From contig JANQKP010000009.1 of assembly GCA_028281045.1 (NCBI GenBank), positions 129,673 through 193,672 of the forward strand: a stretch of DNA of 64,000 bases, in the 5' to 3' direction. The notes beneath the pieces are model-generated. The model was given only the letters and a program-made list of their open reading frames with translations, ran no database searches and was not told the origin of the DNA. Shown here piece after piece: positions 1 to 64,000 of this stretch. A program made the translations under genes and the position numbers. Source of the stretch: Candidatus Altimarinota bacterium. GTDB lineage: Bacteria > Patescibacteriota > Gracilibacteria > UM-FILTER-43-11. Position 1 is the first letter of the stretch, and every line of letters starts with the position of its first letter.

Positions 1-162
1 ATCTCCAATATTGTATTTGCTTGAGTCATCACAGTGAGCGTAGAACTTCTTAGAGATACGGTATCTCTTTTTGTACTTAGGATGCTGTTTGTACGAATGT
101 ACAGTCACTACTAGAGTGTTTTGCATCTTATTGCTTGTGATAATTCCAGTTTTGGTACGCAT
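1..162 (-). CDS. rpsQ: 30S ribosomal protein S17 (N-terminal part; gene runs off the window start)
   Basis: Reverse-strand ATG at 160-162. My translation is MRTKTGIITSNKMQNTLVVTVHSYKQHPKYKKRYRISKKFYAHCDDSSKYNIGD, which fits S17. It lies directly after L29, as in S10 operons. Confidence 0.85.
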   Translation of the reverse strand, partial: MRTKTGIITSNKMQNTLVVTVHSYKQHPKYKKRYRISKKFYAHCDDSSKYNIGD

Positions 163-176
163 TATAAGTAAGGTTA

Positions 177-404
177 TTATTCAGAGACTTCAGTCGCTGC
201 TTTAACAGCTTCTTCCATCTTGATTTCGTTAAGCATAGTTTGGATTTGCGCTACATACTTCTTCGCTTTCGGTACTAGCGCAGTGTTTTTCTCGTGACTC
301 GTACGAACAGTCACTTTCAGGTGCATAAGGTTCTTCTGAGCTGTTTCTAGCTCTTTCTGAAGATCCGCTGCTTTCATGGTTTTAAGTTCTTGTAGAGATA
401 ACAT
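177..404 (-). CDS. rpmC: 50S ribosomal protein L29
   Basis: 75-aa ORF with an L29-like helical sequence (LQELKTMKAADLQKEL...LMHLK). Sits between L16 and S17. Confidence 0.9.
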   Translation of the reverse strand: MLSLQELKTMKAADLQKELETAQKNLMHLKVTVRTSHEKNTALVPKAKKYVAQIQTMLNEIKMEEAVKAATEVSE

Positions 405-406
405 GA

Positions 407-823
407 TTAGTGATGTTTAAATACGAATTTCGTTTTTACAGATAGTTTTGAAGATCCTAGGCGGAATGCTTCACGTGCAGTCGCTTCATCAACCCCTTCC
501 ATTTCGAACATGATTGCTCCTGGTTTAATGCGCGCTACATAGAATTCAGGGGTACCTTTACCTCCACCCATAGGTACTTCAGACGCTTTACGCGTGATTG
601 GAGTGTGAGGGAAGACACGAATCCAGATTTTACCACCACGTTTGATGTAACGAGTCATAGCACGACGAGCGGCTTCAATCTGACGAGCAGTAACTTCTCC
701 AGCCGTTTGGGCTTTTAGACCGTAGAGTCCAAAGCTCACGCGACTACCAGTGTAGGCCTTTCCTTTTAGGGCAGATCTACTGCGGTGAAGTCTTCTATGT
801 TTTTGCTTCTTAGGTTGTAACAT
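407..823 (-). CDS. rplP: 50S ribosomal protein L16
   Basis: 138 aa with L16 motifs ([32 protein letters not shown]). Operon position fits. Confidence 0.95.
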
Positions 824-846
824 GTCTTAAATAAAGGTTTCTTGAA

Positions 847-1515
847 TTATTTTTTGTCAGCGGCTGAAAGTGTTTGTTGCATTTTGCGTTTGAACACAAG
901 TCCGCGGTATACCCACACTTTGATTCCAATTACACCGTAAGTGGTGTTTGCACGTACTTTTGAGTAATCAATATCAGCACGTAATGTATGTAGGGGGATA
1001 TTTCCTTCTTTGAATTGCTCTGAGCGAGCGATTTCAACTCCGTTAAGGCGTCCAGACACTTGGATTTTTACTCCCTTTGCCCCAGCTTCCATGGCTTTTT
1101 GTACAGCCATTTTCGCCGCGCGACGGTAGTTAATACGTCTTTCAATCTGAGAAACCACCATTTGTCCGATAAGTTCAGCTGAAAGATCTGGATCAGAAAC
1201 TTCGATGATATTTACATCGATGTTTTGTCCGAACTTCTTACGAAGATCATCTTTAAGGTCTTCAATAGCCACCCCTTGGCGACCGATGATAAGACCAGGC
1301 TTACCAGCGTGAACGTTTACTACAATCTTGTTAGCAAAGCGTTCTACTTCTACTTTCGTAATTGCACCGTTTTTCAGTTTCTTACGAATGTACTGTTTAA
1401 GCTTTAAGTCATCATGGAGTAAATCCTTGTATTTCTTACCCGCAGCGAACCATTTAGAGTCCCATGAGCGGATAATTCCGAGTCTTAGTGATGTAGGATT
1501 AACTTTTTGTCCCAT
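847..1515 (-). CDS. rpsC: 30S ribosomal protein S3
   Basis: 222 aa starting MGQKVNP, with KH-domain and S3 C-terminal motifs (GRLNGVEIARSE). Confidence 0.95.
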   Translation of the reverse strand: MGQKVNPTSLRLGIIRSWDSKWFAAGKKYKDLLHDDLKLKQYIRKKLKNGAITKVEVERFANKIVVNVHAGKPGLIIGRQGVAIEDLKDDLRKKFGQNIDVNIIEVSDPDLSAELIGQMVVSQIERRINYRRAAKMAVQKAMEAGAKGVKIQVSGRLNGVEIARSEQFKEGNIPLHTLRADIDYSKVRANTTYGVIGIKVWVYRGLVFKRKMQQTLSAADKK

Positions 1516-1539
1516 AACGTTTTAAAGATTAAAAATTGA

Positions 1540-2049
1540 TTATTTAGTAGATTTCTTAGGAGCTGCCTTTTTAGCTGGTGCTTTCTTGGCAGGAGCCTTT
1601 TTAGCCGTAGTCGCTTTCTTAGCTGGCGCTTTCTTTTCTTCTTTTACTTCTTCAGCTTGTTTCTTGATCGCTTCAGGCTTAGCAGAAGTTTGTTTCACTT
1701 CTAGGCTTCCTTTTTTCGCAGGAGCAGCGGCTCCAACTTCTACAGTAATGTGAGAAGTTCTTTTACGAATTGGGTGCACACGTCCACGAGAGATTGGAAG
1801 AGAGCGTTTATAAGTAGGACCTTTGGTCACTAGAAGTTTAGTGATCACTAGATCATCGATATTTTGCTTGAAGTTGTTCTTAGCGTTACTTGCAGCACTT
1901 TGTACTACTTTGTAGATAACATCAGCTCCTTTTTTAGGCATGAACTTAAGGATCTCAAGCGCTTCATTAACGCTTTTTCCACGAACCGTTCCAGCCACTA
2001 GATTGGCTTTCTTAGGTGAGATACGAGTTCTTCTTAGTACTGCTTTCAT
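1540..2049 (-). CDS. rplV: 50S ribosomal protein L22 with Lys/Ala-rich C-terminal extension
   Basis: L22 core (RISPKKANLVAGTVRGKSVNEALEILKFMPKK). It is followed by a tail of about 60 aa containing APAKKA-type repeats. Confidence 0.93.
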   Translation of the reverse strand: MKAVLRRTRISPKKANLVAGTVRGKSVNEALEILKFMPKKGADVIYKVVQSAASNAKNNFKQNIDDLVITKLLVTKGPTYKRSLPISRGRVHPIRKRTSHITVEVGAAAPAKKGSLEVKQTSAKPEAIKKQAEEVKEEKKAPAKKATTAKKAPAKKAPAKKAAPKKSTK

Positions 2050-2076
2050 GAGAATTTAAATAAAGGTTTCTAGTAA

Positions 2077-2346
2077 TTATTTAGCCATTTTTCCACCATG
2101 GGTCTTGAACTTACGAGTAGGAGCAAATTCTCCGAATTTGTGACCTACCATGTTCTCGGTAACGAAGACAGAAATGTGGGTTTTTCCGTTGTGAACACCG
2201 AAGGTGTGCCCAACGAATTCTGGAGAGATTGCACTAGAGCGAGCCCAGGTGCGGATCACTTTCTTTTGACCAGCAGCGTTCATCGCTTCTACTTTCTTAG
2301 CGAGTGCTGGGTCTACCCAAATTCCTTTTTTAATACTTCGAGCCAT
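2077..2346 (-). CDS. rpsS: 30S ribosomal protein S19
   Basis: 89 aa with S19 motifs ([20 protein letters not shown]). Confidence 0.95.
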
Positions 2347-2368
2347 AGGGGAAAATTAAGTTAAATAA

Positions 2369-3208
2369 TTAGCGCTTCTTCTTGCGACGAGGCTTAACAA
2401 TAAGATGGTCTGAATGCTTAGCGCGGCGAGTTTTCTTCCCAAGAGCCACTTTCCCCCATGGGGTTTTAGGCATTTTAGGACCAATAGCCGTGTGACCTTC
2501 ACCTCCACCATGTGGATGATCAGCCGCATTCATAGATTTACCAAGAACTTGTGGACGACGTCCCATAAGACGCTTACGTCCAGCTTTACCGATTACTACA
2601 TTTTGATGATCTAGGTTAGAAACCACACCAATAGTAGCGAAACAGTCTTTAGAAACAAAGCGTACAGATCCAGAAGGAAGCATCACTTGAGCTAGCTCTG
2701 AATCTAGAGAAACTACTTTTCCAGAAGAACCAGCAGAGCGAATGATTTGCCCTCCTTTTCCTTCTTTAAGTTCTAGATTGTAAATATCGAATCCAACAGG
2801 GATGTTTCTGATTTGCATGCGGTTCCCTGGTTTGATTTTAGCTTTAGCGCTACAGATAATGTGGTCTCCCACGTTGATTTTATCTGGAGCAAGCATGTAT
2901 CTGCGTTCTCCATCTGCGTAAAGCAGAAGAGCAATCCAAGCCGTACGGTTTGGATCATATTCAACGGTTTCAACCGTAGCTGGAATATCTAGCTTGTCGA
3001 AACGTTTGAAATCAATCTTGCGATAAGCTTGTTTAACTCCACCACCACGGTGACGCACGGTAATGCGACCTTGGTTATTACGACCAGATTTCTTAGGCTT
3101 AGCCTCAAGAAGTGGTTTATGAGGCTTATTAGTCGTGATTTCAGCGAACGCATTCACGCTCATGTTACGACGCCCCGGTGTTGTTGGCTTGTATACTTTA
3201 ATCGGCAT
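2369..3208 (-). CDS. rplB: 50S ribosomal protein L2
   Basis: 279 aa with L2 motifs (RHRGGG, MNAADHPHGGGEG). Its start overlaps the L23 stop by 1 nt. Confidence 0.97.
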   Translation of the reverse strand: MPIKVYKPTTPGRRNMSVNAFAEITTNKPHKPLLEAKPKKSGRNNQGRITVRHRGGGVKQAYRKIDFKRFDKLDIPATVETVEYDPNRTAWIALLLYADGERRYMLAPDKINVGDHIICSAKAKIKPGNRMQIRNIPVGFDIYNLELKEGKGGQIIRSAGSSGKVVSLDSELAQVMLPSGSVRFVSKDCFATIGVVSNLDHQNVVIGKAGRKRLMGRRPQVLGKSMNAADHPHGGGEGHTAIGPKMPKTPWGKVALGKKTRRAKHSDHLIVKPRRKKKR

Positions 3209-3507
3209 TATTTCGCAGATTTAAATTTATTAAAGTCGATTGATTCTTTTTCTTTAAGCGTTACCACAGCTTTCTTAGCTGCGTGACGCTTAGTCATAGT
3301 GCGTCCACGTCCGATAAGACGTGTCTTTTTAAGCACCTTATTCACGTTTACAGAGTCTACTTTTACCCCGTATGCGTCAGATACCGCCTGAGCGATCTCT
3401 ACTTTAGTAGCATCTGGGTGTACTAGGAAGGTGTACTTACGATCAGCGTGTCCGTTAGTAGACTTTTCCGTAACAACCGGTGACTGTATAACTTGATTAA
3501 GTTGCAT
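3208..3507 (-). CDS. rplW: 50S ribosomal protein L23
   Basis: 99 aa with an L23-like sequence (PVVTEKS...YTFLV). Operon position fits. Confidence 0.9.
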   Translation of the reverse strand: MQLNQVIQSPVVTEKSTNGHADRKYTFLVHPDATKVEIAQAVSDAYGVKVDSVNVNKVLKKTRLIGRGRTMTKRHAAKKAVVTLKEKESIDFNKFKSAK

Positions 3508-3512
3508 AAAAA

Positions 3513-4142
3513 TTATTTAGATAGGAATAGTTCTTCAGCTTTCTTAAGCGCAGGTTCCATGAACATTACTTTTTCGTATTTCAGTAGATCGTGCACGCTA
3601 AGGTAGTTAACTAGAACCGTTTTAACATTAGGTAGATTGCTTGCAGATTTCTCAAGGTTAGCGTTTTTCTCATCTAGAACCACAAGTACAGAGCGATCTA
3701 CTGGAAGTTTTGCTACAAAAGCAGCAAAATCTTTAGTTTTAGGCTCTTTGGCTTCGTATTTATCTAGAGCAAAGATGCTTCCTTTAGCCGCTTGTTGAGA
3801 TAGGGCAGAGAATAGGGCTGCACGACGAGACTTTCTGTTCATACGTTTGAAGAAAGTACGTACGTTACGAGGTCCGAATACAATTCCTCCTCCTCTCCAT
3901 ACTGGATTACGAGATGAACCAACACGAGCGCGTCCAGTTCCTTTCTGTCTCCATGGCTTTTTACCACCACCGCGAACTTCTCCACGTTGTTTCACGTGAG
4001 CAATAGGCTTACGTGCGTTAGTCATTTCAAGATTAAGGTGAAGGCGTAGAAGCTCTTCATTTACATCTGCTTTAAACAGTTTGTCTGAAGCATCTGTAGT
4101 TCCTTTCTTGGTTCCCGATTGTGTATAGAGATCTAGTTTCAT
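3513..4142 (-). CDS. rplD: 50S ribosomal protein L4
   Basis: 209 aa with L4 motifs (RGGGKKPWRQKGTGRAR, GGGIVFGP). Confidence 0.95.
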   Translation of the reverse strand: MKLDLYTQSGTKKGTTDASDKLFKADVNEELLRLHLNLEMTNARKPIAHVKQRGEVRGGGKKPWRQKGTGRARVGSSRNPVWRGGGIVFGPRNVRTFFKRMNRKSRRAALFSALSQQAAKGSIFALDKYEAKEPKTKDFAAFVAKLPVDRSVLVVLDEKNANLEKSASNLPNVKTVLVNYLSVHDLLKYEKVMFMEPALKKAEELFLSK

Positions 4143-4156
4143 TAAATGAAATTCAA

Positions 4157-4735
4157 TTAGAAGTTGATGTAAACATAAGCACTATTAGGCCCAGGAACAG
4201 GTCCTTGGATCCCAATAAGGTCTTTATCTTTGTGTACAGCGAGTACAGGACGATTCTTAAGTGTAACGGTTTTAAAACCATGGTGACCTGGAAGCTTTTT
4301 CCCTTTCATCACACGTCCTGGCTTGGCACACATACCAATAGAACCTGGTTCTCTATGATGGTGAGAACCATGTGTTTCAGGACCACGAGAAAATCCGTGG
4401 CGCTTGATCACTCCAGCGAAACCTTTACCTTTAGAGGTCGCACTTACAGTAACACTGTCTACATCTGTTAAAGAACTTACGTCAACGGTGTCACCCTTTT
4501 TGTAGCTACTAGTGTCTTCAACGCGGAATTCTTTCTTAGTCTTGAAGTTCTTATTCTTAGAAGGATTCTTGTATGCATCGAAACCTAGGACTAGCGCCGG
4601 ATATCCATCTTTCTCCTGTGTCTTCACTTGAACAATAGTGTTCGGCTGACATTGGATGTAAGTGATAGGGATCACACGACCGTCGTCTTGAATGATTTGA
4701 CTCATTCCGATTTTTTTGCCAATTATTCCAGGCAT
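4157..4735 (-). CDS. rplC: 50S ribosomal protein L3
   Basis: 192 aa with L3 motifs (GKKIGMSQI, SKGKGFAGVIKRHGF, PGSIG). Confidence 0.95.
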   Translation of the reverse strand: MPGIIGKKIGMSQIIQDDGRVIPITYIQCQPNTIVQVKTQEKDGYPALVLGFDAYKNPSKNKNFKTKKEFRVEDTSSYKKGDTVDVSSLTDVDSVTVSATSKGKGFAGVIKRHGFSRGPETHGSHHHREPGSIGMCAKPGRVMKGKKLPGHHGFKTVTLKNRPVLAVHKDKDLIGIQGPVPGPNSAYVYINF

Positions 4736-4801
4736 AGTATTTATTGGTTAAGGTAGGTTTTGGCTAGGCCTCGCCTACACGGATAACTTGAATGCCTGCC
4801 T

Positions 4802-4829
4802 ATTTTACCTATGAAAAAGTTAAAGTCAA
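4802..4829 (-). promoter_or_regulatory. sigma70-like promoter for the rplC...rpsQ operon
   Basis: The minus strand reads TTGACT (4829-4824), a 16-nt spacer, then TAAAAT (4807-4802). It is followed by a leader of about 65 nt able to form a GGCAGGC/GCCT(A)GCC stem before the rplC ATG. Confidence 0.5.
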
Positions 4830-4996
4830 GAAGAAAATGGACAAAATGTCGAGATTTCATAAAAATCATGCATTTTGGACACATTTTCATAGAGAAAATA
4901 CGAAAAAATGAATTTTAGACTTTGGACAGGAAATTGAAAATATTTTACAACAAATATTTTTTAAGCTAATGTAATCCCTAAGATAACGTTTGCCCT

Positions 4997-5302
4997 ATGT
5001 TTAATCATGTTGAATTAGAAATTAAAAGCCAGCGTAAGCTTGAGCCCGAAGAAGAAGCTAACCTCAGAGCTGGCCTAGGCCGCTCTGGTGTTGAAGTTAA
5101 GAATTTAACCTTCGATGAAGAAAGAGGCTCTATTACAGTAGTTGGAGTTTTAGATGAAAACCAAGTGGTACAAGCCATAAGACAAAACCTAACCAATCTG
5201 CTTCCAGTTCCAGAAGCTGCTGTACAAGTAGGCACTGCTTTTGAAGTAGTGAACTTTGAAGGCATCCCTGGAATAGGCAAATTACAAAAAACCCACCAAT
5301 AA
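4997..5302 (+). CDS. hypothetical protein (101 aa), opposite strand, between rpsJ and rplC
   Basis: The ORF has protein-like composition (E/V/L-rich, no low complexity). The antisense ORF 5005-5280 looks like noise. I recognise no motif, and its stop codon lies inside the 5291-5310 hairpin. Confidence 0.45.
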   Translation: MFNHVELEIKSQRKLEPEEEANLRAGLGRSGVEVKNLTFDEERGSITVVGVLDENQVVQAIRQNLTNLLPVPEAAVQVGTAFEVVNFEGIPGIGKLQKTHQ

Positions 5303-5313
5303 TGGTGGGTTTC
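5285..5313 (-). terminator. intrinsic terminator just downstream of rpsJ (bidirectional geometry)
   Basis: Stem ACCCACC (5291-5297) pairs with GGTGGGT (5304-5310). On the minus strand it is followed by TTTTTT. On the plus strand only TTTCT follows. Confidence 0.65.
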
Positions 5314-5336
5314 TAAAAGCTTATTTAAGTTGGCTT

Positions 5337-5669
5337 TTAAGCCGCTGCAAGCATCTTGATCTCAATATCTACTCCAGCAGGCAGAGAAAGGTTTGTAAGG
5401 CTTTCAATAGTAGCTGAGGTGGTGTCATTAAGGTCGATCAGACGTTTGTGAATACGCATTTCGAATTGTTCACGACTATCTTTCGATACGAAAGTAGATT
5501 TATTAACAGTGAACTTTTTAATCTTTGTAGGAAGTGGAATCGGACCAGCAACGATAGCGCCAGTACGTTCTGCAGTTTCGATGATCATTTTCACTGCGTT
5601 ATCCATGATCGTGTGATCAAAAGATTTAAGCGTAATACGGATTTTTTGAGAGGGGGCTTTCTTAGCCAT
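5337..5669 (-). CDS. rpsJ: 30S ribosomal protein S10
   Basis: 110 aa with an S10 pattern ([11 protein letters not shown]...GPIPLPTK...HKRLIDL). Confidence 0.95.
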
Positions 5670-5702
5670 GGTAAAGATCAGTTAGAGTAATAGACTTTAT
5701 AG

Positions 5703-5726
5703 ACCAGAGAACCGAAGTTCTCTGGT
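5703..5726 (-). other. perfect 10-bp hairpin with UUCG tetraloop in the tuf-rpsJ spacer
   Basis: The minus-strand RNA would read ACCAGAGAAC-UUCG-GUUCUCUGGU. No U-tract follows, so it is not a canonical terminator. Confidence 0.5.
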
Positions 5727-5737
5727 TCAAAAGGCGA

Positions 5738-6931
5738 TTAAGCAATGATAGAAGTAACAACTCCCGCACCTACTGTGCGTCCACCTTCACGAATCGCGAA
5801 GCGAGTTCCTTCATCAAGGGCAATAGCAGATCCAAGTTTAACTTTAAGTTTAACGTTGTCTCCAGGCATCACCATTTCAGTTCCATCAGGAAGAGTACAA
5901 TCTCCAGTTACATCAGTAGTACGGATGTAGAATTGAGGTTTGTATCCTTTGAAGAATGGAGTGTGACGTCCACCTTCTTCTTTTGTAAGTACGTATACTT
6001 CACATTCGAATTCAGTGTGTGGGTTAATAGAACCTGACTTAGCAAGTACTTGTCCACGTTCGATATCGTCACGTTCAACTCCACGAAGAAGCAATCCAAC
6101 GTTATCTCCAGCTTCACCACGATCTAGTAGCTTACGGAACATTTCTACTCCAGTTACTACTACTTTAGTAGTGTCTTTGATTCCAACGATTTCAACTTCA
6201 TCATTTACGTTGATAGTACCTTGTTCGATACGTCCAGTTGCAACAGTACCACGTCCTTTAATAGAGAACACGTCCTCAACTGGCATTAGGAAAGGTTTAT
6301 CAAGAGCACGTTCTGGAGTTGGGATGTACTCATCAAGTTTGTTAAGAAGTTCCACAACTGGTTCAGCGTCTGGACCAGATGGGTTTTCTAGAGCTTTAAG
6401 AGCAGATCCACGGATGATAGGAATATCATCTCCAGGGAATTCGTACTTGTTTAGAAGTTCACGAACTTCCATTTCAACAAGATCTACTAGCTCAGGATCG
6501 TCAACCATATCAATCTTGTTTAGGAAAACAACGATGTATGGAACGTTTACCTGACGAGCAAGTAGGATATGTTCGCGAGTCTGTGGCATAGGACCATCAG
6601 CAGCGTTTACAACAAGAATAGCACCATCCATTTGAGCGGCACCTGTAATCATGTTTTTAACATAATCAGCATGTCCTGGACAGTCTACATGAGCGTAGTG
6701 ACGTTTTTCAGTCTCATACTCTTGATGAGAAGTAGCGATCGTGATACCACGTTCACGTTCTTCTGGTGCGTTGTCGATATTATCGAAAGCAACGGCTTTG
6801 TTGTTCCCACCAATTTTCGCAGCGGCAACATTTGTAATAGCCGCAGATAGAGTAGTTTTACCATGGTCAACGTGACCAATAGTCCCTACGTTAACATGTG
6901 GTTTGCTGCGGTCAAAAGTTCCTTCAGCCAT
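5738..6931 (-). CDS. tuf: elongation factor Tu
   Basis: 397 aa with [14 protein letters not shown] and NKID G-motifs and full-length EF-Tu architecture. Confidence 0.98.
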
Positions 6932-6982
6932 TTTAATAATGTATTAGGTATAAATATGCCCTGCAAAAAGCAAAGCACGAGG

Positions 6983-7011
6983 ATTCTATCAAAGGCCCCA
7001 TGCCGTGTCAA
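6983..7011 (-). promoter_or_regulatory. sigma70-like promoter for tuf
   Basis: The minus strand reads TTGACA (7011-7006), a 17-nt spacer, then TGaTAGAAT (-10 hexamer 6988-6983, extended -10 TG present). Confidence 0.6.
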
Positions 7012-7043
7012 AGGTTTTTTATTTGACTAGGAAAAAACCCCTT

Positions 7044-7400
7044 TTATTCTATGGTGATTACATTGTCATTTCCCTCTGGAATAGGTTCAACTTCTTCAGG
7101 TTCAACAGGTAGATCTTCTGGGACCGGCTCAAAAGTAAAGCCTTCTACTATAGGATCAGGAGAAAGATTAATAGTGTCTTCCTCAATAACATCTTCAACA
7201 AACGTTGGAGCATCTATATTATCCGGCACAGTCTGCTGTGGAGTAACCACTTCAGCCACCTCAGGGGCTTTCTCTTTCATTGCAGCTGGAGCCTCACTTA
7301 ATTCAGGGTTTAAAAGCACAAATACGCTATATAGCGCAAAGGCAAGCCCTAACGTTAGAACAATTAACCAAATTCTTAAGTAAATATCTTTTTTCTCCAT
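7044..7400 (-). CDS. small membrane-anchored acidic/Pro-rich protein (partner of fibre gene 7415-10045)
   Basis: 118 aa. It has one N-terminal TM helix (YLRIWLIVLTLGLAFALYSVFVL) followed by an E/P/D-rich region. It is a paralog in architecture of 10403-10909. Confidence 0.7.
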   Translation of the reverse strand: MEKKDIYLRIWLIVLTLGLAFALYSVFVLLNPELSEAPAAMKEKAPEVAEVVTPQQTVPDNIDAPTFVEDVIEEDTINLSPDPIVEGFTFEPVPEDLPVEPEEVEPIPEGNDNVITIE

Positions 7401-7414
7401 TTTAATAAGTTAAA

Positions 7415-10045
7415 TTAAAGCTGAGCCTCTAGGGTCTCAATACGATCTTGAAGCTCTTCAATGGTAGCTTGCTGAGCCTTCACAGCTTCCACAAGAAGCG
7501 GTGTAAGCATCCCATAGTCTAGACCAGAAGCGTATTCTGTATTTTCTGGGTCTGTCATCACAATTTCTGGGAGCACTTCTCTTACTTCTTCAGCAATAAG
7601 CCCAATGTCATGCTTTCCGCCGTGATCTTCGTCCCAATCGAAGTAAACCCCTCTAAGTTGAGATACTTTTTCAAGTGCATCATCGATTGGCTCAACGTTT
7701 TCTTTCCAGCGAATAGAAGAACCTGAGGCATAGTTGGTTCCTGCTCCAAAGGCAATGAAGTCCGCAGAGGTTCCAGAGGCAGCAATACCTACTGAACTTG
7801 AGGCATCAGAATCTACCACAAGCCCATTATGGCTAGAAGATCCAATCTGAGCTCTATATTGCTTGCCATAACCGGTGTATGAACCTAGATTGTCGTAACC
7901 TACTGTAAAGCGCCCAGGAATATGCACTTGTCCATTAGTTCTTACGTACATGCGATTCGTTCCTGCTGTAGCTAGATTTAGATTTCCAGTGTAACTACCA
8001 ATACTTCCATTCACTCTAATCTCTTTATTGAAGTAGTACTTCGCTCTGTCGGTTGAGAAATGAGACCATGATGTATTCATCGGTCCTATATCCAAGTGTC
8101 CATATCCTGAATTAATACGAAGGGTTCCATTTGAACCAGATCCACGTAGGTTTCCTCCTAAAACAGTTCCACCAGCATATTCACCACCGTAGTTGATATA
8201 AAGTCTGTCAGTATTGTCCTCATCAAAACCAATAATGGCTAGATTGCGGTTATCGCCACTACCACCACCTCCTTGTATCCAGACGTCGTAATTACTATTT
8301 CTCACCTGTCTATATCCTCCGTTTAACTGAAATTTTTCTGTGGGTGAGCCAGTTCCAATCCCAATATTTCCATTGGCAGCAATGGTAAAGTCATTACTAT
8401 TTGTTCCAGCAGCACGTGTAATCCAGTTTCCACCATTGGTCATATAACTTCTTACATGACTATTTCCTGAGTTATAGGATTTGTTATTTACAATAAATGC
8501 CCAAGGACCAGAGTCATCAGACGTGATTTGTAAGAGTGAACCGGCTGCACCATTATCGTCTACATGAAGACGAGTACCAGGACTGGTGGTTCCTATGCCC
8601 ACGTTTCCACTTGTGTAACTCACGTCAGAACCACTTTGAGTCCACAAGCTAGAACCACCAGAAAGAAGGGTGATTCCTGGGGTGACATCTGTCATACCCG
8701 TTGGATCAAAGTCTGTTACGATAGTTTCTTCTAGTCCTGCTTCATCATTCAGAGTCCACCCACGAACGGTGTAAGCTTTCCATCCAGGAACAGTTTCACA
8801 AATGGCAAAGTGGTGGTCAAAGCCATCTTGATAAACTCTTGGTACCAAGGTGGCATCCTCTGTTCCGTAGTGAATTTCTTTATTAATTGTAATTCCATTT
8901 CTTACCCCAAAGGTGTAAGTTACCTCGGCTAAGTTTTCTGTTCCCCATCCCCCTCCAAAGACTTTGGCCATGGCCTTTTGGTAATAACCAGTAGCATCTG
9001 CTGAGTTAAAAGGAATGGTTCCTGCTAAACGACATTTAAGAGGGTCTGTGTTAAACGTAAGGTATCTTTTACCATATTGACCTCCAATCACTCCGTCTAT
9101 TTCAAGACCGGTGGCACCAATGCTTCCATTTACATATAGCCTAGAGCCTGCAGGAGGGGTCGTTGTACCAATAGATACAATTCCAGAACCATCAATTTGA
9201 AGATAATTCGTATCCCCAGCTTGATTGGTTACAGAGAAAGTATCTCCAAGAATGGTGGTTTCTGTTCCATCGTTCGTAATTCCACCTCCGTTGAGATTAA
9301 TCGTATCTCCAGCAATGGTTACGTTTCCAGTAGAATTATCCACTTCAAATACAGTGGTTCCAGATTCGTTTTGCACAATGGTGTCTCCTTCAATGATGGT
9401 ATTTCCTTCAATGGTTGTATCTCCTGTGGCCCCATCTACATTGAAAACAGTATCACCTGCCTCATTGGTAATCGTGGTATTCCCTTCAATTACTGTGTCT
9501 CCTTCTACAGTTACATCTCCGGTAGAACTATCTACAAAGAAAACCGTGTCTCCAGAGTCGTTTTTAACAACGGTATCTCCTTCAATGGTTACTTCTTCAG
9601 TGGTTTGGTTCACCGTAATGATTTCATCTCCAGATTCGTTTACGACAGAGAAGTTTTGTTGAACCACGAAGTCTATACCGGCTACGGCTTGGTTTACAAT
9701 AGCTTCTACTTCAGCAGCGGTAGTTCCTGGAGTGATGTTGTAGAGATTTTGGTAAAGCGCATCCATTTGAGTAGAAAGTGTATCTACAGATCCTTCCAGA
9801 GAATCTGGATCAAAAGGTTCTGTACATGGAGTGGTTCCATCTGCTTGTACATAATCCCCTGTTGCGTTGAAAGAACACGTATCTACGTTTTCTAGTTCCG
9901 TTACACGATCGTTAAGATCTGTAATGGTTGGAGTTCCAATGGCATCTGGGAATTGGATTTGGGCATAAGCCGGGACAGCAAAGAGCATAGCGAGCGCTAA
10001 GCCTCCAAGCACGCCATAATTGATTTTTTTATTTTTCATAAGCAA
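7415..10045 (-). CDS. secreted tail-fibre-like protein with C-terminal Peptidase_S74-type intramolecular chaperone domain
   Basis: 876 aa. Sec signal peptide (…LAMLFAVPAYA). About 21-aa beta repeats (TIEGDTxxxNxxGDTVFxVDxxTGD). G/S/N/T-rich body. C-terminus SSIRWKENVEPIDDALEKVSQLRGVYFDW…IGLIAEEVREVLPE… followed by a coiled coil. Confidence 0.85.
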   Translation of the reverse strand: MLMKNKKINYGVLGGLALAMLFAVPAYAQIQFPDAIGTPTITDLNDRVTELENVDTCSFNATGDYVQADGTTPCTEPFDPDSLEGSVDTLSTQMDALYQNLYNITPGTTAAEVEAIVNQAVAGIDFVVQQNFSVVNESGDEIITVNQTTEEVTIEGDTVVKNDSGDTVFFVDSSTGDVTVEGDTVIEGNTTITNEAGDTVFNVDGATGDTTIEGNTIIEGDTIVQNESGTTVFEVDNSTGNVTIAGDTINLNGGGITNDGTETTILGDTFSVTNQAGDTNYLQIDGSGIVSIGTTTPPAGSRLYVNGSIGATGLEIDGVIGGQYGKRYLTFNTDPLKCRLAGTIPFNSADATGYYQKAMAKVFGGGWGTENLAEVTYTFGVRNGITINKEIHYGTEDATLVPRVYQDGFDHHFAICETVPGWKAYTVRGWTLNDEAGLEETIVTDFDPTGMTDVTPGITLLSGGSSLWTQSGSDVSYTSGNVGIGTTSPGTRLHVDDNGAAGSLLQITSDDSGPWAFIVNNKSYNSGNSHVRSYMTNGGNWITRAAGTNSNDFTIAANGNIGIGTGSPTEKFQLNGGYRQVRNSNYDVWIQGGGGSGDNRNLAIIGFDEDNTDRLYINYGGEYAGGTVLGGNLRGSGSNGTLRINSGYGHLDIGPMNTSWSHFSTDRAKYYFNKEIRVNGSIGSYTGNLNLATAGTNRMYVRTNGQVHIPGRFTVGYDNLGSYTGYGKQYRAQIGSSSHNGLVVDSDASSSVGIAASGTSADFIAFGAGTNYASGSSIRWKENVEPIDDALEKVSQLRGVYFDWDEDHGGKHDIGLIAEEVREVLPEIVMTDPENTEYASGLDYGMLTPLLVEAVKAQQATIEELQDRIETLEAQL
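7418..7723 (-). other. Peptidase_S74 / intramolecular chaperone auto-processing domain (domain-level call)
   Basis: The last 102 aa match, by eye, the pattern of phage endosialidase and T5 L-shaped tail-fibre C-terminal chaperone domains: S-x-R-x-K-E-N-[IV], LRGVxFxW, IGLIAQEV-like, and a terminal coiled coil. Confidence 0.7.
9485..9966 (-). repeat. 482-bp near-identical repeat, copy A (N-terminal coding block of the fibre gene)
   Basis: Aligns without gaps to 12392-12873 (offset 2907). It differs by only about a dozen transitions, all synonymous in the regions I compared. Confidence 0.85.
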
Positions 10046-10054
10046 TTATATTTG

Positions 10055-10342
10055 TTATTCAGCATTTTCAGCCTGCTCTTGAGCAGCTTGAATACACTCT
10101 ACAGCAATAAGATTCACTGAAGCATCTTGGTAATTTACTGGGAATGGCTTACATTTAGCCGATTCCTCAAGTACTTTAATCACAGAGTCTTGCACCCCTT
10201 TGGTGTAAGCAGTACTCATAGCTTCATCTTGAATATTTGCGTAAATCATCCCACCAAGATAAACAACCACTTGGAATCCAATCCATACGATTGAGATCAC
10301 AAGCCAGATTTTTAAAATGAGATTTTTTGCGTTTTTAGACAT
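10055..10342 (-). CDS. small membrane protein, unknown function
   Basis: 95 aa with an N-terminal TM helix (ILKIWLVISIVWIGFQVVVYLGG) and two Cys in the soluble part. Confidence 0.6.
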   Translation of the reverse strand: MSKNAKNLILKIWLVISIVWIGFQVVVYLGGMIYANIQDEAMSTAYTKGVQDSVIKVLEESAKCKPFPVNYQDASVNLIAVECIQAAQEQAENAE

Positions 10343-10402
10343 TTTTATTTATTTAGGTTCCTCTAAATCTTAGCATTGTAGTAAAAAGAAACAATGTTTT
10401 TT

Positions 10403-10909
10403 CTATTGAGGCGGGTTAAGAGATTCTGGACTATTGTTAGCCTCTTGAAGCACAGCATCTTCTTCTGCCGCATTAAACTCTGCTCCAGCAGCTCTTGTTT
10501 CACAAAATTGCTTAAGGACTTGGTCTGAAATCTGAGCACAATCTGCTGGGTTTTGATTGGCAAGAGCCATATTAAGAAGCTTTTGATTGTTATCTAGATC
10601 TCCAAAATCGTCTTCATCTTTATATTCTTCTTCCACAATCACAATATCGTCTGCAATAGGGGTGTCATCTCCTAGGGGCCCGTCCGCATCTTCAACAGCG
10701 GTTGATTCAAGAGTTGGGCTTGCTGGATCACCAGGATTGACTGCAGGTATCTGTGCAGAAGGCGCTGCATCTCTTTGTTCCTGTACCACCTGCTTTACAG
10801 GAGTTTGCTCATCGATATTAATGATCGAAAGAATGGCATACAGTGAGTAAGCAACCGCAATGGTCAGCACAACGAGCCAAAGACGTAGATAAAGATTGTT
10901 ATTCAGCAT
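10403..10909 (-). CDS. small membrane-anchored acidic protein (partner of fibre gene 10916-12952)
   Basis: 168 aa. Its N-terminal TM helix (YLRLWLVVLTIAVAYSLYAIL) resembles that of 7044-7400. It also has an acidic linker and a Cys-containing C-terminal region. Confidence 0.7.
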   Translation of the reverse strand: MLNNNLYLRLWLVVLTIAVAYSLYAILSIINIDEQTPVKQVVQEQRDAAPSAQIPAVNPGDPASPTLESTAVEDADGPLGDDTPIADDIVIVEEEYKDEDDFGDLDNNQKLLNMALANQNPADCAQISDQVLKQFCETRAAGAEFNAAEEDAVLQEANNSPESLNPPQ

Positions 10910-10915
10910 TATTTA

Positions 10916-12952
10916 TTAGTTGTTATCTATACAATAAGTAGTGTTCCAAAGATACAGATTGCTTGAAGAAGAGTTGTACGCGCGACACGTCCAAGTTCTT
11001 TGATTGGTGCTTCTTTGACTTCCTTTTTGGTAACAGCTATACGTTCCCCCAATACTAGTTGTCGTACAGAAACATTCGGCGCTAATCGCGATATCTCCAG
11101 AAGAACATGAGTTACTACGATAGTTATTCGAGTAACCACCAATAGTGGTGTAATTCACCACAGCGTAGAAGTCTAGCTCATCAGTACCTACAGAATTGTT
11201 AGAAAGCTCACTCGCCCCCACAGCGTTAGAACCAATATCTCCTGCATCCACACAGTTGCTACACTCGTAGTTTCCAGCAGTAATCGTATCTGGGGTGTAG
11301 ATATTATTAGAGTTGTAATCGAAACGAAGGTAAGAAGCTCCTGGAACTGCATTAGAAACGGCTCCTGAACCTACCCAGGCATAACCATCTCCACGATACG
11401 TGAGATGAGCGGAAGCAGCTCCTAGGGCTCCAGATTCTCCAACCGAAACGTAAGCCCCTTGAGAAGTCCAGTTGTCTCCACTACTCGTCGAATCTAGGGC
11501 TAAGCGAGGCAATGTACTTTGCCCACTATTGTAGAAGTTTCCATTAGCAGCTCTAACCCCTGTACTTCCGTATAGTTCACCAGCAGCAAGATTAGAATAA
11601 CCACCACCATCTGTACGACTTAGATAAACCCATCCATTTCCTGCAGGATCATAAGTAGGCCAATGTCCAAGGCGCCAACCTTGTCCACCAGTGTAGTTAC
11701 TGTCTCCAATATGACCATCTACATCTAATTTAATTTCAGGTAAGAAAGAACCAAGGGCTACATTTCCGTCCCTGTTGATTCTCATTTTGTTGTAATCCAC
11801 TTCTGAACCATCATCAATTCCAAACACTAGAGCATCGGCTGTCCCTAGGCTAACGTAGGCTTTACCTACTCCATCACGAGAAAGGTAGTAGCTCGCATTT
11901 CCAGGCCCCGTAACGTCTAAGTTAAGAGTGTGCGCATCTGAATAAGCTTCACCTGGACCCGGATCAGCTCCTCGAATATGCACAATAGAACCTGGTGTAG
12001 CGGTTCCAATCCCCACTTTACCAGCGTTGTAATTTACATCACTTCCAGAAAGGGTCCATGGACTACTTGGGTTCACTTGCCACACGGCGTTTCCAGAAGC
12101 ATCTGTGGTTAAAACGTAACCATCAGTAGCGCCCGTTGGCATTACAAATCCAGTAGCGGTAATCGTCCCAGCGACATCTAGTTCAGAGCTTGGTGTAGCC
12201 GTTCCAATTCCAACTCTGTCTGTAGAGGCATCTGTATAGAATAGATTTACATTGTTATCTCCTTCAATACGGAAATCACTGTCTCCACCCGTTTCATTGA
12301 AAATAGCTCCACCATTCGTGATCACGTCACCAGTAGAGTTATCAATTTCAAATACAGTGGTTCCAGATTCATTCTGAACGATAGTATCTCCTTCAATTAC
12401 TGTGTCTCCTTCTACGGTTACATCTCCAGTAGAACTATCTACAAAGAAAACCGTATCTCCAGAGTCGTTTTTAACAACGGTATCTCCTTCAATGGTTACT
12501 TCTTCAGTGGTTTGGTTTACCGTAATGATTTCATCTCCAGATTCGTTTACGACAGAGAAGTTTTGTTGAACCACGAAGTCTATACCAGCTACGGCTTGGT
12601 TTACAATGGCTTCTACTTCAGCAGCGGTGGTTCCTGGAGTGATGTTGTAGAGATTTTGGTAAAGCGCATCCATTTGAGTAGAAAGTGTATCTACAGATCC
12701 TTCCAGGGAATCTGGATCGAAGGGTTCTGTACATGGAGTGGTTCCATCTGCTTGTACATAATCCCCTGTTGCGTTGAAAGAACACGTGTCTACGTTTTCT
12801 AGCTCCGTTACACGATCGTTAAGATCTGTGATGGTTGGAGTTCCAATGGCATCCGGGAATTGGATTTGGGCATGCGTCACGGAGTGCGCACCCAAAAACA
12901 CAATGGCTAGGCCCAAAGCTATCTTTAACGGTGTAATTTTATATCTTTTCAT
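10916..12952 (-). CDS. secreted tail-fibre-like protein, paralog of 7415-10045 with a different C-terminal part
   Basis: 678 aa with a signal peptide. Residues about 28-200 are identical to the 876-aa paralog. The C-terminal part is different ([26 protein letters not shown]...) and ends in a Cys-rich region rather than an S74 domain. Confidence 0.85.
12392..12873 (-). repeat. 482-bp near-identical repeat, copy B
   Basis: See copy A (9485-9966). Confidence 0.85.
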
Positions 12953-13029
12953 ATTTTTTGTTTGTTCTATATTAAGGTATCACAAAAAAGGGCGATCACA
13001 AAATTTTATTTCGTCAAATTTTAGGATAC

Positions 13030-13055
13030 AAAAAAGCCCCTAAAATAGGGGCTTT
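13030..13055 (-). terminator. intrinsic terminator of fusA
   Basis: The minus strand reads AGCCCCT-ATTTT-AGGGGCT followed by TTTTTT, 18 nt after the fusA stop. Confidence 0.8.
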
Positions 13056-13072
13056 TGATATGTTTTTTATGG

Positions 13073-15160
13073 TTACGCCATTCCGCGTTCTTCTTTAATC
13101 TTCTCAGCTACATTGTTTGGAACTTTAGAGTAATCTGCAAATTCCATAGTGTAAGAAGCGCGACCTTGGGTCATAGAGCGAAGGTCTGTTGCGTATCCGA
13201 ACATTTCAGATAGAGGCACTTTAGCAAGAATCGTTTTAGCTTGTCCACGATCTCCCATTTCAGAGATTTGTCCACGTTTAGAGTTAAGGTCTCCCATAAC
13301 ATCTCCCATGAAATCTTCTGGAGTTACTACTTCTACTTGCATCATAGGCTCTAGAAGTACTGGCTTAGCTTTAGCTGCTGCTTCACGGAAACAAGTAGAG
13401 GCTGCCATCTTGAAGGCAAGTTCAGATGAATCCACATCATGGTAAGAACCATCGTATACTTCAGCGATTACATCTACCACTGGGTAACCAGCAATGATCC
13501 CACGAGTAACGGCTTCATTGATCCCTTTTTGTACTGCAGGGATGTATTCTTTAGGAATGCGTCCTCCAACTACAGAATCTTTGAATTCGATACCTTTACC
13601 AGGTTCATTTGGTTTAAATCTCATAAGTACGTGTCCGTATTGACCACGACCACCAGTTTGCTTTTGGTACTTGTGTTCTTCTTCAACTTCTTGTTGAATC
13701 GTTTCACGGTAAGCTACTTGTGGTTTACCAATGTTTGCTTCCACTTTGAACTCACGTTTCATACGATCTACAAGTACTTCTAGATGAAGTTCACCCATTC
13801 CAGAGATGATCGTTTGATTGGTTTCTTCGTCAGAGCGAACGGTGAATGTAGGATCTTCTTCAGCTAGCTTTTGAAGTGCAAGACCCATTTTTTCTTGGTC
13901 TCCTTTAGAGGCTGGTTCAACAGCAATAGAGATTACTGGATCTGGGAATTCAATCGATTCAAGAATCACACGTTCTTTTCCTTCTTCTACGAAGGTATCT
14001 CCAGTACGTACGTCTTTAAGGCCAATAACCGCCCCAATGTGTCCCGCAGGGATTTCTTGGATTTCTTCACGGTCATTCGCGTGCATTTGCACAAGGCGTC
14101 CAATACGATCTTTCTTATCTTGTGAAGCGTTGTAAACGTAAGAACCAGATTTAAGTACTCCAGAGTACACACGTACGAACGTAAGACGCCCTACGAATGG
14201 ATCTGTAGCAATCTTAAACGCAAGCGCTGCAAGAGGTTCATTGTTGTCTGCTTTACGTGCAATTTCAGTTTCTTCATCACCAGCAAGATGTCCTTTAACT
14301 GGAGGAATATCTAGTGGAGATGGAAGGTAATCATTTACCGCATCTAGAAGAAGCTGTACCCCTTTATTCTTAAGGGCAGTACCGGTAAGTACAGGTACGA
14401 ATTCATTAGCAATTACCGCGCGGCGGATTGCTGCTTTAAGCTCTTCAACAGTGAAGTCTTCACCTCCTAGGTATTTTTCCATGAACTGTTCGTCTCCTTC
14501 GGCTACTTTTTCAAGCATTTTACCTCTCCATTCTTCAGCAGTAGCTTTCATGTCTTCAGGAATGTCAGTCACTTCCATTTCTTTACCAAGATCATCTTTG
14601 TAGATGGTTGCTTTCATTTCAACAAGATCAATAAGCCCTTGGAAATCAGCCTCGTTTCCAATTGGGTATTGAATAGGAGCTGTTTTAGTCGTAAGACGAT
14701 CTACAATAGATTGGAAAGAGCGTTCAAATGAAGCTCCAGTACGATCTAGTTTATTAATGAAACACATACGTGGCACTTCGTACTTATCGGCTTGTCTCCA
14801 TACGGTTTCAGATTGTGGTTCTACACCAGCTACACCATCGAATACAGTTACCCCTCCATCAAGTACACGCATAGAGCGTTCTACTTCAGCCGTGAAATCC
14901 ACGTGACCTGGAGTATCAATAATATTGTATTGGTGACCTTTCCAGAAACAAGTCGTTGCTGCAGAGGTGATCGTAATACCACGTTCTTGTTCTTGTTCCA
15001 TCCAGTCCATAGTGGCTTCACCTTCATGCACTTCACCAATTTTGTAAGTTACACCGGTATAATAAAGAATACGTTCCGTACAAGTCGTTTTACCCGCATC
15101 AATATGGGCAATAATTCCGAAATTACGAATCTTATTTAAATCATCAATTCTTTCTGACAT
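13073..15160 (-). CDS. fusA: elongation factor G
   Basis: 695 aa with [14 protein letters not shown] and NKLD motifs and full EF-G domain order. Confidence 0.98.
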
Positions 15161-15189
15161 TTTAAGTTAAATTAAATTATAGCGGAAGC

Positions 15190-15217
15190 ATTATAATGTG
15201 CACACTACAAAAAGCAA
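15190..15217 (-). promoter_or_regulatory. possible fusA promoter
   Basis: The minus strand reads TTGCTT (15217-15212), a 16-nt spacer, then TATAAT (15195-15190). It overlaps the upstream terminator stem. Confidence 0.35.
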
Positions 15218-15245
15218 GAAAAAACCATGAGAGTCTTTTCTTGCT
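15207..15245 (-). terminator. intrinsic terminator after gene 15264-18188
   Basis: 10-bp stem AGCAAGAAAA/TTTTCTTGCT (15213-15222 / 15236-15245). On the minus strand it is followed by TTTTTG. Confidence 0.7.
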
Positions 15246-15263
15246 TTTATTTGTTTAAATCAA

Positions 15264-18188
15264 TTAGCTTCCGCAGCTACCCGTAGCGCTTGCTGCCGTA
15301 ATGGTATTTTGCCCTGTATAGGTACCACTCGCTACGCTTTCTGGAAGTTGAATTCCGAAGTAAACCGGGTCGCTTCCCGCGTTATTCGTATTGATATCAC
15401 GAACAGGAACGTTGTTGTTAATACAATCTTGGCTCGCAGAAAGGTTTACAGAGCTACCAGAACCATAGTTGGTTGAAGCCGTTTCGCTAAACTCTTGTTG
15501 GCTCACCGAGAAGCTGTCTCCAGAACATACGGTGTACGGTGTTCCCCAGTTATTACACATGTCTGTTCCGTATAGGTAAGTGTCGAAACTGGTGTTTCCT
15601 ACGTTGGCAATGTAGAACACTTCAGAAAGGGTTCCTGTGTCTCCTCCAGGAGCAAGCGTTCCATATTGTAGGTCTGTATTAGAAGTTCCATCACTCGCAT
15701 CACGAGTATCCAGAGCCAGAAGCTCTGCCACCGTGTGCGTTAGCGTGCTCACTGTTTGTGAATCGCTGAAGGCAAATAAACCTCCTTTATCAGCTGAATA
15801 AATCGCGGCGGTCCATCCAGAAGAAGGGGCAATGTTAAATTGCACATCTACATCACAGGTCACCGTGTAGTTTTCATCTGTACCGGCACCACTTTGATTA
15901 GAAAGTGTGCAGCCAAATACATCGTAACACTCCTGCTGGGCATCTGTATTGGTTCCCGTATCGGTAACACAATCCACAGTCCCTTCGTCATTACCTTCGT
16001 CGGCAGCATTGGCATCGTATATGGCTCCAATGGTGGTCACCACATCGTCGTCACCATTGTTATCACTCACCTCAGCAGACCACACAAAGTTCGTTGTGGT
16101 TCCAGCGGTTGGATTAAAGTCTCCAGAGCCATCTCCTGTAATGGTGAATGAATTTAGCACCGGAGCTACATTTGCAACGGTATATTGATAAAAAATAACT
16201 TCAATATCATCGAAGAAAGCGGTGCTACCTGAGCTAGCTCCACATCCAATACCTAGATTTAGATCGCTCGCAATAGCTCCTGTAACAGCGAATCTTGTCC
16301 AGGTCGTAGAGGTAGTAATAGGGGTAGTTGCTCCAATACCTGATACAAAGGCACAACCTCCTGCCCCATTTGTTTTCGCCCAACCTGTAACCGTTGCTGT
16401 CACTCCAGCCGTTCCAACAGATTGTGTGGCAGTAAAGTCTGCACTGGTACTAGCTACGCTAAGCGATTGAGACCCAGAACCTCCTGTTCTTTCGTCAGCT
16501 ACTTTTGAAAGCGTTCCAGAACCAGAAGTTCCCCAAGCTGTGGTTCCTGCAGCTTCCATATCTCCATCGGTTACTGTTGGATCAGATGGCTTAGAAACCC
16601 CGTAAACCACTACAGGAGTATTGGCAGAATGAGACTCACTGAGCCCTGTTACCCCATCGAGAGATGAGCCTGTATTTTTACCTGTGTAAGATGCCTTCTC
16701 TTTTCCAACAACTACATCACCAGAACTTGGGAATAAAGTAGTTGAAGACATCACGAGTGAGGTTTGCACCGTAGTCGATGGGAAAGCCAGCCATTGCACT
16801 TCATTAAATTCTCCGCGTTCTTCATGCTCATCCCATACAAAGTATTCTACAGAGTTTGCTCCTGCTGCCGTTGGAATTGGAGCTAAATCAGTATCGTCAC
16901 AGTAAATATTTCCACTTCCATCAATGTTTCCTGTTGTGGTTCCTCCAGAAAGGGTTGCCCCAGAAAGACTAAGGGCAGAAGAACTTTCAGAAACCGCAAT
17001 GCTGTTTCCAGCCGTTCCAGGCTCTACAGCCACAATATCAAGTTCAGTATCATCTACCACTGTTCCTTTTATAACAAAGACATCACTCGTATTGATTGTC
17101 TGAAGAATGCGATCTGTTAAACAATTCAGGGTTGAACATCCATCAGTCGCAATTTCAGTCGCCCCACCGGTCACAATACCGTTAGCAGAAGGGTCAAATT
17201 CATATACGTCTCCATTAATGGTTAGGGTGTCTCCATCGGCTGGCTGACCCGAAAGCGTAATGGTTGCGTTCGCCATAGAATGACTCACCCCAGTTTCACT
17301 ACAAAGCAGGGTTCCTCCACTACATGGACTTGTAGGATCTGCTGTATTAAACGTTGATCCGTCAGTACAAACCGCAAAGTTCAGTTCATCGGCACCACCA
17401 TAGTAATCGTAATCATAAACTTTGGCGTAGAAACGAACCGTTTCTCCTGGCTCAATCGTTCCACCAGAAGTGTCAGTGGCTCCATAACTTTCTACAATAG
17501 GAGCATGATTAACGTTCATTTCAGAGTTCGTGCTATTTCCTGAAGAACATTCTCCACTTGAATTATGGTCACAAGCAAAAGCATTCCACTGACCGCCTTC
17601 ACCCGTAGCATTTGAAGCATCTAACGTACAGGTTGTTGCTGTTCCAGAGCTTGTTTGGCTAGATACACAATACTGGAAAAGGGTACAAGTCGGAGCTGCA
17701 CTGGTTCCCGCAATCGCAGGCCCAATAAGACAAGCGGTTAGGTAATAATCATCTGTATTATCATCTGTCGCGGTAGCAATCCAAGTTCCAGTATCTCCGA
17801 AATCAATCGGATTATTCGCATCGGCCGCTAGGTAAACCGTATCATTATCTGAGTGAGCTGAAGAAACATTAGAAACTCCAGTCAGCGTGGTTGCTGTTTT
17901 ACCGGTATAGGTAATGTCCTGCTCATCATTGATTTTAATCGTCCCACCGCTGGCATTGAATCCGGCAGTGCTATCCACAGTAATCGTGGTTGCACCTCCT
18001 GAAATTCCCCCATCGAGCTGTGTCGTGGTTTTGTAATCGAACGGATCCAAATCAAAAGTTGGAGCCACATTCGCTGTATCTAGCGAAGTTCCGGTGTCAT
18101 CCGCGATAACGTCGAAAGAGGCTGTTCCCACTAGTAGGATCAGTGCAAGAAAGCCAGTTAAGAAAGAGGCTAAGTTGTAATTTTTCAT
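15264..18188 (-). CDS. giant secreted surface protein (974 aa), mosaic paralog of 18254-21208
   Basis: Signal peptide. A repeated 'STAGF..GGTI.I.DE..ITYTGKT.T.L.GV....AH' motif. A central block resembling CBM4/9 (DGDMEAAGTTAW...SQSL...FDDIEV). Conserved C-terminal ~170 aa ending in SCGS. Confidence 0.8.
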   Translation of the reverse strand: MKNYNLASFLTGFLALILLVGTASFDVIADDTGTSLDTANVAPTFDLDPFDYKTTTQLDGGISGGATTITVDSTAGFNASGGTIKINDEQDITYTGKTATTLTGVSNVSSAHSDNDTVYLAADANNPIDFGDTGTWIATATDDNTDDYYLTACLIGPAIAGTSAAPTCTLFQYCVSSQTSSGTATTCTLDASNATGEGGQWNAFACDHNSSGECSSGNSTNSEMNVNHAPIVESYGATDTSGGTIEPGETVRFYAKVYDYDYYGGADELNFAVCTDGSTFNTADPTSPCSGGTLLCSETGVSHSMANATITLSGQPADGDTLTINGDVYEFDPSANGIVTGGATEIATDGCSTLNCLTDRILQTINTSDVFVIKGTVVDDTELDIVAVEPGTAGNSIAVSESSSALSLSGATLSGGTTTGNIDGSGNIYCDDTDLAPIPTAAGANSVEYFVWDEHEERGEFNEVQWLAFPSTTVQTSLVMSSTTLFPSSGDVVVGKEKASYTGKNTGSSLDGVTGLSESHSANTPVVVYGVSKPSDPTVTDGDMEAAGTTAWGTSGSGTLSKVADERTGGSGSQSLSVASTSADFTATQSVGTAGVTATVTGWAKTNGAGGCAFVSGIGATTPITTSTTWTRFAVTGAIASDLNLGIGCGASSGSTAFFDDIEVIFYQYTVANVAPVLNSFTITGDGSGDFNPTAGTTTNFVWSAEVSDNNGDDDVVTTIGAIYDANAADEGNDEGTVDCVTDTGTNTDAQQECYDVFGCTLSNQSGAGTDENYTVTCDVDVQFNIAPSSGWTAAIYSADKGGLFAFSDSQTVSTLTHTVAELLALDTRDASDGTSNTDLQYGTLAPGGDTGTLSEVFYIANVGNTSFDTYLYGTDMCNNWGTPYTVCSGDSFSVSQQEFSETASTNYGSGSSVNLSASQDCINNNVPVRDINTNNAGSDPVYFGIQLPESVASGTYTGQNTITAASATGSCGS

Positions 18189-18253
18189 GTTTTTTTGTGA
18201 AGTTTTAACCTAATTCTAGGCAAAAAATTTACAAAAAACAAACTTTTTATCAA

Positions 18254-21208
18254 CTAGCTTCCGCAACTATTTGTGGCAGAGGCCGCCGTCACTGTGTTTT
18301 GCCCGGTGTAAGTACCACTGGCTACGCTTTCTGGAAGTTGAATCCCAAAGTAGATAGGATCATTACCAGCAAAGTCTGTATTCAGACCCCTTACAGGAAC
18401 ATCGTTGTTAATACAATCAGCCGAGGTATTTACAGAGTTTCCTGAGCCGTAATTTGTAGAAGCTGTAGTTGAATACTCTTGTTGAGATGCAGAGAAGCTA
18501 TCTCCACTACACACGGTGTATGGAGTTCCCCAGTTATTACACATGTCTGTTCCAGAAATTTGAGTGTCTAAAGCAACGTTTCCGTAATTAGCAATATAGA
18601 ACACTTCGGAAAGGGTTCCTGTGTCTCCACCAGGAGCTAGTGTTCCATATTGAAGATCTGTATTTGTTGTTCCATCCGTTGCATCACGAATATCTAGCGC
18701 TAGAAGCTCTGCTACTGTGTGAGTAAGAGTATTTAACGTCTGAGAATTATCAGAGTCTTGATTTCCTCCACCATCTTGCATGATTTGCCAAGCCACCCAG
18801 TTAGAACTTGGAGCAATATTGAAGTGGGTATCCACGCTACAATTAATGGTTCCATTTACGTCTGTTCCAGAACCCACATCAGAGAAGGTACAAATGCCTA
18901 AGCCCACAGAATAACATTCCTGTTGTGCATCTGTATTCGTACCGGTATCTGTGACACAATTTGAGTTCCCTTCGTCATTTCCTTCGTCTGCAGCATCGGC
19001 ATCATAAATTCCACCAAGGGTCAGGCTTACATCATTGTCACCATTGTTATCACTATAAGATACAGACCAGCTGAAGCTAGTGGTGGTTCCCGCCGTTGGG
19101 TTAAAGTCCCCACTTCCATCCCCTGTAATGGTGAACGTATTAAAGGTTGGGGCTACATTCTCTACGTTATATTGATAGTAACTAACTTCAATATCATCAA
19201 AATTAGCTGTGTTTCCTGAGCTCGCTCCACAACCAAGTCCAAGATTAAGGTCACTAGAAACAGCTCCTGTTATTGAGAAGTAGGTCCAAGCGCCTGCCGT
19301 AGTGATGATGAGAGGTGCTCCTGTGAACGAGGCAAAGGCACAACCTCCAGATCCAGCTTTGGCCCAACCCGAAACATTAATCACTTGCCCCGCATCTCCC
19401 ACTGATTGAATCGCGGTTACATCCCCACTGGTACTCGTAAGTTGAAGAGACTGAGATCCAGAACCACCAGTTCTTTCATCGGCTACTTTGGCTAGTGTTC
19501 CCGTTCCCCCGGCGGTCCATGCTGTAGTCCCAGCAGCCTCCATATCACCATCGGTAACAGGGTCTACATCGTATTTCGTATCTGAATAAATATAAACAGG
19601 TTCATTTTCACTATGTTCCATGTCTAGCGTTCCAGAAAGTCCATCTAGAGTAGTTCCGCTATTTTTACCACTGTAAGTCACTTGCTCGTGCCCTACTACA
19701 ATGGTTCCAGAGCTTGGGAAAAGACTCGAGTCATCAACGGTAAGTGTATCTGCCCCTTCATCTACAGGAGCTGCAAGGCGCGTATTTTGTTGAAAATTAG
19801 CAACATATTCATGTTCATCCCACACAAAATATTCTACGGGGTATGCCCTTCCAGGAGTTGGAATTGGTGTAAGCGACTGAGTGTCATCACAATATACTTC
19901 ACCCGTAGCACTTACGGTTCCACTGGTTGTTCCACTAGAAAGTGTTGCTCCAGAAAGGGTGATGTCATCCACACCAGGATCAGATTCTGTCATAGCGACA
20001 CTATTTCCTCCAGTCCCTGGAGTCACTGCTACAATTTGAACTACACTTGGGTAAACCCCTGGTCCTTTTATGGCAAACGTATTATCTGAAGTGTAAGCAT
20101 TAATAAATTCATCTGTCGTGTCATTTCCTGAGGTGATTCCATTGGTATCCACCTCTGTATTTCCACCACTCACCCCATCATTACCAGTATCGAATTCATA
20201 AGTAATTCCATCGATGGTCACGGTGTCTCCATCTTCTGGAACATTGTTGAAAGTAATGGTTCCCGTAGCAGGCGTAATCACAATATCTGTAGCAGAACAA
20301 ATTTCAGTACTTGCCCCACAAGGATCTGAAAGATCCGAAGTATTTAGAGTGGCCCCATCTGCACAGATGGCCATATTAATTTTGTCTGTTCCCCCTTCTA
20401 AATTAATATCTCTTACAGTGGCTTTAAAACGCACCGTATCTCCTGGTTCAATGGTTCCATCTGAAGTATCTGTGGCCGTGAAAGATTCAACCACAGGACG
20501 GAAGTTACCAACCCAATTTGCATTTACGCTATTGGCTGAAGAACAAGCAGAATCTGAAGATCTGTCATCACAAACATATCCATAGAACTCAGCAGACTCC
20601 CCTTGAGAATTTGGAGCTATATCATAAGAACAAGAGTCTAAAGTAATTTCTGAACCACTGGCTGTAGTAGCAGAATTACACCAGAAAAGTGAGAAAGGAC
20701 ACTGCCCAGCAGCGCTAGCCTGTGGCACAATTGTAGGAGTTGGGAAGAAACAAGAGGTAAAGAAATAACTATCTGTATTCTGATCCGTTGCTTTTGCTGT
20801 CCAATAACCTGTTCCATTAAAATTCACAGGGTTATTATTATCATTTGCAAGATACACAGTCGCATTATCAGAGTGAGCCGAAGAAACATTAGAAACTCCT
20901 GTCAGCGTGGTTGCGGTTTTTCCTGTGTAAGTAATGTCTTGCTCATCATCAATCTTAATCGTCCCTCCATCAGCATTGAATCCAGCGGTACTGTCTACAG
21001 TAATTGTGGTTTCACCTCCAGAAAGTGCGCCATCAAGCTGTGTTGTTAGCACATAATCAAACGGATCCAGATCAAAAGCTGGAGCTACGTTAGAGGTGGT
21101 AAGAGTTGTTCCTGTATCGTCCGCAATAACGTCGAAAGGGGCTGTTCCCATTAGTAGGATCAGGGCAAGAAAGCCAGTTAAAAAAGAGGCCAGGTTGTAT
21201 TTTTTCAT
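18254..21208 (-). CDS. giant secreted surface protein (984 aa), mosaic paralog of 15264-18188
   Basis: Same architecture as the 974-aa paralog. The N-terminal ~120 aa, the central CBM-like block and the C-terminal ~170 aa are conserved, and the segments between them are divergent. Confidence 0.8.
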   Translation of the reverse strand: MKKYNLASFLTGFLALILLMGTAPFDVIADDTGTTLTTSNVAPAFDLDPFDYVLTTQLDGALSGGETTITVDSTAGFNADGGTIKIDDEQDITYTGKTATTLTGVSNVSSAHSDNATVYLANDNNNPVNFNGTGYWTAKATDQNTDSYFFTSCFFPTPTIVPQASAAGQCPFSLFWCNSATTASGSEITLDSCSYDIAPNSQGESAEFYGYVCDDRSSDSACSSANSVNANWVGNFRPVVESFTATDTSDGTIEPGDTVRFKATVRDINLEGGTDKINMAICADGATLNTSDLSDPCGASTEICSATDIVITPATGTITFNNVPEDGDTVTIDGITYEFDTGNDGVSGGNTEVDTNGITSGNDTTDEFINAYTSDNTFAIKGPGVYPSVVQIVAVTPGTGGNSVAMTESDPGVDDITLSGATLSSGTTSGTVSATGEVYCDDTQSLTPIPTPGRAYPVEYFVWDEHEYVANFQQNTRLAAPVDEGADTLTVDDSSLFPSSGTIVVGHEQVTYSGKNSGTTLDGLSGTLDMEHSENEPVYIYSDTKYDVDPVTDGDMEAAGTTAWTAGGTGTLAKVADERTGGSGSQSLQLTSTSGDVTAIQSVGDAGQVINVSGWAKAGSGGCAFASFTGAPLIITTAGAWTYFSITGAVSSDLNLGLGCGASSGNTANFDDIEVSYYQYNVENVAPTFNTFTITGDGSGDFNPTAGTTTSFSWSVSYSDNNGDNDVSLTLGGIYDADAADEGNDEGNSNCVTDTGTNTDAQQECYSVGLGICTFSDVGSGTDVNGTINCSVDTHFNIAPSSNWVAWQIMQDGGGNQDSDNSQTLNTLTHTVAELLALDIRDATDGTTNTDLQYGTLAPGGDTGTLSEVFYIANYGNVALDTQISGTDMCNNWGTPYTVCSGDSFSASQQEYSTTASTNYGSGNSVNTSADCINNDVPVRGLNTDFAGNDPIYFGIQLPESVASGTYTGQNTVTAASATNSCGS

Positions 21209-21286
21209 GTTTTTTTGTGAAGTTTTAAGCCAATTTTAAGGAAATTTTGAGAAAAAAACAAATATAAAATTCGGGCTCTTTCCTAC

Positions 21287-21315
21287 TTGATTTTTCACCC
21301 GTTTTTTGGTATAAT
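21287..21315 (+). promoter_or_regulatory. sigma70-like promoter of 21358-24076 unit
   Basis: TTGATT (21287-21292), a 17-nt spacer, then TGgTATAAT (-10 at 21310-21315). Confidence 0.55.
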
Positions 21316-21357
21316 TATTAGATTTCTTTTTTATAGAAATCTTCGCGAAAAATAAAA

Positions 21358-23310
21358 ATGAAAAAACTAAATGCCATCATTGCGACCTTTATTGTGCTTT
21401 TTGTACAAAGCAATGTATGGGCATATCCACTTACAAGCACCACGTACCAAATCGACATGAGCACCATAGATGGTGGAGGTACGGTTTCTTCTAGTTCTTC
21501 GTATAAATCTAACCATACGATTCTAGGAACTTTTGGAGGTGGACAAGACATTTCAACGAGTTACAAACTGGATACCGGTCTTGTGAATTTAGAACTTTTC
21601 TGTGGAAACGGAATCTACGAATTCGGAGAACAGTGTGATGATGGAAATAACATCAACGGAGATGGATGTTCTAGCACTTGTCAGACCGAAACCGTGACTG
21701 CCATTTGTGGAAACTTTGTGATTGAAACCGGAGAGCAATGTGATGATGGAAACACCAACAACCTAGATGGTTGTTCTTCAACGTGTCAGACCGAAGGCGG
21801 TGGAGGCGGTGGAGGATCCGGAGGTGGAGGTGGAGGCTCTATCTGTGGTAACGGATTCAAACAAGGTGGAGAACAATGTGATGATGGAAATAACATCAAT
21901 GGAGATGGATGTTCTAGTATTTGTACCATTGAAGCCAGTGTTTGTGGAGATGCTGTTATTGAAGCCTCTGAGCAATGTGATGACGGAAACCTAGATGACT
22001 TTGATGGCTGCTCTGCCCAATGTCTTTTAGAAACCCCAGAATGTGGAAATGGTCATATTGAAACGGGCGAAGTTTGTGATGATGGAAACACTATTTCTGG
22101 AGATGGGTGTTCTAGTACTTGTAACTTTGAATTTGGAATCCCAATTTGTGGAAATGGAATCCAAGAAACCGGAGAACAATGTGATGATGGAAACACCACG
22201 AGCAATGACGGATGTTCTAACATCTGTGAATTTGACGAAGTGCTTCCGGAACCTGAGCCAGAGCCAGAACCGGAACCAGAACCTACCCCGCCAACTCCAG
22301 AACCGGAGCCGGAACCAGAAGAGCCACTACTGCCAGCAGCACCTGAAGTGCCTGTGGTAGATGATGGAGATGATCTTCCACCAGAAGTGGAAGAACAAGT
22401 GGGAACAAGCCCGTATCTACTAGATACCGATCAAGATGGACTTCCAGATAACGTGGAATGTCCAAACGGTGAGCAAGTTGATACCGATGGTGTAGGGATC
22501 TTTGACTGTCTTGATACGGATTCAGATAATGATGGGATCTCTGACGGAGTCGAAGGAAATGTCGATACCGATGGAGATGGAGTACCAAACTACCAAGACC
22601 GCGATTCGGATAACGATGGCGTAGAAGATATCCTAGAAGGTCTGTTTGATAACGATGGAGATGATATTCCAAATTACATCGATGCGGACTCTCAAACGGA
22701 ACTTGGAAATACCTTCCTAGAAAACGATCAAGATGGAGATATTATCGACTACGTAGACATCAAAAACGAATTTGAACTCGATACCAACCTAATCATCAAA
22801 GTGAAGGAGGTATTAGATCCTAGATCCCCTCACCCAATCCGTAATTTCTTCATTAAAGCGCGTCCTGAAAAACGTGTAAATGCAGAGGAAAACTGGGATA
22901 CATTCAGTGACATTACGTTCTATAACAGAGGAACTGGCGAAGAAGATCTTCTGACCGTTCTAAACATGAGTATTCGTGGTCTAAGTGGGCTTATAACCAA
23001 CGTTATTCCAAATGGAACTTATGACGTTGCCTTCAAAGGACACTCTCACCTCACGAAATTCATTCGTGGTGAAAAAATTGATGGAAATAAATACATTCTC
23101 GACTGGACCTTTGACGACGACTTCTTCCTATACGCTGGGGATGTACAAGATCAGAAAGATGACTTCGTAAATGGTCTAGACTTCTCAGCGATGAAGAACC
23201 AAATCTATACCGGAAACTTCGATGCAGATCTGAATGAAGACGGCATCGTAAATGGTCTAGATCTATCGATCGCTCTAGAAAACATTTATAGAAGCGGAGA
23301 AACGTTATAA
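21358..23310 (+). CDS. secreted Cys-rich-repeat / Ca-binding-repeat protein with C-terminal dockerin-like module
   Basis: 650 aa. Signal peptide. Six copies of CGNGxxExGEQCDDGNxxxGDGCSSxC (Myxococcus-type cysteine-rich repeat). Gly13/Ser run. PEPEPE linker. DxDxDGxxD thrombospondin-3-like repeats. C-terminal ...DLNEDGIVNGLDLSIALENIY. Confidence 0.85.
   Translation: MKKLNAIIATFIVLFVQSNVWAYPLTSTTYQIDMSTIDGGGTVSSSSSYKSNHTILGTFGGGQDISTSYKLDTGLVNLELFCGNGIYEFGEQCDDGNNINGDGCSSTCQTETVTAICGNFVIETGEQCDDGNTNNLDGCSSTCQTEGGGGGGGSGGGGGGSICGNGFKQGGEQCDDGNNINGDGCSSICTIEASVCGDAVIEASEQCDDGNLDDFDGCSAQCLLETPECGNGHIETGEVCDDGNTISGDGCSSTCNFEFGIPICGNGIQETGEQCDDGNTTSNDGCSNICEFDEVLPEPEPEPEPEPEPTPPTPEPEPEPEEPLLPAAPEVPVVDDGDDLPPEVEEQVGTSPYLLDTDQDGLPDNVECPNGEQVDTDGVGIFDCLDTDSDNDGISDGVEGNVDTDGDGVPNYQDRDSDNDGVEDILEGLFDNDGDDIPNYIDADSQTELGNTFLENDQDGDIIDYVDIKNEFELDTNLIIKVKEVLDPRSPHPIRNFFIKARPEKRVNAEENWDTFSDITFYNRGTGEEDLLTVLNMSIRGLSGLITNVIPNGTYDVAFKGHSHLTKFIRGEKIDGNKYILDWTFDDDFFLYAGDVQDQKDDFVNGLDFSAMKNQIYTGNFDADLNEDGIVNGLDLSIALENIYRSGETL
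23128..23307 (+). other. dockerin-like duplicated EF-hand segment (domain-level call)
   Basis: GDVQDQKDDFVNGLDFSAMKNQIY followed by DADLNEDGIVNGLDLSIALENIY. The second repeat fits DxNxDGxVNxxD, and the first is degenerate. Confidence 0.55.
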
Positions 23311-23335
23311 AATATAAGCAAATTACTAAATTAAA

Positions 23336-24076
23336 ATGAAAACGCTCAAATCAATTGCCATCGCGCTTATGCTCACTCTAGGGCTCACGCAAACCGCTTC
23401 TGCGGCTAGCCTAAGCCTAGATCCGGCTAAAGCCACCTTTAATCCAGATTGTCACTCTGTGGTGCATGTTTACCTGCACACAGAAGGTGAAGAATCTAAT
23501 GCCGTAGACGCTTTTCTTAGATTCGATGAAGATCAACTGCGTTTTAAAGACCAAATCGACAACAAAGAAGGGATACAAACCTTCCCCACAGGGCTTTATG
23601 AAGCTTATCCAGGAAATGAAGTAGAAGACGGTGCTATTCGTATTACCGGCTTCAATGACAAAGACTTTTTCCTAGGAGAGGGCCACTTTGCCAGCCTTGT
23701 ATTTAAGCCCAAAAGAGGGGTTGAAGAAGCTCAAATTAGCTTTGAATTCATCGAAGATGAGACCAGAGACTCCAATGTCGCGGATATTAACTCTTTAGAT
23801 GTCCTAAGAGCCGTTAAAAACGGGGAATATAAATTCGCTGAAAACGGTGAATGTGGCGACGAAGTCTATCCAAGTCTTGTAGATGGGGTTTTCCAGTCTG
23901 CAGAAGGTCTATTTGGCGCAGCGAGAAGCCCTATTTGGACGTGGTTTTGGATTCTTCTACTCCTGAGCTTAATTGGAAACTTCTTCTTCCTATTTGGAAA
24001 ACACTTTGTGAGCATCAACTTCGATGTTCGTAAGATCAGAAAAACCCGAAAAACAGCCAAAAAGAAGAAAAAATAA
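23336..24076 (+). CDS. membrane-anchored cohesin-like protein
   Basis: 246 aa. Signal peptide (…TQTASA). Cohesin-like pattern LSLDPAKATF…VVHVYLHTEGEESNAVDAFLRFDEDQLRF…GAIRITGF…GHFASLVFKPKRGVEEAQISFEF. C-terminal TM helix (IWTWFWILLLLSLIGNFFFLF) and a Lys/Arg tail. Confidence 0.75.
   Translation: MKTLKSIAIALMLTLGLTQTASAASLSLDPAKATFNPDCHSVVHVYLHTEGEESNAVDAFLRFDEDQLRFKDQIDNKEGIQTFPTGLYEAYPGNEVEDGAIRITGFNDKDFFLGEGHFASLVFKPKRGVEEAQISFEFIEDETRDSNVADINSLDVLRAVKNGEYKFAENGECGDEVYPSLVDGVFQSAEGLFGAARSPIWTWFWILLLLSLIGNFFFLFGKHFVSINFDVRKIRKTRKTAKKKKK
23408..23831 (+). other. cohesin-like beta-sandwich module (domain-level call)
   Basis: See the CDS evidence. This is pattern recognition only, without a profile search. 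Confidence 0.55.
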
Positions 24077-24105
24077 GGAAAAAATTTAGAAATATTTAAG
24101 AAATT

Positions 24106-24139
24106 CAAAAAGGTCAGTCCAAAAAACTGGCCTTTTTTG
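24106..24139 (+). terminator. intrinsic terminator after 23336-24076
   Basis: Stem GGTCAGT (24112-24118) pairs with ACTGGCC (24127-24133), including one G-U pair. TTTTTT follows. Confidence 0.7.
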
Positions 24140-24208
24140 TAATTTTCTAGCTTTTTTAAGCCAAAAAATAAGCTTATTTGACACATGCAAAAAAGGGGTC
24201 TAAAACAC

Positions 24209-24237
24209 TTGATTTTTCTCTCTAAATTTGATATAAT
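24209..24237 (+). promoter_or_regulatory. sigma70-like promoter of 24256-28339 unit
   Basis: TTGATT (24209-24214), a 17-nt spacer, then TGaTATAAT (24232-24237). The -35 context cTTGATTTTTc is the same as at 21287. Confidence 0.55.
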
Positions 24238-24255
24238 ATTCTGATATCATTTTGC

Positions 24256-25911
24256 ATGCAAAATAAAAACCAAAAAATAACATCGGTTTTAGTAGCACTT
24301 CTTGTGTCTACAGCTACCCTTATGGGTGCTGTGGCTACAACAGTGCAAGCAGCGACTACGACTCCTGGTACAATTGCGTATCAAGGGCGTCTTTTAGATT
24401 CTTCTAGCGACCCCCTAGCGGGAAGCTATACGTTCCGTTTCTCTATCTGGAGTGACGCAGATTCTGATGCTACAGACTATCTTGGTTCTGGAGCCATTGA
24501 TCCTGCAGCTACTGGATACGAAGGATGGACTGAAGAACACGCGGTAACCACAGATGCTTTTGGTCTATTCGACGTAGATCTTGGTTCTATTTTGACACTT
24601 CCTAACTTCACTGCAGCCACTCACACCTACCTGCAAGTAGACGTAAAAGTAACTGGAGCAGCAGACACCACGTACGAGGTGCTAGATCCAGATACTTCAA
24701 GCGCTGTGATTGATCGTAACGTTCTACACAAGAAAGCTTACGCGGAAAACGCAGACACGGTAGATAACGCCGACGTAGGTACTGCGGCTGGAAACCTAGC
24801 CACTCTTGGAACCGGAGGCGTATGGGACATTGCCGTTATGGGTTCTGGAACGAACGCAGACACGTTCATCATCGATGATAACGACGATGGCGCAACGTCT
24901 GGAATTCAGTTCGGTTCAGATGGGACCGATGGTTCAATTACGTTCACCAATGCTACTGGTGATATCACAATTACCACTCCAGATGACTCTGATCTTGTGA
25001 ATATAGATAACGCCACGTTAACTTCAACCTCTGACGCCGGTCTAGACTTTGGAACTTCAGATACCTTCCGCATTCGTGAGGCAAGTGACCCAAATACAAA
25101 TGCAGCTTGTACGTATGTACGTGAGCTCATTATGAACACTGCCGATGGCATGCTTATGCGTTGTACAGGAGTTGGAGTAGCTGGAGTAGCCACTTGGACC
25201 AACATAGATACCACAGGAGGTTCTGTGGACTTTGAAGGACTATTTGCTAACGATGCAGATGACACGCTAACGACTTCAAATTCAGACTTCACGATTAACT
25301 CTGGAACAGGAGATACAATCATCACTTCAAACGACTGGGGAGTAGATGCTAGTGGTAACATCACCACAAATGGAACGGTAGATGGAGTAGATCTTCAATC
25401 GATTCCATTTGCGAATCTAGCCACCCGCGCTAAAGAGCTTGTATTTAGCCCTGAATATCCGAATTTTGCTGTAGAACAAGACGGAACAGCGAACAAAGGA
25501 AAAATGGAAGTATTCTTCGTAGATGACGGAGGTGCTGCGAAGCGTAATTACTACAACTTCACGACTAGAAATGGGTCTATCCAAGACATGTACGTAACGC
25601 TTTCATTCCAACTGCCTCTGGACTTCGTTTCATTCACAGGGGCTCCGCTGAATGTGAACTACCAAACAAGTGATGGGGTGATTACAACCAATCAAGTTGA
25701 TATTGAGCTGTACGACACAACCGGAACCGCTGTTGCTCTAACAGGAGGTTCTGACCTAGCTAATGCCGCTTGGACCAATGCTGCTATTACTTTTGGTGGA
25801 GGTGAAACCTTTACCGCTGGTTCTACAGTAACCATGAAACTACTACTTCAATCTACAAGTAGTGGATTTGCTCGTATTTCAGACATCGTCTTTAACTACA
25901 ACGGACGCTAG
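24256..25911 (+). CDS. secreted fibre-like surface protein (551 aa)
   Basis: Signal peptide (…TTVQA). N-terminal 'IAYQGRLLDSSSDPLAGSYTFRFSIW' unit typical of tail-fibre-like proteins. FRIRE…C…DT…C…W module. The C-terminal ~170 aa are homologous to 26201-28339. Confidence 0.8.
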   Translation: MQNKNQKITSVLVALLVSTATLMGAVATTVQAATTTPGTIAYQGRLLDSSSDPLAGSYTFRFSIWSDADSDATDYLGSGAIDPAATGYEGWTEEHAVTTDAFGLFDVDLGSILTLPNFTAATHTYLQVDVKVTGAADTTYEVLDPDTSSAVIDRNVLHKKAYAENADTVDNADVGTAAGNLATLGTGGVWDIAVMGSGTNADTFIIDDNDDGATSGIQFGSDGTDGSITFTNATGDITITTPDDSDLVNIDNATLTSTSDAGLDFGTSDTFRIREASDPNTNAACTYVRELIMNTADGMLMRCTGVGVAGVATWTNIDTTGGSVDFEGLFANDADDTLTTSNSDFTINSGTGDTIITSNDWGVDASGNITTNGTVDGVDLQSIPFANLATRAKELVFSPEYPNFAVEQDGTANKGKMEVFFVDDGGAAKRNYYNFTTRNGSIQDMYVTLSFQLPLDFVSFTGAPLNVNYQTSDGVITTNQVDIELYDTTGTAVALTGGSDLANAAWTNAAITFGGGETFTAGSTVTMKLLLQSTSSGFARISDIVFNYNGR

Positions 25912-25920
25912 TGAGTATCG

Positions 25921-25950
25921 CAGTCTGATGCTTACTTGGCATCAGACTCT
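25921..25950 (+). terminator. stem-loop after 24256-25911 (no U-tract)
   Basis: AGTCTGATGC-TTACTTG-GCATCAGACT, nested in an outer GTGAG/CTCAC pairing (25912-25960). Confidence 0.35.
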
Positions 25951-26200
25951 GGTTCTCACCAGAATTTAATTCTTAATTTATACGCCTATGTAACATGCAT
26001 GACGGCTGCAATAGCCTTACAATTGCTAGATGACCTTGGAGGCAAACCAAGAGAATCGAAACCAACATCGTTCAACCCTTATATATATGTATATATGTAA
26101 AGGCTGGACACAAGAGATCTTACCAATTAGATCTCAACCGAACTCCATCGGAATGCAAAAACGGAGAGAATATTTATTACTTATTTAACACTTTAATAAA

Positions 26201-28339
26201 ATGAACACGCTAAATAAAATTACGCGTCGTATCAGCGGTCTAATGGCTGTCCTTATGCTCACTATGAGCTTCTCAGGACATGCTCAGGCACGTATTCTCT
26301 TCCAAGATGACACCTTCCATGATGTGGAATCTGAAGGTATGATCATCAACTTCGATGACGGAGGTGACGAAGATGTAACGTTACAATTCGGTAACGATTC
26401 AACTGACGCCTCAATTCGTTTCGATGATGGAGACACAAGTCTACATTTCGAGAATACAGAAGTAGACTTCTCTACGGTAAATAACTTCCGTATTAGAGAA
26501 GATGCTGACCCTGCTACGAATGCAGCTTGTGATCACCTAGGTGAACTTATTTATGACACTGGATCAAGTGAGCTTCAAATTTGTACCGTAGTAGGTGCTG
26601 CTGGGGCTGCAACATGGTCTGCCGTTGACTCTCCTGCTGGTGCAGTAGATTTCGAATCTGTTTACACTACAGATGGAGATGACACGCTTACTACTTCTAA
26701 TGGTAACTTCTCTATTGCCGCTGGTACTGGAGACGTTAATGTTGATGCAGACTCTATCTCTCTAGATGGGACTAACGCTTCAAACCTTTCAGTTGCTACT
26801 GATGCTGCTGCTGAGGATCTAACCATTGAAGTAACTGGTGCTACTAACTCTAGTTTAGTACTACAATCTACTGGTACCGGTACTGATGCTATCGATATTA
26901 ATTCTACCGCTGGTGACATTGATATTGATGCTTCAGGTGATAACGCCATCACTATTGATGCGACTGAATCATCTAACTTAACCGTTACTTCAGATGCAGC
27001 TGGTGAAGATCTAACGATCGCACAAGCTGGTGGTACTGACTCAAGTCTAGTACTTAATACATCTGGTACTGGTACTGATGCATTAGACATTAATGCTACA
27101 GGTACTGGTGGTGGAATCGATGTAGATACCACTGACGGTGCTATTACTATTAATGCTGCTGGTGGGACCAATGGTGATGTAACTATTGGATCTGCTGACG
27201 ATACAGCTATTACTTCTGGTGGACTTGTAGACATTGATGCTACTGAAGCCCTTTCTATCAACTCTTCTGGTGGAGTGATTAACATCGGTGACGATGCTGT
27301 TGCTCAAAACATCAACGTTGGTACTGGTGCTGCTGCTAGAACCCTTAACATTGGTAATGCTACTGGTGCTACCGCTGTTAACATCGATGCAGGTACTGGT
27401 GGATGGAGTATTGACGGTGCTGGTGCATCTAACATCACCACAACTGGTGCTGCTTCTGATATCACTTTCGCTTCTGGACGTGACATCATCTTCGATGATG
27501 ACAACCTAACGGGTACTGTTGTACTTAGTGTGGCTGATTCAGATTGGGATGCTGACTTCACTGGAGACGGGATCATCGACAACATCAATGATGTTGCTAC
27601 TGCTCTAGGAGCTGATGGTCTTACTTCTCTAGCGTTTAACTTCACTGAAGCAAATGTACTAGCAGATAATGATGCTGTTTACGCAGCTCTTGAAAAACTA
27701 GACCTTAGATGGGGAGACCTTGCTTCTACCGCTAATGGTGAAGGTGCTTCACTAGTTGGAATTGAAGATTCAGGAGGTAACTTCACAGCTACTAACGTAG
27801 AAGGTGCACTTAGTGAACTTGCTGCTGATATTGGAAACACTTACGATCAAATGGTATTCGAACCTGAATATCCTAACTACGTAGTATTCCAAGACGGTTC
27901 TGCTAACAGAGGTAAGCTAGAAGCTCTTTATGACTCTACTAACCGTGAACACTATTACACTTGGACTACTCGTCAAGCTGCTGATCAAGACGTAGATATT
28001 CGTTTCAGATACGAACTACCTACTGATTGGAATGCTACTGGTAATCTAGTGATCCGTTTCAGAACAGGTCTTACTACTGCTGCTAATAACACGCTTGCAG
28101 TGACTGTTCGTAATGATACCGATGACACCACTTGTCATGCAGATGCCGCTACTGCAGGTACTGTAGCTGATACTTGGGAAGACCTAACCATTACAGCTGG
28201 TGAAATTAATACTGGTTGTACTGCTGGTGCTGCCCTTGCTGCTGGAGACACAGTTGAAATTCAACTGAAACTTCTTGCAGATAATACAGCTTCTGCTAAG
28301 ACAGATGTTGGTACAATTGACTGGGATTATACTAAATAA
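26201..28339 (+). CDS. secreted beta-helix-like repeat surface protein (712 aa), AHA-RILF family
   Basis: Signal peptide ending GHAQA|RILF. N-terminal LQFG module. FRIRE…C…DT…C…W module. About 300 aa of T/D/G/A/I-rich short repeats. The C-terminal domain is homologous to 24256-25911 (VFEPEYPNYVVFQDGSANRGK…). Confidence 0.8.
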   Translation: MNTLNKITRRISGLMAVLMLTMSFSGHAQARILFQDDTFHDVESEGMIINFDDGGDEDVTLQFGNDSTDASIRFDDGDTSLHFENTEVDFSTVNNFRIREDADPATNAACDHLGELIYDTGSSELQICTVVGAAGAATWSAVDSPAGAVDFESVYTTDGDDTLTTSNGNFSIAAGTGDVNVDADSISLDGTNASNLSVATDAAAEDLTIEVTGATNSSLVLQSTGTGTDAIDINSTAGDIDIDASGDNAITIDATESSNLTVTSDAAGEDLTIAQAGGTDSSLVLNTSGTGTDALDINATGTGGGIDVDTTDGAITINAAGGTNGDVTIGSADDTAITSGGLVDIDATEALSINSSGGVINIGDDAVAQNINVGTGAAARTLNIGNATGATAVNIDAGTGGWSIDGAGASNITTTGAASDITFASGRDIIFDDDNLTGTVVLSVADSDWDADFTGDGIIDNINDVATALGADGLTSLAFNFTEANVLADNDAVYAALEKLDLRWGDLASTANGEGASLVGIEDSGGNFTATNVEGALSELAADIGNTYDQMVFEPEYPNYVVFQDGSANRGKLEALYDSTNREHYYTWTTRQAADQDVDIRFRYELPTDWNATGNLVIRFRTGLTTAANNTLAVTVRNDTDDTTCHADAATAGTVADTWEDLTITAGEINTGCTAGAALAAGDTVEIQLKLLADNTASAKTDVGTIDWDYTK

Positions 28340-28438
28340 TTCCTAGCTCTATAATTGGTACTTAGACCCCCCGCTTCCTTATGGAAAAGCGGGGGGAAGT
28401 AGTACTCACTATCGAGCTAAATTGATACCAAAATGAAG

Positions 28439-28464
28439 CCTCGCCAAAAATGGCGGGGTTTTTT
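28439..28464 (+). terminator. intrinsic terminator after 26201-28339
   Basis: CCTCGCC-AAAAAT-GGCGGGG followed by TTTTTT. A second 10-bp GC hairpin without a U-tract precedes it (CCCCCCGCTT/AAGCGGGGGG, 28367-28396). Confidence 0.75.
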
Positions 28465-28479
28465 AGTACAAAAATTGTG

Positions 28480-28508
28480 TTCAATTATAGGTGAAAATTT
28501 GGTAAAAT
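28480..28508 (+). promoter_or_regulatory. possible promoter of 28524-30215
   Basis: TTCAAT, a 17-nt spacer, then TGgTAAAAT (28503-28508). Confidence 0.4.
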
Positions 28509-28523
28509 GCATAGTGGCTAACC

Positions 28524-30215
28524 ATGCTTCAAAAACAAAAACTAAAAAAACAATTCATCGGCCTTGTGATTTTGGCTTTGGTAAGCGCTTTATCGCCAAA
28601 TTCAGCCCATGCAAGAATCCTGTTCGTGGATGATGTTTTTGAAAACAATTCCGAGATCTATGAAATTGGAGCTAATGATGATGCCGCAGGAACCAATTTA
28701 ACGCTGCAATTTGGAGGAACCAACGGAGAAACTCTAAATTGGGATTCTGGAGATAGTCGTTTTGAACTCAGTGATGACTTTGGAGTAGAAGGAACCACCC
28801 TGTATTTAGATGCCTCAAATACCACTACAGATAATGACGTGGACATTATTGCCAACCAAGGGCTAGATGCTAACGGAACGCTGAGATACAGCGCCACCAA
28901 TGACCGATGGGAGCTGAATAACGATGGAAATGGCTTTGTAGGAATTGCCAGTAATTTAGATGACGCTTATAACTATTTTGGGGCGAACGCCTCTACAATT
29001 ACCGTAGATGCCGCCGAGTCTCAAACCGGTGGCTTGCAATTTGTGGGGTCCCTAGCAGGAGATGAAACCGTAACCATTTCAAACAGTGGTGCTGGAGGAG
29101 GACTACTGGTAGAAAACACGGGTTCTGGGACCAGTTTCCAGGTGAATGACGTCGCATCAGACACTACCCCATTCATCATCGATACCGATGGAAGCGTTGG
29201 AATAGGGCTAACGGATCCTACTCAAATTCTTGAGGTTCAAAATACAGGATCTGCCTTTAACGAAGCAGCCTACGCAACAACCAGAGTATCCACCACGGGA
29301 ACGGGGGCTGCAGGATTTGGGCCTTCTATTTGGCTCGATGGAGACTCTTACACCAGCGGAGGGAACTTTATTTTGGCGGCCACGGCAGGATCTGATGTTT
29401 CTGGTGCAGGAAACTTTTTAATCTATGATTTTGGAGCCGCCACGGGACGCTTTACTATTGATGCTGCTGGAGAAATTGGAATAGGTGGAGAACTTGCTCC
29501 AGCCCATGCACTAGACATCACCGGAACAGGTGAGGTGATTGAAATTGGAGATGGATCAGCGAGTGATTTTATTATTAACTTCACCGATGGAACCGATAGA
29601 AATCTAGGCTGGGATGACTCCGAAGGTTCATTCTCTACTTTTGATAATGAACTTAGGTTTAGAACCCGGCAAAGCGCTACACCACCAGTAGCCTGTAGCT
29701 CCACGGTAGCCGGAATGCAGTGGATGGATACCGATAACGGAGTCACTTACAGCTGTGATACCAGTAATAGCCGCAACAAGTGGCTTTCTATGCAAGAATT
29801 CGTGATGTTTGGAGATGAATCTGGAACCTGTGACGCCGGGAATGACCCCAATAATGACGCCGATTGTAATGTGGACTGGGGGAATGGTCTGGGACCAGAT
29901 GGGGCCACGAATCTAGGGTTTTATATTCCTCAAAATATTACCCTTACAGGGTATGGATTCTCGGCCGATAATGATGCCTGTACCAGTGGTAATTTTGACC
30001 TAGAAGTGTGGAGCACTGGAAGCAATACAGATGATAACACCTACACCTTGGAGCAGACAGTAGCCGCTGCCCTAGACGGCGAAGCCCATAATTCTAATGT
30101 ATTAAATATAGATATTGCGGGAGACCAATACACTCTATGGGGACTTGATAATAATTGTGGCCAAGGAATCGATGACTGGAACGCTGTAATTTACTTCAGA
30201 TATCGGCATGATTAA
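28524..30215 (+). CDS. secreted surface protein (563 aa), AHA-RILF family
   Basis: Signal peptide MLQKQKLKKQFIGLVILALVSALSPNSAHA|RILFVDDVFENN. LQFG module. Cys-pair module (ACSSTVAGMQWMDTDNGVTYSCD). Cys-containing jelly-roll-like C-terminus. Paralog of 30363-32102. Confidence 0.85.
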   Translation: MLQKQKLKKQFIGLVILALVSALSPNSAHARILFVDDVFENNSEIYEIGANDDAAGTNLTLQFGGTNGETLNWDSGDSRFELSDDFGVEGTTLYLDASNTTTDNDVDIIANQGLDANGTLRYSATNDRWELNNDGNGFVGIASNLDDAYNYFGANASTITVDAAESQTGGLQFVGSLAGDETVTISNSGAGGGLLVENTGSGTSFQVNDVASDTTPFIIDTDGSVGIGLTDPTQILEVQNTGSAFNEAAYATTRVSTTGTGAAGFGPSIWLDGDSYTSGGNFILAATAGSDVSGAGNFLIYDFGAATGRFTIDAAGEIGIGGELAPAHALDITGTGEVIEIGDGSASDFIINFTDGTDRNLGWDDSEGSFSTFDNELRFRTRQSATPPVACSSTVAGMQWMDTDNGVTYSCDTSNSRNKWLSMQEFVMFGDESGTCDAGNDPNNDADCNVDWGNGLGPDGATNLGFYIPQNITLTGYGFSADNDACTSGNFDLEVWSTGSNTDDNTYTLEQTVAAALDGEAHNSNVLNIDIAGDQYTLWGLDNNCGQGIDDWNAVIYFRYRHD

Positions 30216-30277
30216 AATCAGACCTTAAAAGGGGTTGCTCACTATGCAAAAGTAGGGTTTAATCACTTCTTTCACCC

Positions 30278-30306
30278 TTAACTTTTCACCTTATTTATGG
30301 TAAAAT
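30278..30306 (+). promoter_or_regulatory. promoter of 30363-32102
   Basis: ACCCTTAACTTTT context. TTAACT (30278-30283), a 17-nt spacer, then TGgTAAAAT (30301-30306). The same -35 context occurs at 32240. Confidence 0.45.
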
Positions 30307-30362
30307 ATTAGGATATATTTTGATCAAATATAACCATAAATATCAAAAAGCAATTCATTGGC

Positions 30363-32102
30363 TTGTTGGTACTAGTCCTACTGAGTGGACTAATGCCAAA
30401 CCCTGCTCATGCGAGGATTCTCTTTGTAGATGACGTTTTTGAGAATAACTCTGAAACCTACGAGATTGGGGCGAATGACGATGCTTCCGCCACAGATTTA
30501 ACCCTGCAATTCGGGGGAACCAGTGGTGAAACGGTGCAATGGAATTCTACTGACGGAGAATTCGAAATCAGTGACGATATCCAAGTGGGCGGAAACATCT
30601 CTGCCAATGGAACCATTTTCACGTTGGATGTCGATAACGCTGGATCTGGAGCCAACATTGATATCGTGGCTGAACAAGGATCCGATAATAACGGAATCCT
30701 TCGTTATGATGCCACGGCTAATGCATGGCAAATCAGTAACGACGGTGGAGCCTTTGTAGGTATTGCGGGAAATTTAGATAATGCCTATAACCACTTTGGG
30801 GCAGCTGCCTCTACAATTACCGTAGATGCCGCTGAGTCTCAAACGGGAGGAATTCAATTTGTGGGGTCCCTAGCCGGAGATGAAACCGTGAGCATCACCA
30901 ATAGCGGAGATGGCGGAGGTCTTTTTGTAGAAAATACAGGCGCAGGAACCAGTTTCCGAGTAGATGACGTGGCTTCTGATACCACCCCATTTGTAGTAGA
31001 TGCTTCTGGTAACGTGGCCGTGGGAACCGCTACTCCAAGTAGTCTGCTGCATGTAACAGCTGCCACTGCAGGAGATGCGATTATTACCGTAGAAGCAGAT
31101 ACAGATAATAATGATGAGGCAGATAATCCAAGTATTCTATTCCTTCAAGACGGAGGATCTCAAACAGGAACCTTGGGAATAGGTGGGGATGCAGATGTTG
31201 CATTCACAGGCGCTCTATCAAACGCCTTTTATCTACATGCGAATGATACAGGTGGAACAACAGAGTATGTGCAACTTGCCACGGCAACAGTTGCCAGAGT
31301 AACCATTGATGAAGTCGGTGAGGTAGGAATAGGAACCAACGCTCCGGCCAACTTATTGGATGTAGAAGGAAATGGCCAAGTGTTAGAACTTGGAGACGCT
31401 ACAGCCAATGACGTTATCATCAACTTTGATGATGCCACCGATAGACAGCTTGGATGGGACGACAACTACTCTGGAACTCATACCGATGGTACATTTTCGA
31501 CCTATGATCAAGAGTTTGCCTTTAGAACCATTCAAAGTGCCACCCCACCGGTCACCTGTAGTGCTACCGTTGCCGGAATGCAATGGATGGATACCGATAC
31601 CGGTATTTTATACATTTGTGACACCAGTAACAGCCGTAATAAATGGCTTTCTGTAGAGGAAAATGTAATTTTTGGGGATGAGTCTGGATCTTGTGGCTCA
31701 GGAGCAAGTCCAAATAGTGATACAGACTGTAATGTGGACTGGGGTAATGGTCTTGGGCCAGATGCAGCCACTGATCTTGGGTTCTATATACCAAGAGATA
31801 TCACCATTACAGGTTATGGCTTCTCAGAAGATAATGATGCTTGTACCAGCGGAAGTTTTGACCTAGAGGTATGGGGTACGGGAAGCAATTCAGACGATAA
31901 TAACTATGTAGACCCTGCTGTAGCGGCAAGTGGAGAGAGTGCTGATGTAGTTACGGGGCTAGATAACCAAGCTCATGGAGCTGGAAATCTTAATGTGGAC
32001 CTTGCTGGAGATCAGTTCACCCTATGGGGAATTGATAACAATTGTGGCCAAGCTATAGATGACTGGAACATGGTTGTTTACTTCAAGTGGAGGCACGACT
32101 AA
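30363..32102 (+). CDS. secreted surface protein (579 aa as tracked), AHA-RILF family; true start probably upstream at a non-canonical codon
   Basis: The tracked start is TTG. The in-frame upstream codons (stop at 30321) encode …NIKKQFIG, which is homologous to the n-region of the 28524 paralog, but they contain no ATG, GTG or TTG. ATA 30336 and ATC 30342 are the candidates. Confidence 0.8.
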   Translation: MLVLVLLSGLMPNPAHARILFVDDVFENNSETYEIGANDDASATDLTLQFGGTSGETVQWNSTDGEFEISDDIQVGGNISANGTIFTLDVDNAGSGANIDIVAEQGSDNNGILRYDATANAWQISNDGGAFVGIAGNLDNAYNHFGAAASTITVDAAESQTGGIQFVGSLAGDETVSITNSGDGGGLFVENTGAGTSFRVDDVASDTTPFVVDASGNVAVGTATPSSLLHVTAATAGDAIITVEADTDNNDEADNPSILFLQDGGSQTGTLGIGGDADVAFTGALSNAFYLHANDTGGTTEYVQLATATVARVTIDEVGEVGIGTNAPANLLDVEGNGQVLELGDATANDVIINFDDATDRQLGWDDNYSGTHTDGTFSTYDQEFAFRTIQSATPPVTCSATVAGMQWMDTDTGILYICDTSNSRNKWLSVEENVIFGDESGSCGSGASPNSDTDCNVDWGNGLGPDAATDLGFYIPRDITITGYGFSEDNDACTSGSFDLEVWGTGSNSDDNNYVDPAVAASGESADVVTGLDNQAHGAGNLNVDLAGDQFTLWGIDNNCGQAIDDWNMVVYFKWRHD

Positions 32103-32213
32103 AACCCACCTCAAAAGGACTTGCATAAAATAGATTTTATTTTATGTGTTTTTTGGCTTAAATAAGCCAAAAAAACGGGTTTCATAATGATTTGATAACA
32201 ATTCCACGTTTCA

Positions 32214-32236
32214 TCCCCTATTTTAGGGGCTTTTTA
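32214..32236 (+). terminator. weak intrinsic terminator after 30363-32102
   Basis: CCCCT-ATTTT-AGGGG followed by CTTTTT. The hairpin core is the same as in the fusA terminator (CCCCTATTTTAGGGGCTTTTT). Confidence 0.45.
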
Positions 32237-32239
32237 CCC

Positions 32240-32268
32240 TTAACTTTTGGCCTATTTTCTGCTATAAT
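32240..32268 (+). promoter_or_regulatory. promoter of 32341-38508 unit
   Basis: TTAACT (32240-32245), a 17-nt spacer, then TGcTATAAT (32263-32268). Confidence 0.5.
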
Positions 32269-32340
32269 ATTTAGATTTATTAAACGCGTTAAAAAATCAA
32301 AACAAAACAGAAAATCATTGGTTTTCTTACCCTCGTTCTA

Positions 32341-35300
32341 ATGGTGGCTCAAAGCCCCCTTGCTCATGCAAGGCTTATTTTCGATAATGAGTTCTTGATT
32401 GAGTATGCTGGAACTGGGTCTACTTGGATCATCGATTCACAAGATGATGCTACTGGAGACATTGAACTTCAGTTCGGTAACGATGGAACCGACGGTTCTA
32501 TTGCTTGGGATATCACGAACAATGAGTTCGATATTGGAAGTGATTTCAATCTGCAACAAAACCAAGCCCTTAACCTGGTAATCGATAACCGTGCTGGGGT
32601 TGCTCCTGCCACACCAGTAGGTGGGCAAATCTATCATGATACGGTTTCTGGGAATACTTTCGTACGTAACGGAGTATCTGGACAATGGGAAGATGTAACG
32701 GATGTAAATGCTTCTCAAACCAAAGTAGTAACCGTGGGGACGGGGCTAGATTACACCACGATCTCAGCGGCAGCGACTTACCTAAACGGACTTTCTGGGG
32801 GGATTATGCTTCTTGCCGCAGAATCTCACGCCGTAACCACCGCAGTGGATCTAACCAACGTAACGCTGATTGGTAAAGATGCCGATGTAACCACAATTGC
32901 GATTAGCGGATCTGGACAACTAGATTCATTTGATACCACCTTCCGTAATCTAACGATTGATGTGAACGCCATCACAGACGACATGGCCATTGATGCCCAA
33001 ACAGGGGCATCTTCTCTATTCTTCGAATGGGTAGACTTTGATGTACAAGACAGTGGAGACAGTCTGATCGACAGTAATGCAGGGGCTGCTCCAACCGTAA
33101 CGGTTAAAATCGTAAACTCAGAGCAGGTAGGAACGTCTGGAACCATTCTGAAAACGGTAGCCTCAGGGAATCTAAATGCTTCAAGTACGGTATTCATTTC
33201 TTCTGCTTCAGGGAACAGTCTTCTTGAAGTTTCTGATTGGGATGTAACCGTGGCTGGGTTCGGTAATGTAAATACTTCTGGAGCCATCACAGCGATTCCA
33301 AACGATACGATCGTTGTGTATCCAGGGATGAACCTGCAAGGAGCCATTGATAGTATCACTACTGGGGGTTCTATCACCCTGCTTCCTGGAACGCATAGCA
33401 TTAGTTCTACCCTAACGATCGATAACGATGATATCGAGATCGTAGGTTATGGAGATTCTTCAATCATCTCGGCTTCAGGATTTAGTGGAATCACAGGAAC
33501 CACGGCTGCCATCCAAGTAGGTGCTGAAGACGGAAGTGCTGCTGTAGATGGGACCATTCTTCGTAACTTCAGACTAAACGTAGATACCAACAACATTCAT
33601 GGGGTACGTATCTCTGGAGGAGACGATAACCAAGTGGATAACGTGACCGTAGTTAAAACTGCAGGAACCGCGACCACCAAATCTGGGATCGTAATTCTAA
33701 ACAGCGATGCAGCTCAACTGGTACGCCCTGTAGTAAAAGATTCACGTGTAAGTGGAACCAGTGGAGGTGGAGCTTATTTCACTGATGGGATTGAACTACA
33801 GCTAGATAACTCAACCTTTGGAGGAACTCGTGGGATTGTAAACGCCCTCATTGACGGTAATGAAGTAGATTACGTTGGTGAAGACGCTTTCAGTGTTACG
33901 GGTCTTGAAAACAGTTCGATTTACAACAATGTAGCCACTCAAATGGGTCAAGATGGAGTAGCCACAGATTCATATGGTTACTACCTAGAGGCCACAAATA
34001 ACATCAACATGAATGCGAATCTGGCTACAGGTCCTGCTCGTACCGATGCTATAGGGATTGGGATTGAGCCAGTGAATACAGGGTCTCTGAACGAAACGCT
34101 GGATTCTATCTTCGCCGGGAATATCATTGATGGAGAAGAAAACTCTGGAGTTGGATTCCAACATGGTTTCATGATTGGAGATACAACCAATACTGGAGTG
34201 CATCGTAATTCATTCCAAAATAATTCGATTCTGGGAGCTTCTGCAACCACTACCGTGGCGATTAATATTCGTGGAAATGCAGATCAGAACTCATTTGTTG
34301 GAAACAACCTTTCTGGAGGAACAAACGCTTGGGATACTGGTATTAGTCTGGCTTCTGCCACCCAAGAAAACAACTTAGTTCGTGGGAATAGAACGAACAA
34401 TGTAACCACTTACAGCTCAGACAGTAGTACTGCTCTGCTTCGTGGTGTACCACAGCATCAAGCAACGGCTGATCCAACGATTAATGACGATGTAAATGAT
34501 GGATACCGCATTGGAACCATTTGGATCAACACCACAAGTGATGAAACCTTTGTGCTTGTTGATGAAACCGTAGGCGCTGCCGTTTGGGACAATATTGCAG
34601 ATGCTGGAAGTGCCATAACTGGAGTAAACAGCAATACCTTTACCCTGGATCAGGATGATACTGGAGGAGATGTAACGCTTCAATTCGGTACATCGCTCGC
34701 CGAAACCTTAACCTGGGACAACACCAACTCTGAATTCGATCTTTCAGATGATCTTAATATCACCGGAGGACTGATTACTTCTGGAAACATTGATCTGAAT
34801 TCAAATGAGCTCATTGAAGCTAGAATTGAAAACCTAGGATCTGCTCCAACTTGTAATGGGGCTAATGCTGGAAGACTTTACCATGACACAGGAGACACGT
34901 TCTCTTACGTGTGTAATGGAACCGGTTGGCAACGTATTGATAATCAGCCAACTACAGCCGTATTCGATGGTTATGACAATGCTGGGAACACGAGTGTAAC
35001 CACTACAGAAGCTACGTTAAATATCGATTCTACAAACGTTTCAGATGCGAATTACACGCTAGCTTCGGACGTAGTAACCATTAATACCACTGGGCTTTAT
35101 CTAGTAACGGCAAGGCTAACGGTGGATAGTAATGGAACCACTGGTGCTACTCGTTCTAGTATTCAACTGAGAGCTGAAGAAGACACCGGAGGTGGATTCA
35201 CCGATATTCCTGGAGTGATTTGTCAGGACTACATGCGTGAACAAGCCACTGGTATTTCAAGTGCTTCTTGTACCGTGAGTTTCATTCGCAGTTTCAATGC

Positions 35301-35397
35301 CACAGACGATATTCAACTGACGCATCAAATGAATGGAACCACTACAGGACAAACTGTACCTCAAGGTTCTGGACTTACTATTGAATTCATACGCTAG
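32341..35397 (+). CDS. giant secreted right-handed beta-helix protein (1018 aa as tracked), AHA-RILF family; true start probably upstream non-canonical
   Basis: From ATG 32341 the N-terminus (MVAQSPLAHA|RLIF) lacks an h-region. The in-frame upstream codons after the stop at 32290 read KIKTKQKIIGFLTLVL and contain only ATC/ATT as possible starts. Body: pectate-lyase-like beta-helix repeats (ITLLPGTHSISSTLTIDNDDIEIVGYG…NNIHGVRISGGDDNQVDNV), an internal second LQFG module, a Cys-pair module, and a C-terminal jelly-roll-like domain. Confidence 0.85.
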   Translation: MVAQSPLAHARLIFDNEFLIEYAGTGSTWIIDSQDDATGDIELQFGNDGTDGSIAWDITNNEFDIGSDFNLQQNQALNLVIDNRAGVAPATPVGGQIYHDTVSGNTFVRNGVSGQWEDVTDVNASQTKVVTVGTGLDYTTISAAATYLNGLSGGIMLLAAESHAVTTAVDLTNVTLIGKDADVTTIAISGSGQLDSFDTTFRNLTIDVNAITDDMAIDAQTGASSLFFEWVDFDVQDSGDSLIDSNAGAAPTVTVKIVNSEQVGTSGTILKTVASGNLNASSTVFISSASGNSLLEVSDWDVTVAGFGNVNTSGAITAIPNDTIVVYPGMNLQGAIDSITTGGSITLLPGTHSISSTLTIDNDDIEIVGYGDSSIISASGFSGITGTTAAIQVGAEDGSAAVDGTILRNFRLNVDTNNIHGVRISGGDDNQVDNVTVVKTAGTATTKSGIVILNSDAAQLVRPVVKDSRVSGTSGGGAYFTDGIELQLDNSTFGGTRGIVNALIDGNEVDYVGEDAFSVTGLENSSIYNNVATQMGQDGVATDSYGYYLEATNNINMNANLATGPARTDAIGIGIEPVNTGSLNETLDSIFAGNIIDGEENSGVGFQHGFMIGDTTNTGVHRNSFQNNSILGASATTTVAINIRGNADQNSFVGNNLSGGTNAWDTGISLASATQENNLVRGNRTNNVTTYSSDSSTALLRGVPQHQATADPTINDDVNDGYRIGTIWINTTSDETFVLVDETVGAAVWDNIADAGSAITGVNSNTFTLDQDDTGGDVTLQFGTSLAETLTWDNTNSEFDLSDDLNITGGLITSGNIDLNSNELIEARIENLGSAPTCNGANAGRLYHDTGDTFSYVCNGTGWQRIDNQPTTAVFDGYDNAGNTSVTTTEATLNIDSTNVSDANYTLASDVVTINTTGLYLVTARLTVDSNGTTGATRSSIQLRAEEDTGGGFTDIPGVICQDYMREQATGISSASCTVSFIRSFNATDDIQLTHQMNGTTTGQTVPQGSGLTIEFIR

Positions 35398-38300
35398 ATG
35401 AAAAGACTTTTTGCAGTCATCGCCGGGCTTATGATCTTCATCCAGGGCGCACATGCCCGCATTCTTTTTGAAAGTGAGTTCCTTTTTATTAATCCAATAG
35501 CCCAGCCCAACGAGTTCATTATTGACCAAGTAGATGACACCTCAACTGATGTAGAACTTCAGTTCGGGAACAGTGGAGGATCTGATGGTCTTTTAACTTG
35601 GGATATCACGAACAATGAGTTCGATGTAGCTAGCCCTGTAAACTTCAATCAAAATGAGCTTCGTGAAGCCGTAATTGAAAATATAGGAGCCCTTCCTGGG
35701 ACAGGAGATCCTGGAGAAATCCTTTATTTAACCTCAGATGGGAACCCCTATGTATGGGACGATGTACAAGGAACCTGGGAAGACATTACTGCCATTAGCG
35801 CCTTTGCGAGTAAGGTGATTTCTGTAGGAACCGGACTAGATTTCAGTAATATCGAAGCCGGGGCAAGTTATTTGAACACGCTTTCTGGAGGAATCATGCT
35901 ACTTGCAGCAGAAACGCACACCGTAACAAATGCAACGGATCTAACCAATATTATTCTTATTGGTAAAGATGCGAGCCAAACCACAGTTCAAATCTCTGGA
36001 TCTGGACAACTGGATTCATTTGATACCCGTTTTCAAGATTTAACTTTAGATATCAATGCCATCACAGACGATATGGCGATTGACGTACAATCTGGGACAA
36101 GCTCTCTGTTCTTCACCAATGTTGAATTCGATATTTTAGATAGTGGAGATAGTCTTATTGATAGTAATGCAGGAGCTGCTCCAACAGTAACCATTCGTAT
36201 TGTAAATTCAACTCAAACAGGAACCAGTGGAACCATGGTTAAAGCCGAAGCCACAGGAAACCTAGATACAGGCTCTGGAATTTATCTTTCTAGTGCGAAT
36301 GGGAATGGACTACTTCAATTTGAAGACTGGGATGTAACCCTAGCAGGTGCCACTAATGTACTAACGAGTGGAACACTGACCACGGTACCAAGTGATACGA
36401 TTTTCGTATATCCAGGGATGAATCTTCAGGCTGCTATTAATAGTGTGACTTCTGGGGGTACTATTATATTACTACCGGGAACTCACTCTATTACCTCCCC
36501 TCTTTTAATTTCAAATGACAATATTGAAATTCAAGGGTACGGGGATGATTCTGTAATTTCTGCCACTGGGTTCTCTTCTCCAACGGACACCACTGCCGCT
36601 GTGCAACTTGGAGCCGCCGATGGAACCGCACCAGTAGATGGAATCACTCTACGTGACTTCAAAGTAGAAGTAACTGGAGATGAGGGGGGAGGAACCGATA
36701 TCCACGGAGTTCGTGCTGCCGGAGGAATGGATCTACTTGTAGATAATATTACCGTTCAAAAAATCTCAGGAACCTCAGGAAGTGGAGCAACAGCTCGCAT
36801 GGGGATTCACTTTATTGATGGAACTTCACAAGAACTGATGCGCCCTGTAATTCGTAATACACGTGTACTTGGAAATGGAGGATCTAACTACTTCACCGAT
36901 GGGATTCACGTGACTTCTAACGCTGCTATTCCTGGAGTATTTGGAAATAGCACAGGAATTACAGACCCACTTGTAGAAGGAAACTATGTGGATTATGTTC
37001 GCGAAACAGCCTACGTATATGTAGGAACTACCGGGGGGAACCTAAATAATAACCGCGCCACCCAAATGGGAGCCGGAGGAAGTGGTTATGGAATCTTCCT
37101 AGGAGAAGTAACCAATGTGGTTATGGATGCCAACGTATTTAGTGGAAGTCTTGGAACAACCAGTATTGCCATTGGAGTTGACTCTTTTAATACAGGAGCT
37201 TTAACCGAAACAAGAGACTCTGTATTCACAAACAATATTATTGATGGAATTGAAAATGGTGGAGTTGGATTTGGAACTGGTTTCCAAATTGGAAATGCTA
37301 CCAACGTAAATGTTCAAGGAAATGCCTTCCGTAATAACGTAATTCGTGGAGCCTCAACCGAAGCAGGCACCGTAGCCATGGTATGGCGTGGAGACGCGAG
37401 CCAGAACATGATTAGTGAAAATAATATTATTGGAGGAACCAATGCTTGGGACACTGGGATTAACCTGGATGGAACAGGAACTCAGACCAATAATACGATT
37501 CGTGGAACGCTATACGATAATGTTACTGCGGAGCTAACCGATAGTAGTACCGCACTCCTTCGTGGAGTGGACTATCATCAGGACACGGTGAATCCAACCG
37601 TGAATGATGATATAGATAACTATAAAGTAGGTAGCCTATGGATAAATACCACAAGTGATGTGGTATTCAGCCTAGTGGATAATACTGACGGAGCAGCGGT
37701 ATGGAATTTCTTAGTAGGAGATCAGTTTACAACCAGTAATACATTTACCATTGATCAAGATGACACAGGGGGAAATGTAACCCTTCAATTTGGGACATCA
37801 CTCGCTGAAACCCTAACTTGGGACAACACGAACTCTGAATTCGATCTTTCAGATGATCTGAATATCACTGGAGGACTGATTACCTCTGCCAATATAGATT
37901 TAAATTCGAATCAACTATTAGAAGTGCGCACAGAAAACTTGGGTTCTGCGCCTACTTGTAATGGAGCAAATGCTGGAAGAACTTACTTTAATACCAGCGG
38001 CAATCACACCTATGTTTGTGATGGAACCACGTGGCAATTTGTAAACGATGCGCCTCAAGTGGTGCATGTTTACGATGGAACTGGAGGAGTAACCATAACC
38101 TCAACAGAAGCCGTACTTAATTTAGATACCACAGCAGTTATCGATGCTGCCTATAGCCTAGCGTCAGATACTATTACCTTTAATAATGATGCGCTTTATA
38201 AAATCTATGGGCGCTTCACTTCACAAGGGGTAGATACCACGGGGGCACCAACTCGTGTTAATGGAGTACTTAGACTAGAAAGCGACACCGGAGGTGGATT

Positions 38301-38508
38301 TGTCGACGTGGCTGGAGCTGAATGTAGAGACTATCTACGTGAAGATGCCAACCAAAGCTTTAGTTGTTCATTTGCCCATATTGGAAGCTTTGATGTGGGA
38401 GATGACGTACGTCTAACCGTACAACTAGATGCTGGTGGTGCCACCACAACAAATAACACCGTTTCTGGAGGATCTAGCTTAACCATTGAAATGATCAGAC
38501 CAGAGTAA
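35398..38508 (+). CDS. giant secreted right-handed beta-helix protein (1036 aa), AHA-RILF family, paralog of 32341-35397
   Basis: Its ATG directly abuts the upstream stop. Signal peptide MKRLFAVIAGLMIFIQGAHA|RILF. It is collinear with the upstream paralog along its whole length. Confidence 0.88.
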   Translation: MKRLFAVIAGLMIFIQGAHARILFESEFLFINPIAQPNEFIIDQVDDTSTDVELQFGNSGGSDGLLTWDITNNEFDVASPVNFNQNELREAVIENIGALPGTGDPGEILYLTSDGNPYVWDDVQGTWEDITAISAFASKVISVGTGLDFSNIEAGASYLNTLSGGIMLLAAETHTVTNATDLTNIILIGKDASQTTVQISGSGQLDSFDTRFQDLTLDINAITDDMAIDVQSGTSSLFFTNVEFDILDSGDSLIDSNAGAAPTVTIRIVNSTQTGTSGTMVKAEATGNLDTGSGIYLSSANGNGLLQFEDWDVTLAGATNVLTSGTLTTVPSDTIFVYPGMNLQAAINSVTSGGTIILLPGTHSITSPLLISNDNIEIQGYGDDSVISATGFSSPTDTTAAVQLGAADGTAPVDGITLRDFKVEVTGDEGGGTDIHGVRAAGGMDLLVDNITVQKISGTSGSGATARMGIHFIDGTSQELMRPVIRNTRVLGNGGSNYFTDGIHVTSNAAIPGVFGNSTGITDPLVEGNYVDYVRETAYVYVGTTGGNLNNNRATQMGAGGSGYGIFLGEVTNVVMDANVFSGSLGTTSIAIGVDSFNTGALTETRDSVFTNNIIDGIENGGVGFGTGFQIGNATNVNVQGNAFRNNVIRGASTEAGTVAMVWRGDASQNMISENNIIGGTNAWDTGINLDGTGTQTNNTIRGTLYDNVTAELTDSSTALLRGVDYHQDTVNPTVNDDIDNYKVGSLWINTTSDVVFSLVDNTDGAAVWNFLVGDQFTTSNTFTIDQDDTGGNVTLQFGTSLAETLTWDNTNSEFDLSDDLNITGGLITSANIDLNSNQLLEVRTENLGSAPTCNGANAGRTYFNTSGNHTYVCDGTTWQFVNDAPQVVHVYDGTGGVTITSTEAVLNLDTTAVIDAAYSLASDTITFNNDALYKIYGRFTSQGVDTTGAPTRVNGVLRLESDTGGGFVDVAGAECRDYLREDANQSFSCSFAHIGSFDVGDDVRLTVQLDAGGATTTNNTVSGGSSLTIEMIRPE

Positions 38509-38511
38509 TAC

Positions 38512-38540
38512 TTTACATAAAAGTATTATTATGTTATAAT
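38512..38540 (+). promoter_or_regulatory. promoter of 38566-40020
   Basis: TTTACA (38512-38517), a 17-nt spacer, then TGtTATAAT (38535-38540). Confidence 0.5.
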
Positions 38541-38565
38541 GTTAGGAATAATTTAATTTTTTACA

Positions 38566-40020
38566 ATGTACAAACACCTAAAAAAACAAAATCATTTAAT
38601 TGCTACTTTTGCAGCAGCCATCGTTCTTGGAATTGGTTTTCTAAGAGCTGATATCGTATTTGGGGTACCTATTCCAACCGATACAGATGGAGACGGATGG
38701 GAAGACTCTATTGATAACTGTCCTACCATAGCTAACCCAGACCAAGCAGATGTGGATTTAGACGGTATTGGAGATGTCTGTGACGATCTTATCGATTCTG
38801 ATGGTGATCTAGTAGCAGATTCTGAAGACAACTGTCCATTTGTATCTAATCCAGATCAAGAAGATCTAGATGCCGATAATATTGGTGACGCTTGTGATGA
38901 TCTTGTAGATCAAGATGGTGATGGTATCGCAGATAGCGAAGATAACTGTCCCCTAACCCCTAATGCAGACCAAGCAGACAGCGATTTTGATGGAATTGGA
39001 GATGTCTGTGACGATAGCAGCGAACCTGTTTGTACCGATGACGATGGAGACGGATACTCTATTGAAGGAGGAGCTTGTGGAGCTATTGACTGTGTAGATT
39101 CAGACTCTAGCATTTACCCAGAAGCTGTTGAAATGTGTAACCTAGTAGACGATAACTGTAACGCCCTTATCGATACTGAAGATCCAAACTACGAAGACGA
39201 AGAAACACCTTCTGTTATGGCAGAACTACTAGCCCTTGGGGGAAATAACTTCCAAGCCAACTTCAGCGGAGACGATAACTGTGGAATAGATGGCCTTACT
39301 TGTACCTCTAGCCTAGTTTGTGGAGAAACAGAAACTGCTCTAGAAAACGGACAAGAACTAGCTATTGACCCTAACGGATGTGACGCTGCAGGAGGTTACC
39401 AAATGCACACTTCTTGTACAGACGGACTTGGGAACACAAGCGAAGTAATTGTAGTGCCTGAATTCGATCCTGCTTCTGAAGACTGTGACTGTAAAGGGAA
39501 AGTAAAAGAAATGACTCTTAAATACACTGGAGACTCTGCTGCAGAAGTGAAAGTGAAGCAAAAAAAAGGGAAAGACATTGTGTTTAACAACACTCTAAAC
39601 CCTGGAGAACATTTCCAAATTACAGGAACTTGGAAAGGAAGTCTTGGAACCGAAATTAAACTTTATGTAAATGGTGAGCTAAACGCCAAAATTCACACCA
39701 GCTGTTCTGTCCCTGTAGGCCCTGGACAAATTGCTGGAGACTTTGAGGTGATTAATGGAACTAGCAAAAAGTATGATGGACCACTTTGTCCTTACGAAGC
39801 AGGTGGAAACAATGATGATGATGAAGATGATGACAGAGATGACGATCGTGATGACGAAGACGATGATTATAGAGATGACGACGATGATCGTGGGCATGGG
39901 CATGGACACCACCATGACAAAGATGATGATGACGATGACGAAGACGATGATGATAGAGACAAAAAGCGCTCAAAACACAAACATCGTTACGAAGGTAAAA
40001 AAGGAAAAAGCAGAAGATAA
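38566..40020 (+). CDS. secreted thrombospondin-type-3-repeat protein with extreme Asp/His-rich tail
   Basis: 484 aa. N-terminal hydrophobic segment. Four copies of DNCPxxxNPDQxDxDxDGxGDxCDD. A MopE-like Cys motif (DDDGDGYS…[24 protein letters not shown]). C-terminal [18 protein letters not shown]…[21 protein letters not shown]…KKGKSRR. Confidence 0.85.
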
Positions 40021-40030
40021 ATAAAAACTA

Positions 40031-40056
40031 AAAACCCGCCAACTGGCGGGTTTTTT
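40031..40056. terminator. bidirectional intrinsic terminator between convergent 38566-40020 and the pilin operon
   Basis: AAAA-ACCCGCC-AACT-GGCGGGT-TTTTTT. Confidence 0.8.
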
Positions 40057-40066
40057 GATGTTTTAA

Positions 40067-40558
40067 CTAACGCTTAATGCTGATATCTGGAGCAACACCT
40101 CCTCCACCAGCTCCTTCGCCTTCGGCGTCACAAGCAATGACTTTTACAGTTCCTTCATCTTCCAAATGTAGGGCATAGCCCGTAGTAGTAGCACTACCCG
40201 TTTTAGGATCCTCTGGAACCGTAGCTAAATAGTTAGCTCCAAGCCCTGATAAATCTACACAGGCATCTTCTGTAGAGTCTCCTGCACAATCTCGGTCACA
40301 ACCTGTTCCGGCAGTTCCAATTTGCCAAATATCACCATCGTTCACGGCCGCTACATTAGCGTGATAATCTCCGTTGTTATCTGCTTGGTGCTTCTTAATT
40401 GCATCTAGAATCGTAGAAACATCACTAGAGCGTCTTGCATTTCTAGTTTCATGCAAACGACGCGCTGGATCTATGGCTACAAAGATAGCCCCAGCTAAAA
40501 TCGCCACGATAGCAATGACAATAATAAGTTCTACAAGGGTGAATCCTTTTCTATTCAT
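40067..40558 (-). CDS. type IV pilin-like protein (major-pilin paralog 1)
   Basis: Prepilin leader MNRKG|FTLVELIIVIAIVAILAG. Conserved C-terminal CDAEGEGAGGGG…ISIKR. Confidence 0.88.
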   Translation of the reverse strand: MNRKGFTLVELIIVIAIVAILAGAIFVAIDPARRLHETRNARRSSDVSTILDAIKKHQADNNGDYHANVAAVNDGDIWQIGTAGTGCDRDCAGDSTEDACVDLSGLGANYLATVPEDPKTGSATTTGYALHLEDEGTVKVIACDAEGEGAGGGGVAPDISIKR

Positions 40559-40563
40559 TTTTA

Positions 40564-41049
40564 TTAACGAGTTACTTTAATTTCCGGAGGAGCGCCAGAT
40601 CCACCGGCACCTTCTCCTTCAGGATCACAAGCGTAAACTGAAACAGAGCCTGATTCTAGGCTAATCATATAGCCCGTCATGGCTGCTGTACCTGTCTTAG
40701 GATCCTGAGGAACAGTAGCTAAGTAATTAGCTCCGATAGAAGTTAAATCAACACAGCTTGGATCTGCTGTTTGATTAGCACATTCAACATCACAGCTGCC
40801 CACTTGGGTTCCAATAACGTAAAAATCACCCTCGGTAAGTGACTGAATAGCAGAATAATGATCTCCGTTATTATCCACTTGGTATTTACGAATGGCATCT
40901 AAAATAGTCACCACATCGCTAGACCTTCTGGCGTTACGGGTTTCGTGTAAACGACGCGCTGGGTCTATAGCCACAAAAATCGCTCCGGCCAGAATAGCAA
41001 CAATAGCAATCACAATGATGAGCTCAACAAGCGTAAAACCTTTTTTCAT
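40564..41049 (-). CDS. type IV pilin-like protein (major-pilin paralog 2)
   Basis: MKKG|FTLVELIIVIAIVAILAG. The first ~55 mature residues are nearly identical to paralog 1. C-terminal CDPEGEGAGGSGAPPEIKVTR. Confidence 0.88.
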   Translation of the reverse strand: MKKGFTLVELIIVIAIVAILAGAIFVAIDPARRLHETRNARRSSDVVTILDAIRKYQVDNNGDHYSAIQSLTEGDFYVIGTQVGSCDVECANQTADPSCVDLTSIGANYLATVPQDPKTGTAAMTGYMISLESGSVSVYACDPEGEGAGGSGAPPEIKVTR

Positions 41050-41106
41050 TTATTTTTGTGTACTTTAAAAGTCACCGTGAATTATACACTAGTTCCCAGT
41101 GAAACA

Positions 41107-41613
41107 CTAACGTACAGCTTTAATTTCCGGTGGAGTTCCAGTTCCCCCTGCCCCCTCACCTTCTGTTTCACAGGCATAAACGGTGATTCCATTGTTTTCA
41201 TCTTTTTTCAGGTAGTAGCCTGTTTCAAGATCGGTTCCAATCAGGGGATCTAGCGGAACAATAGGCAGGTAATTACTTCCAATATCTTCAAGGTCTACAC
41301 AATTAGTGATCGTGTCATGATTGTCACAAGTTTTAGCACAACCCACTCCATTGGTTCCAATCATGTAGTATTTATTGGCGTCTAAATCATCAATTTCAGT
41401 GTAATGATTCCCCGCATTATCCGCTTGGTATTTTTTAATTGCATCTACAAGCGTATTTACATCGTTTTTACGAATCGAATTACGCGATTCGTGTAAACGA
41501 CGCGCTGGATCTACGGCTACAAAAATAGCCCCAGCTAAAATCGCAATAATGGCAATCACAATAATCAATTCAACGAGGGTAAATCCTTTAATTTTTTGGA
41601 GTATTTTTTTCAC
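41107..41613 (-). CDS. type IV pilin-like protein (major-pilin paralog 3)
   Basis: MKKILQKIKG|FTLVELIIVIAIIAILAG. C-terminal CETEGEGAGGTGTPPEIKAVR. Confidence 0.88.
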   Translation of the reverse strand: MKKILQKIKGFTLVELIIVIAIIAILAGAIFVAVDPARRLHESRNSIRKNDVNTLVDAIKKYQADNAGNHYTEIDDLDANKYYMIGTNGVGCAKTCDNHDTITNCVDLEDIGSNYLPIVPLDPLIGTDLETGYYLKKDENNGITVYACETEGEGAGGTGTPPEIKAVR

Positions 41614-41631
41614 CTTTCTATTATATAAAGA

Positions 41632-42006
41632 TTAATTGTTAAAATCTAGAATTAAAAACGGATCCAGCTGCACATTCACGTCAAAATCATGCACAAAGTC
41701 ACCTTCAGAGGCTTCAATTTGAATATCTCTTTCTGGGGCTCCAGAAATACTAATAACACAACTAGCACCGTCTACATTTAGCGTTTCACCAGTATAACCA
41801 TTATCTCTTTTAAGCTGAATTAAAGCTTCCTCAAGACAACCTTCAGCTTTTAGATAAAGCTGCTCAGATTCAAGAATATGAAACGTATTCGCACGGCTAG
41901 AAACCCCTGCAAGAGCAATGGTTAAAGCAATAATACTAATCACTGCCCCCAGAATAATAACGGAAGTCAGTGCAATCGCCCCATGATGTGCTTTAAATAA
42001 TTTCAT
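41632..42006 (-). CDS. PilX-like minor pilus protein (N-terminal TM, no G|F site)
   Basis: 124 aa with HGAIALTSVIILGAVISIIALTIALAG. Sits in the minor-pilin block, and its start overlaps the upstream stop. Confidence 0.6.
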   Translation of the reverse strand: MKLFKAHHGAIALTSVIILGAVISIIALTIALAGVSSRANTFHILESEQLYLKAEGCLEEALIQLKRDNGYTGETLNVDGASCVISISGAPERDIQIEASEGDFVHDFDVNVQLDPFLILDFNN

Positions 42007-42575
42007 TAGTTTTCTTGGCGAACGTTATAAGTAGACTTTGAGCTTAAGCTCGCATTAAAATCTTCGTCTGTATTTGTGCTCACAGCTTCAATCGTTAGCT
42101 CAATTTGCACAGAATCCGGCCCCGAAGCAGCGGTTTTATTCGTAATGACAAAATTCGTCACATCCACATGGTCTGAAGTCACGTCGTAACTATTAAATCC
42201 TTCAGTCATTCTTAATTTACGAATGCTAATTTCTTCATCACCTAAGGTGACGTTCTTGGTGTAGGTATCAAATTCGGTATCTAAAGCATTATCCACCGTC
42301 AGTGTTCCAGGATGAGATAGGAACGTAGAAGCACCCTCATCTACCGTATTAGAATTGCGCACTGTGTCTTTCATAAGCTCCATCGCTTGAGCCATATTCA
42401 CTTTCACTTCACGGTTTAATCTAGTTCTGCTTTCTGTGATTTGAACTTGCCAGAAAAGCTGCACAATAAGTGAAAGTACCACGGCAAAGATTCCGACATA
42501 AAGGATCATTTCAACGAGCGTAAACCCCTGTGTTTTTTTCAAAAAGGTTTTCATTCTATGGCCAATCCGAGGCAT
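42006..42575 (-). CDS. minor (pseudo)pilin, prepilin-type N-terminus
   Basis: 189 aa with …KKTQG|FTLVEMILYVGIFAVVLS. Confidence 0.75.
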   Translation of the reverse strand: MPRIGHRMKTFLKKTQGFTLVEMILYVGIFAVVLSLIVQLFWQVQITESRTRLNREVKVNMAQAMELMKDTVRNSNTVDEGASTFLSHPGTLTVDNALDTEFDTYTKNVTLGDEEISIRKLRMTEGFNSYDVTSDHVDVTNFVITNKTAASGPDSVQIELTIEAVSTNTDEDFNASLSSKSTYNVRQEN

Positions 42576-43050
42576 TTGCGTAGTTATGAATATAGGTTTT
42601 TAATTCCAAAGTGCGGTCTACATCTTCAAAAGGAGACCAAGAAATAGTAATGGTCACTTCTTTAGAATCTGGGTCATTCGTTCCACCAGAAGTCACAATA
42701 TCTCCAAAGGCGTCTCGCTGCACATTAGCAACATTAATCACGCGAGTAATACCTTCGTATGTATCTGAAGCTCCTGAAAAGCTCCAAGCGCCAGAGCCAG
42801 AGGCAAGCCCATGATCTCCGTTCGTGATATTGGCCCAATCGTTACTACGAATCGATTTAACCGCTTCAAAGCTTTCGGTTAAAAGATGGCTAGCCTGCAT
42901 ACGTTTCTGATCTTCATGAACAGAAAGCGGACTACCCACAGCTAAAATCGCCAGGCCTCCGGCAATAATCATAAATAGGGCCACGGCAATCACCAGTTCA
43001 ATAAGAGTAAATCCCTGTGATGTCGTTTTCTTAGTACGAATAATCGACAA
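42556..43050 (-). CDS. minor (pseudo)pilin, prepilin-type N-terminus
   Basis: 164 aa with …TTSQG|FTLIELVIAVALFMIIAGG. It overlaps its neighbours by 20 nt on each side. Confidence 0.75.
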   Translation of the reverse strand: MSIIRTKKTTSQGFTLIELVIAVALFMIIAGGLAILAVGSPLSVHEDQKRMQASHLLTESFEAVKSIRSNDWANITNGDHGLASGSGAWSFSGASDTYEGITRVINVANVQRDAFGDIVTSGGTNDPDSKEVTITISWSPFEDVDRTLELKTYIHNYANASDWP

Positions 43051-43519
43051 GGCCTAGTAAATTAACAGAAATAGCAAAGGTTCCATCTCCTTCTATGTTA
43101 GAGCTCAGGCTGAAAGAACCGTGCTGGTTATTTATTCCTGTTTCTTGGGTAAAAATCATTTCATCTCCTCCACCATTTAGGCTAAGAGAATCAATAGAAA
43201 GCGAAGTTGGCAAAACAATCTGACGATCATAATCCGTGTCTCTAGAAATAAAACTAGCTCCTTTAAACAGGGTATAAGTATTAGGACTAGAAGCATCATC
43301 GAATTTAATGCCCCAAGGCGCATCAAGACGCTGTGAAATCGCATTACGATGAGCTTCACGCATGGTTTCTACCATTTGAATCCCATGATTCTTTACATTT
43401 TGCTTACCGAAAACGTTTCCAATCGCTACCAGCGTTCCAGCAAATAAAATAGAAAGAATAATGATCACTATAATCATTTCTACTAAGGTAAATCCCTTTG
43501 GTTTTATAGCAGAAAACAT
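43031..43519 (-). CDS. minor pilin, GspH/FimT-like
   Basis: 162 aa with …KPKG|FTLVEMIIVIIILSILFAG and a FimT/GspH-like HRNAISQR…YTLFKG segment. Confidence 0.7.
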   Translation of the reverse strand: MFSAIKPKGFTLVEMIIVIIILSILFAGTLVAIGNVFGKQNVKNHGIQMVETMREAHRNAISQRLDAPWGIKFDDASSPNTYTLFKGASFISRDTDYDRQIVLPTSLSIDSLSLNGGGDEMIFTQETGINNQHGSFSLSSNIEGDGTFAISVNLLGLVDYSY

Positions 43520-44595
43520 TAGCGAATATTACCAGTAATAGAGTAAATAGGCCCAAGAATGGAAATAGCTACAAATCCTACAAGTAGGCCTACAAAAATC
43601 AGCAGTATAGGCTCTAGACTCGTCGATAAATTCTTCATTTGGTGATCGGTTTCTTCTTCGAGATAATCTCCAATATATCCGAAAGAAGATTCTAGACCCC
43701 CTGTGTTTTCTCCAAGGGCTAGCATTTTCACAAAAAGATCATCAAAAAGCAGTGGATATTTTTTAATCGCTTCCCCAAGTTGTGATCCTTTTTTAACTAG
43801 AGGAATAATGTCGCGAATCGCATTTTGATAATAGTGATTCGTGATCACATCAGAAGAAATTTCTAGACCCTCATCAATAGGAATTCCACTTCCCAGTAAA
43901 GACTCTAACGTGCGACTAAAACGAGCCATCATGATCTTTCTGTATAAAGATCCCATAAGCGGCATCTTAAGCTGCATGTAATGCGTCACAGGACGTGAAA
44001 ACTTTCTATGGGCCACCCAAACAAGAGCAATCACAGTAAAAATAAAGCCCCAGAACACTTGTCTTCCATAATTTTCAAAGAGCTCTGCAAAGAAAAGAAG
44101 CACTTGAGTTGAAACAGGCAGGTCTATATCTAAGCTTCTAAATAGTGGGAGCAGGTTTGGAAGAATAAAAATCGCTACAGATAGTCCAAGACCAACCACG
44201 GCAATTAAAACAAAGGTTGGATAAGTCATAGCAGACCTCACCTTAAGCTTAAATTCTCTTTCCTTATCCATAATCGTAAAAAGCCTTCCAAGACTTTCTT
44301 CAAGAGATCCAGAAAGCTCACCGGTTTTGATTAGATTCACAAAAAGCGGTGAGAAATATTTCGGATAAAGCGCAAAAGATTCATAAAGGTAGCTCCCTTT
44401 TCTTACATTCTCTGAAATACTTTCTAAAACTTGTTTTAATCTACCTTTAGCCTGCTCTCTAGCAAGATCTAAAGAGTCTGCCACGCCATAACCGGCGCGG
44501 ATTCCAGCATAAAGTTGGCGCACTAGAATTAGGCGGTCCTTGGTAGATACTCCGCCAATAACAATCTCTTTGTTTTTCCAGTTTGTTTTGGCCAT
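43519..44595 (-). CDS. pilC: type IV pilus / T2SS platform protein (GspF/PilC family)
   Basis: Duplicated GspF-type domains and three TM segments. I chose ATG 44595 (MAKTNWKNKEI…), 1 nt after the pilB stop, over the ORF-track start at 44646, which overlaps pilB by 50 nt. Confidence 0.88.
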   Translation of the reverse strand: MAKTNWKNKEIVIGGVSTKDRLILVRQLYAGIRAGYGVADSLDLAREQAKGRLKQVLESISENVRKGSYLYESFALYPKYFSPLFVNLIKTGELSGSLEESLGRLFTIMDKEREFKLKVRSAMTYPTFVLIAVVGLGLSVAIFILPNLLPLFRSLDIDLPVSTQVLLFFAELFENYGRQVFWGFIFTVIALVWVAHRKFSRPVTHYMQLKMPLMGSLYRKIMMARFSRTLESLLGSGIPIDEGLEISSDVITNHYYQNAIRDIIPLVKKGSQLGEAIKKYPLLFDDLFVKMLALGENTGGLESSFGYIGDYLEEETDHQMKNLSTSLEPILLIFVGLLVGFVAISILGPIYSITGNIR

Positions 44596-44596
44596 T

Positions 44597-46489
44597 TTAT
44601 TGATTAAGAACACGGAAGAGCTCGTCGATTGTAGTTGATCCAGCAATCACTTTCTTAAGTCCATCTTCAAGCATTTGAGTCATTCCATTTTTAAGCGCTG
44701 CTGCTTCAATATCAGATTGTTTTGCCGCAGAGGTGATCAGATTTCTAATCTCATCATTAAGCTCCATCACTTCAGCCACCACAGTTCTTCCACGGTAACC
44801 AGTGTGACCACATTTAGTGCAGCCCTTTCCTTTGAAAAGACGCATTTCAGCCCCTTCTGCAAAATAGTTCTCAAACAGGGCCTTCTCCTGGTCTCCATGA
44901 AGGAATTTAGCTTTAAATTCTTTGATATCTTTCTTTGGAAGCTTATAGCTCACCTTACAATCGCTACAAATTTTACGCACAAGGCGCTGAGCCACAATAA
45001 GGTTAAGCGTTGAAACAATCAGGTAAGGATCTAGCCCCATTTGTGCTAGGCGCACTGGTGCTAGCGCTGCATTATTCGTATGTAGCGTGCTAAATACCAC
45101 ATGCCCTGTAAGTGAGGCATGTACTGCAATCTTAGCCGTGTCTAAATTACGAATCTCACCCACCATCAGTACGTCCGGATCTTGGCGAAGCAGAGATTTA
45201 AGCCCATCGGCATAAGTTAAATTTGTTTTAGGATTCACTTGAATCTGATTCAGTCCTTTAAGCCCATATTCAATTGGATCTTCAATAGTAGATATATTAA
45301 TCGCATCAGATTGCAGATCTTTAAGCACGGCATAAAGTGTGGTGGTTTTACCACTACCGGTTGGACCGGTCACTAGAATAAGTCCGTTGGTCTTATTCAT
45401 ATTACGCTCAATAAGTTCACGATCTTTAAAATCGTAACCTAGTTCTTCTAGTGTCAGCTCTTGAGTTTCTGAAGTTAAAAGACGAAGTACAATTTTTTCT
45501 CCGTTGTACGTTGGCAGAATAGAAACACGGAAGTTAATTACCGTTGCTCCATAAGTGATTTTAAAGCGGCCATCTTGGGCGCTGCTATGCTCATCTGTTC
45601 TCAGCTTAGAAAGCACTTTCACATGGTTAACTAGTGTTTCTAAGAATGAAACAGGGAGTGAGGTGATTACAGAAAGTACCCCATCCACTCTAAAACGTAC
45701 TAGAATCTCATCTTCAAAAGGTTCTACATGGATATCTGAAGCATTACGGGTATAAGCCATAAGCACCAGTGTATCGAAAATCGTAGAGATGCTGTTGAGC
45801 GAAGAAAGATTCTGAATATTCTGAGAGGCCTTTTCAATCAGGTGATCCACACTTTCATCAGCCTTTTGCTTATAAATTCTAAGGGCTTTTCTTACATCTT
45901 CTGGGGTGGTGTAATTCACCACAGTTTTCTTACCTAGTTTTTCTTCTATTTTCTTAATGAATTTTTCATCCGCTGGATTCACCATGGCAAGATGCACTTC
46001 GGTGTCTGTTGCCTCATAACTAATCACGCCAGCTTCTTTAGCTACTTTTTCATCGATCAGAAGAATGGTATCTAGAGGCACCTTAGCACTTTTAAGCGGC
46101 ACATAAGTGGTTCTAAAGTAAACCGCAATGGCTTGCCCTACTTCTTTAGGTTTTAGGTAGTTTTTTGCCACAATAATATCTGCAATATTATTCCCCGTTT
46201 TCATATGCTCTTCAATCACGGTAGCTACAGACTCATCGTCTAAAAGCCCCAGCTTTTTAAGATGCGTTAAGATCTTCTTATTGAGCGCCTCATCGTAGCT
46301 AGACATTTCTTCTTCGAAATGACGCACGATGAATCGTCCAATTTTACCGGTTTCTTCTAGCTCAGGAGCTTTTTCTTCAGTGGTTTTTTCCACTTTAGCC
46401 TCCTTGGAAGTAGCTTCCTCAGACAGCTTTTTTTCCTCCTCTTTTTGAGCTTTATCTTTAGTGATTTTTTTCTTGGCGAATTTAGCCAT
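44597..46489 (-). CDS. pilB: type IV pilus assembly ATPase (GspE/PilB family)
   Basis: Walker A GPTGSGKTTT, DPDVLMVGEIRN, His box STLHTN, and a CxxC…CxxC Zn motif. GspE_N-like N-domain preceded by a K/E-rich extension of about 55 aa. Confidence 0.93.
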   Translation of the reverse strand: MAKFAKKKITKDKAQKEEEKKLSEEATSKEAKVEKTTEEKAPELEETGKIGRFIVRHFEEEMSSYDEALNKKILTHLKKLGLLDDESVATVIEEHMKTGNNIADIIVAKNYLKPKEVGQAIAVYFRTTYVPLKSAKVPLDTILLIDEKVAKEAGVISYEATDTEVHLAMVNPADEKFIKKIEEKLGKKTVVNYTTPEDVRKALRIYKQKADESVDHLIEKASQNIQNLSSLNSISTIFDTLVLMAYTRNASDIHVEPFEDEILVRFRVDGVLSVITSLPVSFLETLVNHVKVLSKLRTDEHSSAQDGRFKITYGATVINFRVSILPTYNGEKIVLRLLTSETQELTLEELGYDFKDRELIERNMNKTNGLILVTGPTGSGKTTTLYAVLKDLQSDAINISTIEDPIEYGLKGLNQIQVNPKTNLTYADGLKSLLRQDPDVLMVGEIRNLDTAKIAVHASLTGHVVFSTLHTNNAALAPVRLAQMGLDPYLIVSTLNLIVAQRLVRKICSDCKVSYKLPKKDIKEFKAKFLHGDQEKALFENYFAEGAEMRLFKGKGCTKCGHTGYRGRTVVAEVMELNDEIRNLITSAAKQSDIEAAALKNGMTQMLEDGLKKVIAGSTTIDELFRVLNQ

Positions 46490-46515
46490 TTTTTTAGTTT
46501 TATATTAATCTATAT

Positions 46516-46524
46516 ATTATACCA
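46516..46524 (-). promoter_or_regulatory. possible extended -10 promoter for pilB
   Basis: The minus strand reads TGGTATAAT about 25 nt upstream of the pilB ATG. The -35 is weak (TTTATT). Confidence 0.35.
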
Positions 46525-46573
46525 AAAAAACGCCCAAAAATAAAGGGTTTTTAGCTAGTAAAAGCCAAAAAGC

Positions 46574-46945
46574 TTATTTTCCTAAAAATTCGTGAACAAC
46601 GCGCTTGAGCTCTTCAAGAGTAACGTTAGATTTTTCAAAGAAATCTACAGCTCCTAGGGCAATAACATCTTCTTTTCTAAACTCTTTAGGAAAGTTGGTG
46701 TATACCATGACAGGAGTCTTGTTTTTCTCTTCTTTAAGCCGTTGAAGCACTTCTGTGCCTAGTAAAATAGGCATTTGAAGATCTAAAATAACAAGGTCAA
46801 AAGCGTTTTCTCTAATTAAATCTAGAGTTTTTTGACCATCGCTAGCTTCAGTCACTTCAAAACCTTCTTCTTTAAAGCACTGGCCAATAATCTGCTTTAA
46901 AAAGGAGTCGTCTTCCGCAATTAAAATTTTATGAGAGGTGGGCAT
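46574..46945 (-). CDS. single-domain CheY-like response regulator
   Basis: 123 aa with the full receiver signature: EDD, LVILDLQMP, T in VYTN, K in FFEKS. Confidence 0.9.
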   Translation of the reverse strand: MPTSHKILIAEDDSFLKQIIGQCFKEEGFEVTEASDGQKTLDLIRENAFDLVILDLQMPILLGTEVLQRLKEEKNKTPVMVYTNFPKEFRKEDVIALGAVDFFEKSNVTLEELKRVVHEFLGK

Positions 46946-46963
46946 GGGGCATGGGTTAAATCA

Positions 46964-47326
46964 CTATTTTACTGTATTTTTTACGATTTCAACTAACTCG
47001 TCAATGGCAACATCAGATTTAATATAAAATCCTTTGGCACCAAGTTTCAGCACTTCTTCTTTGTCTTCTTCTTGAGACAAGTTACTAAATACAAACACAG
47101 GAGTTTTATCCTTTCTTTCTGCTAGCTCTTTTAGAACGGCAAAACCGTCTTTTTTGGGCATAATAAGGTCCAGTAGCACCATGGCGTATTTATTCTTTTC
47201 CATAAGCGCTAGGGCTTCTTCACCATCGTTCGCTTGATCTACTTCAAAACCTTCTTCTTTTAATCTATTTGAAGAGATTTTTACTAGGAACGGGTCGTCT
47301 TCTGTGATCAGAATTTTTTTAGACAT
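46964..47326 (-). CDS. single-domain CheY-like response regulator
   Basis: 120 aa with TEDD, MVLLDLIMP, FSN and YIKS receiver residues. Confidence 0.9.
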   Translation of the reverse strand: MSKKILITEDDPFLVKISSNRLKEEGFEVDQANDGEEALALMEKNKYAMVLLDLIMPKKDGFAVLKELAERKDKTPVFVFSNLSQEEDKEEVLKLGAKGFYIKSDVAIDELVEIVKNTVK

Positions 47327-47348
47327 TGGTTTTTAATTTAAATGATAA

Positions 47349-50273
47349 TTAACTGATTTTATGTTGAATGATTTTCTTGTTTCCAGACTTTTTAACTGGT
47401 CCTTTGAGGGGCAGAGTAACAACAAAGGTGCTTCCTTTCCCCTCTTCTGATTCTACACTAATATTTCCATGACAAACATGGAGAATTTTCTTGATGATAT
47501 AGAGTCCAAGCCCAGAGCCGGTCGTAGAGTACTTAGCGGCTTCAGCCGTTCTATAGAACTTCGTGAAGAGTTTCTTTTGATCGTCTTTAGAAATACCAAT
47601 CCCCTGGTCCATAAAGCGCATTTCAACGCCTTTAGGCTTAGAAAGGAGCTCAACGGTCACCTTAGTATTTGGATTACTGTACTTGATTGCATTCGAAACT
47701 AGATTCGCAATCACTTGGCCTATCAGCTGTTGATCTAAACTGATATTAATCTTCTTTTTAGGTACTTTTACAGTGAGCGTTTGCCCCCTATCTTTCGCCA
47801 GAATATTAGCTTCTTGCACGATTTCTTTAATAAGAGCTGGTAAATCGGTAGGCTCAGAAGTCACATCAATAGCCCCTGTTTCCAGGCGTGAAACATTAAG
47901 TAAATCATTCACAAGTTGAATCATACGATGATTCGATTTAAGTGCATCTTCAATGTACTCCTTGTCGTCTTTCTTAAGTTTTCCACGACGAAGCACCTCT
48001 TCAAGAAGCCATTTGATCCCCGTAGATGGGGTACGAAGCTGATGCGAAGCCAGGGAAACGAACTCGCTCTTCGCCTGATCGATCTCTCTTTCCTTGGTGA
48101 TGTCATGGAAAATTGCAATCGCTCCCAGACACGTTTTGCCATGCATAATAGGGGTCGCCGTTACGTCTATGTAAACCTTCACATCTTTAGAGATATAGGC
48201 AATAGGCTTTCTTACTTTTTTCTTCTCTTTAAGGGCTCTATTAATAGGCCAATTCTTAGGCGGAACTGGGTTTCCTTTTAGGTCTTCAACACGTCCTTGC
48301 TCAGATTCTACATGTTTTTCCATTTGAGATTCTTTAATGTTGAACCACTTAAGAATCTCCTGCCCTGAAGGATTGGTGAAGATAATATCTCCCTTGGCGT
48401 CTATGGCTACAATCCCTTCACCCATGTTGTTCAAAATAGCCTCAAGCTTAATTTTTTCCTGGTCTACAAGTGCTTTGGATTTAGTAATATTACGATTACT
48501 TTTTTGTAGCTCTGCCGCGGAAGCTTTAAGATCATCTGCTTTTTGTTTATTTTCTGCAATCAAGGCTTGCAGATTATCTGCCATAAGATCTGTAGCCACC
48601 AGTAGATCTGTAAATTCATCTTCTTCATCTGGAAGCTCTAGGCGCTTAGTGAAATCTCCTAAAGATAAGCTGTGAAGCACCGGAGTAATGGTATCTACCC
48701 TAGTCTTCGCATATTTTTTAAGCACACTCAGGTCATTGATTACGGCTAAGAATCCTACTAGTTCACCGTTTTCATCTTGCAACTTAGCCCCCGTACATTG
48801 AACAGGAATCTTGGTTCCTTTTCTGGTGATGTCTAATGACAATGTTTTACGCCCCTTAGATTGGAATTTTTCCATAAGCACACACTCGTGGTGCTTATCT
48901 CCCTTGTACCGCTTGGTGAGATAGCGACACAAGTGTTTTTCTGCGAGCTGTTTCTTACTTATATCCAGCAGGTCATAAGTCGCTTGATTCGCCGAAATAA
49001 CGGCCCCTGTTTTATCCATTACAATAATAGACTCTGGTACCGTTTCATAAATATTTTCAATCTCGCGAAGCGATGAGGTGAGTTTATCAGCCATATCATT
49101 AAAGGCCTTCGCAAATTCTCCAATTTCATCATTGCTATCTATTCTAGCTCTTTTACTGAGCTTACCTCTTTTAATATCCCTCACCGTACCAGAAAGCCGA
49201 TCAATAGGCCTGGTGAAGAAGCGGGCAAACCAGAATACGAACATAATGGTCACTCCTATCATCACCAAGGCAAAAACCACTACAATTTGGCGTAAAATAA
49301 GAAAGGCTTCTCTGAAAAGATCCTTTGGTACAAAGCGGAAGAGTACCCAGTAGCGATCAGGATCATCTTGATCATACCGAATAGGAATAGAGTAGCTAAT
49401 ATTTCCGTTGGCCTCTGTTACTGTAAGCTCTTTCCCAAAATCAACGTCCTGGAAACCTTCATAGTCAGCTCTAAATTGCTCTCCTGTATTTAAATCAGAG
49501 CTTCCTCCCCATCTTTTTTCCTCTTCAGGGTGAAACAAATAATAACCATCCTGATCAACCAGTAGGGATTCAACCCTGGTCCCAAAAAAAGCATCTCCAA
49601 AAATATCAAATAAGGCTTCCGCATTCACATTAGAAATCACAGCCCCTTTTCTGTTGCCATCCTTATCAAAAATAGGCGCCGCCAATCTAATCATGGGTCT
49701 AATAGGCTGCACAATTTGAGGTGGGCTGCCTTCTTTATTAAGATCTACAGGCGAAATATAAATATTGTCATATTCATGCGTCATCGCCTCCTGAAAATAG
49801 TAGCGTTCCTTTTTATTTTGGAGGTTTTCTTTGGCCACCCTTTCTACAACCCCATTTTTGCTATTTATACGCACTACCTCAAAGCCATTCTCATCAATAT
49901 ATCTAAGCTGAGCGTATTGCGGATGCACCGCCATAAAGCCACTAAAGGCTTCATTAATGCGTTCTATAATGGTTTCTCGATCTACTTCAAAACCAGGAAC
50001 AGTACCTGTTGATTCATCGTAGTTAATCAGGGCTACAACGCCCGGTAATCTAGATATAAAGCGAATTTCTGACTTGAGCTCAAAAAGAAAGAGCTCAATA
50101 CGCATTTCATCCGATCTCAAATTTTCTTCAGCTTCAGCAATCTCATGCTCTACCAGGGCATCTGAAGCGGTTACCATCATCAGCCTAAGACCTGCCCCAA
50201 AAACAATTACGAAAAATATAGCTAGAGTCAGCATTAATTTTTCCCTAATTTTTAGGTGCTTAAATATGCTCAA
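47349..50273 (-). CDS. sensor histidine kinase (TM - dCache-like - TM - HAMP - PAS - HAMP-like - PAS - HisKA - HATPase)
   Basis: 974 aa. H-box SHQLRTPSTG. N/G boxes (NLVSNAIKYS, DQGIGI, GSGLGLYI). HAMP (FTRPIDRLSGTVRDIKRGKL…DEIGEFAKAFNDMADKL). Cache-like periplasmic segment. Confidence 0.92.
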   Translation of the reverse strand: MSIFKHLKIREKLMLTLAIFFVIVFGAGLRLMMVTASDALVEHEIAEAEENLRSDEMRIELFLFELKSEIRFISRLPGVVALINYDESTGTVPGFEVDRETIIERINEAFSGFMAVHPQYAQLRYIDENGFEVVRINSKNGVVERVAKENLQNKKERYYFQEAMTHEYDNIYISPVDLNKEGSPPQIVQPIRPMIRLAAPIFDKDGNRKGAVISNVNAEALFDIFGDAFFGTRVESLLVDQDGYYLFHPEEEKRWGGSSDLNTGEQFRADYEGFQDVDFGKELTVTEANGNISYSIPIRYDQDDPDRYWVLFRFVPKDLFREAFLILRQIVVVFALVMIGVTIMFVFWFARFFTRPIDRLSGTVRDIKRGKLSKRARIDSNDEIGEFAKAFNDMADKLTSSLREIENIYETVPESIIVMDKTGAVISANQATYDLLDISKKQLAEKHLCRYLTKRYKGDKHHECVLMEKFQSKGRKTLSLDITRKGTKIPVQCTGAKLQDENGELVGFLAVINDLSVLKKYAKTRVDTITPVLHSLSLGDFTKRLELPDEEDEFTDLLVATDLMADNLQALIAENKQKADDLKASAAELQKSNRNITKSKALVDQEKIKLEAILNNMGEGIVAIDAKGDIIFTNPSGQEILKWFNIKESQMEKHVESEQGRVEDLKGNPVPPKNWPINRALKEKKKVRKPIAYISKDVKVYIDVTATPIMHGKTCLGAIAIFHDITKEREIDQAKSEFVSLASHQLRTPSTGIKWLLEEVLRRGKLKKDDKEYIEDALKSNHRMIQLVNDLLNVSRLETGAIDVTSEPTDLPALIKEIVQEANILAKDRGQTLTVKVPKKKINISLDQQLIGQVIANLVSNAIKYSNPNTKVTVELLSKPKGVEMRFMDQGIGISKDDQKKLFTKFYRTAEAAKYSTTGSGLGLYIIKKILHVCHGNISVESEEGKGSTFVVTLPLKGPVKKSGNKKIIQHKIS

Positions 50274-50274
50274 A

Positions 50275-51570
50275 TTAAGAATTATTATTTTCTAGCTTTC
50301 TAATTTTTTGTTGAAGAAGATCTATTTCTTTTTCCATGGCCTTCATTTTCTTATGACGCTTCAGATTCAAGCGTCCCATGAACTCCATTTGTTCTACCTT
50401 GTCTTGCAAGGCCCTTTCAGCAATTCTACGCCCTGTAATGTCATGCAAAATAGAGCGTGTTCTAACAAAATTACCGTCTTGGTCGTAAGCGGCCACAGAG
50501 TCTATTTCTACTTCTATTTTTTCTCCTGTTTTTGTCACTACATGACCATGAGGAATATAAATAGCTCCTTCTTTCTTGAGTTTTTCAAAGCCTTTTTTAA
50601 CATCTTTTATAAGCTCAGGTGCATATAGCTTAAACACATCCATGCCAATGAGCTCATCTTCTGTGTAACCCAGCATTTCTATAGATTTACGGTTCACAAA
50701 TAGAATGCGCCCTTTAGCGTCCACAGAGTGAATCATATCGGGAGAGTTTTCTACGATGTCTTTATATCTCGCCTCAGAACCGGTCACTTGTTTTAGGGTT
50801 TCAATCTGATCTGTGATATCCACCAAAATACCCACATAGTGAGTCACTTTTCCGGCATCATTTTTCACAGGTGAAATAGTGAGATCATTCCAAAAAGAGG
50901 TTCCATCTTTTTTGTAGTTATAAAGCTGCAATTTTATAGGCTCCCCTTTTTTAATAGCTTCGCCAATAAGCTTGGCAGAGTCTCCATTAGTGTGTTTACC
51001 CTGTAAAAATCTACAATTTTTACCAAGGACTTCTTCTTTGGTGTAACCCGTAATCTCCGTAAAGGCATCATTACTGTAAATAATAGGATTATCTTTTTGC
51101 TCAGCATCTGTAATAATAATCCCACTCGTTACTGTATCTAAGGCACGCCCCTTAAGCATAAGTTGCTCACTAATTTCAGACATTTCAGTCACATCATGCA
51201 CGATGCTCCGTGTTCTAATGAAGTGATGATTTTTATCGTAAATGGCAATGGAGTCTATTTGCACTTCAATAACGTCTCCATTTCTCTTTAGCATTTTTCC
51301 ATGAGATACATGTAGCTCCCCTTTTTTCTTAAGCACTTTAAACCCCTTTTCCACTTCCTTATACAGCTCTGGAGCATAGATGTCTTTAAGATGTTTCCCA
51401 ATGATCTCAGACCTCTTGTAGCCTAAAACCTTACATTCCTTTTTATTGGCGTAAACAATAAAACCCTTATCATCCACGGAATGAATCATGTCCGGAGAGT
51501 TTTCTACAATGTCTTTATAGCTTTCTCCAAGGTCGAAATCATCTTTTTTATTTTGCATTTTTTTGGCCAT
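50275..51570 (-). CDS. PAS-LOV-PAS photosensor-like protein with C-terminal coiled coil, no output domain
   Basis: The central domain carries GKNCRFLQG with FMN-pocket Asn residues. The flanking PAS domains are duplicates (YKDIVENSPDMIHSVD… occurs twice). I prefer ATG 51570 (MAKKMQNKK…). The ORF-track start at 51591 is a TTG lying at or upstream of the predicted TSS. The stop is 1 nt from the kinase start. Confidence 0.88.
   Translation of the reverse strand: MAKKMQNKKDDFDLGESYKDIVENSPDMIHSVDDKGFIVYANKKECKVLGYKRSEIIGKHLKDIYAPELYKEVEKGFKVLKKKGELHVSHGKMLKRNGDVIEVQIDSIAIYDKNHHFIRTRSIVHDVTEMSEISEQLMLKGRALDTVTSGIIITDAEQKDNPIIYSNDAFTEITGYTKEEVLGKNCRFLQGKHTNGDSAKLIGEAIKKGEPIKLQLYNYKKDGTSFWNDLTISPVKNDAGKVTHYVGILVDITDQIETLKQVTGSEARYKDIVENSPDMIHSVDAKGRILFVNRKSIEMLGYTEDELIGMDVFKLYAPELIKDVKKGFEKLKKEGAIYIPHGHVVTKTGEKIEVEIDSVAAYDQDGNFVRTRSILHDITGRRIAERALQDKVEQMEFMGRLNLKRHKKMKAMEKEIDLLQQKIRKLENNNS
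50806..51144 (-). other. LOV domain (domain-level call)
   Basis: GIIITDAEQKDNPIIYSNDAFTEITGYTKEEVLGKNCRFLQGKHTNGDSAKLIGEAIKKGEPIKLQLYNYKKDGTSFWNDLTISPVKNDAGKVTHYVGILVDIT. The Cys codon is at 51013-51015. Confidence 0.85.
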
Positions 51571-51596
51571 AATATTTTTATTTTTATGCAAGTTTT

Positions 51597-51605
51597 ATTG
51601 TAGCA
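51597..51605 (-). promoter_or_regulatory. possible extended -10 promoter of the LOV-kinase-CheY-CheY unit
   Basis: The minus strand reads TGCTACAAT immediately after the 51606-51632 terminator. Confidence 0.35.
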
Positions 51606-51632
51606 CAAAAAAACCCTACCAAGGGTAGGGCT
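51606..51632 (-). terminator. intrinsic terminator after the SLH gene
   Basis: The minus strand reads CCCTACC-CTT-GGTAGGG followed by TTTTTTT. Confidence 0.75.
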
Positions 51633-51647
51633 TTAGAATTATTTTAA

Positions 51648-52757
51648 CTATTGCTCAGTGCCTCCAACTTGCCCCAAAATCTCACGGGCTCTTTCTTTAA
51701 TATGCTTAGCAATAGGTTGGGTAGCGTTGTTAGCCTCCCAAGCTTCAGTGGCTTTATTTATAGCGTCGTTCGCTTTAGCCTCAGCTTCGTCGTACTTTCT
51801 TTGAATTCCTAGAATAAAGCTATCTACAAGCCAGTCGTAGGCGCGGGCAAGTTTAGCTGCCCCTAGTACTACGTTATTCGTTGGCATGTTCTTATAAGCT
51901 TGTTGTGTAAGGTCTACGGCTAGCTCTGAAGCTTTCTTGGAAAGCAGAATCTTATTCGCCGCTACATACACTTCAATCTGAGCCATTTCAGCTTCAGCCC
52001 TATCTAAAAGGAACTGTGTATTTTGTCCGTTTCTAATTAGGGCCAGAATATAAAGCACATCGGCTACTTCAGAACGAGTCATAGCCTTGCTTGGATTCAG
52101 TTTATTTTCATGATCTGGAGCCACTAGCCCAAGCTGAGCTGCATAGTACATATAAGGTCTAAACCAGGCCTCTTGGGACACATCTGCATAATCGCCCTCA
52201 ACAGCTTCAATGGCATTAGGATCAATGCGGTTTGCTAGAAGGAGCATCTTAAGAAGCTCTGCCTTATTCACTTGGCGCCCAGGAGCAAAAGAACCATCGG
52301 CATTTCCTGTAATCACAGAAAGTCTTTTGGCTTTTTTAACGTATTTAGCAAACCAGGCATCTTGAGGCACATCTCCAAAACCTGTTGCATCTTGATCTTC
52401 ATCAATTTCAATTCCAGAACCAGCAAGAATCACCTTAAGTACTTCTGCACGGTTAATAGAGTTATCTGGCCCAAAAGTTCCATCTCCATAACCATTCAGT
52501 ACACCAGCTTGGCTTAAGTAAGTTACCGCTGTGTAATGTGGATGGCTGCGTGGCACATCAGAAAATCCGGTCACCACTTTCATTCCAGAGTCCGTTATTG
52601 CCTCATCGGCAAATGCATGAGAAAAAGCAAAGAAAGAGCTAAACACAATTAGCGCTGATACGAGCCGAGTTCCCCATGATGATAGTTTTAAATCTCCCAC
52701 TTGTTTATTTTTTATTTTTGCAGGCCCTATTCTAGCATGCAAAGGTAAAAAATGCAA
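51648..52757 (-). CDS. S-layer-homology (3x SLH) domain protein with helical C-terminal domain
   Basis: Signal peptide (…FFAFSHAFA). Three SLH repeats (FSDVPRSHPHYTAVTYLSQAGVLNGYGDGTFGPDNSINRAEVLKVIL; FGDVPQDAWFAKYV…; YADVSQEAWFRPYM…). Confidence 0.85.
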   Translation of the reverse strand: MHFLPLHARIGPAKIKNKQVGDLKLSSWGTRLVSALIVFSSFFAFSHAFADEAITDSGMKVVTGFSDVPRSHPHYTAVTYLSQAGVLNGYGDGTFGPDNSINRAEVLKVILAGSGIEIDEDQDATGFGDVPQDAWFAKYVKKAKRLSVITGNADGSFAPGRQVNKAELLKMLLLANRIDPNAIEAVEGDYADVSQEAWFRPYMYYAAQLGLVAPDHENKLNPSKAMTRSEVADVLYILALIRNGQNTQFLLDRAEAEMAQIEVYVAANKILLSKKASELAVDLTQQAYKNMPTNNVVLGAAKLARAYDWLVDSFILGIQRKYDEAEAKANDAINKATEAWEANNATQPIAKHIKERAREILGQVGGTEQ

Positions 52758-52759
52758 TT

Positions 52760-53122
52760 TTAATCCTTCTTCGAAGCCGCCTCTTCTACAATGACAAGCA
52801 GGTCAGAAAATTTAAAAGGTTTTTCTACGTAAGAAAAAATCTGATTATTCACTAGAGCATCTTTGATTTTTTCATTTTGAATACCGGTAATCACAATAAT
52901 TGGAGTCTTCATGTTCCACTTCTCAGCCTGAAGAATAAGCTTATCTCCTCTAAGCTCAGGCAGACTAATATCTACAACCGCTGCGTCATACTTATTGTTA
53001 ATAAGCATTGAAAGCCCATCCACACCAGAGGTTGCGGTTTCGCAGGTAAATCCATTTTCCGTAAAATCTGCAACGAGCTGCTCCACTAACTCTTCGTTGT
53101 CATCCACAATAAGTAATTTCAT
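52760..53122 (-). CDS. single-domain CheY-like response regulator
   Basis: 120 aa with VDDN, AVVDISLP, VITG and VEKPF receiver residues. Confidence 0.9.
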   Translation of the reverse strand: MKLLIVDDNEELVEQLVADFTENGFTCETATSGVDGLSMLINNKYDAAVVDISLPELRGDKLILQAEKWNMKTPIIVITGIQNEKIKDALVNNQIFSYVEKPFKFSDLLVIVEEAASKKD

Positions 53123-53227
53123 ATGTTTGTTATTTTAAAGGTTGTTGGTTTTTTTAAACCTAATGCACAAAAAAGCAAAAGTCAAACACCAATAACAAAT
53201 CGATAATAATTTGATAATAACCTGGTC

Positions 53228-53920
53228 TTAATTGTGCTCAGAGCCTGTGCGCAAGATGTAACCAATACCGTGAACGGTCTCAATCAGCTTGTCTTCTTTT
53301 TTAAGATCTAGCTTTTTTCTCAGGATAGAAACATGTGAATCTACTGTGTTAGAAATCACTCTAGAATCATAGTCCCACACCCTTTCAATCAGGGTAGATC
53401 TGGGAATCACCTGGTCAGCGTGCTTCACTAAGTAATGAAGTAAGTCATACTCCTTCATACGAAGTTTAATTTCTTTCCCTGCCTTAGAAACAGAGCGGGT
53501 TTTAGGTTTAATACATATGTCTTTAATCACAATATCACTTTGAGAAGTGTCTTTTGTCTTTTTTCCTCTCCTGAGTAAGGCATTAATACGCACATTTAAT
53601 TCTACGAAAGAGAAAGGTTTAGAAAGGTAATCATCGGCCCCCATATTCAGTAGTTTTACCTTGGAGTCTAGGTCACTTAGAGCAGTGAGCACAATCACAG
53701 GCAAATCAATACCTCTGTCTTTATATTGGCTTAAAACTTCTGCCCCATTGAGATCAGGCAAGATTAAGTCTAAAACAATGACGCTATGTAAATTTTCATC
53801 AATTTTATCTAGCGCTTCTTGGCCGGTGGCTGCATGGGTGACTTGGTGACCCTCGCCTTGAAAACCTTTGATTAAAAATTGGGCTAACTCGTGATCATCT
53901 TCAACTAAAAAGATATTCAT
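53228..53920 (-). CDS. OmpR/PhoB-family response regulator (REC + winged helix)
   Basis: MNIFLVEDDHE…VIVLDLILPD…SKPF, followed by the winged-helix segment LRMKEYDLLHYLVKHADQVIPRSTLIERVWDYD…VHGIGYIL. The ORF-track start at 53944 adds 8 unlikely residues. Confidence 0.9.
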   Translation of the reverse strand: MNIFLVEDDHELAQFLIKGFQGEGHQVTHAATGQEALDKIDENLHSVIVLDLILPDLNGAEVLSQYKDRGIDLPVIVLTALSDLDSKVKLLNMGADDYLSKPFSFVELNVRINALLRRGKKTKDTSQSDIVIKDICIKPKTRSVSKAGKEIKLRMKEYDLLHYLVKHADQVIPRSTLIERVWDYDSRVISNTVDSHVSILRKKLDLKKEDKLIETVHGIGYILRTGSEHN

Positions 53921-54194
53921 AATTCTAAGCATTACTTTTATCATTAGATTATCCCAATTTAACAGGGAAAAGCAATTTATTAACGTAAAAAATTAATCTT
54001 TTTATAAGCTTTCGATAATAAAAAGATTAGATAAAAATAGCGGTCTTTTGAGAATTCATTAATGAACCACAGGTATTAATGAGGTCAAACTAATTATGAC
54101 CAACCCGCTATTTTATGCCTAATTTGCTAAACATCATTAGCAATGAAGCCACTCCTAAACAAGGTTTGGTTTATTTAGTTAACCACAAAATTCC

Positions 54195-55571
54195 ATGCAA
54201 AAATCACCAACACAAAGTGAAACCACAAGGGTTGAGGAGGAGATAGCCGCTTTTTTAGAACAAAAAGGAGCGCTAGATGCCGCCAAAACAATCGAGGGCA
54301 TTCGATCCCTTTTAAGGAATAATCTAAGTTCAGATGACTACTTTAGATTAGGAGTGCTTATGGGCGGAGACCGGCTTTCAGAAAAACCTGTAGAAGGTGA
54401 AACTCTGCATGAAGTGATTCCTCAAATTGCAGAAGAACATCCAGGAAGAGCCGCTTACTTATTTAAAAGAGATGAGCTCATTCAAAGAATGGAGTCTGTA
54501 AACGAATCTCTTCTTCCAGGACGTAATAAAAAGGTACTTTATGCGGCCAAGGCTAACTCTCAAAATCATGTGCTTCAAGCGCTAAAGGATGGTGGTGTTA
54601 GCGGTTTTGATTGTGCCTCTTCTAACGAAGCCCTGGCAGCCTTTATGGTGGGCATGGATGCAGAACAAGTCTATTTCAATTTACCTAAAAATCCCCCTAA
54701 AGATTTGGTGGAAATTCTTTCTTTTGGAGCCAAATATGTGACGGTAGATCATCCAAAAGTTTTAAACAGAGTTTTAGAAACTTGCAGAGTACTTGGCATA
54801 GAGGATGCTGAAATCGCCGTAAGGCTAGCTGTAAGCAATCCGCATGCCACCTTAAAAATGGCCAGCAAATTCGGCCTAGCCCCTGAGCACTATTCCATGG
54901 CAGTACCTATGCTAGACACCATTAAGGCAGAAGGGCTAAAAGCCAGCCTTTGTTTTAATGCAGGATCTCAGATCACAGACCCCGCAGCTCATGCCGCAGC
55001 CATAGCCTTAACCGCCGATATCGCCAGAGAAGCCGATGGCGTTTCAAGTATTAATATGGGAGGAGGGCTGCCTATAGATTACTACGGAGATTTAGAGTGC
55101 TCTGGAGAAGATATTATTCAGGCCATTAACGAAGCTATAGAAAAAAACATAGATGCTTCTGTTTGGGCAGAAGATGAACAATTTATATTTGAATTCGGGC
55201 GCTATCTGGTCGCTCCTACAATCACTTGGGTTTCACCCATTCATGCCATAGAAAAACGTGGCAATGAATCTCACATTAGTTTTCGTGGAGGCATTCACAG
55301 CATCTTTAATGGTGTGAGGCTCCACGAGTGGCCATTGCCACCAATGAGGGTTATTGCAAGTAATGGAGAAGAGAAAGTAGGGGCACCAGAAGAGTTTGTC
55401 CTTTCTGGAGAAACTTGTAACCCCATAGATCGCCTAGAGACATTGCTCCCTGGAAATATTGCCGAGGGCGATTACCTTGTTTTTGAAAATGCAGGAGCCT
55501 ACACAGACTCCTACGGCTCTAATTTTAACGGACACATGCTCCCTGAGCATGTCCTTTGGAATAGGCCCTAA
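54195..55571 (+). CDS. PLP-dependent decarboxylase, Orn/DAP/Arg decarboxylase family (fold III), with an N-terminal extension of about 70 aa
   Basis: PLP-Lys motif VLYAAKANSQNHVLQALKDGG. GGGLPIDY glycine motif. Active-site Cys motif GETCNPIDRL. Confidence 0.8.
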   Translation: MQKSPTQSETTRVEEEIAAFLEQKGALDAAKTIEGIRSLLRNNLSSDDYFRLGVLMGGDRLSEKPVEGETLHEVIPQIAEEHPGRAAYLFKRDELIQRMESVNESLLPGRNKKVLYAAKANSQNHVLQALKDGGVSGFDCASSNEALAAFMVGMDAEQVYFNLPKNPPKDLVEILSFGAKYVTVDHPKVLNRVLETCRVLGIEDAEIAVRLAVSNPHATLKMASKFGLAPEHYSMAVPMLDTIKAEGLKASLCFNAGSQITDPAAHAAAIALTADIAREADGVSSINMGGGLPIDYYGDLECSGEDIIQAINEAIEKNIDASVWAEDEQFIFEFGRYLVAPTITWVSPIHAIEKRGNESHISFRGGIHSIFNGVRLHEWPLPPMRVIASNGEEKVGAPEEFVLSGETCNPIDRLETLLPGNIAEGDYLVFENAGAYTDSYGSNFNGHMLPEHVLWNRP

Positions 55572-55594
55572 TTTATAACTAACCACAATTTATT

Positions 55595-56551
55595 ATGACT
55601 AATGAGACTCTATCGGGAGCTGCCAAAACGCCAGAGGCTTCTTCAACGAAGCCACAGGCTCCAGATTTAAAAATCGCTATTGATACCCGAAGCAGGGTAG
55701 AAGAAACCCAAGAAAGACCCAAAATTATTGGAGAAGTGATGAATTCCCATGAAATTGCGCCAGAAACGGTGGTAGAAGTCACTAACTTTTATAGGTATAT
55801 ATTTGGGAACACCATGCATTTCATTGCAGCCCCAGACCTTGGCGAAAGTTTAACGGCCAGAGAATTCTTTGGAACTGGACGTGATTTTGTGCCAGTAAAG
55901 CAAATGGATGCGCTCATGTCTTTCCCTGATAATCCATGGCCAGGGGAAGAAGCCTTATTGGTTTATCATCCACCAACACTTAGAAAAAATTTAGAGCGCA
56001 AACTAATAGAAAGTGAAGATAGTATTTTAAGCCTACTTCGAAACGAAAAAGATGAGATTGTAGGGCTAGCCTTTTGTTATGTGAGCGAATTACTTAGGGA
56101 GTTGGAACTAGAGTGGATTAGTAGGTACAACTTTGCAGACCCAACAAGACAAAAACCAGAATGGCAAAGAGACCCTGAAAAATTCCTAAAAGGGGTGGAG
56201 CGTGTTTACGGTAAGCCTTTCGATGGCAGCGAAGTTATTATGGCTTGGAACTGTATGAGCGTGCTTCCTGAAGCCTCAGGGAGCTTGCCATTACTCATGA
56301 GAAACATGCTAGGAAAAATTGGGCCAGATCAAAGAGACATGCTTATGATGGGAGATGTAAAAAAAGACTCAAAAGCACATCAAATCTTTAGAACCATTGA
56401 AGCCAAAGATGGCACCGGCTTCTTTGAAGACGAAGGCGATATCTTAATTGGCGGAATAGCCGGAACTATTGCCGACACCTTCTCTATGGATCCAGAAGAA
56501 TTTAAAAAGAAAAGACAGGTTTTTAATAAAAACTCTGGTGAATCTAAATAA
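55595..56551 (+). CDS. hypothetical protein (318 aa), possibly GNAT-like fold
   Basis: It follows the decarboxylase by 23 nt. The segments IVGLAFCYV and MSVLPEASGSLPLLMRNMLGKI…AHQIFRTIEAKDGTGFF loosely resemble the acetyltransferase beta4-alpha3/beta5-alpha4 regions. The resemblance is weak. Confidence 0.6.
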   Translation: MTNETLSGAAKTPEASSTKPQAPDLKIAIDTRSRVEETQERPKIIGEVMNSHEIAPETVVEVTNFYRYIFGNTMHFIAAPDLGESLTAREFFGTGRDFVPVKQMDALMSFPDNPWPGEEALLVYHPPTLRKNLERKLIESEDSILSLLRNEKDEIVGLAFCYVSELLRELELEWISRYNFADPTRQKPEWQRDPEKFLKGVERVYGKPFDGSEVIMAWNCMSVLPEASGSLPLLMRNMLGKIGPDQRDMLMMGDVKKDSKAHQIFRTIEAKDGTGFFEDEGDILIGGIAGTIADTFSMDPEEFKKKRQVFNKNSGESK

Positions 56552-56587
56552 GACTTGGATATAATGAATTTAAAATAAAATCAAAAA

Positions 56588-58690
56588 ATGGACTTTTTCG
56601 ACCTCAGCTACTTCTTCTTTGCACTACTAGTGTTCATCATGGGTTTCTTAGTATTCCTAAGAGATTCTAAGAAGAAACATGCTCTTTTATTCTTCACAGA
56701 AACCACGGGTTTAGCCGCCTGGATGATTACCCTATACCTAGGTTTCTACTACGTAGATAGATCTGTTTGGGAGCCAGGACTCATTTGGATGAGGCTAGCT
56801 TATGGAACCTCTATTTGGGGCATGAGCGCCATGACCGCCTTTATTTACGCTTTCCCAAGAGCCACGGTGCATGTGCCAAAATTTTTAAGACAACTATTTG
56901 CCGCCTTCACTGTTGGGCTCATTATAGTATCTAGCTTCACTCCACTAGTGAATGATTATTTTCTCATTGTAGAAAATGAATACATTCAAGATACTCTGGG
57001 ATCATTATTTATAGTGTATGTACTTTTCCTGGTCTTCAACCTCTTAGCTTCACTAGTGCTTTCAATCATGAAACTCAGAAGAGCCGAGGGCATAGAAAAA
57101 GAAAAAATTGCCTTTGTAAGCTATGGGTACTTTGCTTTCGTAACAGGAGCTGTGCTTACCAACGTAGTGCTTCCTGTCTTTGACATTGTTATTCTGCAAA
57201 GAGAGGTGCCTATATTAATCGTGCTATTTATTATTCCTTCATATTATGCGATTCATAAATATAGGTTCTTCAATCTGCATAATGCTTCGCTAAACCTAAT
57301 TAGGAAAATACTTTTATATGCGGCGTTCTTTTCTACGCTTATCGCTACCCCTATCGTGGCGGATAGGTTCCTAGAAATAAACCTAGCCATTGCCTGGGTA
57401 CTAGGCGCCCTACTAGCGTTATTTGTATTCCGTCTTCTTGAAAGAGAAATTCCTGTGGTGACGAGTGAAAGCCAGAAGAAATTTAGAGTATCGCTTACCA
57501 ATTTGCAGTCTAAGATTTACACCACCAATACTTTCGATAAACTCTCTCGCCTTATTCAAACCACCTTTGCAGTAAATCTAAATATTACAGAGGCTAGGCT
57601 TTATGTACTTAGAGATAAAAAGCAAGAATTGGGCATTCCGGTATATGTAAAAGATAACTTCACCAAGGCCCTTAAAAAACAAAAAGACGTTATTGTGGCA
57701 GAGGAGCTTCCTTTCCAAAAATTTAAAGGAGGCACCAAGAAGATTTTAACCAGTAAACTCAAAGAACTAGAGGCCAGCATTGTTATGCCTCTTTTTGCAG
57801 ATAAAAACCTTATTGGATTCCTGGCACTTGGAAGTAAGGCAAGTGGAAAAGTGTATAAAAATGAAGAAATTGAAGAGATCATTAAGATTAAGAATAACTT
57901 AGAGGTTATTCTTATGAATATTCTTCTTAATATGAACCTGCAAGAAGAGAATGATCTTATGAAATCTATTGTGAATGAAAAGACCAAGGTGTTGCAGAAA
58001 AAAATCGCTGAAATTAAAGCTCTCTTCGATAAACAAGCAGAATTCATTGCGGCTTCTGCCCACGAGTTTAAAACACCACTTACCGTGGCTATTTTGCAGA
58101 TGGAAGAGCTCATGAGCCACAAAACTGAGACCAAAGACCTGTCTAAGAAGCTAAAACGCTTAGACACGTCTTTAGACAACCTCAAAAACCTTACCCAAGA
58201 ACTCTTTGATGTGCAGCAACTAGATTTAAACCAAACAGAGGTTACCCCAGAAAAAACAGACATGGGAGTTTATCTCAAACGTATTCGCACAGAGTTTGCC
58301 CCACTCATGAAGCAAAAGAACATTCAGATTCGTTTCCATACCCCTAAAAAGAAGGTGTATGGCCTCATAGATAAGCAACGTTTTAGACAGGTGCTGGTGA
58401 ATTTATTAGGAAATGCCTACAAGTTCACCCCAGAGAAAGGAAAAGCCGCTATTCACCTTAAAGAAGTGAAAGGAAAGGTGCAGATTGAAGTGTGCAACAG
58501 CGCCACCATTCCAGAGGCGGATAAAAAACATATCTTTGAGAAATTTAAAACCAAGGACGCCAAAAAAGGTATGGGGCTTGGGCTTTATATTTCTAAGAAA
58601 ATTGTAGAACTGCATAAAGGAAAAATCTGGCTCGATGAAAAAGCAAAAGACAGAACCAGCTTTATTATAGAAATAAAAAAGGCCCCATAA
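56588..58690 (+). CDS. multi-pass membrane sensor histidine kinase (TM bundle - GAF-like - HisKA - HATPase)
   Basis: 700 aa. About 7 N-terminal TM helices. H-box SAHEFKTPLT. NLLGNAYKFT and GMGLGLYIS boxes. Confidence 0.9.
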   Translation: MDFFDLSYFFFALLVFIMGFLVFLRDSKKKHALLFFTETTGLAAWMITLYLGFYYVDRSVWEPGLIWMRLAYGTSIWGMSAMTAFIYAFPRATVHVPKFLRQLFAAFTVGLIIVSSFTPLVNDYFLIVENEYIQDTLGSLFIVYVLFLVFNLLASLVLSIMKLRRAEGIEKEKIAFVSYGYFAFVTGAVLTNVVLPVFDIVILQREVPILIVLFIIPSYYAIHKYRFFNLHNASLNLIRKILLYAAFFSTLIATPIVADRFLEINLAIAWVLGALLALFVFRLLEREIPVVTSESQKKFRVSLTNLQSKIYTTNTFDKLSRLIQTTFAVNLNITEARLYVLRDKKQELGIPVYVKDNFTKALKKQKDVIVAEELPFQKFKGGTKKILTSKLKELEASIVMPLFADKNLIGFLALGSKASGKVYKNEEIEEIIKIKNNLEVILMNILLNMNLQEENDLMKSIVNEKTKVLQKKIAEIKALFDKQAEFIAASAHEFKTPLTVAILQMEELMSHKTETKDLSKKLKRLDTSLDNLKNLTQELFDVQQLDLNQTEVTPEKTDMGVYLKRIRTEFAPLMKQKNIQIRFHTPKKKVYGLIDKQRFRQVLVNLLGNAYKFTPEKGKAAIHLKEVKGKVQIEVCNSATIPEADKKHIFEKFKTKDAKKGMGLGLYISKKIVELHKGKIWLDEKAKDRTSFIIEIKKAP

Positions 58691-58704
58691 GGAGCCTTTT
58701 GATT
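58676..58704. terminator. hairpin between convergent kinase gene and rpsG
   Basis: AAAAGGCCCC-ATAA-GGAGCCTTTT with one mismatch. The kinase stop codon lies in the loop. Confidence 0.45.
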
Positions 58705-58715
58705 TTAATTCTTTC

Positions 58716-59171
58716 TTACATGTAGCGAGCGAAGTGAGCGAACGCTTTATTCGCAGCTGCCATGCGGTGAGTATCTTCTTTCTTTTTGAAAGCTCCACCT
58801 TGTTCGTTACTAGCATCGTTAAGCTCTTCAGCAAGAAGTTTAGCCATAGATTTACCTTTCTTACCACGGCAAGAACCAATGATCCAACGGATCGCTAGTG
58901 TTTGCTGACGTTTTGGCTTAACTTCTACAGGAATTTGATACACAGATCCACCAACACGCTTGGCTTTGATCTCCATATTAGGTTTTACATTGTTAATAGC
59001 CGTTTGGAATACTTCTTCTGGCTTGTTTTTACCTTGGTCACGAAGGATTTGCATTGCATCTGAGAAAATACGACGAGAAATAGATTTTTTCCCTGCTTTC
59101 ATCATGCAGTTAATGAACTTTTCTTGAAGTTCTGAAGATCCTTCTGGAATGTAAGTAGCGTGTTTAGACAT
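58716..59171 (-). CDS. rpsG: 30S ribosomal protein S7
   Basis: 151 aa with S7 motifs (GKKSISRRIF, RVGGSVYQIPVEV, AHFARY). Confidence 0.96.
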   Translation of the reverse strand: MSKHATYIPEGSSELQEKFINCMMKAGKKSISRRIFSDAMQILRDQGKNKPEEVFQTAINNVKPNMEIKAKRVGGSVYQIPVEVKPKRQQTLAIRWIIGSCRGKKGKSMAKLLAEELNDASNEQGGAFKKKEDTHRMAAANKAFAHFARYM

Positions 59172-59190
59172 TTAATATAGAATAGTTAGA

Positions 59191-59610
59191 TTAAGCTTTA
59201 GGTTTCTTAGCACCGTAACGTGAACGTCCTTGTTTACGACCTTCAACTCCTTGAAGATCTAGAACTCCACGAGTGATGTGGTAACGTACCCCTGGAAGAT
59301 CTTTTACACGACCTCCGAAGATAGTTACTACAGAGTGTTCTTGAAGATTATGCCCTTCACCTCCGATGTATGCCGTTACTTCATCGCGATTAGTTAAACG
59401 TACACGAGCCACCTTACGAAGCGCCGAATTCGGTTTCTTAGGTGTCATAGTGGTTACTTTTACACATACCCCACGCTTTTGTGGAGCCCCTTTTCTAAGG
59501 TTAACTTTCTTATTTTTAAGAGAGTTAAAGGTATGCAGAAGTGCAGGAGCTTTGCTCTTTTTTACGGCAGATCTACGAGGTTTTCTAATCAGTTGATTTA
59601 TAGTAGGCAT
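59191..59610 (-). CDS. rpsL: 30S ribosomal protein S12
   Basis: 139 aa starting [10 protein letters not shown], with [16 protein letters not shown] and GHNLQEHS. Confidence 0.97.
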
Positions 59611-59660
59611 TTCAGAGTGAAATTAGGTTAAATTTTCAAAGGCATCTATTTTTACCACAA

Positions 59661-62600
59661 CTAGCTCTCCATATCAAGCATTTTTTCTTTATGCTTGCGA
59701 CCAGCTGGAATAAGTTTACCGATAATAACGTTTTCTTTAAGTCCTTTCAGGTTATCTACACGGTTTGTAGTCGCTGCTTCTACAAGAACTCTAATGGTTT
59801 CTTGGAATGAAGCCGCAGATAGCCATGAATCGGTAGAAATCGCTACTCTAGAGATTCCAAGAAGGAGTCTATCGGCTTTAGCTTCTTCTTTTCCTTTCTT
59901 CTTAAGCTCTTCGTTTACTTGGTGGAATTTACCAACGGTAACGCTTTCACCAGGCAGGAAGTCACTTGCTCCAGGAAGAGTGATCTTCACACGTGAGAAC
60001 ATCTGTTTAATGATGATCTCAATGTGTTTTTCATTAATCGTTTGTCCTTGAGAAGCGTAGATGTGTTGTACTTCGTTCATGATGTACTTCTGAGTCGTTT
60101 GTACATCAGTCAGTTCCATCAGCTGTTGAAGGTTGATGTGACCAGAGTTTAGAGCCTGACCACGAGTCACCATGTCGTTATTCGAGATGTTGATTCTTTC
60201 ACGTGGACCAAAGTGGTATTCACGAACACGCTTTTCAGTGTGTTTTAGGGTGATCATACCTGGCTCAATGCTGTGCACTTTACCTTCTTCAGTTGCTTTA
60301 ACAGTGGTTTTTTCAGTCTTAGAACGAGCAATGATTTGCTTAGGCTTAATCTTCTCGTTCTTCTTAACCACTACTTCAAAGTCTAGAGGAATGTGGTAAG
60401 AATCTGTTTCTAGTTCTTGAGCGTGAATTGTTACATCAATTCCTTCTTTATTGCTCTTCACAGTCGCTTTTCCAGGAATTTCAGCTAGAACAGCGGGGCG
60501 TTTAGGGCTACGTGCCTCAAACAGCTCTTCTACACGTGTAAGACCTTGTGTAATATCAGCTCCTTCCGCTACTCCACCCATATGGAACGTACGCATCGTA
60601 AGCTGTGTACCTGGTTCACCAATCGATTGAGCCGCAATAATACCAACGGCTGTACCTAGGTCTACAATTTCGTTCGATCCAAGGTCACGTCCGTAAGCTT
60701 TTGGTGCAATACCATCGGTCATAGAACCCATGATTGAGTAGATTTCTACTTCGTCTACACCTGCTTCGTCTACGTCTTTTGCAACGTGAGCATCGATTTC
60801 TTGATCTTTTTTAAGAATAACCTTACCAGTTTTAGGATGTTTAACCGCTTTAGCAGCTACACGTCCGTAAAGACGATCTGCAAGGGTTTGATTGATCTTA
60901 ATACTGTCTTCTCTAGTAATAAGGTGAGTTGCATCCGGCGTATCATCGTTGATGATGATCACATCTTGTACAGCGTCTACTAGACGACGTGTTAGGTAAC
61001 CCGCTTCCGCTGTCTTAAGCGCCGTATCAGATTTACCTTTACGTCCACCATGCGTTGCAATGAAGTACTCTAGAATCGAGAATCCTCCTTTAAGATTAGA
61101 CTTAATTGGAAGTTCAATCGTACGTCCAGACGGATTCGCTACAAGACCTTTCATCCCACAAAGCTGTGTGATTTGTCCCCAGTTACCACGGGCACCAGAA
61201 TCGATCATGTAATTGATGTGATTTTCAGGTTCTTCTTTGAACTTATCGATCATCTTATTGGTCACATCGCTCTTAAGCGCAGACCATAGTTTGATCGCAT
61301 GCGTATATCTTTCATCTTCTGTGATCCATCCTTTCCAGTATTGGTTGTTGATCTTACGAACCACTTCATCCGCTTCTTGAATCATTTCGTCTCTTCCATC
61401 TGGATCAATCATGTCAGCTACAGAGATAGAAAGACCAGATTTAGTACCGAATTTGAATCCAATACGTTTCAGGTCATCTGCAAATACTGCTGTGCGTTCT
61501 TGTCCACATTTTTCTAGAGACTCTGTCAGAAGATCTCTAAGAGATCCTTTCTTGATAGTGTAGTTCACGTAGTCTAGCTCTTCTGGAACGAAGCTGTTTA
61601 GAATCAGACGACCTACGGTAGTCTCAACAATTTCTCCATTAACACGAGCTTTAATTTTCGCGTGAATATCTACAAAGTTTTGACGGTAAGCATTAATTGC
61701 TTCATCAATATCAGAGAAAGCCATTCCTTCTCCTGTTTTACCTTCTAACATGTTGGTTAGGAAGTACACTCCAAGTACCATATCTTGAGTAGGAGTAACA
61801 ATCGGTTCTCCAGAACTTGGTTTAAGAAGATTATTTACAGAGTGAATAAGGTCTTTCGCTTCACTTTGAGATTGCTCAGAAAGTGGAAGATGAACCGCCA
61901 TTTGATCCCCATCGAAATCGGCATTGAAGGCCGCACAAACAAGTGGGTGAATTTGAATCGCTTTCCCTTCAATCAGTACCGGTTGGAACCCTTGGATCCC
62001 AAGTCTATGAAGTGTTGGTGCACGATTCAGAAGCACTAGGCGTCCTTGAATTTGTTCCTCAAGAATATCCCATACTTCTTTTTTAGAAGCTTCAATAAGT
62101 CTTTCAGCTCCTTTTACGTTATGAGCTAGTTCAGAGCGAATAAGTTCTCCAATTACAAATGGTTTGAATAGTTTCAGAGCCATTTCTTTCGGAAGACCAC
62201 ATTCTCCAAGTTTAAGTTGAGGACCAACTACAATTACAGAACGTCCAGAGTAATCTACACGTTTACCAAGTAGATTTTGACGGAAACGACCTTGCTTCCC
62301 TTTAAGCATGTCAGAAAGTGAGCGTAGTTTACGTTTTTCACCAGCAGTGAATACAGCTTTACCAGCACGGGTAGAGTTATTAAACAGAATATCTACCGCT
62401 TCTTGAAGCATACGTTTTTCATTACGACAGATTACTTCAGGAGCCCCAATCGCCATAAGACGTTTAAGACGGTTATTACGGTTAATAACACGACGGTATA
62501 GATCATTAAGATCTGAAGCGGCAAAACGTCCACCATCTAGTTGTACCATCGGACGTAGATCCGGTGGAATAACTGGTAGCTCTTTCACCACCATGAATTC

Positions 62601-63551
62601 TGGACGAATATCAGCATTGTGAAGCGATCCAACTAGGCGAATACGCTTAGAAAGTTTCTTTCTGCGTTGCCCAGTAGATTGCATTCTTTCTTTTTCAAGA
62701 ATTTTCTTGAAAGCAGGAAGATCCATGTCTTCAAGGATCTTACGAATAGATTCAGCACCAGTTCCAGCGCGGAATACGTGACCGAATTTCATAGAAAGTT
62801 CACGGTATTCAAGTTCTCCGAATACTTTACCAATGCGAAGCGTAGAAAGGTCTTCTTGCGCTTGCTTATGTTGAGCATCTAGCTCTTCAATACGACGTGC
62901 GAAATCATCTTCAGTAGCGATCACTTCGTCAGTATCGATATCTAGAGCACTATCTCCTTCATTTTCATCTACTTCTTCGTCTTTCTTCACTTTCTTATCT
63001 TTCTTTCCAGCTTTCATTTCTTTCTCTTTAGATTTGAATTCAGCTTGGATTTGCTTTTTGTAAGCTTCGTAGTCTTTATCAAGTTGCGTAATAGCCTCTT
63101 TCTTAGCATCTTCATCGACTTCGATAACAATATAAGCCGCAAAGTAAATCACCTGTTCAATGGTCTTGATTGGAAGATCTAGAAGAAGACCAATACGACT
63201 AGGAGTCGATCTAAGGAACCAAATGTGAGTTACAGGAACAGCAAGTGAAATGTGACCCATACGTTCACGACGAACGATAGAGCGAGTAACTTCTACTCCA
63301 CATTTTTCACAAACTACACCTTTATAACGGATACGTTTGTATTTACCACAGTAACATTCCCAGTTTTTCGTAGGTCCGAAAATTCTTTCACAGAATAGAC
63401 CATCACGTTCTGGTTTTTGCGTGCGGTAGTTAATAGTTTCAGGCTTAGTCACCTCCCCGTGAGACCATTTTAGGACTTCATCAGGACTCGCAATTGAAAG
63501 CGAGATAGAGCTGAACTGAGCTTGTTTTTTTGGCTTATTATTATGAGGCAT
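59661..63551 (-). CDS. rpoC: DNA-directed RNA polymerase subunit beta'
   Basis: 1296 aa. Zn-ribbon CYCGKYKRIRYKGVVCEKCGVEV. Catalytic NADFDGDQMAVH. Trigger-loop and bridge-helix regions. Confidence 0.98.
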   Translation of the reverse strand: MPHNNKPKKQAQFSSISLSIASPDEVLKWSHGEVTKPETINYRTQKPERDGLFCERIFGPTKNWECYCGKYKRIRYKGVVCEKCGVEVTRSIVRRERMGHISLAVPVTHIWFLRSTPSRIGLLLDLPIKTIEQVIYFAAYIVIEVDEDAKKEAITQLDKDYEAYKKQIQAEFKSKEKEMKAGKKDKKVKKDEEVDENEGDSALDIDTDEVIATEDDFARRIEELDAQHKQAQEDLSTLRIGKVFGELEYRELSMKFGHVFRAGTGAESIRKILEDMDLPAFKKILEKERMQSTGQRRKKLSKRIRLVGSLHNADIRPEFMVVKELPVIPPDLRPMVQLDGGRFAASDLNDLYRRVINRNNRLKRLMAIGAPEVICRNEKRMLQEAVDILFNNSTRAGKAVFTAGEKRKLRSLSDMLKGKQGRFRQNLLGKRVDYSGRSVIVVGPQLKLGECGLPKEMALKLFKPFVIGELIRSELAHNVKGAERLIEASKKEVWDILEEQIQGRLVLLNRAPTLHRLGIQGFQPVLIEGKAIQIHPLVCAAFNADFDGDQMAVHLPLSEQSQSEAKDLIHSVNNLLKPSSGEPIVTPTQDMVLGVYFLTNMLEGKTGEGMAFSDIDEAINAYRQNFVDIHAKIKARVNGEIVETTVGRLILNSFVPEELDYVNYTIKKGSLRDLLTESLEKCGQERTAVFADDLKRIGFKFGTKSGLSISVADMIDPDGRDEMIQEADEVVRKINNQYWKGWITEDERYTHAIKLWSALKSDVTNKMIDKFKEEPENHINYMIDSGARGNWGQITQLCGMKGLVANPSGRTIELPIKSNLKGGFSILEYFIATHGGRKGKSDTALKTAEAGYLTRRLVDAVQDVIIINDDTPDATHLITREDSIKINQTLADRLYGRVAAKAVKHPKTGKVILKKDQEIDAHVAKDVDEAGVDEVEIYSIMGSMTDGIAPKAYGRDLGSNEIVDLGTAVGIIAAQSIGEPGTQLTMRTFHMGGVAEGADITQGLTRVEELFEARSPKRPAVLAEIPGKATVKSNKEGIDVTIHAQELETDSYHIPLDFEVVVKKNEKIKPKQIIARSKTEKTTVKATEEGKVHSIEPGMITLKHTEKRVREYHFGPRERINISNNDMVTRGQALNSGHINLQQLMELTDVQTTQKYIMNEVQHIYASQGQTINEKHIEIIIKQMFSRVKITLPGASDFLPGESVTVGKFHQVNEELKKKGKEEAKADRLLLGISRVAISTDSWLSAASFQETIRVLVEAATTNRVDNLKGLKENVIIGKLIPAGRKHKEKMLDMES

Positions 63552-63587
63552 AAATATAAGTTAATTGGCTTTAAATAAGTGTGAAGC

Positions 63588-64000
63588 TTAAGCTTCTGGG
63601 TCGAATGCGTCGTCATCTGGCATGTAATCTGCCTGATCTAGACCTTCGGTCATAGATACTCCTTCGGAGTCTCCTTTTTTATCAAGCATGATCATGTCGT
63701 AAGCGACGATTTCAGTTTTGAAGATTTTTACACCCTCAGGGTTATCCCATGAACGGGTCTTAAGATAACCTTCTACATAAATCAGTTTTCCTTTGTTCAG
63801 GTATTGATTACAAATGTCTGCTAGCTTCCCCCACACCACAATGTTGTGGAATTCAGGAAGTGATTTTTTATCTCCTTCTTGGGTCACCCATTCGCGGTTC
63901 GTAGCAAGTCCAAAGGTTACAATAGATTGTCCATTTGGAGTCTGCTTCAGTTCAGGATCACGAGTCAGATTACCGATGAGAATGACTTTATTTACACTAC
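63588..64000 (-). CDS. ssb: single-stranded DNA-binding protein (start at or just beyond the window end)
   Basis: The reading frame stays open to the window edge. The sequence …SVNKVILIGNLTRDPELKQTPNGQSIVTFGLATNREWVTQEGDKK…HNIVVWGKLA… is an OB-fold SSB. The acidic tail ends in DDDAFDPEA. The ORF-track 'M' at 63887 is an internal GTG. Confidence 0.88.
   Translation of the reverse strand, partial: SVNKVILIGNLTRDPELKQTPNGQSIVTFGLATNREWVTQEGDKKSLPEFHNIVVWGKLADICNQYLNKGKLIYVEGYLKTRSWDNPEGVKIFKTEIVAYDMIMLDKKGDSEGVSMTEGLDQADYMPDDDAFDPEA

Follow-up and report, generated by a model that had tools for sequence, protein, structure and literature searches.

The 64,000-nucleotide stretch of Candidatus Altimarinota DNA analysed here, referred to as the window (64 kb), carries an island of fibre and membrane-protein genes between fusA and tuf (Table 1). 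The preliminary description had reported an 876-aa frame without giving its strand; the frame is present and is encoded on the minus strand. Its probable start is the ATG at 10039, which yields 874 aa, and a public protein record of this length (P0002) is 100% identical to the product. We refer to this product as the S74 fibre, after its C-terminal domain.

Table 1 Features of the fusA-tuf island, with positions in the window.
Feature	Position	Strand	Description
tuf (EF-Tu)	5738..6931	-	downstream island boundary; Pfam
Strong sigma-70-like promoter	6983..7011	-	TTGACA-17-TAGAAT, extended -10 TG; between 118-aa gene and tuf
118-aa partner	7044..7400	-	one N-terminal TM helix and acidic Pro/Glu-rich tail; paralog of 168-aa protein
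S74 fibre gene (target ORF)	7415..10045	-	876 codons from TTG 10045; stop codon 7415-7417
Peptidase_S74 intramolecular chaperone	7418..7720	-	aa 776-876; SSIRWK motif with Ser776 (7718-7720) and Lys781 (7703-7705)
G/S/N/T-rich fibre body	7721..8671	-	aa 459-775; loop motifs VGIGTTSPGTRL (482) and IGIGTGSPTEKFQL (561)
Orphan central domain	8672..9160	-	aa 296-458; Cys338, Cys416
Beta repeats, 26/32-aa period	9176..9670	-	aa ~126-290, ..VxNESGDTVFxVDxxTGDVTIEGDT..; last element is the first loop motif, VSIGTTTPPAGSRL
Constant N-terminal module	9482..9961	-	aa 29-188, protein identical to 678-aa paralog; Cys57, Cys74; predicted helices 88-121
Sec (SPase I) signal peptide	9962..10039	-	aa 3-28, MKNKK...AVPAYA/QIQF; read from sequence
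95-aa partner (tm95)	10055..10342	-	one TM helix and ~55-aa ectodomain, two conserved Cys
168-aa partner	10403..10909	-	one TM helix and acidic tail; paralog of 118-aa protein
678-aa paralogous fibre	10916..12952	-	same N-module, one loop motif, Cys-rich C-terminal tip, no S74
Terminator-like hairpin	13032..13056	-	palindromic, GC-rich, flanking T runs; just past fusA stop
fusA (EF-G)	13073..15160	-	upstream island boundary; Pfam

The signal peptide proposed earlier as classical has the expected basic n-region, hydrophobic core and AxA site (MKNKKINYGVLGGLALAMLFAVPAYA/QIQF). The cleavage site is supported by comparison with the 678-aa paralog: the identity between the two proteins begins at the junction (A28, the last signal-peptide residue), while the signal peptides themselves differ. 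The predicted helices of the constant N-terminal module (N-module) were modelled by AF2 with a pLDDT of 76-85, and no homologue of the module was found outside its own genome among 1.8 billion representatives. The beta repeats had been put at about 21 aa. Instead, the unit is a core of 26 aa that can be extended by a 6-aa xIEGxT insert, and self-similarity peaks at offsets of 26, 32, 58 and 64 with no peak at 21. For the central domain, a region-restricted homology search matched only the S74 fibre itself, no Pfam family was found, and AF2 of the domain alone (aa 290-460) gave no confident model (pLDDT 34). The body was rightly described as rich in G, S, N and T, which make up 18%, 12%, 10% and 8% of aa 456-775, respectively. 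Three capping-loop motifs of the GIGT-x-x-P type, at residues 290 (VSIGTTTPPAGSRL), 482 (VGIGTTSPGTRL) and 561 (IGIGTGSPTEKFQL), punctuate the fibre. Neither a ligand-binding domain (Pfam) nor an anchor motif could be recognised in its sequence, and NCBIfam held no family for the S74 fibre, the 678-aa paralog or the partner proteins.

The 876-aa and 678-aa fibres share 161 identical residues (aa 28-188), over which their genes differ at 15 synonymous and no non-synonymous positions (pS ~0.13); the N-module is under strong purifying selection. Beyond it the C-terminal parts are unrelated, and no S74 domain was detected in the paralog by Pfam or by a six-frame genome search. The same pattern occurs in a related genome (G022), whose two fibres are 69% identical over ~210 N-terminal residues, and the tips encoded at the locus differ between genera. 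An identical base with unrelated tips that vary between genera is the mark of recognition ends that diversify, as it is in phage fibres and in the mosaic adhesive trimer (MAT) fibres of Bdellovibrio (PMC10769870). Fibres in related genomes have Cys-rich N-termini, to which the N-module showed no detectable similarity. A resemblance of the mature N-terminus (AQIQFPD..GTPT) to the AQI(S/A)WP..PNPT pattern of small proteins encoded after fusA in relatives amounts to 20-25% identity only and was not relied on.

Membrane-protein genes flank the fibre genes. In the tm95 alignment W20, F23, G49, C64 and C83 are invariant, and the 118-aa partner has no match in Pfam, PHROGs or NCBIfam. The hairpin past the fusA stop resembles a terminator and would keep transcription of fusA separate from that of the fibre genes, and tuf is probably transcribed from a promoter of its own. 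The window as a whole is rich in envelope genes, encoding an SLH-domain protein, a cohesin/dockerin pair, type IV pilus components and many secreted proteins.

The S74 domain and its catalytic dyad

The C-terminal sequence quoted in the preliminary description is correct, and the search that it proposed with the PF13884 profile (Peptidase_S74; MEROPS S74) returned a significant match (E = 1.4e-15, 57.7 bits against a curated Pfam cut-off of 22 bits) covering aa 776-829 and profile positions 1-57 of 58. In a six-frame search of the genome the same domain scored 63.3 bits. Ser776 falls on profile position 1, with Lys781 five residues further on, so that the dyad is intact. Of 36 aligned homologues, 34 have the Ser and 34 the Lys; Arg779 is retained in 30 and Asn783 in 29. 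The cut site is predicted between Gly775 and Ser776.

Position 777 is a serine, giving SSxxxK rather than the canonical SDxxxK; homologues have Asp here in 29 of 36 cases and Ser in four. The closest orthologue in the family, from a relative (G019), carries the same variant (SSGRWKEN). This substitution makes the cleavage efficiency of the S74 fibre uncertain. The Asp that follows the catalytic Ser lies outside the S74 Ser/Lys dyad as named for the MAT fibres (PMC10769870).

AF2 modelled aa 780-876 with a pLDDT of 83-96, including a long C-terminal helix (aa 844-875). A Foldseek search with the modelled domain gave as top matches the ICA of the myelin regulatory factor MyRF (7DC3), the T5 protein pb1 (4UW8) and endoNF (3GW6). 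The AF2 monomer of the whole fibre, built from a 36-sequence alignment, has a mean pLDDT of 52, and beyond the S74 domain and two N-terminal helices it is not usable. An interdigitated trimer cannot be folded as a monomer by AF2.

Counterparts in phages and in cells

PHROGs tail-fibre families match the S74 fibre over aa ~441-875, and its strongest named matches are all phage tail-fibre families. The homology to the shafts of phage S74 fibres and spikes (K1F endosialidase, 3GW6; the T5 L-shaped tail fibre pb1, 4UW8 and 8HQZ; S16 gp37, 6F45) extends over aa 441-875, and the C-terminal chaperone, the Ser-Lys dyad and the long terminal helix are likewise shared. In contrast to these proteins, the Altimarinota fibre carries a Sec signal peptide, and no virion genes surround its gene; its N-terminus is no baseplate or tail adaptor, and it is inherited vertically in a bacterial family.

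Close cellular counterparts of the S74 fibre are found in Bdellovibrio. As a single query it matches 8OML (E = 0.0014), and a profile of the fibre with 35 homologues matches 8OND (1.4e-28), 8OML (1.6e-19), 8OJN (4.7e-16) and also 8OL4. The MAT fibres matched by the profile are Bd2133 (1.4e-28), Bd1334, Bd3182 and Bd2439. The homology of the fibre body is to the beta-helix regions of the MAT proteins. In Bdellovibrio bacteriovorus, MAT fibres sit at the cell surface and take part in the handling of prey (Caulton et al. 2024, PMC10769870). They comprise an S74 class, for example Bd3182, and a non-S74 class, for example Bd2133 and Bd1334, and the paralogs combine a common, beta-rich N-terminal domain of ~130 aa, which is without a solved structure, with exchangeable tips (PMC10769870). 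Both systems consist of chromosomal genes with a signal peptide, directly followed by one N-terminal domain common to paralogs; both have exchangeable tips with and without S74, a shaft with V/I-G-x-G-x-x-P-x-x-x-L capping loops (V-G-G/N-pi-x-x-P-x-x-x-L) and the same spacing of the catalytic Ser and Lys.

However, the N-terminal module of the Altimarinota fibre may be unrelated in sequence to that of the MAT fibres: no similarity was detected to the N-terminus of one S74 protein from Peredibacter (Bdellovibrionota), which may carry the MAT N-domain. The Altimarinota genome encodes two fibres as opposed to 21 in Bdellovibrio, its S74 fibre has SSxxxK in place of SDxxxK and an inserted orphan central domain, and its fibre genes occupy a fixed site between fusA and tuf together with conserved genes for single-pass membrane partners. 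The organism is a CPR bacterium with a 1.2-Mb genome, not a diderm predator.

In eukaryotic MyRF, cleavage detaches a transcription factor from the membrane of the ER, whereas the S74 domain in Altimarinota forms the very C-terminal end of an exported fibre. In MyRF ICA, too, the phage chaperone serves a cellular protein; its structure matches the modelled S74 domain best (7DC3; Foldseek E = 1.3e-4, TM 0.57-0.60 on target), and the profile of the S74 fibre matches it at 5.5e-20.

Conservation of the locus and proposed function

Among 31 genomes of the family, 17 contain exactly one S74 domain each, and in 13 of these 17, which span about ten genera, the S74 fibre gene precedes tuf on the same strand at a distance of 0.6-2 kb. 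The island is found between fusA and tuf in all six retrieved relatives that have tuf on the examined stretch. The tm95 family is present at the fibre locus in 23 of the 31 genomes, and in at least 18 its gene stands immediately upstream of tuf. This conserved position, with one copy per genome, upholds the view of a host-encoded fibre put forward in the preliminary description. The S74 fibre gene is cellular and vertically inherited, and is not part of a prophage.

That it could be the remnant of a prophage or tailocin, a phage's receptor-binding protein that was either left over or gained recently by horizontal transfer, is suggested by the phage tail-fibre families that dominate its named matches and by S74 matches in the control genomes of E. 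coli and B. thetaiotaomicron, which we take to be prophage-borne, most likely. We rejected this reading, and consider it extremely improbable, because of the signal peptide, the conserved synteny with tuf and the lack of phage genes in the window. To our knowledge, virion fibres have no Sec signal peptide. The earlier remark that no other phage gene is nearby holds for the entire window, in which no capsid, portal, terminase, tail or integrase gene was found by Pfam (almost every ORF of 150 aa or more) or PHROGs (17 of these ORFs). The GC content of the gene (42%) is similar to that of the surrounding DNA, and there is no tRNA or att-like site. S74 domains chaperone the maturation of endosialidases and other glycan depolymerases, and are best known from endosialidase tailspikes. 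The protein might thus be a secreted, tailspike-like enzyme rather than an adhesin, perhaps released, whose central domain (aa 296-458) or body cuts host or coral-mucus polysaccharide. A hyaluronidase family (phrog_20554) among the PHROGs S74 matches, the lack of an assignable function for the central domain and the lack of a recognisable anchor motif are compatible with such an enzyme. We nonetheless regard it as unlikely: Pfam and NCBIfam revealed no glycosidase, lyase or esterase family in the S74 fibre, the body resembles fibre shafts with GIGT loops and not the right-handed beta-helix of tailspike enzymes, and a displayed appendage accounts better for the constant N-module that recurs in a second fibre and for the conserved TM partner genes. 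Alternatively, the protein could be a structural envelope fibre with no specific ligand, such as a spacer or an S-layer-associated filament shaping the cell surface or a biofilm matrix. The abundance of envelope genes in the window and the lack of a recognisable ligand-binding domain would agree with this, but paralogs with an identical base and unrelated tips, and tips that vary between genera at the same locus, make a purely structural role very unlikely.

It is highly probable, in our assessment, that the S74 fibre is a Sec-exported, inherited cellular protein that forms a trimeric surface adhesion fibre, matured by its S74 domain and composed of a constant base and exchangeable tips. Most likely, by analogy, it works like the prey-gripping fibres of Bdellovibrio. 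From phage S74 proteins and MAT fibres (PMC10769870) we infer trimer formation, self-cleavage and host or prey recognition, and we infer likewise an adhesive function and surface anchoring through the TM partners. Export would remove the signal peptide (aa 3-28). Outside the membrane, three S74 domains (aa 776-876) would join via their long helices and nucleate the folding of the interdigitated body (aa ~459-775) with its GIGT-x-x-P capping loops. The Ser776/Lys781 dyad would then cut the Gly775-Ser776 bond, releasing the 101-aa chaperone and exposing the distal tip. The N-module (aa 29-188) may serve as the anchoring or docking end that keeps the fibre on the cell, likely held by the single-pass membrane proteins inherited along with it (tm95 as well as the acidic 118- and 168-aa proteins); this is the least supported step and draws on the gene neighbourhood. 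As the N-module is common to the 876-aa and 678-aa fibres, two different tips could be presented on one base. Their most likely use would be to attach the bacterium to a host cell, a partner cell or a surface glycan.

More tentatively, the fusA-tuf island may constitute an organelle that Peregrinibacteria, and perhaps other CPR bacteria, devote to the display of fibres, although we hold this broader reading to be doubtful. A dock of TM proteins (tm95 and the acidic proteins) would hold phage-type fibres by a lineage-specific N-module, and duplicated fibres with swapped tips would set the attachment target, a host cell or a glycan. Such an organelle would be a cellular counterpart of the phage baseplate with its exchangeable receptor-binding proteins, and a recent duplication of the fibre-plus-TM unit in the Altimarinota genome would have given rise to two tips on one base.

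Little has been learnt of the means by which the ultra-small cells of CPR bacteria recognise their hosts and attach to them, and the fusA-tuf fibre locus provides a concrete candidate. In cultivated Saccharibacteria, type IV pili and unnamed adhesins have been implicated in host attachment (PMC10633639, PMC11623550). Of 301 Patescibacteria genomes sampled, 70 contain S74 domains, in many cases as the last part of a very large ORF, which suggests that the principle of the S74 fibre may be general in the phylum. We found no literature linking S74 or tail-fibre domains with Patescibacteria; coverage was incomplete, so that novelty in the literature is only weakly supported.

Relatives identified at three loci, in a search with a 3-sequence tm95 alignment, belong to Candidatus Peregrinibacteria or the Patescibacteria group. 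Together with the genome size of 1.2 Mb, this makes an episymbiotic lifestyle of the lineage plausible. DNA of the source organism is present in three coral metagenome runs, with a coverage of ~17x in one sample and trace amounts in the other two. The contigs of the run itself break inside the repeated N-module block, where the two copies encode the same protein, so that the protein sequences of both fibres are unaffected.

Layout of the fibre protein and its S74 domain

The frame at 7415-10045, given with no strand in the preliminary description, is open on the minus strand only. Its start codon is probably the ATG at 10039, which gives 874 aa, the length of an identical public protein (P0002); residues are numbered here from the TTG (876 aa). 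The proposed signal peptide is a typical Sec-type sequence and the G/S/N/T-rich body was recovered, while the beta repeats, described with a period of about 21 aa, have a measured period of 26/32 aa. Two antisense ORFs opposite the repeat region of the two neighbouring fibre genes most likely arise from repetitive coding sequence with few stop codons, rather than being genes.

Features of the S74 fibre protein and its surroundings
Feature	Position	Strand	Remarks
Sec signal peptide	N-terminus	-	MKNKK-hydrophobic core-AYA↓QIQF
N-terminal module	aa 29-188		two Cys, two predicted helices
Beta repeats	aa ~126-290
Orphan central region	aa 296-458
G/S/N/T-rich body	aa 459-775
C-terminal domain	aa 776-876		Pfam Peptidase_S74 match
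tuf	5738-6931	-	one flank of the fibre genes
Promoter ahead of tuf	7011-6983		near-consensus, extended -10 (pattern match)
S74 fibre gene	7415-10045	-
tm95 gene	10055-10342	-	95-aa TM protein
678-aa fibre gene	10916-12952	-	paralog
Antisense ORF	9197-9895	+	232 aa
Antisense ORF	12512-12802	+	96 aa
Contig breaks (Logan)	9578-9851; 12456-12787		in shared N-module block
Hairpin after fusA stop	13032-13056		palindromic, GC-rich, flanking T runs (pattern match)
fusA	13073-15160	-	other flank of the fibre genes
rpoC	59661-63551

The suggested S74 domain is significant in a profile search with PF13884 (E 1.4e-15, 57.7 bits, cut-off 22) and scores 63.3 bits in a six-frame search of the genome. Ser776 and Lys781, spaced as the i/i+5 Ser/Lys dyad described for S74 proteins (PMC10769870), are each conserved in 34/36 sequences of an alignment of the target with 35 homologues, as are Arg779 in 30/36 and Asn783 in 29/36. 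The residue after the catalytic Ser is usually Asp (29/36); in the target it is Ser (4/36). Because the closest orthologue of the bacterial family has the same SS variant (SSGRWKEN), we regard it as a conserved lineage form and not as decay. The AF2 model has a pLDDT of 83-96 for aa 780-876, with a long terminal helix, and Foldseek ranks the MyRF ICA domain and the chaperones of T5 pb1 and endoNF at the top. Judged from sequence and model, the domain looks functional. Cleavage is predicted between Gly775 and Ser776, since the crystal structure of the mature tip of Bd3182, a Bdellovibrio mosaic adhesive trimer (MAT) fibre, ends at A781, right before the catalytic S782 (PMC10769870).

Tail-fibre families of PHROGs align to aa 441-875. 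The target alone matches the structure of Bd1334 (8OML) via ..NGN(V/I)GIGTxxPxxK(L/F).. units, and the capping-loop motif known from MAT fibres occurs in it three times. The profile of the target and its 35 homologues matches the MAT fibres Bd2133 (8OND, E 1.4e-28), Bd1334 (E 1.6e-19), Bd3182 (8OJN, E 4.7e-16) and Bd2439 (8OL4, E 1.8e-9), as well as phage S16 gp37 (6F45, E 1e-20), MyRF (7DC3, E 5.5e-20) and T5 pb1 (8HQZ, E 7.1e-11). By these matches, the body is a fibre shaft.

A cellular locus beside tuf

The target is a cellular gene. It lies between fusA and tuf, all on the minus strand, with rpsJ and the S10 operon beyond. No phage structural gene was found across the 64-kb window, as the preliminary description had noted for the vicinity, and its host-encoded reading holds, the site by tuf being kept in relatives. 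The remainder of the window contains envelope and core genes, including a type IV pilus cluster, two-component systems and rpoC. The source genome (1.21 Mb, 96% complete) has a single S74 domain; sequencing runs holding the target sequence are coral metagenomes only. With a hairpin after fusA and a promoter ahead of tuf, the fibre genes are probably transcribed separately from the str operon, as one or more units of their own.

In many bacteria, only rpsL and rpsG lie between rpoC and fusA. In the window neither was seen directly upstream of fusA, and about 44 kb of envelope genes separate fusA from rpoC (stretch 13073-63551): two ~980-aa secreted paralogs, a dockerin/cohesin-like pair, five secreted proteins, a TSP3-repeat protein, six pilin-like genes with PilB and PilC, an SLH protein and histidine kinases.

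This kind of protein is already known, as NCBI uses the name 'tail fiber domain-containing protein' for cellular proteins of this sort from several phyla; no description of S74 fibres in Patescibacteria was found in the searchable literature, an incomplete set. In an even sample of 301 genomes from the phylum, PF13884 occurs in 70, usually once or twice per genome and often closing very long ORFs (up to 8840 codons); in this sample it is rare among members of the window's class from other families. In other Patescibacteria, S74 ends giant frames of 2,000-8,840 codons in 0.7-1.1 Mb genomes (e.g. G114:C7:586971-587153, G231:C14:769114-769275).

Relatives in the public genome collection go by the names Candidatus Peregrinibacteria bacterium or Patescibacteria group bacterium. 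Within the family (31 genomes, 17 genera), 17 genomes have exactly one PF13884 domain each. In 13 of the 17 it precedes tuf by 0.6-2 kb, on one contig and in the same orientation; it is away from tuf in one (G002, a 1835-aa protein) and cannot be placed in three owing to contig breaks. Three genomes without S74 (G009, G017, G024) still carry GIGT-motif fibres at the same site. In the six fetched relatives with tuf on the stretch, the ORF order is at least one fibre gene, in most a TM protein of ~200 aa, then one of ~90 aa and finally tuf; fusA is upstream of the island in the three whose stretch extends there. The ~90-aa family (tm95), with one TM helix and an ectodomain bearing two invariant Cys, is present in 23/31 genomes and immediately precedes tuf in at least 18.

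The window's genome alone has an S74 fibre and a 118-aa TM protein between tm95 and tuf. The slot ahead of tm95, the S74 fibre's place in most relatives, holds the 678-aa fibre and a 168-aa TM protein. Since the two TM proteins are paralogs and the fibre slots differ from those of relatives, this points to duplication of a fibre-plus-TM unit in the window's lineage.

A small secreted or TM protein comes first in the island in four of the fetched relatives. The gene right after fusA in relatives (L015 5798-6322, L018 10220-10714, L019 13025-13531, L022 14828-15406) encodes a protein of 164-192 aa; the window's island lacks this gene. Its signal/TM segment ends ..YAYA↓Q(I/V)(S/A)WP..PNPTTGVVG and its C-terminus is ..FACCK. 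The mature N-terminus loosely resembles that of the target (20-25% identity), and the two may share an N-terminal docking peptide.

Constant base, different tips

The signal peptides of the 876-aa and 678-aa fibres differ, and the block from Ala28 to Gly188 is identical in protein. Its DNA has 15 synonymous differences (pS ~0.13 over ~115 sites) and none over ~368 non-synonymous sites. Beyond residue 188 the two diverge: the 678-aa fibre retains a single GIGT unit and some weak similarity to the shaft. Hence the shared end is under strong purifying selection, or under gene conversion that selection filters, and the other end is free. A relative, G022, has the same two-fibre design with its own, unrelated N-module; besides the paralog, no homologue of the target's N-module was found among 1.8 billion representative proteins. 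S74 was not found in the 678-aa fibre, which ends instead in a Cys-rich domain of ~110 aa with no Pfam, PHROGs or NCBIfam match; this domain may serve as a different kind of tip or as a folding cap.

The data fit a trimeric fibre of the cell surface, exported by Sec and matured by S74, whose proximal module is constant and whose distal ends can be exchanged; it would trimerise, be cleaved, be anchored through the TM proteins and act in adhesion. This is the design of the MAT fibres, a family with S74 and non-S74 members on the predator surface, which share an N-domain after the signal peptide (PMC10769870). In contrast to these, the target has an N-module unrelated by sequence, an inserted orphan central domain, the SS motif variant, conserved TM partner genes and a chromosomal site fixed in a CPR family. 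A role in host attachment is plausible, and the main value of the locus is as a concrete, testable candidate for this function in an uncultivated CPR lineage.

In the source run, Logan contigs break in the shared N-module block of both genes, and the assembly join across this repeat rests on the ~15 distinguishing synonymous sites. Either way of joining the repeat copies yields the same fibre proteins.

Follow-up and report, generated by a model that had tools for sequence, protein, structure and literature searches.

A probable two-part surface tether in a CPR-type bacterium: a secreted protein with a type II-like X-module-dockerin encoded next to a membrane-anchored cohesin-fold protein

How does a CPR-type bacterium hold a secreted protein at its surface? 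Two adjacent genes on the stretch of DNA analysed here (64 kb, called the window throughout) raised this question, since a sequence-only reading had proposed that the product of the first ends in a type-I dockerin and that of the second exposes a cohesin-like module on a membrane anchor. Both open reading frames were found where this reading had placed them, separated by 25 nt, and all peptide strings that it quoted could be located in the two translations. The features discussed below are collected in Table 1. We conclude that the pair probably constitutes a two-part surface-tethering cassette, in which an X-module-dockerin (XDoc) protein is held on a membrane-anchored cohesin.

Table 1. Position of the two genes, their modules and the neighbouring expression signals in the window
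Feature	Position	Strand	Description
Promoter-like site upstream of gene 1	21287..21315	+	sigma-70-like, TTGATT-17-TATAAT, extended -10 TG, 10/12 matches
Gene 1	21358..23310	+	650-aa secreted modular protein with C-terminal XDoc dyad (putative "plug" plus cargo)
Signal peptide, gene 1	21358..21423	+	aa 1-22, MKKLNAIIATFIVLFVQSNVWA, read from sequence
N-terminal segment, gene 1	21424..21597	+	aa 23-80, "TSTTY...SSSSY...STSY"
Six Cys-rich acidic repeats, gene 1	21601..22233	+	aa ~82-292; DUF4215 / myxo_disulf_rpt; interrupted by a poly-Gly stretch
Linker and TSP3-like repeats, gene 1	22240..22767	+	Pro/Glu-rich aa ~295-325; Asp-rich aa ~340-470
X-module, gene 1	22789..23103	+	Ig-like β-sandwich; modelled from aa 478; strands aa ~482-582; "PEKR" motif
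Dockerin, gene 1	23137..23289	+	two loop-helix repeats, aa 594-617 and aa 622-644
Gene 2	23336..24076	+	246-aa single-cohesin protein, predicted membrane-anchored (putative "socket")
Cohesin-fold ectodomain, gene 2	23405..23860	+	aa ~24-175; from conservation and predicted fold
C-terminal TM helix and predicted cytoplasmic tail, gene 2	23933..24073	+	helix aa ~200-221; 25-residue tail with 12 Lys/Arg
Intrinsic-terminator-like hairpin after gene 2	24107..24147	+	12 bp stem, then T-rich run

The dockerin assignment concerns the C-terminus of gene 1. As a sequence profile, its family matched the solved type II XDoc chains 4wi0_B, 5k39_B, 4u3s_B, 2b59_B and 3kcp_A with E-values from 3e-9 to 6e-8, over the β-module and both dockerin repeats. 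The C-terminal module was modelled as a single unit with high confidence (pLDDT 92.8, pTM 0.86), with a helix predicted after each dockerin loop (model residues 129-136 and 156-164). In a Foldseek search of the PDB with this model the top 10 matches were all XDoc dyads, aligned over 162-173 columns at 15-20% identity, and a sharp drop followed. Sequence profile and predicted fold thus agree on a type II-like XDoc dyad. The dockerin proposed before stands, as part of a dyad in which an Ig-like X-module packs against it, and not as a bare type I dockerin. Within the X-module family P, E and R of the "PEKR" motif are invariant, and its K as well as a G-x-S-H-L motif nearly so.

The two EF-hand-like segments proposed, which in a dockerin are tandem stretches of about 22 residues with a 12-residue loop and a helix, differ in their Ca loops. 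The second loop is canonical (DLNEDGIVNGLD, with D624-L-N-E-D-G-I-V-N-G-L-D635), whereas the first has 14 residues instead of 12, a length that varies from 14 to 16 across the family. This two-residue insertion makes standard two-site Ca binding uncertain. The Pfam Dockerin_1 model (PF00404, gathering threshold 22.9 bits) scored residues 478-650 alone above its threshold (23.7 bits, E 5.5e-5), but full-length gene 1 below it (19.8 bits); 25 of 30 XDoc family members matched the model. A word-index search with residues 470-650 as a lone query found no homologue, whereas the same kind of search seeded with an alignment of five orthologous modules matched at least 69 proteins. We also considered SEML1_0315, an essential protein of Southlakia epibionticum with a dockerin domain, as a representative of the same cassette and rejected it, since it has 927 aa and no cohesin-type neighbour.

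The cohesin assignment of gene 2 had to be reached by a less direct route. In a direct HMM comparison the protein did not match the Cohesin family PF00963, nor any other Pfam family even at E ≤ 1, and phmmer searches of PDB sequences with gene 2 and with its family HMM yielded no cohesin. While a word-index search with gene 2 returned a single relative, an exhaustive HMMER search placed its ectodomain in a family of 639 clusters, in which D145-S146-N147, D155 and L157 are invariant and the pair Cys39/Cys173 is conserved. PF00963 was matched by 22 of the 60 homologues tested, with a best E-value of 6.7e-14 and several scores above the 24.1-bit threshold, and these matches fell on the region aligned to gene 2 residues ~10-185. 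The AlphaFold2 model of gene 2 (pLDDT 93.9, pTM 0.88) was all-β and free of helix, in keeping with the nine-stranded β-sandwich (jelly-roll) of cohesins. Foldseek returned cohesins of types I, II and III as the top 44 PDB matches (best E 7e-9), with target-normalised TM scores of 0.7-0.79; among the structural matches were 2zf9 (ScaE-type), 2xdh, 2jh2 and 2vo8. Since neither Pfam nor any solved cohesin was reached by sequence, the call relies on transitive homology and predicted fold, which together support a cohesin domain and bear out the cohesin-like module of the sequence-only reading. The best fold matches were type I cohesins, with types II and III lower down. Type II cohesins have an extra (crowning) helix between strands 6 and 7, plus β-flaps; helix and flaps are both absent from the gene 2 model, although the partner XDoc is type II-like.

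Besides the signal peptide, the C-terminal helix of gene 2 gave the only Kyte-Doolittle peak above 1.6. The helix and the basic tail, both noticed before, are real: most family members end similarly, while two cohesin-side partners at outside loci (L006 and L014) lack the helix. The motif "(F)EKH / ENH" in the tail is conserved among close relatives of gene 2. A Pfam scan of gene 2 matched no SLH domain, and the protein contains no LPXTG-like motif.

In gene 1, the signal peptide is the sole hydrophobic stretch. The N-terminal segment that follows is conserved in the orthologues at L003 and L004 and is probably the distal tip of the protein. The Cys-rich repeats were matched by PF13948 (DUF4215, E 1.9e-39, 6 stretches) and by TIGR02232 (myxo_disulf_rpt, E 4e-65). 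For a protein with such repeats the label "adhesin", as used in the sequence-only reading, is a guess; the cargo may act in adhesion or as matrix. That the TSP3-like repeats are Ca-binding was not upheld by their TSP_3 score (16.8 bits, below the Pfam threshold of 25). These repeats and the Pro/Glu linker are confined to the copy in the window and are missing from the orthologues of the same architecture (L002-L005).

The strongest evidence of all for a functional link between the two genes came from their conserved adjacency. An XDoc gene was paired with a cohesin-domain gene in each of 13 independent outside loci, and in 12 of them it lay directly upstream on the same strand. The pairing was found from either side: the loci retrieved from the cohesin side (L001-L005), for which a six-sequence alignment was used, all had a dockerin-type C-terminus encoded directly upstream (5/5), and the eight distinct loci retrieved from the dockerin side (L006-L014) all had an adjacent cohesin-family gene (8/8), which in seven of them was the next gene downstream and had the same orientation. 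The outside pairs had 27-48% identity, and their reading frames often overlapped or nearly abutted. Those loci that could be named belong to Peregrinibacteria/Peribacteria, Patescibacteria and Moranbacteria. The two family HMMs found no further match in the ~129 kb of outside loci, nor in the 64-kb window. The comparison of sequences thus supports a functional link, and conservation so tight would be typical of physically interacting pairs.

In distant relatives the division of labour was reversed: a small XDoc protein of ~200 aa without cargo was paired with a cohesin-first protein of 440-1200 aa, which carried Big_5 or CarboxypepD_reg domains and a TM anchor. What is conserved would thus be the joint between XDoc and cohesin, while the stalk may be part of either partner. 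In view of the cargo-free XDoc proteins, the display of a cargo would not be the whole story.

The window itself contains a single canonical dockerin Ca-loop motif, in gene 1, and a single copy of the gene 2 domain family, in gene 2; with one copy of each, a high copy number does not explain why they lie side by side. The signals proposed to delimit the two genes as one unit were present as well: the TTGATT-17-TATAAT site ahead of gene 1, a terminator-like hairpin at 24107-24137 where a terminator had been placed at 24106-24139, and no such hairpin between the genes. The hairpin was the only one on the + strand in the region. The total of consensus promoter and terminator sites in the region was, however, not above that in shuffled sequence, which makes both signals plausible without giving them statistical support of their own. 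The same promoter form occurs again at 24209-24237, ahead of the gene following gene 2. Scans of the window for tRNA and Rfam families gave nothing relevant, nor did the window show any cellulolytic genes.

We propose the following arrangement. Both products would leave the cell through Sec by means of their N-terminal signal peptides. One helix near its C-terminus would keep gene 2 in the cytoplasmic membrane, so that the Lys/Arg tail would lie within the cell and the one cohesin domain ~25 residues above the membrane. Gene 1, fully secreted, would plug its XDoc dyad into the cohesin of gene 2, possibly in a Ca-dependent manner, so that its C-terminus would be held at the membrane while the TSP3-like repeats, the linker, the Cys-rich repeats and the "TSTSY" tip would project outward through the wall. 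The most likely role of the cassette is to clip surface proteins onto the cell, with no link to cellulose degradation.

The adjacency might also mean no more than that the two genes are expressed together. The XDoc of gene 1 would then bind another cohesin or ligand on the cell or a host, and gene 2 might bind, for instance, a glycan, the cohesin fold being a β-jelly-roll similar to those of CBMs. That gene 2 lacks a direct Pfam Cohesin match would fit. The cohesin-domain family also seems larger than the XDoc family (639 clusters against at least 69 proteins, from searches of different sensitivity), and many cohesin-type domains may therefore have no dedicated XDoc neighbour. This explanation would nevertheless have to account for an adjacency retained in 13 of 13 outside loci at 27-48% identity, seen from either side and often with frames that overlap or nearly abut, and for the single copy of each domain in the window. 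We give it a small but real chance. Slighter is the chance that the C-terminus of gene 2 is a sortase-type sorting signal, by which the cohesin would be bound covalently to peptidoglycan like ScaE of Ruminococcus flavefaciens. A hydrophobic helix with a positive tail does resemble a Gram-positive sorting signal, several relatives have an "L(K/R)PAAP"-like motif shortly ahead of the helix, and two outside loci (L008 and L009) have a sortase gene at a distance of three genes. We judged this unlikely given that gene 2 has no LPXTG-like motif and that a sortase was not seen among the window ORFs scanned. The length of the tail (25 residues) and its motif conserved in close relatives suggest, moreover, that it is retained and functional and not cleaved.

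Another type of surface structure came into question with a weak, partial match of the gene 1 N-terminus to the NCBIfam model PamT (27.7 bits, or 23.5 without the signal peptide). The pair would then be a "Pam"-type donor-strand-exchange pilus of CPR bacteria, with gene 2 as membrane-anchored chaperone or terminator and gene 1 as tip subunit. The layout of gene 2 is common to PamC, PamD and PamR, which have a signal peptide, β domains and a C-terminal TM helix (10.64898/2026.03.03.709456). The PamT score has to be compared, however, with a cutoff of 240, it covers only ~50-70 N-terminal residues, and the gene 1 orthologues did not match PamT at all. The fold of gene 2 matched cohesins and not PapD-like or FnIII proteins, and scans of 15 neighbouring proteins gave no match to another Pam model. 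The PamT score and the cohesin fold of gene 2 largely refute the pilus, which we regard as very improbable.

A tether made of an XDoc and a cohesin, our preferred reading, has precedents in cellulosomes. The closest in layout is the type III anchoring pair of Ruminococcus flavefaciens, CttA XMod-Doc with the ScaE cohesin (PMC4266597). Like CttA, gene 1 is non-enzymatic, with N-terminal modules and a C-terminal X-module-dockerin dyad, and like ScaE, gene 2 is a separate, small single-cohesin protein that would be anchored through its own C-terminus. Unlike CttA with its cellulose-binding modules, gene 1 carries Cys-rich DUF4215 repeats; where a sortase motif serves to link ScaE to peptidoglycan, gene 2 ends in a TM helix and a conserved basic tail, predicted to be cytoplasmic; and the host here is a CPR-type bacterium. 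In the geometry proposed, the cohesin would be held at its C-terminus and the load would act via the N-terminus of the XDoc protein. Since it is in this pulling geometry that the CttA-ScaE pair is mechanically ultrastable, the joint could, as a more speculative reading, bear force in the attachment of an episymbiont to its host.

By sequence and fold, the last 173 residues of gene 1 were best matched by the type II XDoc dyads of CipA from Clostridium thermocellum, which pairs with SdbA/OlpB/Orf2p, and of ScaA from Acetivibrio cellulolyticus, which pairs with ScaB (2b59, 3kcp, 4wi0, 5k39). As in these pairs, a secreted component would be fastened to a cohesin that is anchored in the envelope; in contrast to them, the gene 2 model is helix-free and closest to type I, and the first Ca loop of gene 1 is lengthened. 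The anchors of both species combine SLH domains with type II cohesins. Gene 2 differs from the scaffoldins SdbA/OlpB or ScaE in having neither an SLH domain nor an LPXTG sortase signal.

Cohesin- and dockerin-like modules outside cellulosomes were surveyed by Peer et al. 2009 (cited as ref 42 in PMC10066038). The present pair resembles the cohesins of Archaeoglobus fulgidus (2xdh) and Clostridium perfringens (2jh2/2vo8) in that these, too, are modules outside cellulose degradation. Non-cellulosomal modules described earlier were scattered; often they sat together in a single protein or belonged to glycoside hydrolases associated with toxins. To our knowledge, no conserved two-gene cassette of an XDoc and a TM-anchored cohesin is among the cases of the survey, which predates the availability of CPR genomes. 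Our literature search found no published description of such a cassette either. The novelty lies in how the known cohesin-dockerin anchoring logic, as in CttA-ScaE, would be used here: in a host that is not cellulolytic, encoded as a two-gene cassette and anchored by a TM helix.

A large part of bacterial diversity belongs to the CPR/Patescibacteria. Most of them seem to live fixed to other cells, and their surface proteins largely lack annotation. The cassette would extend XDoc-cohesin anchoring far beyond cellulolytic Firmicutes, a TM anchor replacing SLH domains or a sortase, and would give a likely role to two families largely missed by Pfam. Its modules of 173 aa and ~150 aa, both confidently modelled, suit binding and single-molecule force experiments. 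More tentatively, the XDoc-cohesin pair may be a snap-on joint, undescribed until now, in general use on the CPR/Patescibacteria surface, and an ancient non-cellulolytic relative of the cellulosomal type II/III anchoring pairs that would let ultra-small cells with a wall but no outer membrane mount and exchange long stalks. The cassette also bears on a possible origin of cellulosomal type II anchoring from a more general device for surface assembly. For the CPR bacteria themselves, it offers a testable rule of how surface proteins may be held: a dockerin-type plug on the protein, and a membrane-anchored cohesin socket encoded by the next gene.

The C-terminal end of gene 1, which encodes a secreted Cys-rich protein, had been read from the sequence alone as resembling a type I dockerin duplication; the module there comprises 173 residues. 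Pfam Dockerin_1 was marginal on the full-length protein, at 19.8 bits (threshold 22.9), and passed when the module was scanned by itself (23.7 bits, E 5.5e-5); among 30 relatives of the module, 25 matched it as well. Searched against the PDB as a single sequence, the C-terminus had only dockerins among its best sequence matches, with the CelS dockerin first (E 0.006) and both repeats in the alignment. With a profile of the module family, 4wi0_B came first (3.4e-9), followed by 5k39_B, 4u3s_B, 2b59_B and 3kcp_A, all of them X-module-dockerin (XDoc) dyads of type II anchoring systems, and the alignment spanned both dockerin repeats and part of the beta-module. The AlphaFold2 model (pLDDT 92.8, pTM 0.86) consisted of a beta-sandwich and, after it, two helices with a loop ahead of each. 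Its ten best PDB fold matches were all type II XDoc dyads (162-173 columns aligned), below which scores dropped sharply to generic Ig-like folds. By these profile and predicted-fold matches, the C-terminus is an XDoc dyad rather than a type I dockerin on its own; the dockerin assignment thus stood, its type did not. The second Ca loop was canonical (DLNEDGIVNGLD), and the first had 14 residues, a lengthening to 14-16 residues being family-wide.

Gene 2 gave no direct sequence match in Pfam, NCBIfam or the PDB, and the Pfam Cohesin profile, proposed earlier as a check, did not match gene 2 itself. A word-index search found one relative only, whereas exhaustive HMMER returned 639 clusters (E <= 1e-3), of which 167 reached E <= 1e-10; almost all aligned to residues ~10-185, with the domain usually N-terminal in secreted proteins of 200-1700 aa. 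Among 60 relatives, 29 contained Big_5 domains and 22 matched Pfam Cohesin by themselves (best E 6.7e-14), on the region homologous to gene 2. The ectodomain, modelled from a 37-sequence alignment, was all-beta and very confident (pLDDT 93.9, pTM 0.88); its 44 best PDB fold matches were cohesins only (best E 7e-9, target-normalised TM <=0.79), including ScaE-type cohesins and the non-cellulosomal Archaeoglobus cohesin. The cohesin-like module recognised by the sequence-only reading was therefore borne out through relatives and fold. A D-S-N...D-x-L motif was invariant in the family (D145, S146, N147, D155, L157). Two Cys residues are conserved as well, and this pair could pin the first strand to the domain end. 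The invariant residues of the family alignment (23405-23860), surface and core taken together, clustered on predicted strands 3, 5, 6 and 8 and the 8/9 loop (AVDAF, YPGN, IRITGF, F136, D145-S146-N147); this cluster corresponds to the face by which cohesins canonically bind dockerins.

No canonical dockerin loop other than that of gene 1, and no second copy of the gene 2 domain, occurs in the 64-kb window. Five outside loci (L001-L005), retrieved through the cohesin domain (35-41% identity) and titled Peribacteria, Peregrinibacteria or Patescibacteria, all encoded a dockerin-type C-terminus directly upstream of the cohesin gene, although in L001 the upstream gene was visible only by its last residues; L001 also retained both genes downstream of the pair. 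From the dockerin side, an alignment of five XDoc modules gave 69 matches, 19 of them with precomputed PF00404, and one protein was named Moranbacteria by its source. Eight distinct contexts (L006-L014, ~27-41% identity) were sampled, and in 8/8 a gene 2-family domain was encoded next door. It lay directly downstream on the same strand in seven, some overlapping by ~10 nt; in the exception, L011, the cohesin-family gene was convergent with one gene in between. Neither HMM matched elsewhere in the ~129 kb of outside loci. Adjacency in 13/13 such divergent loci is the strongest argument for the two modules working together, and we infer from it that they interact physically. That the genes are merely co-expressed, or that either product has another ligand, is unlikely, the tight adjacency being hard to square with it.

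The single C-terminal transmembrane helix and basic tail described for gene 2 were found (helix aa ~200-221; tail of 25 residues, 12 of them Lys/Arg) and are kept in most relatives. Since most relatives end alike and close ones share an '(F)EKH / ENH' tail motif, the comparison argues for a tail retained in the cytoplasm and a stable anchor. A cleaved sortase-type sorting signal is improbable, as gene 2 lacks an LPXTG motif and its tail is long and conserved. Even less probable is that the pair belongs to Pam, a recently described pilus system of CPR bacteria. The mature N-terminus of gene 1 (21424-21597, with three 'S/T-S-x-Y' motifs) weakly and partially matched positions 28-77 of the NCBIfam model of PamT, the proposed tip pilin, and the membrane-anchored PamC, PamD and PamR resemble gene 2 in layout (10.64898/2026.03.03.709456). 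However, against a model cutoff of 240 bits the PamT match reached 27.7 bits, and 23.5 bits once the signal peptide was removed, and no gene 1 orthologue matched, including the L003 and L004 segments that align with the window's; the predicted cohesin fold of gene 2 rules this reading out. Between N-terminal segment and XDoc, gene 1 carries six acidic Cys-rich repeats (PF13948, E 1.9e-39; TIGR02232, E 4e-65), a Pro/Glu-rich linker and sub-threshold Asp-rich TSP3-like repeats (16.8 bits against 25); the orthologues in L002-L005 match this architecture without linker and TSP3 repeats.

Both ORFs, 25 nt apart, were recovered exactly where they had been placed, with all quoted peptides. Of the single transcription unit claimed for them, the flanking sites are present and a plus-strand scan of the region found no terminator-like hairpin between the genes; consensus sites were no more numerous than in shuffled sequence, which leaves the boundaries of the operon plausible but unproven. 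A promoter of identical form, including the TG, precedes the gene beyond the terminator (24209-24237), and the L001 cohesin gene is preceded by TTGATT-17-TAAAAT; this type may be the lineage's preferred promoter form. No recognisable Shine-Dalgarno was seen in the ~18 nt before either ATG (21340-21357; 23318-23335), stretches that are A/T-rich.

Coordinates of the gene pair and of neighbouring features
Feature	Position	Strand	Remark
Promoter-like site	21287-21315		TTGATT-17-TATAAT, extended -10 TG; upstream of gene 1
Gene 1 ORF	21358-23310	+	650 aa
Signal peptide, gene 1	aa 1-22
Ser/Thr/Tyr-rich N-terminal segment, gene 1	aa 23-80
Gene 2 ORF	23336-24076	+	246 aa
Terminator-like hairpin	24107-24137	+	after gene 2; sole plus-strand one of the region
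Tandem paralogues	7415-10045 / 10916-12952		68% identity over N-terminal ~300 aa
Tandem paralogues	15264-18188 / 18254-21208		63% identity
Tandem paralogues	28524-30215 / 30363-32102		59% identity
Tandem paralogues	32341-35397 / 35398-38508		57% identity
EF-G	13073-15160		sole interruption of the 7415-40020 block
Type IV pilus cluster	40067-46489	-
T2SSF platform protein	43519-44646	-	type IV pilus cluster
T2SSE ATPase	44597-46489	-	type IV pilus cluster

The window is cellular DNA (G+C ~42%): EF-G, EF-Tu and RpoC are encoded in it, as are an SLH-domain protein and a type IV pilus cluster. The pair is flanked on both sides by genes for large secreted proteins without family assignment, several of them tandem paralogue pairs; this block covers ~33 kb (7415-40020) and resembles a surface-protein island that evolves fast. 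Just 3' of the pair are two genes (24256-25911; 26201-28339) that are mutually paralogous, with a 'FRIRE..DP.TNAAC' core and, at the C-terminus, a 'PEYPN...QDG.AN.GK' domain in common, and that are syntenic with L001 genes 1598-2932 and 3193-3528, 3' of the cohesin gene; the N-terminus of the 551-aa product has a weak match (23.2 bits, cutoff 60) to the Bdellovibrio mosaic adhesive trimer fibre N-domain. Within this cellular island, an 876-aa secreted protein (7415-10045, minus strand) ends in Peptidase_S74, an intramolecular chaperone of endosialidase (E 1.4e-15), an end typically seen in trimeric proteins that resemble phage tail fibres. The island closes (38566-40020, plus strand) with a 484-aa protein that carries DUF7467 and bona fide TSP3 repeats (E 9e-21). 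The pilus cluster beyond also contains six or more small ORFs whose N-termini are of prepilin type ('GFTL(V/I)E'); in three of these (40067-41613) the N-termini are near-identical. A protein with three SLH domains (51648-52757, minus strand; E 1.9e-35) points to wall-polymer anchoring as a further mode in the organism; the cohesin protein does not use SLH. Among distant loci, a sortase gene lies near the pair in L008 (4694-5503) and L009 (4645-5454), and WxL-domain surface-protein genes in a JGI contig and L010 (125-709), which hint at other envelope-attachment systems in those neighbourhoods.

Both modules fall into known superfamilies, cohesin and dockerin/XDoc, and the proposed geometry is that of CttA XMod-Doc:ScaE of Ruminococcus flavefaciens, where ScaE is anchored through its C-terminus and the XDoc protein CttA carries N-terminal binding modules, the complex being mechanically ultrastable in that loading direction (PMC4266597). 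Several traits set the pair apart from known systems: the cohesin is type I-like (the gene 2 model is helix-free) and the XDoc next to it type II-like, there is a lengthened first Ca loop, the cargo is non-enzymatic, a TM helix with basic tail replaces SLH domains or sortase as anchor, the two genes form a conserved cassette, and the host, as judged from the orthologues of its genes, is CPR. Non-cellulosomal cohesin and dockerin modules were surveyed earlier (Peer et al. 2009, ref. 42 of PMC10066038); full-text searches for dockerin or cohesin together with CPR, Patescibacteria, Saccharibacteria or Peregrinibacteria turned up no account of this pair. An essential dockerin-domain envelope protein of a cultivated Saccharibacterium (PMC10633639) is not the same cassette, having 927 aa and no cohesin-type neighbour.

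Both products would be exported via Sec. Gene 2 would stay in the membrane, its tail inside the cell by the positive-inside rule, and display a single cohesin near the membrane, into which the XDoc of gene 1 would dock, presumably in a Ca-dependent manner; held by its C-terminus, gene 1 would reach outward with its N-terminal segment as distal tip. Display of a cargo suits the pair in the window but does not extend to the family at large: in distant relatives the XDoc protein is small (~160-260 aa), secreted and without cargo, and the cohesin is N-terminal, at what would be the distal end, in a 440-1200-aa protein with Big_5, CarboxypepD_reg or SdrD_B, usually TM-anchored. The division of labour is reversed there, with the stalk on the cohesin partner. 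The proposed XDoc-cohesin joint is thus the conserved unit, and the stalk may be carried by either partner.

Follow-up and report, generated by a model that had tools for sequence, protein, structure and literature searches.

The pilB gene of this Peregrinibacteria-like Patescibacterium is preceded on the same strand by genes for receivers, a sensor kinase and a LOV-domain protein. This raises the question of whether the type IV pilus (T4P) machine is under sensory control, with light among the inputs. We analyzed the surrounding 64-kb stretch of DNA (64,000 nt, referred to as the window). The best reading is that a two-component sensory cassette of the classical kind lies within a T4P locus, with the receivers predicted to act on the pilus machine; we assign this reading a probability of about 0.5. 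Its parts differ in strength. The two-component cassette is real. Comparative genomics plausibly ties it to T4P, and from sequence we infer that a receiver acts on PilB. An initial annotation had proposed a pilus-signalling circuit. The two-component cassette beside pilB indeed recurs in relatives, but the LOV module is a singleton and the pilB promoter is separate.

Gene Content of the Locus

The gene set, strand (-) and positions proposed initially were borne out (Table 1), and the spacers of 22, 18 and 84 nt are exact. The CheY-like receiver (REC0), OmpR-type regulator and SLH protein reported upstream are also present. The order rpoC-S12-S7-SLH-pilB-pilC-pilins is the backbone in the Peregrinibacteria-like Patescibacteria lineage of the window. 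A signal peptide, the three SLH domains and a conserved helical domain at the C terminus make up the SLH protein, which is 57-65% identical to that of relatives and is the conserved 5' neighbor of pilB at this locus. The signalling cassette is a variable insert, with the SLH gene on one side and pilB on the other. Its elements in this lineage are a PAS-only protein, a dCache kinase and one to three stand-alone receivers.

Table 1. Features of the cassette and of the adjoining pilus genes (window coordinates).
Feature	Position	Strand	Evidence
OmpR/PhoB-type response regulator	53228..53944	-	Pfam Response_reg and Trans_reg_C
REC0, stand-alone receiver	52760..53122	-	Pfam Response_reg, 9.6e-19
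SLH protein	51648..52757	-	Pfam SLH, 1.9e-35, three SLH domains
Intrinsic-terminator-like hairpin 3' of the SLH gene	51610..51634	-	Stem and T-run
TGCTACAAT, extended -10 element 5' of the LOV gene	51597..51605	-	Read directly
PAS-LOV-PAS protein, 431 aa from ATG	50275..51570	-	Pfam, three PAS stretches
LOV core	50785..51153	-	phmmer against PDB, residue alignment
Class I transmembrane sensor histidine kinase	47349..50273	-	Pfam
REC1, stand-alone receiver (Asp53)	46964..47326	-	Pfam, 1.3e-24
REC2, stand-alone receiver (Asp55)	46574..46945	-	Pfam, 5.7e-25
pilB promoter, TGGTATAAT-ATATAGAT	46508..46524	-	Conserved upstream of pilB in relatives
PilB, type IV pilus assembly ATPase	44597..46489	-	Pfam T2SSE, 2e-121, and weak MshEN match
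PilC, platform protein	43519..44646	-	Pfam T2SSF, 2.9e-54
Three minor-pilin-like genes, 124-aa ORF and three major-pilin paralogues	40067..43519	-	N_methyl matches, public gene calls

The Kinase and the Receivers

The kinase had been called a hybrid sensor. This is incorrect, as no receiver or HPt domain was found in it (Pfam, NCBIfam). Its domain order is dCache, HAMP, PAS, a HAMP-like segment, PAS, HisKA (His744) and HATPase_c. This agrees with the order proposed initially, except that the second "HAMP" (17.8 bits) falls under the Pfam cut-off of 25. Transmembrane segments are predicted at residues 13-29 and 330-350. The dCache_1 match reaches 47.7 bits (cut-off 45), and HK_sensor_dom_bact matches too. 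The catalytic core is WalK/PnpS/PhoR-like, and orthologues are 36-42% identical. The domain make-up and the catalytic residues are intact. The 1-nt distance noted between the LOV stop codon and the kinase start applies only to a TTG start; the publicly called ATG is 40 nt downstream.

REC1 and REC2 are stand-alone receivers with intact phospho-acceptors, as had been stated. REC1, encoded immediately 3' of the kinase, is its conserved partner. It is 52-68% identical to the first post-kinase receiver in nine relatives; in the six annotated loci that allow the measurement, 13-90 nt separate the kinase from this receiver. REC2, located directly 5' of the pilB promoter, is divergent (47% identical to REC1, 32-46% to relatives). 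Neither protein matched a named NCBIfam family above its cut-off. The receivers of the pilB-linked loci have a common signature (SNLxQxxD...LGAxxYxVKSD), and no PATAN domain is present in the REC0/REC1/REC2-type receivers here. REC0, encoded 2 nt upstream of the SLH gene, has a canonical Asp51 and K-P motif; it is only 24-26% identical to REC1 and REC2. SLH-adjoining receivers also occur in loci L009, L091 and L020.

We propose that the kinase combines two kinds of input, an extracytoplasmic ligand (dCache) and cytoplasmic signals, the latter being perceived by its own PAS domains and by the partner PAS protein. It would phosphorylate REC1, its conserved cognate, and probably also REC2. Lacking an output domain, the phosphorylated receiver may then contact the product of the neighboring pilus genes (PilB and/or PilC), and this contact would adjust the extension of pili at the post-translational level. 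The second receiver could serve as an antagonist or a phosphate sink. The PAS protein appears to have gained its LOV module in this genome only; if flavin is still bound, blue light would be an added input.

The PAS-LOV-PAS Protein

The PAS-LOV-PAS protein is cytoplasmic and starts at ATG 51570 (alternatively at TTG 51591). It consists of a signature PAS domain, the LOV domain, a second signature PAS domain (the two being 56% identical to each other) and a 51-residue C-terminal helix with the family motif EQMEFMGRxNLKRHKK. The AlphaFold2 model (mean pLDDT 91.3) places this helix at residues 379-429. PAS-only proteins with this conserved helical tail are a small, lineage-restricted family.

A LOV domain had been annotated and is present, but its core departs from the consensus at two positions. 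The core is strongly similar to photoactive LOVs (phmmer against PDB: YtvA, 4.5e-35; phototropin LOVs, 1e-31); the NCBIfam YtvA_fam match (3.4e-51) is under the cut-off. The two departures are Leu249 (50824-50826) in place of the active-site Gln (Gln123 in YtvA) and Gly203 (50962-50964) at the phosphate-binding Arg site (Arg79 in YtvA, Arg467 in AsLOV2).

The LOV-like module may not function in blue-light sensing. It could be a PAS domain that has degenerated or been repurposed, for instance for flavin or redox sensing or in a purely structural role, and the unit would then have no light input. We consider this possible; it concerns the light branch only and is independent of the alternatives treated below. 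It is favored by the two substitutions, as all eight of the nearest LOVs carry a basic residue (Arg or Lys) at the FMN-phosphate site, and by the restriction of the LOV module to this genome (1 of 16 members of the PAS-tail family). Nor does the window show any further gene related to light. Against it, GKNCRFLQG with the adduct Cys186 (51013-51015) and both flavin Asn residues are retained. The nearest relatives are kinase LOV domains from marine Flavobacteriaceae (55-60% identical), several of which likewise have Leu at the Gln site. The G+C content of the module equals that of its flanks, which suggests that it is an established, maintained part of the gene. Variants of YF1, NmPAL and AsLOV2 with Leu at the Gln site still signal, and about 350 natural LOVs lack the Gln, mostly with Leu or Ile instead (PMC9098866). 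The window's LOV resembles these natural LOV-deltaQ receptors in its Leu but additionally has Gly203 for the second FMN-phosphate Arg.

Blue-light input is therefore a single-genome add-on of uncertain activity. As a general circuit, the gating of pili by blue light is not upheld; because the LOV module was found only in this genome, it is at best a local elaboration.

The pilB Operon and Its Promoter

PilB matches NCBIfam type_IV_pilB with 478 bits, below the cut-off of 676; its orthologues are 50-72% identical. The likely start of PilC is at 44613 (364 aa in the public gene call). Six pilin-like genes and one 124-aa ORF, for which no family match was found, lie 3' of pilC. Compared with the first of them, the three tandem major-pilin paralogues show 54-60% identity, and their N-terminal helices are the same. 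The operon ends at a terminator (40055-40030).

A generic promoter/terminator scan, taken as a whole, did not exceed shuffled sequences. The element TGCTACAAT aligns with the promoter type of the lineage. In the gap upstream of pilB, TGGTATAAT is found at 46524-46516, and TTTATT lies 17 nt upstream of TGGTATAAT-ATATAGAT. The 17-mer TGGTATAATATATAGAT has three matches in the window (0.14 expected), and nine further loci retain it 5' of pilB, whether they carry the cassette or not (L007, L009, L010, L086, L087, L090, L091, L092 and L093). The pilB-type promoter also occurs at window positions 21307 and 32260. It is a consensus-like sigma-70 promoter (standard -35/extended -10). No conserved operator block was found beyond these elements in the pilB promoter region, which would fit post-translational control rather than control of transcription. 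Judged by sequence, pilB is a separate transcription unit with its own conserved promoter.

The terminator annotated 3' of the SLH gene is a real hairpin (51634-51610; 11-bp stem with five GC pairs, then a T-run). That it marks a unit boundary is doubtful, because the SLH gene is a conserved upstream partner while the cassette is a variable insert.

Conservation of the Cassette Next to pilB

Synteny was analyzed for 12 pilB ortholog loci, including the window; the sampling is partly biased, as some loci were found via the kinase or the PAS protein. At least one receiver is encoded directly 5' of pilB in 8 of the 12 (window, L007, L009, L010, L086, L090, L091, L092). These eight share just 43-83% PilB identity with one another (44-57% with the window), and the linkage thus spans deep branches. 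The four receiver-less loci are a single PilB subclade (69-82% mutual identity); S7, SLH and pilB are directly adjacent in L087, L088, L089 and L093. No PilB feature separates receiver-linked from receiver-less loci, with only three discriminating columns. A PAS-tail protein is encoded upstream of the dCache kinase in eight loci (window, L002, L003, L004, L007, L009, L090, L092).

These data could also reflect an ordinary two-component system with an output unrelated to pili, for which the gap between SLH and pilB was a tolerated insertion site, the insert then being inherited. The insert is highly variable, with zero to three receivers, with or without the PAS protein, sometimes with a second kinase, and with a 139-141-aa membrane protein or solute-binding proteins in some cases. 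Four orthologous pilB loci lack it, and the pilB promoter is identical in cassette-less relatives. The gene after the cassette in L002, L003 and L004 is not pilB but one for another PAS protein. About 43 kb of extra genes lie between S7 and EF-G in the window, so this region accepts insertions.

We nevertheless regard this explanation as unlikely. The linkage persists over PilB lineages just 44-57% identical, and even the minimal locus L091 retains a lone receiver at exactly that spot. Among 80 related-kinase loci, 12 have T4P genes within 10 kb: 11 of the 30 labelled Patescibacteria/CPR and one unlabelled "bacterium", versus none of the 46 labelled as other phyla. Independent, differently arranged linkages of receivers or kinases with T4P genes occur in Saccharibacteria, Paceibacterota and Jacksonbacteria. 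Stand-alone receivers lie 4-24 nt upstream of pilB in Saccharibacteria and Paceibacterota, and tight pairs were found in three distant lineages (L018, 6 nt; L019, 24 nt; L022, 4 nt). At the paralogous PilB2 locus, neither a receiver nor a kinase was found. The synteny result is mixed, but on balance it supports the linkage of kinase and receivers with pilB, though not that of LOV. The recurring layout suggests that these Patescibacteria, which are tiny and of symbiotic type, may steer their attachment pili by two-component signalling.

It is improbable that the output is transcriptional, via the OmpR-type regulator (53944-53228) or another one in this genome, with the receivers as phosphate sinks or relay intermediates and targets that may or may not include pilus genes. 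In favor of this, WalK/PnpS/PhoR-like kinases are normally paired with OmpR-family regulators, the top-scoring matches of REC1 and REC2 are the receiver domains of OmpR-family, PleD and RssB proteins, and the window has an OmpR-type gene 1.6 kb upstream (two upstream of the L092 cassette). Against it, no such gene adjoins the cassette in L002, L004, L009 and L090, an orphan kinase (56588-58690) lies closer to the OmpR-type gene of the window, Pfam shows no HPt protein that could serve in a relay, and the pilB promoter region has only standard elements shared with unrelated operons. The window's regulator (NCBIfam PhoB-like, 183 bits, below the cut-off) is missing from most relatives; it is a neighbor that, L092 aside, is not conserved together with the cassette. 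Also, HK853 from Thermotoga maritima, a PhoR-like class I kinase, pairs with the stand-alone receiver RR468 in one operon, and RR468 is the closest solved structure to REC1 (4.6e-17). The HK853-RR468 pair has no pilus context, unlike the cassette described here, and we know of no output for RR468 either.

Comparison with Known Systems

PilS-PilR is likewise a two-component system dedicated to T4P genes. PilR is, however, an NtrC-type sigma-54 activator of pilin transcription, while the cassette lacks AAA+ and HTH output domains.

In the Pil-Chp system of Pseudomonas aeruginosa, the antagonistic single-domain receivers PilG and PilH control T4P activity (PMC10519157). Two single-domain receivers beside T4P genes are also seen here, but they are not specifically related to PilG/PilH. 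Input to Pil-Chp is via ChpA (CheA-like) and PilJ (MCP), whereas the cassette is devoid of CheA, CheW and MCP domains.

Cyanobacterial phototaxis had been invoked as a precedent. In Synechocystis, Tax1 (PixJ-PixL-PixG/PixH) and PixD-PixE control PilB1 (PMC11181946; bioRxiv 10.1101/2021.06.11.447907). The layout resembles that of Tax1, where a photoreceptor feeds a histidine kinase, which phosphorylates two response regulators that differ in role and whose target is the T4P extension motor PilB1/PilC. The precedent is weaker than claimed: it is the PATAN domain that binds PilB1/PilC, while the CheY-type PixH and PilH did not (bioRxiv 10.1101/2021.06.11.447907). The receivers here are bare. Synechocystis also uses a CheA-like kinase with an MCP-type photoreceptor, in contrast to the transmembrane HisKA kinase and the separate, PAS-only LOV protein of the cassette.

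Blue-light input through LOV domains into two-component signalling is known from non-phototrophs, as in Caulobacter LovK-LovR, Brucella LOV-HK and the 626-aa PAS-LOV-HKs of Flavobacteriaceae. These carry LOV and kinase as a fusion. In the cassette, by contrast, LOV belongs to a PAS-only protein of its own, which has a C-terminal helix specific to its family, and the adjoining dCache kinase is LOV-free. LovK-LovR uses a single-domain receiver, and it affects cell attachment.

Gene content of the pilus locus

The type IV pilus (T4P) locus is preceded by a signaling cassette that consists of a PAS-LOV-PAS protein, a dCache kinase and two stand-alone receivers (REC1 and REC2). The cassette is located between an SLH gene and pilB, and a third stand-alone receiver (REC0) is encoded just 5' of the SLH gene. 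The locus is assigned to T4P assembly by the extension ATPase PilB (T2SSE, 2e-121), the platform protein PilC (T2SSF, 2.9e-54) and GFTLVE-type pilin N-termini; pilM/N/O, pilT and pilD genes were not found in the window. The spacers of 22, 18 and 84 nt reported in the initial annotation are exact, and the terminator hairpin with its T-run as well as the sequence elements TGCTACAAT and TGGTATAAT are present. The proposed 1-nt gap between the LOV and kinase genes holds with a TTG start, but not with the public gene call (an ATG 40 nt downstream).

Coordinates of features in the window and of genes located between the PAS protein and the kinase in related loci (L numbers)
Feature	Position	Strand	Basis
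rpoC, S12, S7 (str operon, split over 13073-63551)	63551-58716	-
Block with decarboxylase and orphan kinase	54195-58690	+
OmpR-type regulator	53944-53228	-	Pfam
REC0, stand-alone receiver	53122-52760	-	Pfam
SLH protein	52757-51648	-	Pfam
Hairpin with T-run	51634-51610	-	present
Three-PAS protein, middle domain LOV	51570/51591-50275	-	Pfam
C-terminal tail of the three-PAS protein	50278-50439	-
Membrane kinase, 974 aa	50273-47349	-	Pfam
REC1, stand-alone receiver	47326-46964	-	Pfam
REC2, stand-alone receiver	46945-46574	-	Pfam
Promoter of pilB	46508-46524	-
pilB, pilC, six pilin-like genes, one 124-aa ORF without family match	down to 40067	-	Pfam
Tandem major-pilin paralogs	40067-41613	-
Promoter copy	32260-32276	+
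Promoter copy	21307-21323	+
EF-G (str operon)	15160-13073	-
Intervening gene, L002	11710-12132
Intervening gene, L003	2521-2943
Intervening gene, L004	3423-3848
Intervening gene, L090	3590-4009
Intervening gene, L007	3451-4521
Intervening gene, L009	7711-9045

The kinase and the receivers

The kinase is a class I (HisKA) transmembrane kinase (SHQLRTP with His744; HATPase_c, 6.1e-28). A dCache-type outside domain is enclosed by two transmembrane segments (13-29 and 330-350), which is followed by the cytoplasmic signaling and catalytic part. The N box is found at 847, G1 at 889 and G2 at 919, and the catalytic core is WalK/PnpS/PhoR-like. The protein had been described as a hybrid kinase, but Pfam and NCBIfam detect only dCache, HAMP, PAS, HisKA and HATPase_c, and the C-terminus lies 17 residues past HATPase_c. 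Because it has neither a receiver nor an HPt domain, it is not a hybrid kinase. From the proposed order dCache-HAMP-PAS-HAMP-PAS-HisKA-HATPase, all domain types were found with Pfam, but the second HAMP is sub-threshold (17.8 bits, with a cut-off of 25). The closest orthologs (36-42% identical) are from MAGs labelled Peregrinibacteria, Peribacteria, Gracilibacteria or Patescibacteria.

REC1 (DD9-10, D53, S, K) and REC2 (DD, D55, T, K) have intact phospho-acceptor residues, as had been annotated, and so does REC0 (DD, D51, T, K-P). All three are stand-alone CheY-like receivers of 120-123 aa. Response_reg is the only domain that reaches the Pfam cut-off in these proteins, which thus comprise a receiver domain only, without PATAN or another output domain. 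REC1, REC2 and their pilB-linked relatives have K-S after strand beta-5 instead of the usual K-P, which REC0 keeps. Among solved structures, the stand-alone receiver RR468 from T. maritima is closest to REC1. None of the three receivers could be placed in a named regulator family, as every NCBIfam match is far below its cut-off.

Receiver genes are repeatedly found next to pilB

The most useful outcome of this analysis is that the pairing of receiver and pilB recurs across the Patescibacteria radiation. The association of kinase and receivers with pilB, for which a synteny check had been suggested, was on balance recovered: at least one receiver is encoded directly 5' of pilB in 8 of 12 loci, including that of the window. 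The ratio is 3 of 7 when only cassette-blind samples are counted. Locus L090 was picked through its PAS homolog and is thus not an unbiased sample; L086 stems from a metagenome scan with the N-terminal half of PilB and degenerate patterns, which returned at least one locus. In the three closest homologs of the PAS protein, the cassette is followed by a second PAS protein of about 840 aa, not by pilB, and then by the contig end or, in L004, a solute-binding protein. In three further kinase-ortholog loci (L007, L009 and L010), pilB is next after the cassette. The PilB orthologs are 50-72% identical.

Gene order in related loci (protein length in aa in parentheses)
Locus	Gene order
L002, L003, L004	S7-SLH-PAS protein-membrane protein (139-141)-dCache kinase-REC-REC(-REC)
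L007	FIST-PAS (861)-NMT1-type binding protein-kinase-REC-REC-PilB-PilC-pilins
L009	S7-SLH-REC-PAS (1201)-sugar-binding protein-kinase-REC-PilB-PilC-pilins
L010	SLH-kinase-REC-kinase (1470)-REC-REC-PilB-PilC
L086	kinase-REC x3-PilB
L087, L088, L089, L093	S7-SLH-PilB, nothing between
L090	complete cassette-PilB
L091	S7-SLH-REC-PilB, single receiver
L092	OmpR x2-MBL-PAS-dCache pieces-REC-REC-PilB
L018 (Saccharibacteria)	kinase-REC-6 nt-PilB
L019 (Saccharibacteria)	REC-24 nt-PilB-PilC-pilins-kinase-REC
L022 (Paceibacterota)	kinase-REC-4 nt-PilB

The four PilBs without a receiver form one subclade (69-82% mutually identical), with L091 as nearest relative, while the receiver-linked ones represent several deeper branches (44-57% identical to that of the window). 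In the simplest reading of these gene orders, rpoC-S12-S7-SLH-pilB-pilC-pilins is the conserved frame, and a signaling insert of variable composition is placed between the SLH gene and the pilB promoter. This insert would have been retained across deep divergence and lost or reduced in one subclade. A feature of PilB that is specific to receiver-linked loci was rejected: only 3 weakly discriminating columns and no N-terminal motif were found.

A search with the kinase profile returned 80 loci, of which 12 have genes for PilB, PilC or pilins no more than 10 kb away. Of the 30 loci labelled as Patescibacteria/CPR, eleven belong to this group, compared with none of the 46 labelled as other phyla; the twelfth is from an unlabelled "bacterium". 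REC1 and the receivers from L018, L019 and L022 share the signature SNLxQxxD...LGAxxYxVKSD, with K-S. The arrangements of receiver, kinase and pilB differ between loci, which argues for repeated selection of the receiver-pilB linkage rather than a single inherited accident.

T4P drive host binding, competition and twitching in cultivated Saccharibacteria (PMC11623550) and are among the protein families enriched in the Patescibacteria radiation (PMC6744442). They are central to the episymbiotic lifestyle of these organisms. In the literature, neither a description of pilus regulation in Patescibacteria nor a paper on two-component systems linked to their T4P was found. The recurring combination of kinase, stand-alone receiver and pilB provides concrete candidates for pilus regulators, which are testable in genetically tractable, cultivated Saccharibacteria. 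The dCache and solute-binding protein inputs suggest how such cells might sense their host or environment.

Different genes are found between those of the PAS protein and the kinase. They code for a multi-pass membrane protein of 139-141 aa without family match or for an NMT1-type or sugar-type solute-binding protein; the window has no gene at this position. This variation suggests exchangeable co-sensors of the dCache kinase.

The SLH protein has a conserved C-terminal helical domain of about 140 aa and is 57-65% identical among relatives, which exceeds the conservation of the kinase. Its gene is always the immediate 5' neighbor of this pilB, and the protein may thus be a cell-wall-anchored part of the pilus system in a PilQ-less envelope.

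Transcription of the pilus genes

The 17-mer TGGTATAATATATAGAT is found upstream of pilB, with near-copies before two unrelated operons (3 matches in the window, compared with 0.14 expected). A TTGAyT-like hexamer, located 17 nt upstream of it, completes a standard sigma-70 extended -10 promoter. The same element occurs just 5' of pilB in L007, L009, L010, L086, L087, L090, L091, L092 and L093, with or without the cassette. As it is kept regardless of the cassette, pilB-pilC-pilins is, judged from sequence, a transcription unit of its own. Promoter and terminator evidence is restricted to specific conserved elements; a generic scan showed no enrichment over shuffles, and Rfam and tRNA matches were not found in the window. 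For the 84-nt spacer between REC2 and pilB, a structured RNA or attenuator was rejected (fold z-score of -0.85). The three copies of this promoter type (TTGAyT, 17 nt, TGnTATAAT, ATAnAGAT) precede pilB and two operons coding for very large function-unknown proteins (DUF4215, TSP3 repeats, DUF7467).

The PAS-LOV-PAS protein and its possible light input

An AlphaFold2 model of this protein (mean pLDDT 91.3) has three PAS folds linked by helices and a continuous 51-residue helix at the C-terminus. The middle PAS, with pLDDT > 90 across the domain, matches the LOV pattern GXNCRFLQ: it keeps GKNCRFLQG with the adduct cysteine Cys186, which aligns to Cys62 of B. subtilis YtvA (E 4.5e-35). Phototropin LOV domains also align to it. 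Both flavin-contacting asparagines, Asn218 (NYKKDG) and Asn228 (FWN), are kept and align with those of YtvA and AsLOV2 (N482, N492). While the annotation as LOV is upheld by these residues, the domain is not fully canonical. YtvA Arg79 and AsLOV2 Arg467 hold the FMN phosphate. The window has Gly203 at this site and thus lacks the second basic residue; Arg or Lys is found there in all eight nearest LOV sequences, where the exchange of Arg to Gly has no counterpart. In addition, the active-site Gln of strand I-beta (YtvA Gln123, AsLOV2 Gln513) is replaced by Leu249 (VGILVD versus VGIQND). About 350 natural LOV receptors lack this Gln, and in most of them Leu or Ile takes its place; YF1, NmPAL and AsLOV2 retain signaling when they carry Leu (PMC9098866). 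By its residues, the domain belongs to this Gln-less subclass, which is able to signal in other members.

The exchange of Gln to Leu is a known natural variant and that of Arg to Gly is unmatched in the eight nearest LOVs, so that photoactivity is plausible but not assured. That the LOV is not photoactive, which stands independently of the alternatives discussed below, is somewhat doubtful, though a serious possibility. A report of LOV domains in Patescibacteria was not found in the literature. The module, a predicted photosensor from one genome, would exemplify light sensing via two-component signaling in a CPR bacterium.

The protein belongs to a small family that is recognized by its signature PAS (YKDIVENSPDMIHSVD) and by a tail at the C-terminus (EQMEF[MI]GRxN[LI]KR[HY]KK), followed by a coiled coil. 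The tail was searched exhaustively against 1.8 billion representatives, resulting in 20 matches at E <= 0.001, of which one is spurious (a HEAT-repeat protein) and 8 were known beforehand. In every true match the tail is C-terminal, and all seven newly found matches that were scanned have PAS domains only. A word-index search with the 51-aa tail gave no candidates. The tail, which also occurs in proteins P0002-P0010, P0022 and P0242-P0252, has the invariant core QMExxGRxNxKR ahead of the coiled coil. It has no detectable relative in Pfam or PDB, and no solved chain is similar. Its interpretation as a degenerate DHp/H-box helix that docks on the kinase was rejected (profile-profile probability of 0.2%, no PDB match). 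None of the loci examined codes for a fusion of the signature PAS motif SPDMIHSVD with a kinase, so that this Rosetta-stone test yields no fusion evidence for a partnership of PAS protein and kinase.

Only one of 16 family members, that of the window, contains a LOV. Its signature PAS is duplicated, with one copy on each side of the LOV (56% identical). The closest LOVs (55-60% identical) are found in marine Flavobacteriaceae, as part of PAS-LOV kinases of 626 aa; several of these likewise have Leu at the Gln site. We infer that the module was acquired by an old horizontal transfer. It is neither an assembly chimera nor a recent transfer: the window is matched with 100% identity over 20.4 kb by a public contig of independent origin (Logan, SRR20820735), and the G+C of the LOV (0.374) equals that of its flanks.

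Proposed mechanism and alternatives

What is observed is that the sensor kinase and two stand-alone receivers are intact, that the PAS-protein partner is conserved and that the cassette lies within a pilus locus. We propose that the cassette controls the pilus, with a probability of about 0.5. The kinase would integrate an outside ligand (dCache) and cytoplasmic inputs; in relatives, the outside input may sometimes be supplemented by adjacent solute-binding proteins. It would phosphorylate REC1, the conserved receiver that is always next to the kinase, and probably also REC2. The phosphorylated receiver, devoid of an output domain, would act on the pilus machine through direct contact, while the other receiver may serve as antagonist or phosphate sink. 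The weakest step is a modulation of kinase or receivers by the LOV protein, which would use PAS contacts or its tail for this purpose. A working blue-light input is close to a coin toss within this pilus-control model.

An output unrelated to pili, with a merely inherited position, is unlikely. It would be compatible with the cassettes that are not followed by pilB, but the differing arrangements around pilB speak against simple inheritance. A transcriptional output via an OmpR-type regulator is quite improbable. The pilB promoter looks constitutive, in line with post-translational control.

The cassette is made wholly of known parts, and control of T4P by receivers is a known principle. The closest functional analogs of the locus are the Synechocystis Tax1/PixE systems and Pseudomonas PilG/PilH, but it is a member of neither family. 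PatA-type (PATAN-REC) regulators have an N-terminal PATAN, for which the receivers of the window have no match. In Synechocystis, the PATAN domain binds PilB1 and PilC, while the CheY-type PixH and PilH do not (bioRxiv 10.1101/2021.06.11.447907). The Pil-Chp and Tax/Pix systems have a CheA-type kinase, an MCP-type receptor and CheW, none of which is encoded by the cassette genes or other scanned ORFs of the window. PilS-PilR requires an NtrC-type regulator (REC, sigma-54 AAA+, HTH); based on its domain content, the locus is not PilS-PilR, having neither an AAA+ nor a Fis-type HTH output domain. Caulobacter LovK-LovR is a pair of LOV kinase and stand-alone receiver. The light branch resembles this pair but differs in that the LOV of the window is not fused to the kinase. 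The light/ligand-to-pilus circuit of the initial annotation is supported with respect to its two-component cassette and the recurrent receiver-pilB adjacency, but weakened by a LOV restricted to the window and by receivers without PATAN.

It is tempting to speculate further, at long odds, that across Patescibacteria the bare receiver encoded directly 5' of pilB functions as a dedicated switch, which depends on phosphorylation and binds the extension ATPase or the platform (minimal, CheA-free and PATAN-free T4P control). Here, it would be wired to blue light by a horizontally acquired LOV on a PAS-only adaptor with an undescribed C-terminal output helix. If true, light would gate the host attachment or twitching of an ultra-small episymbiont.

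Additional features of the region

Major pilins are encoded in the window by three tandem paralogs (168, 161 and 163 aa), which have the same N-terminal helix and share four conserved cysteines; identity to the first paralog is 54-60%. The genes of the str operon are not contiguous, as S7 is separated from EF-G by about 43 kb that contain pilus and signaling genes and several ORFs of 550-1040 aa without Pfam match. In relatives, the SLH gene directly follows S7. A block on the opposite strand codes for an Orn/Arg decarboxylase, a 318-aa ORF without match and a 700-aa orphan HisKA kinase, which is a candidate partner of the nearby OmpR-type regulator.

Peregrinibacteria have a second, paralogous pilus locus (L094 and the JGI contig of protein P0227), which codes for PilB2 (44% identical), PilC, pilins and PilM. 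A receiver or kinase was not found in this locus; upstream of it are the trp operon and a Trp-repressor-like gene in divergent orientation.
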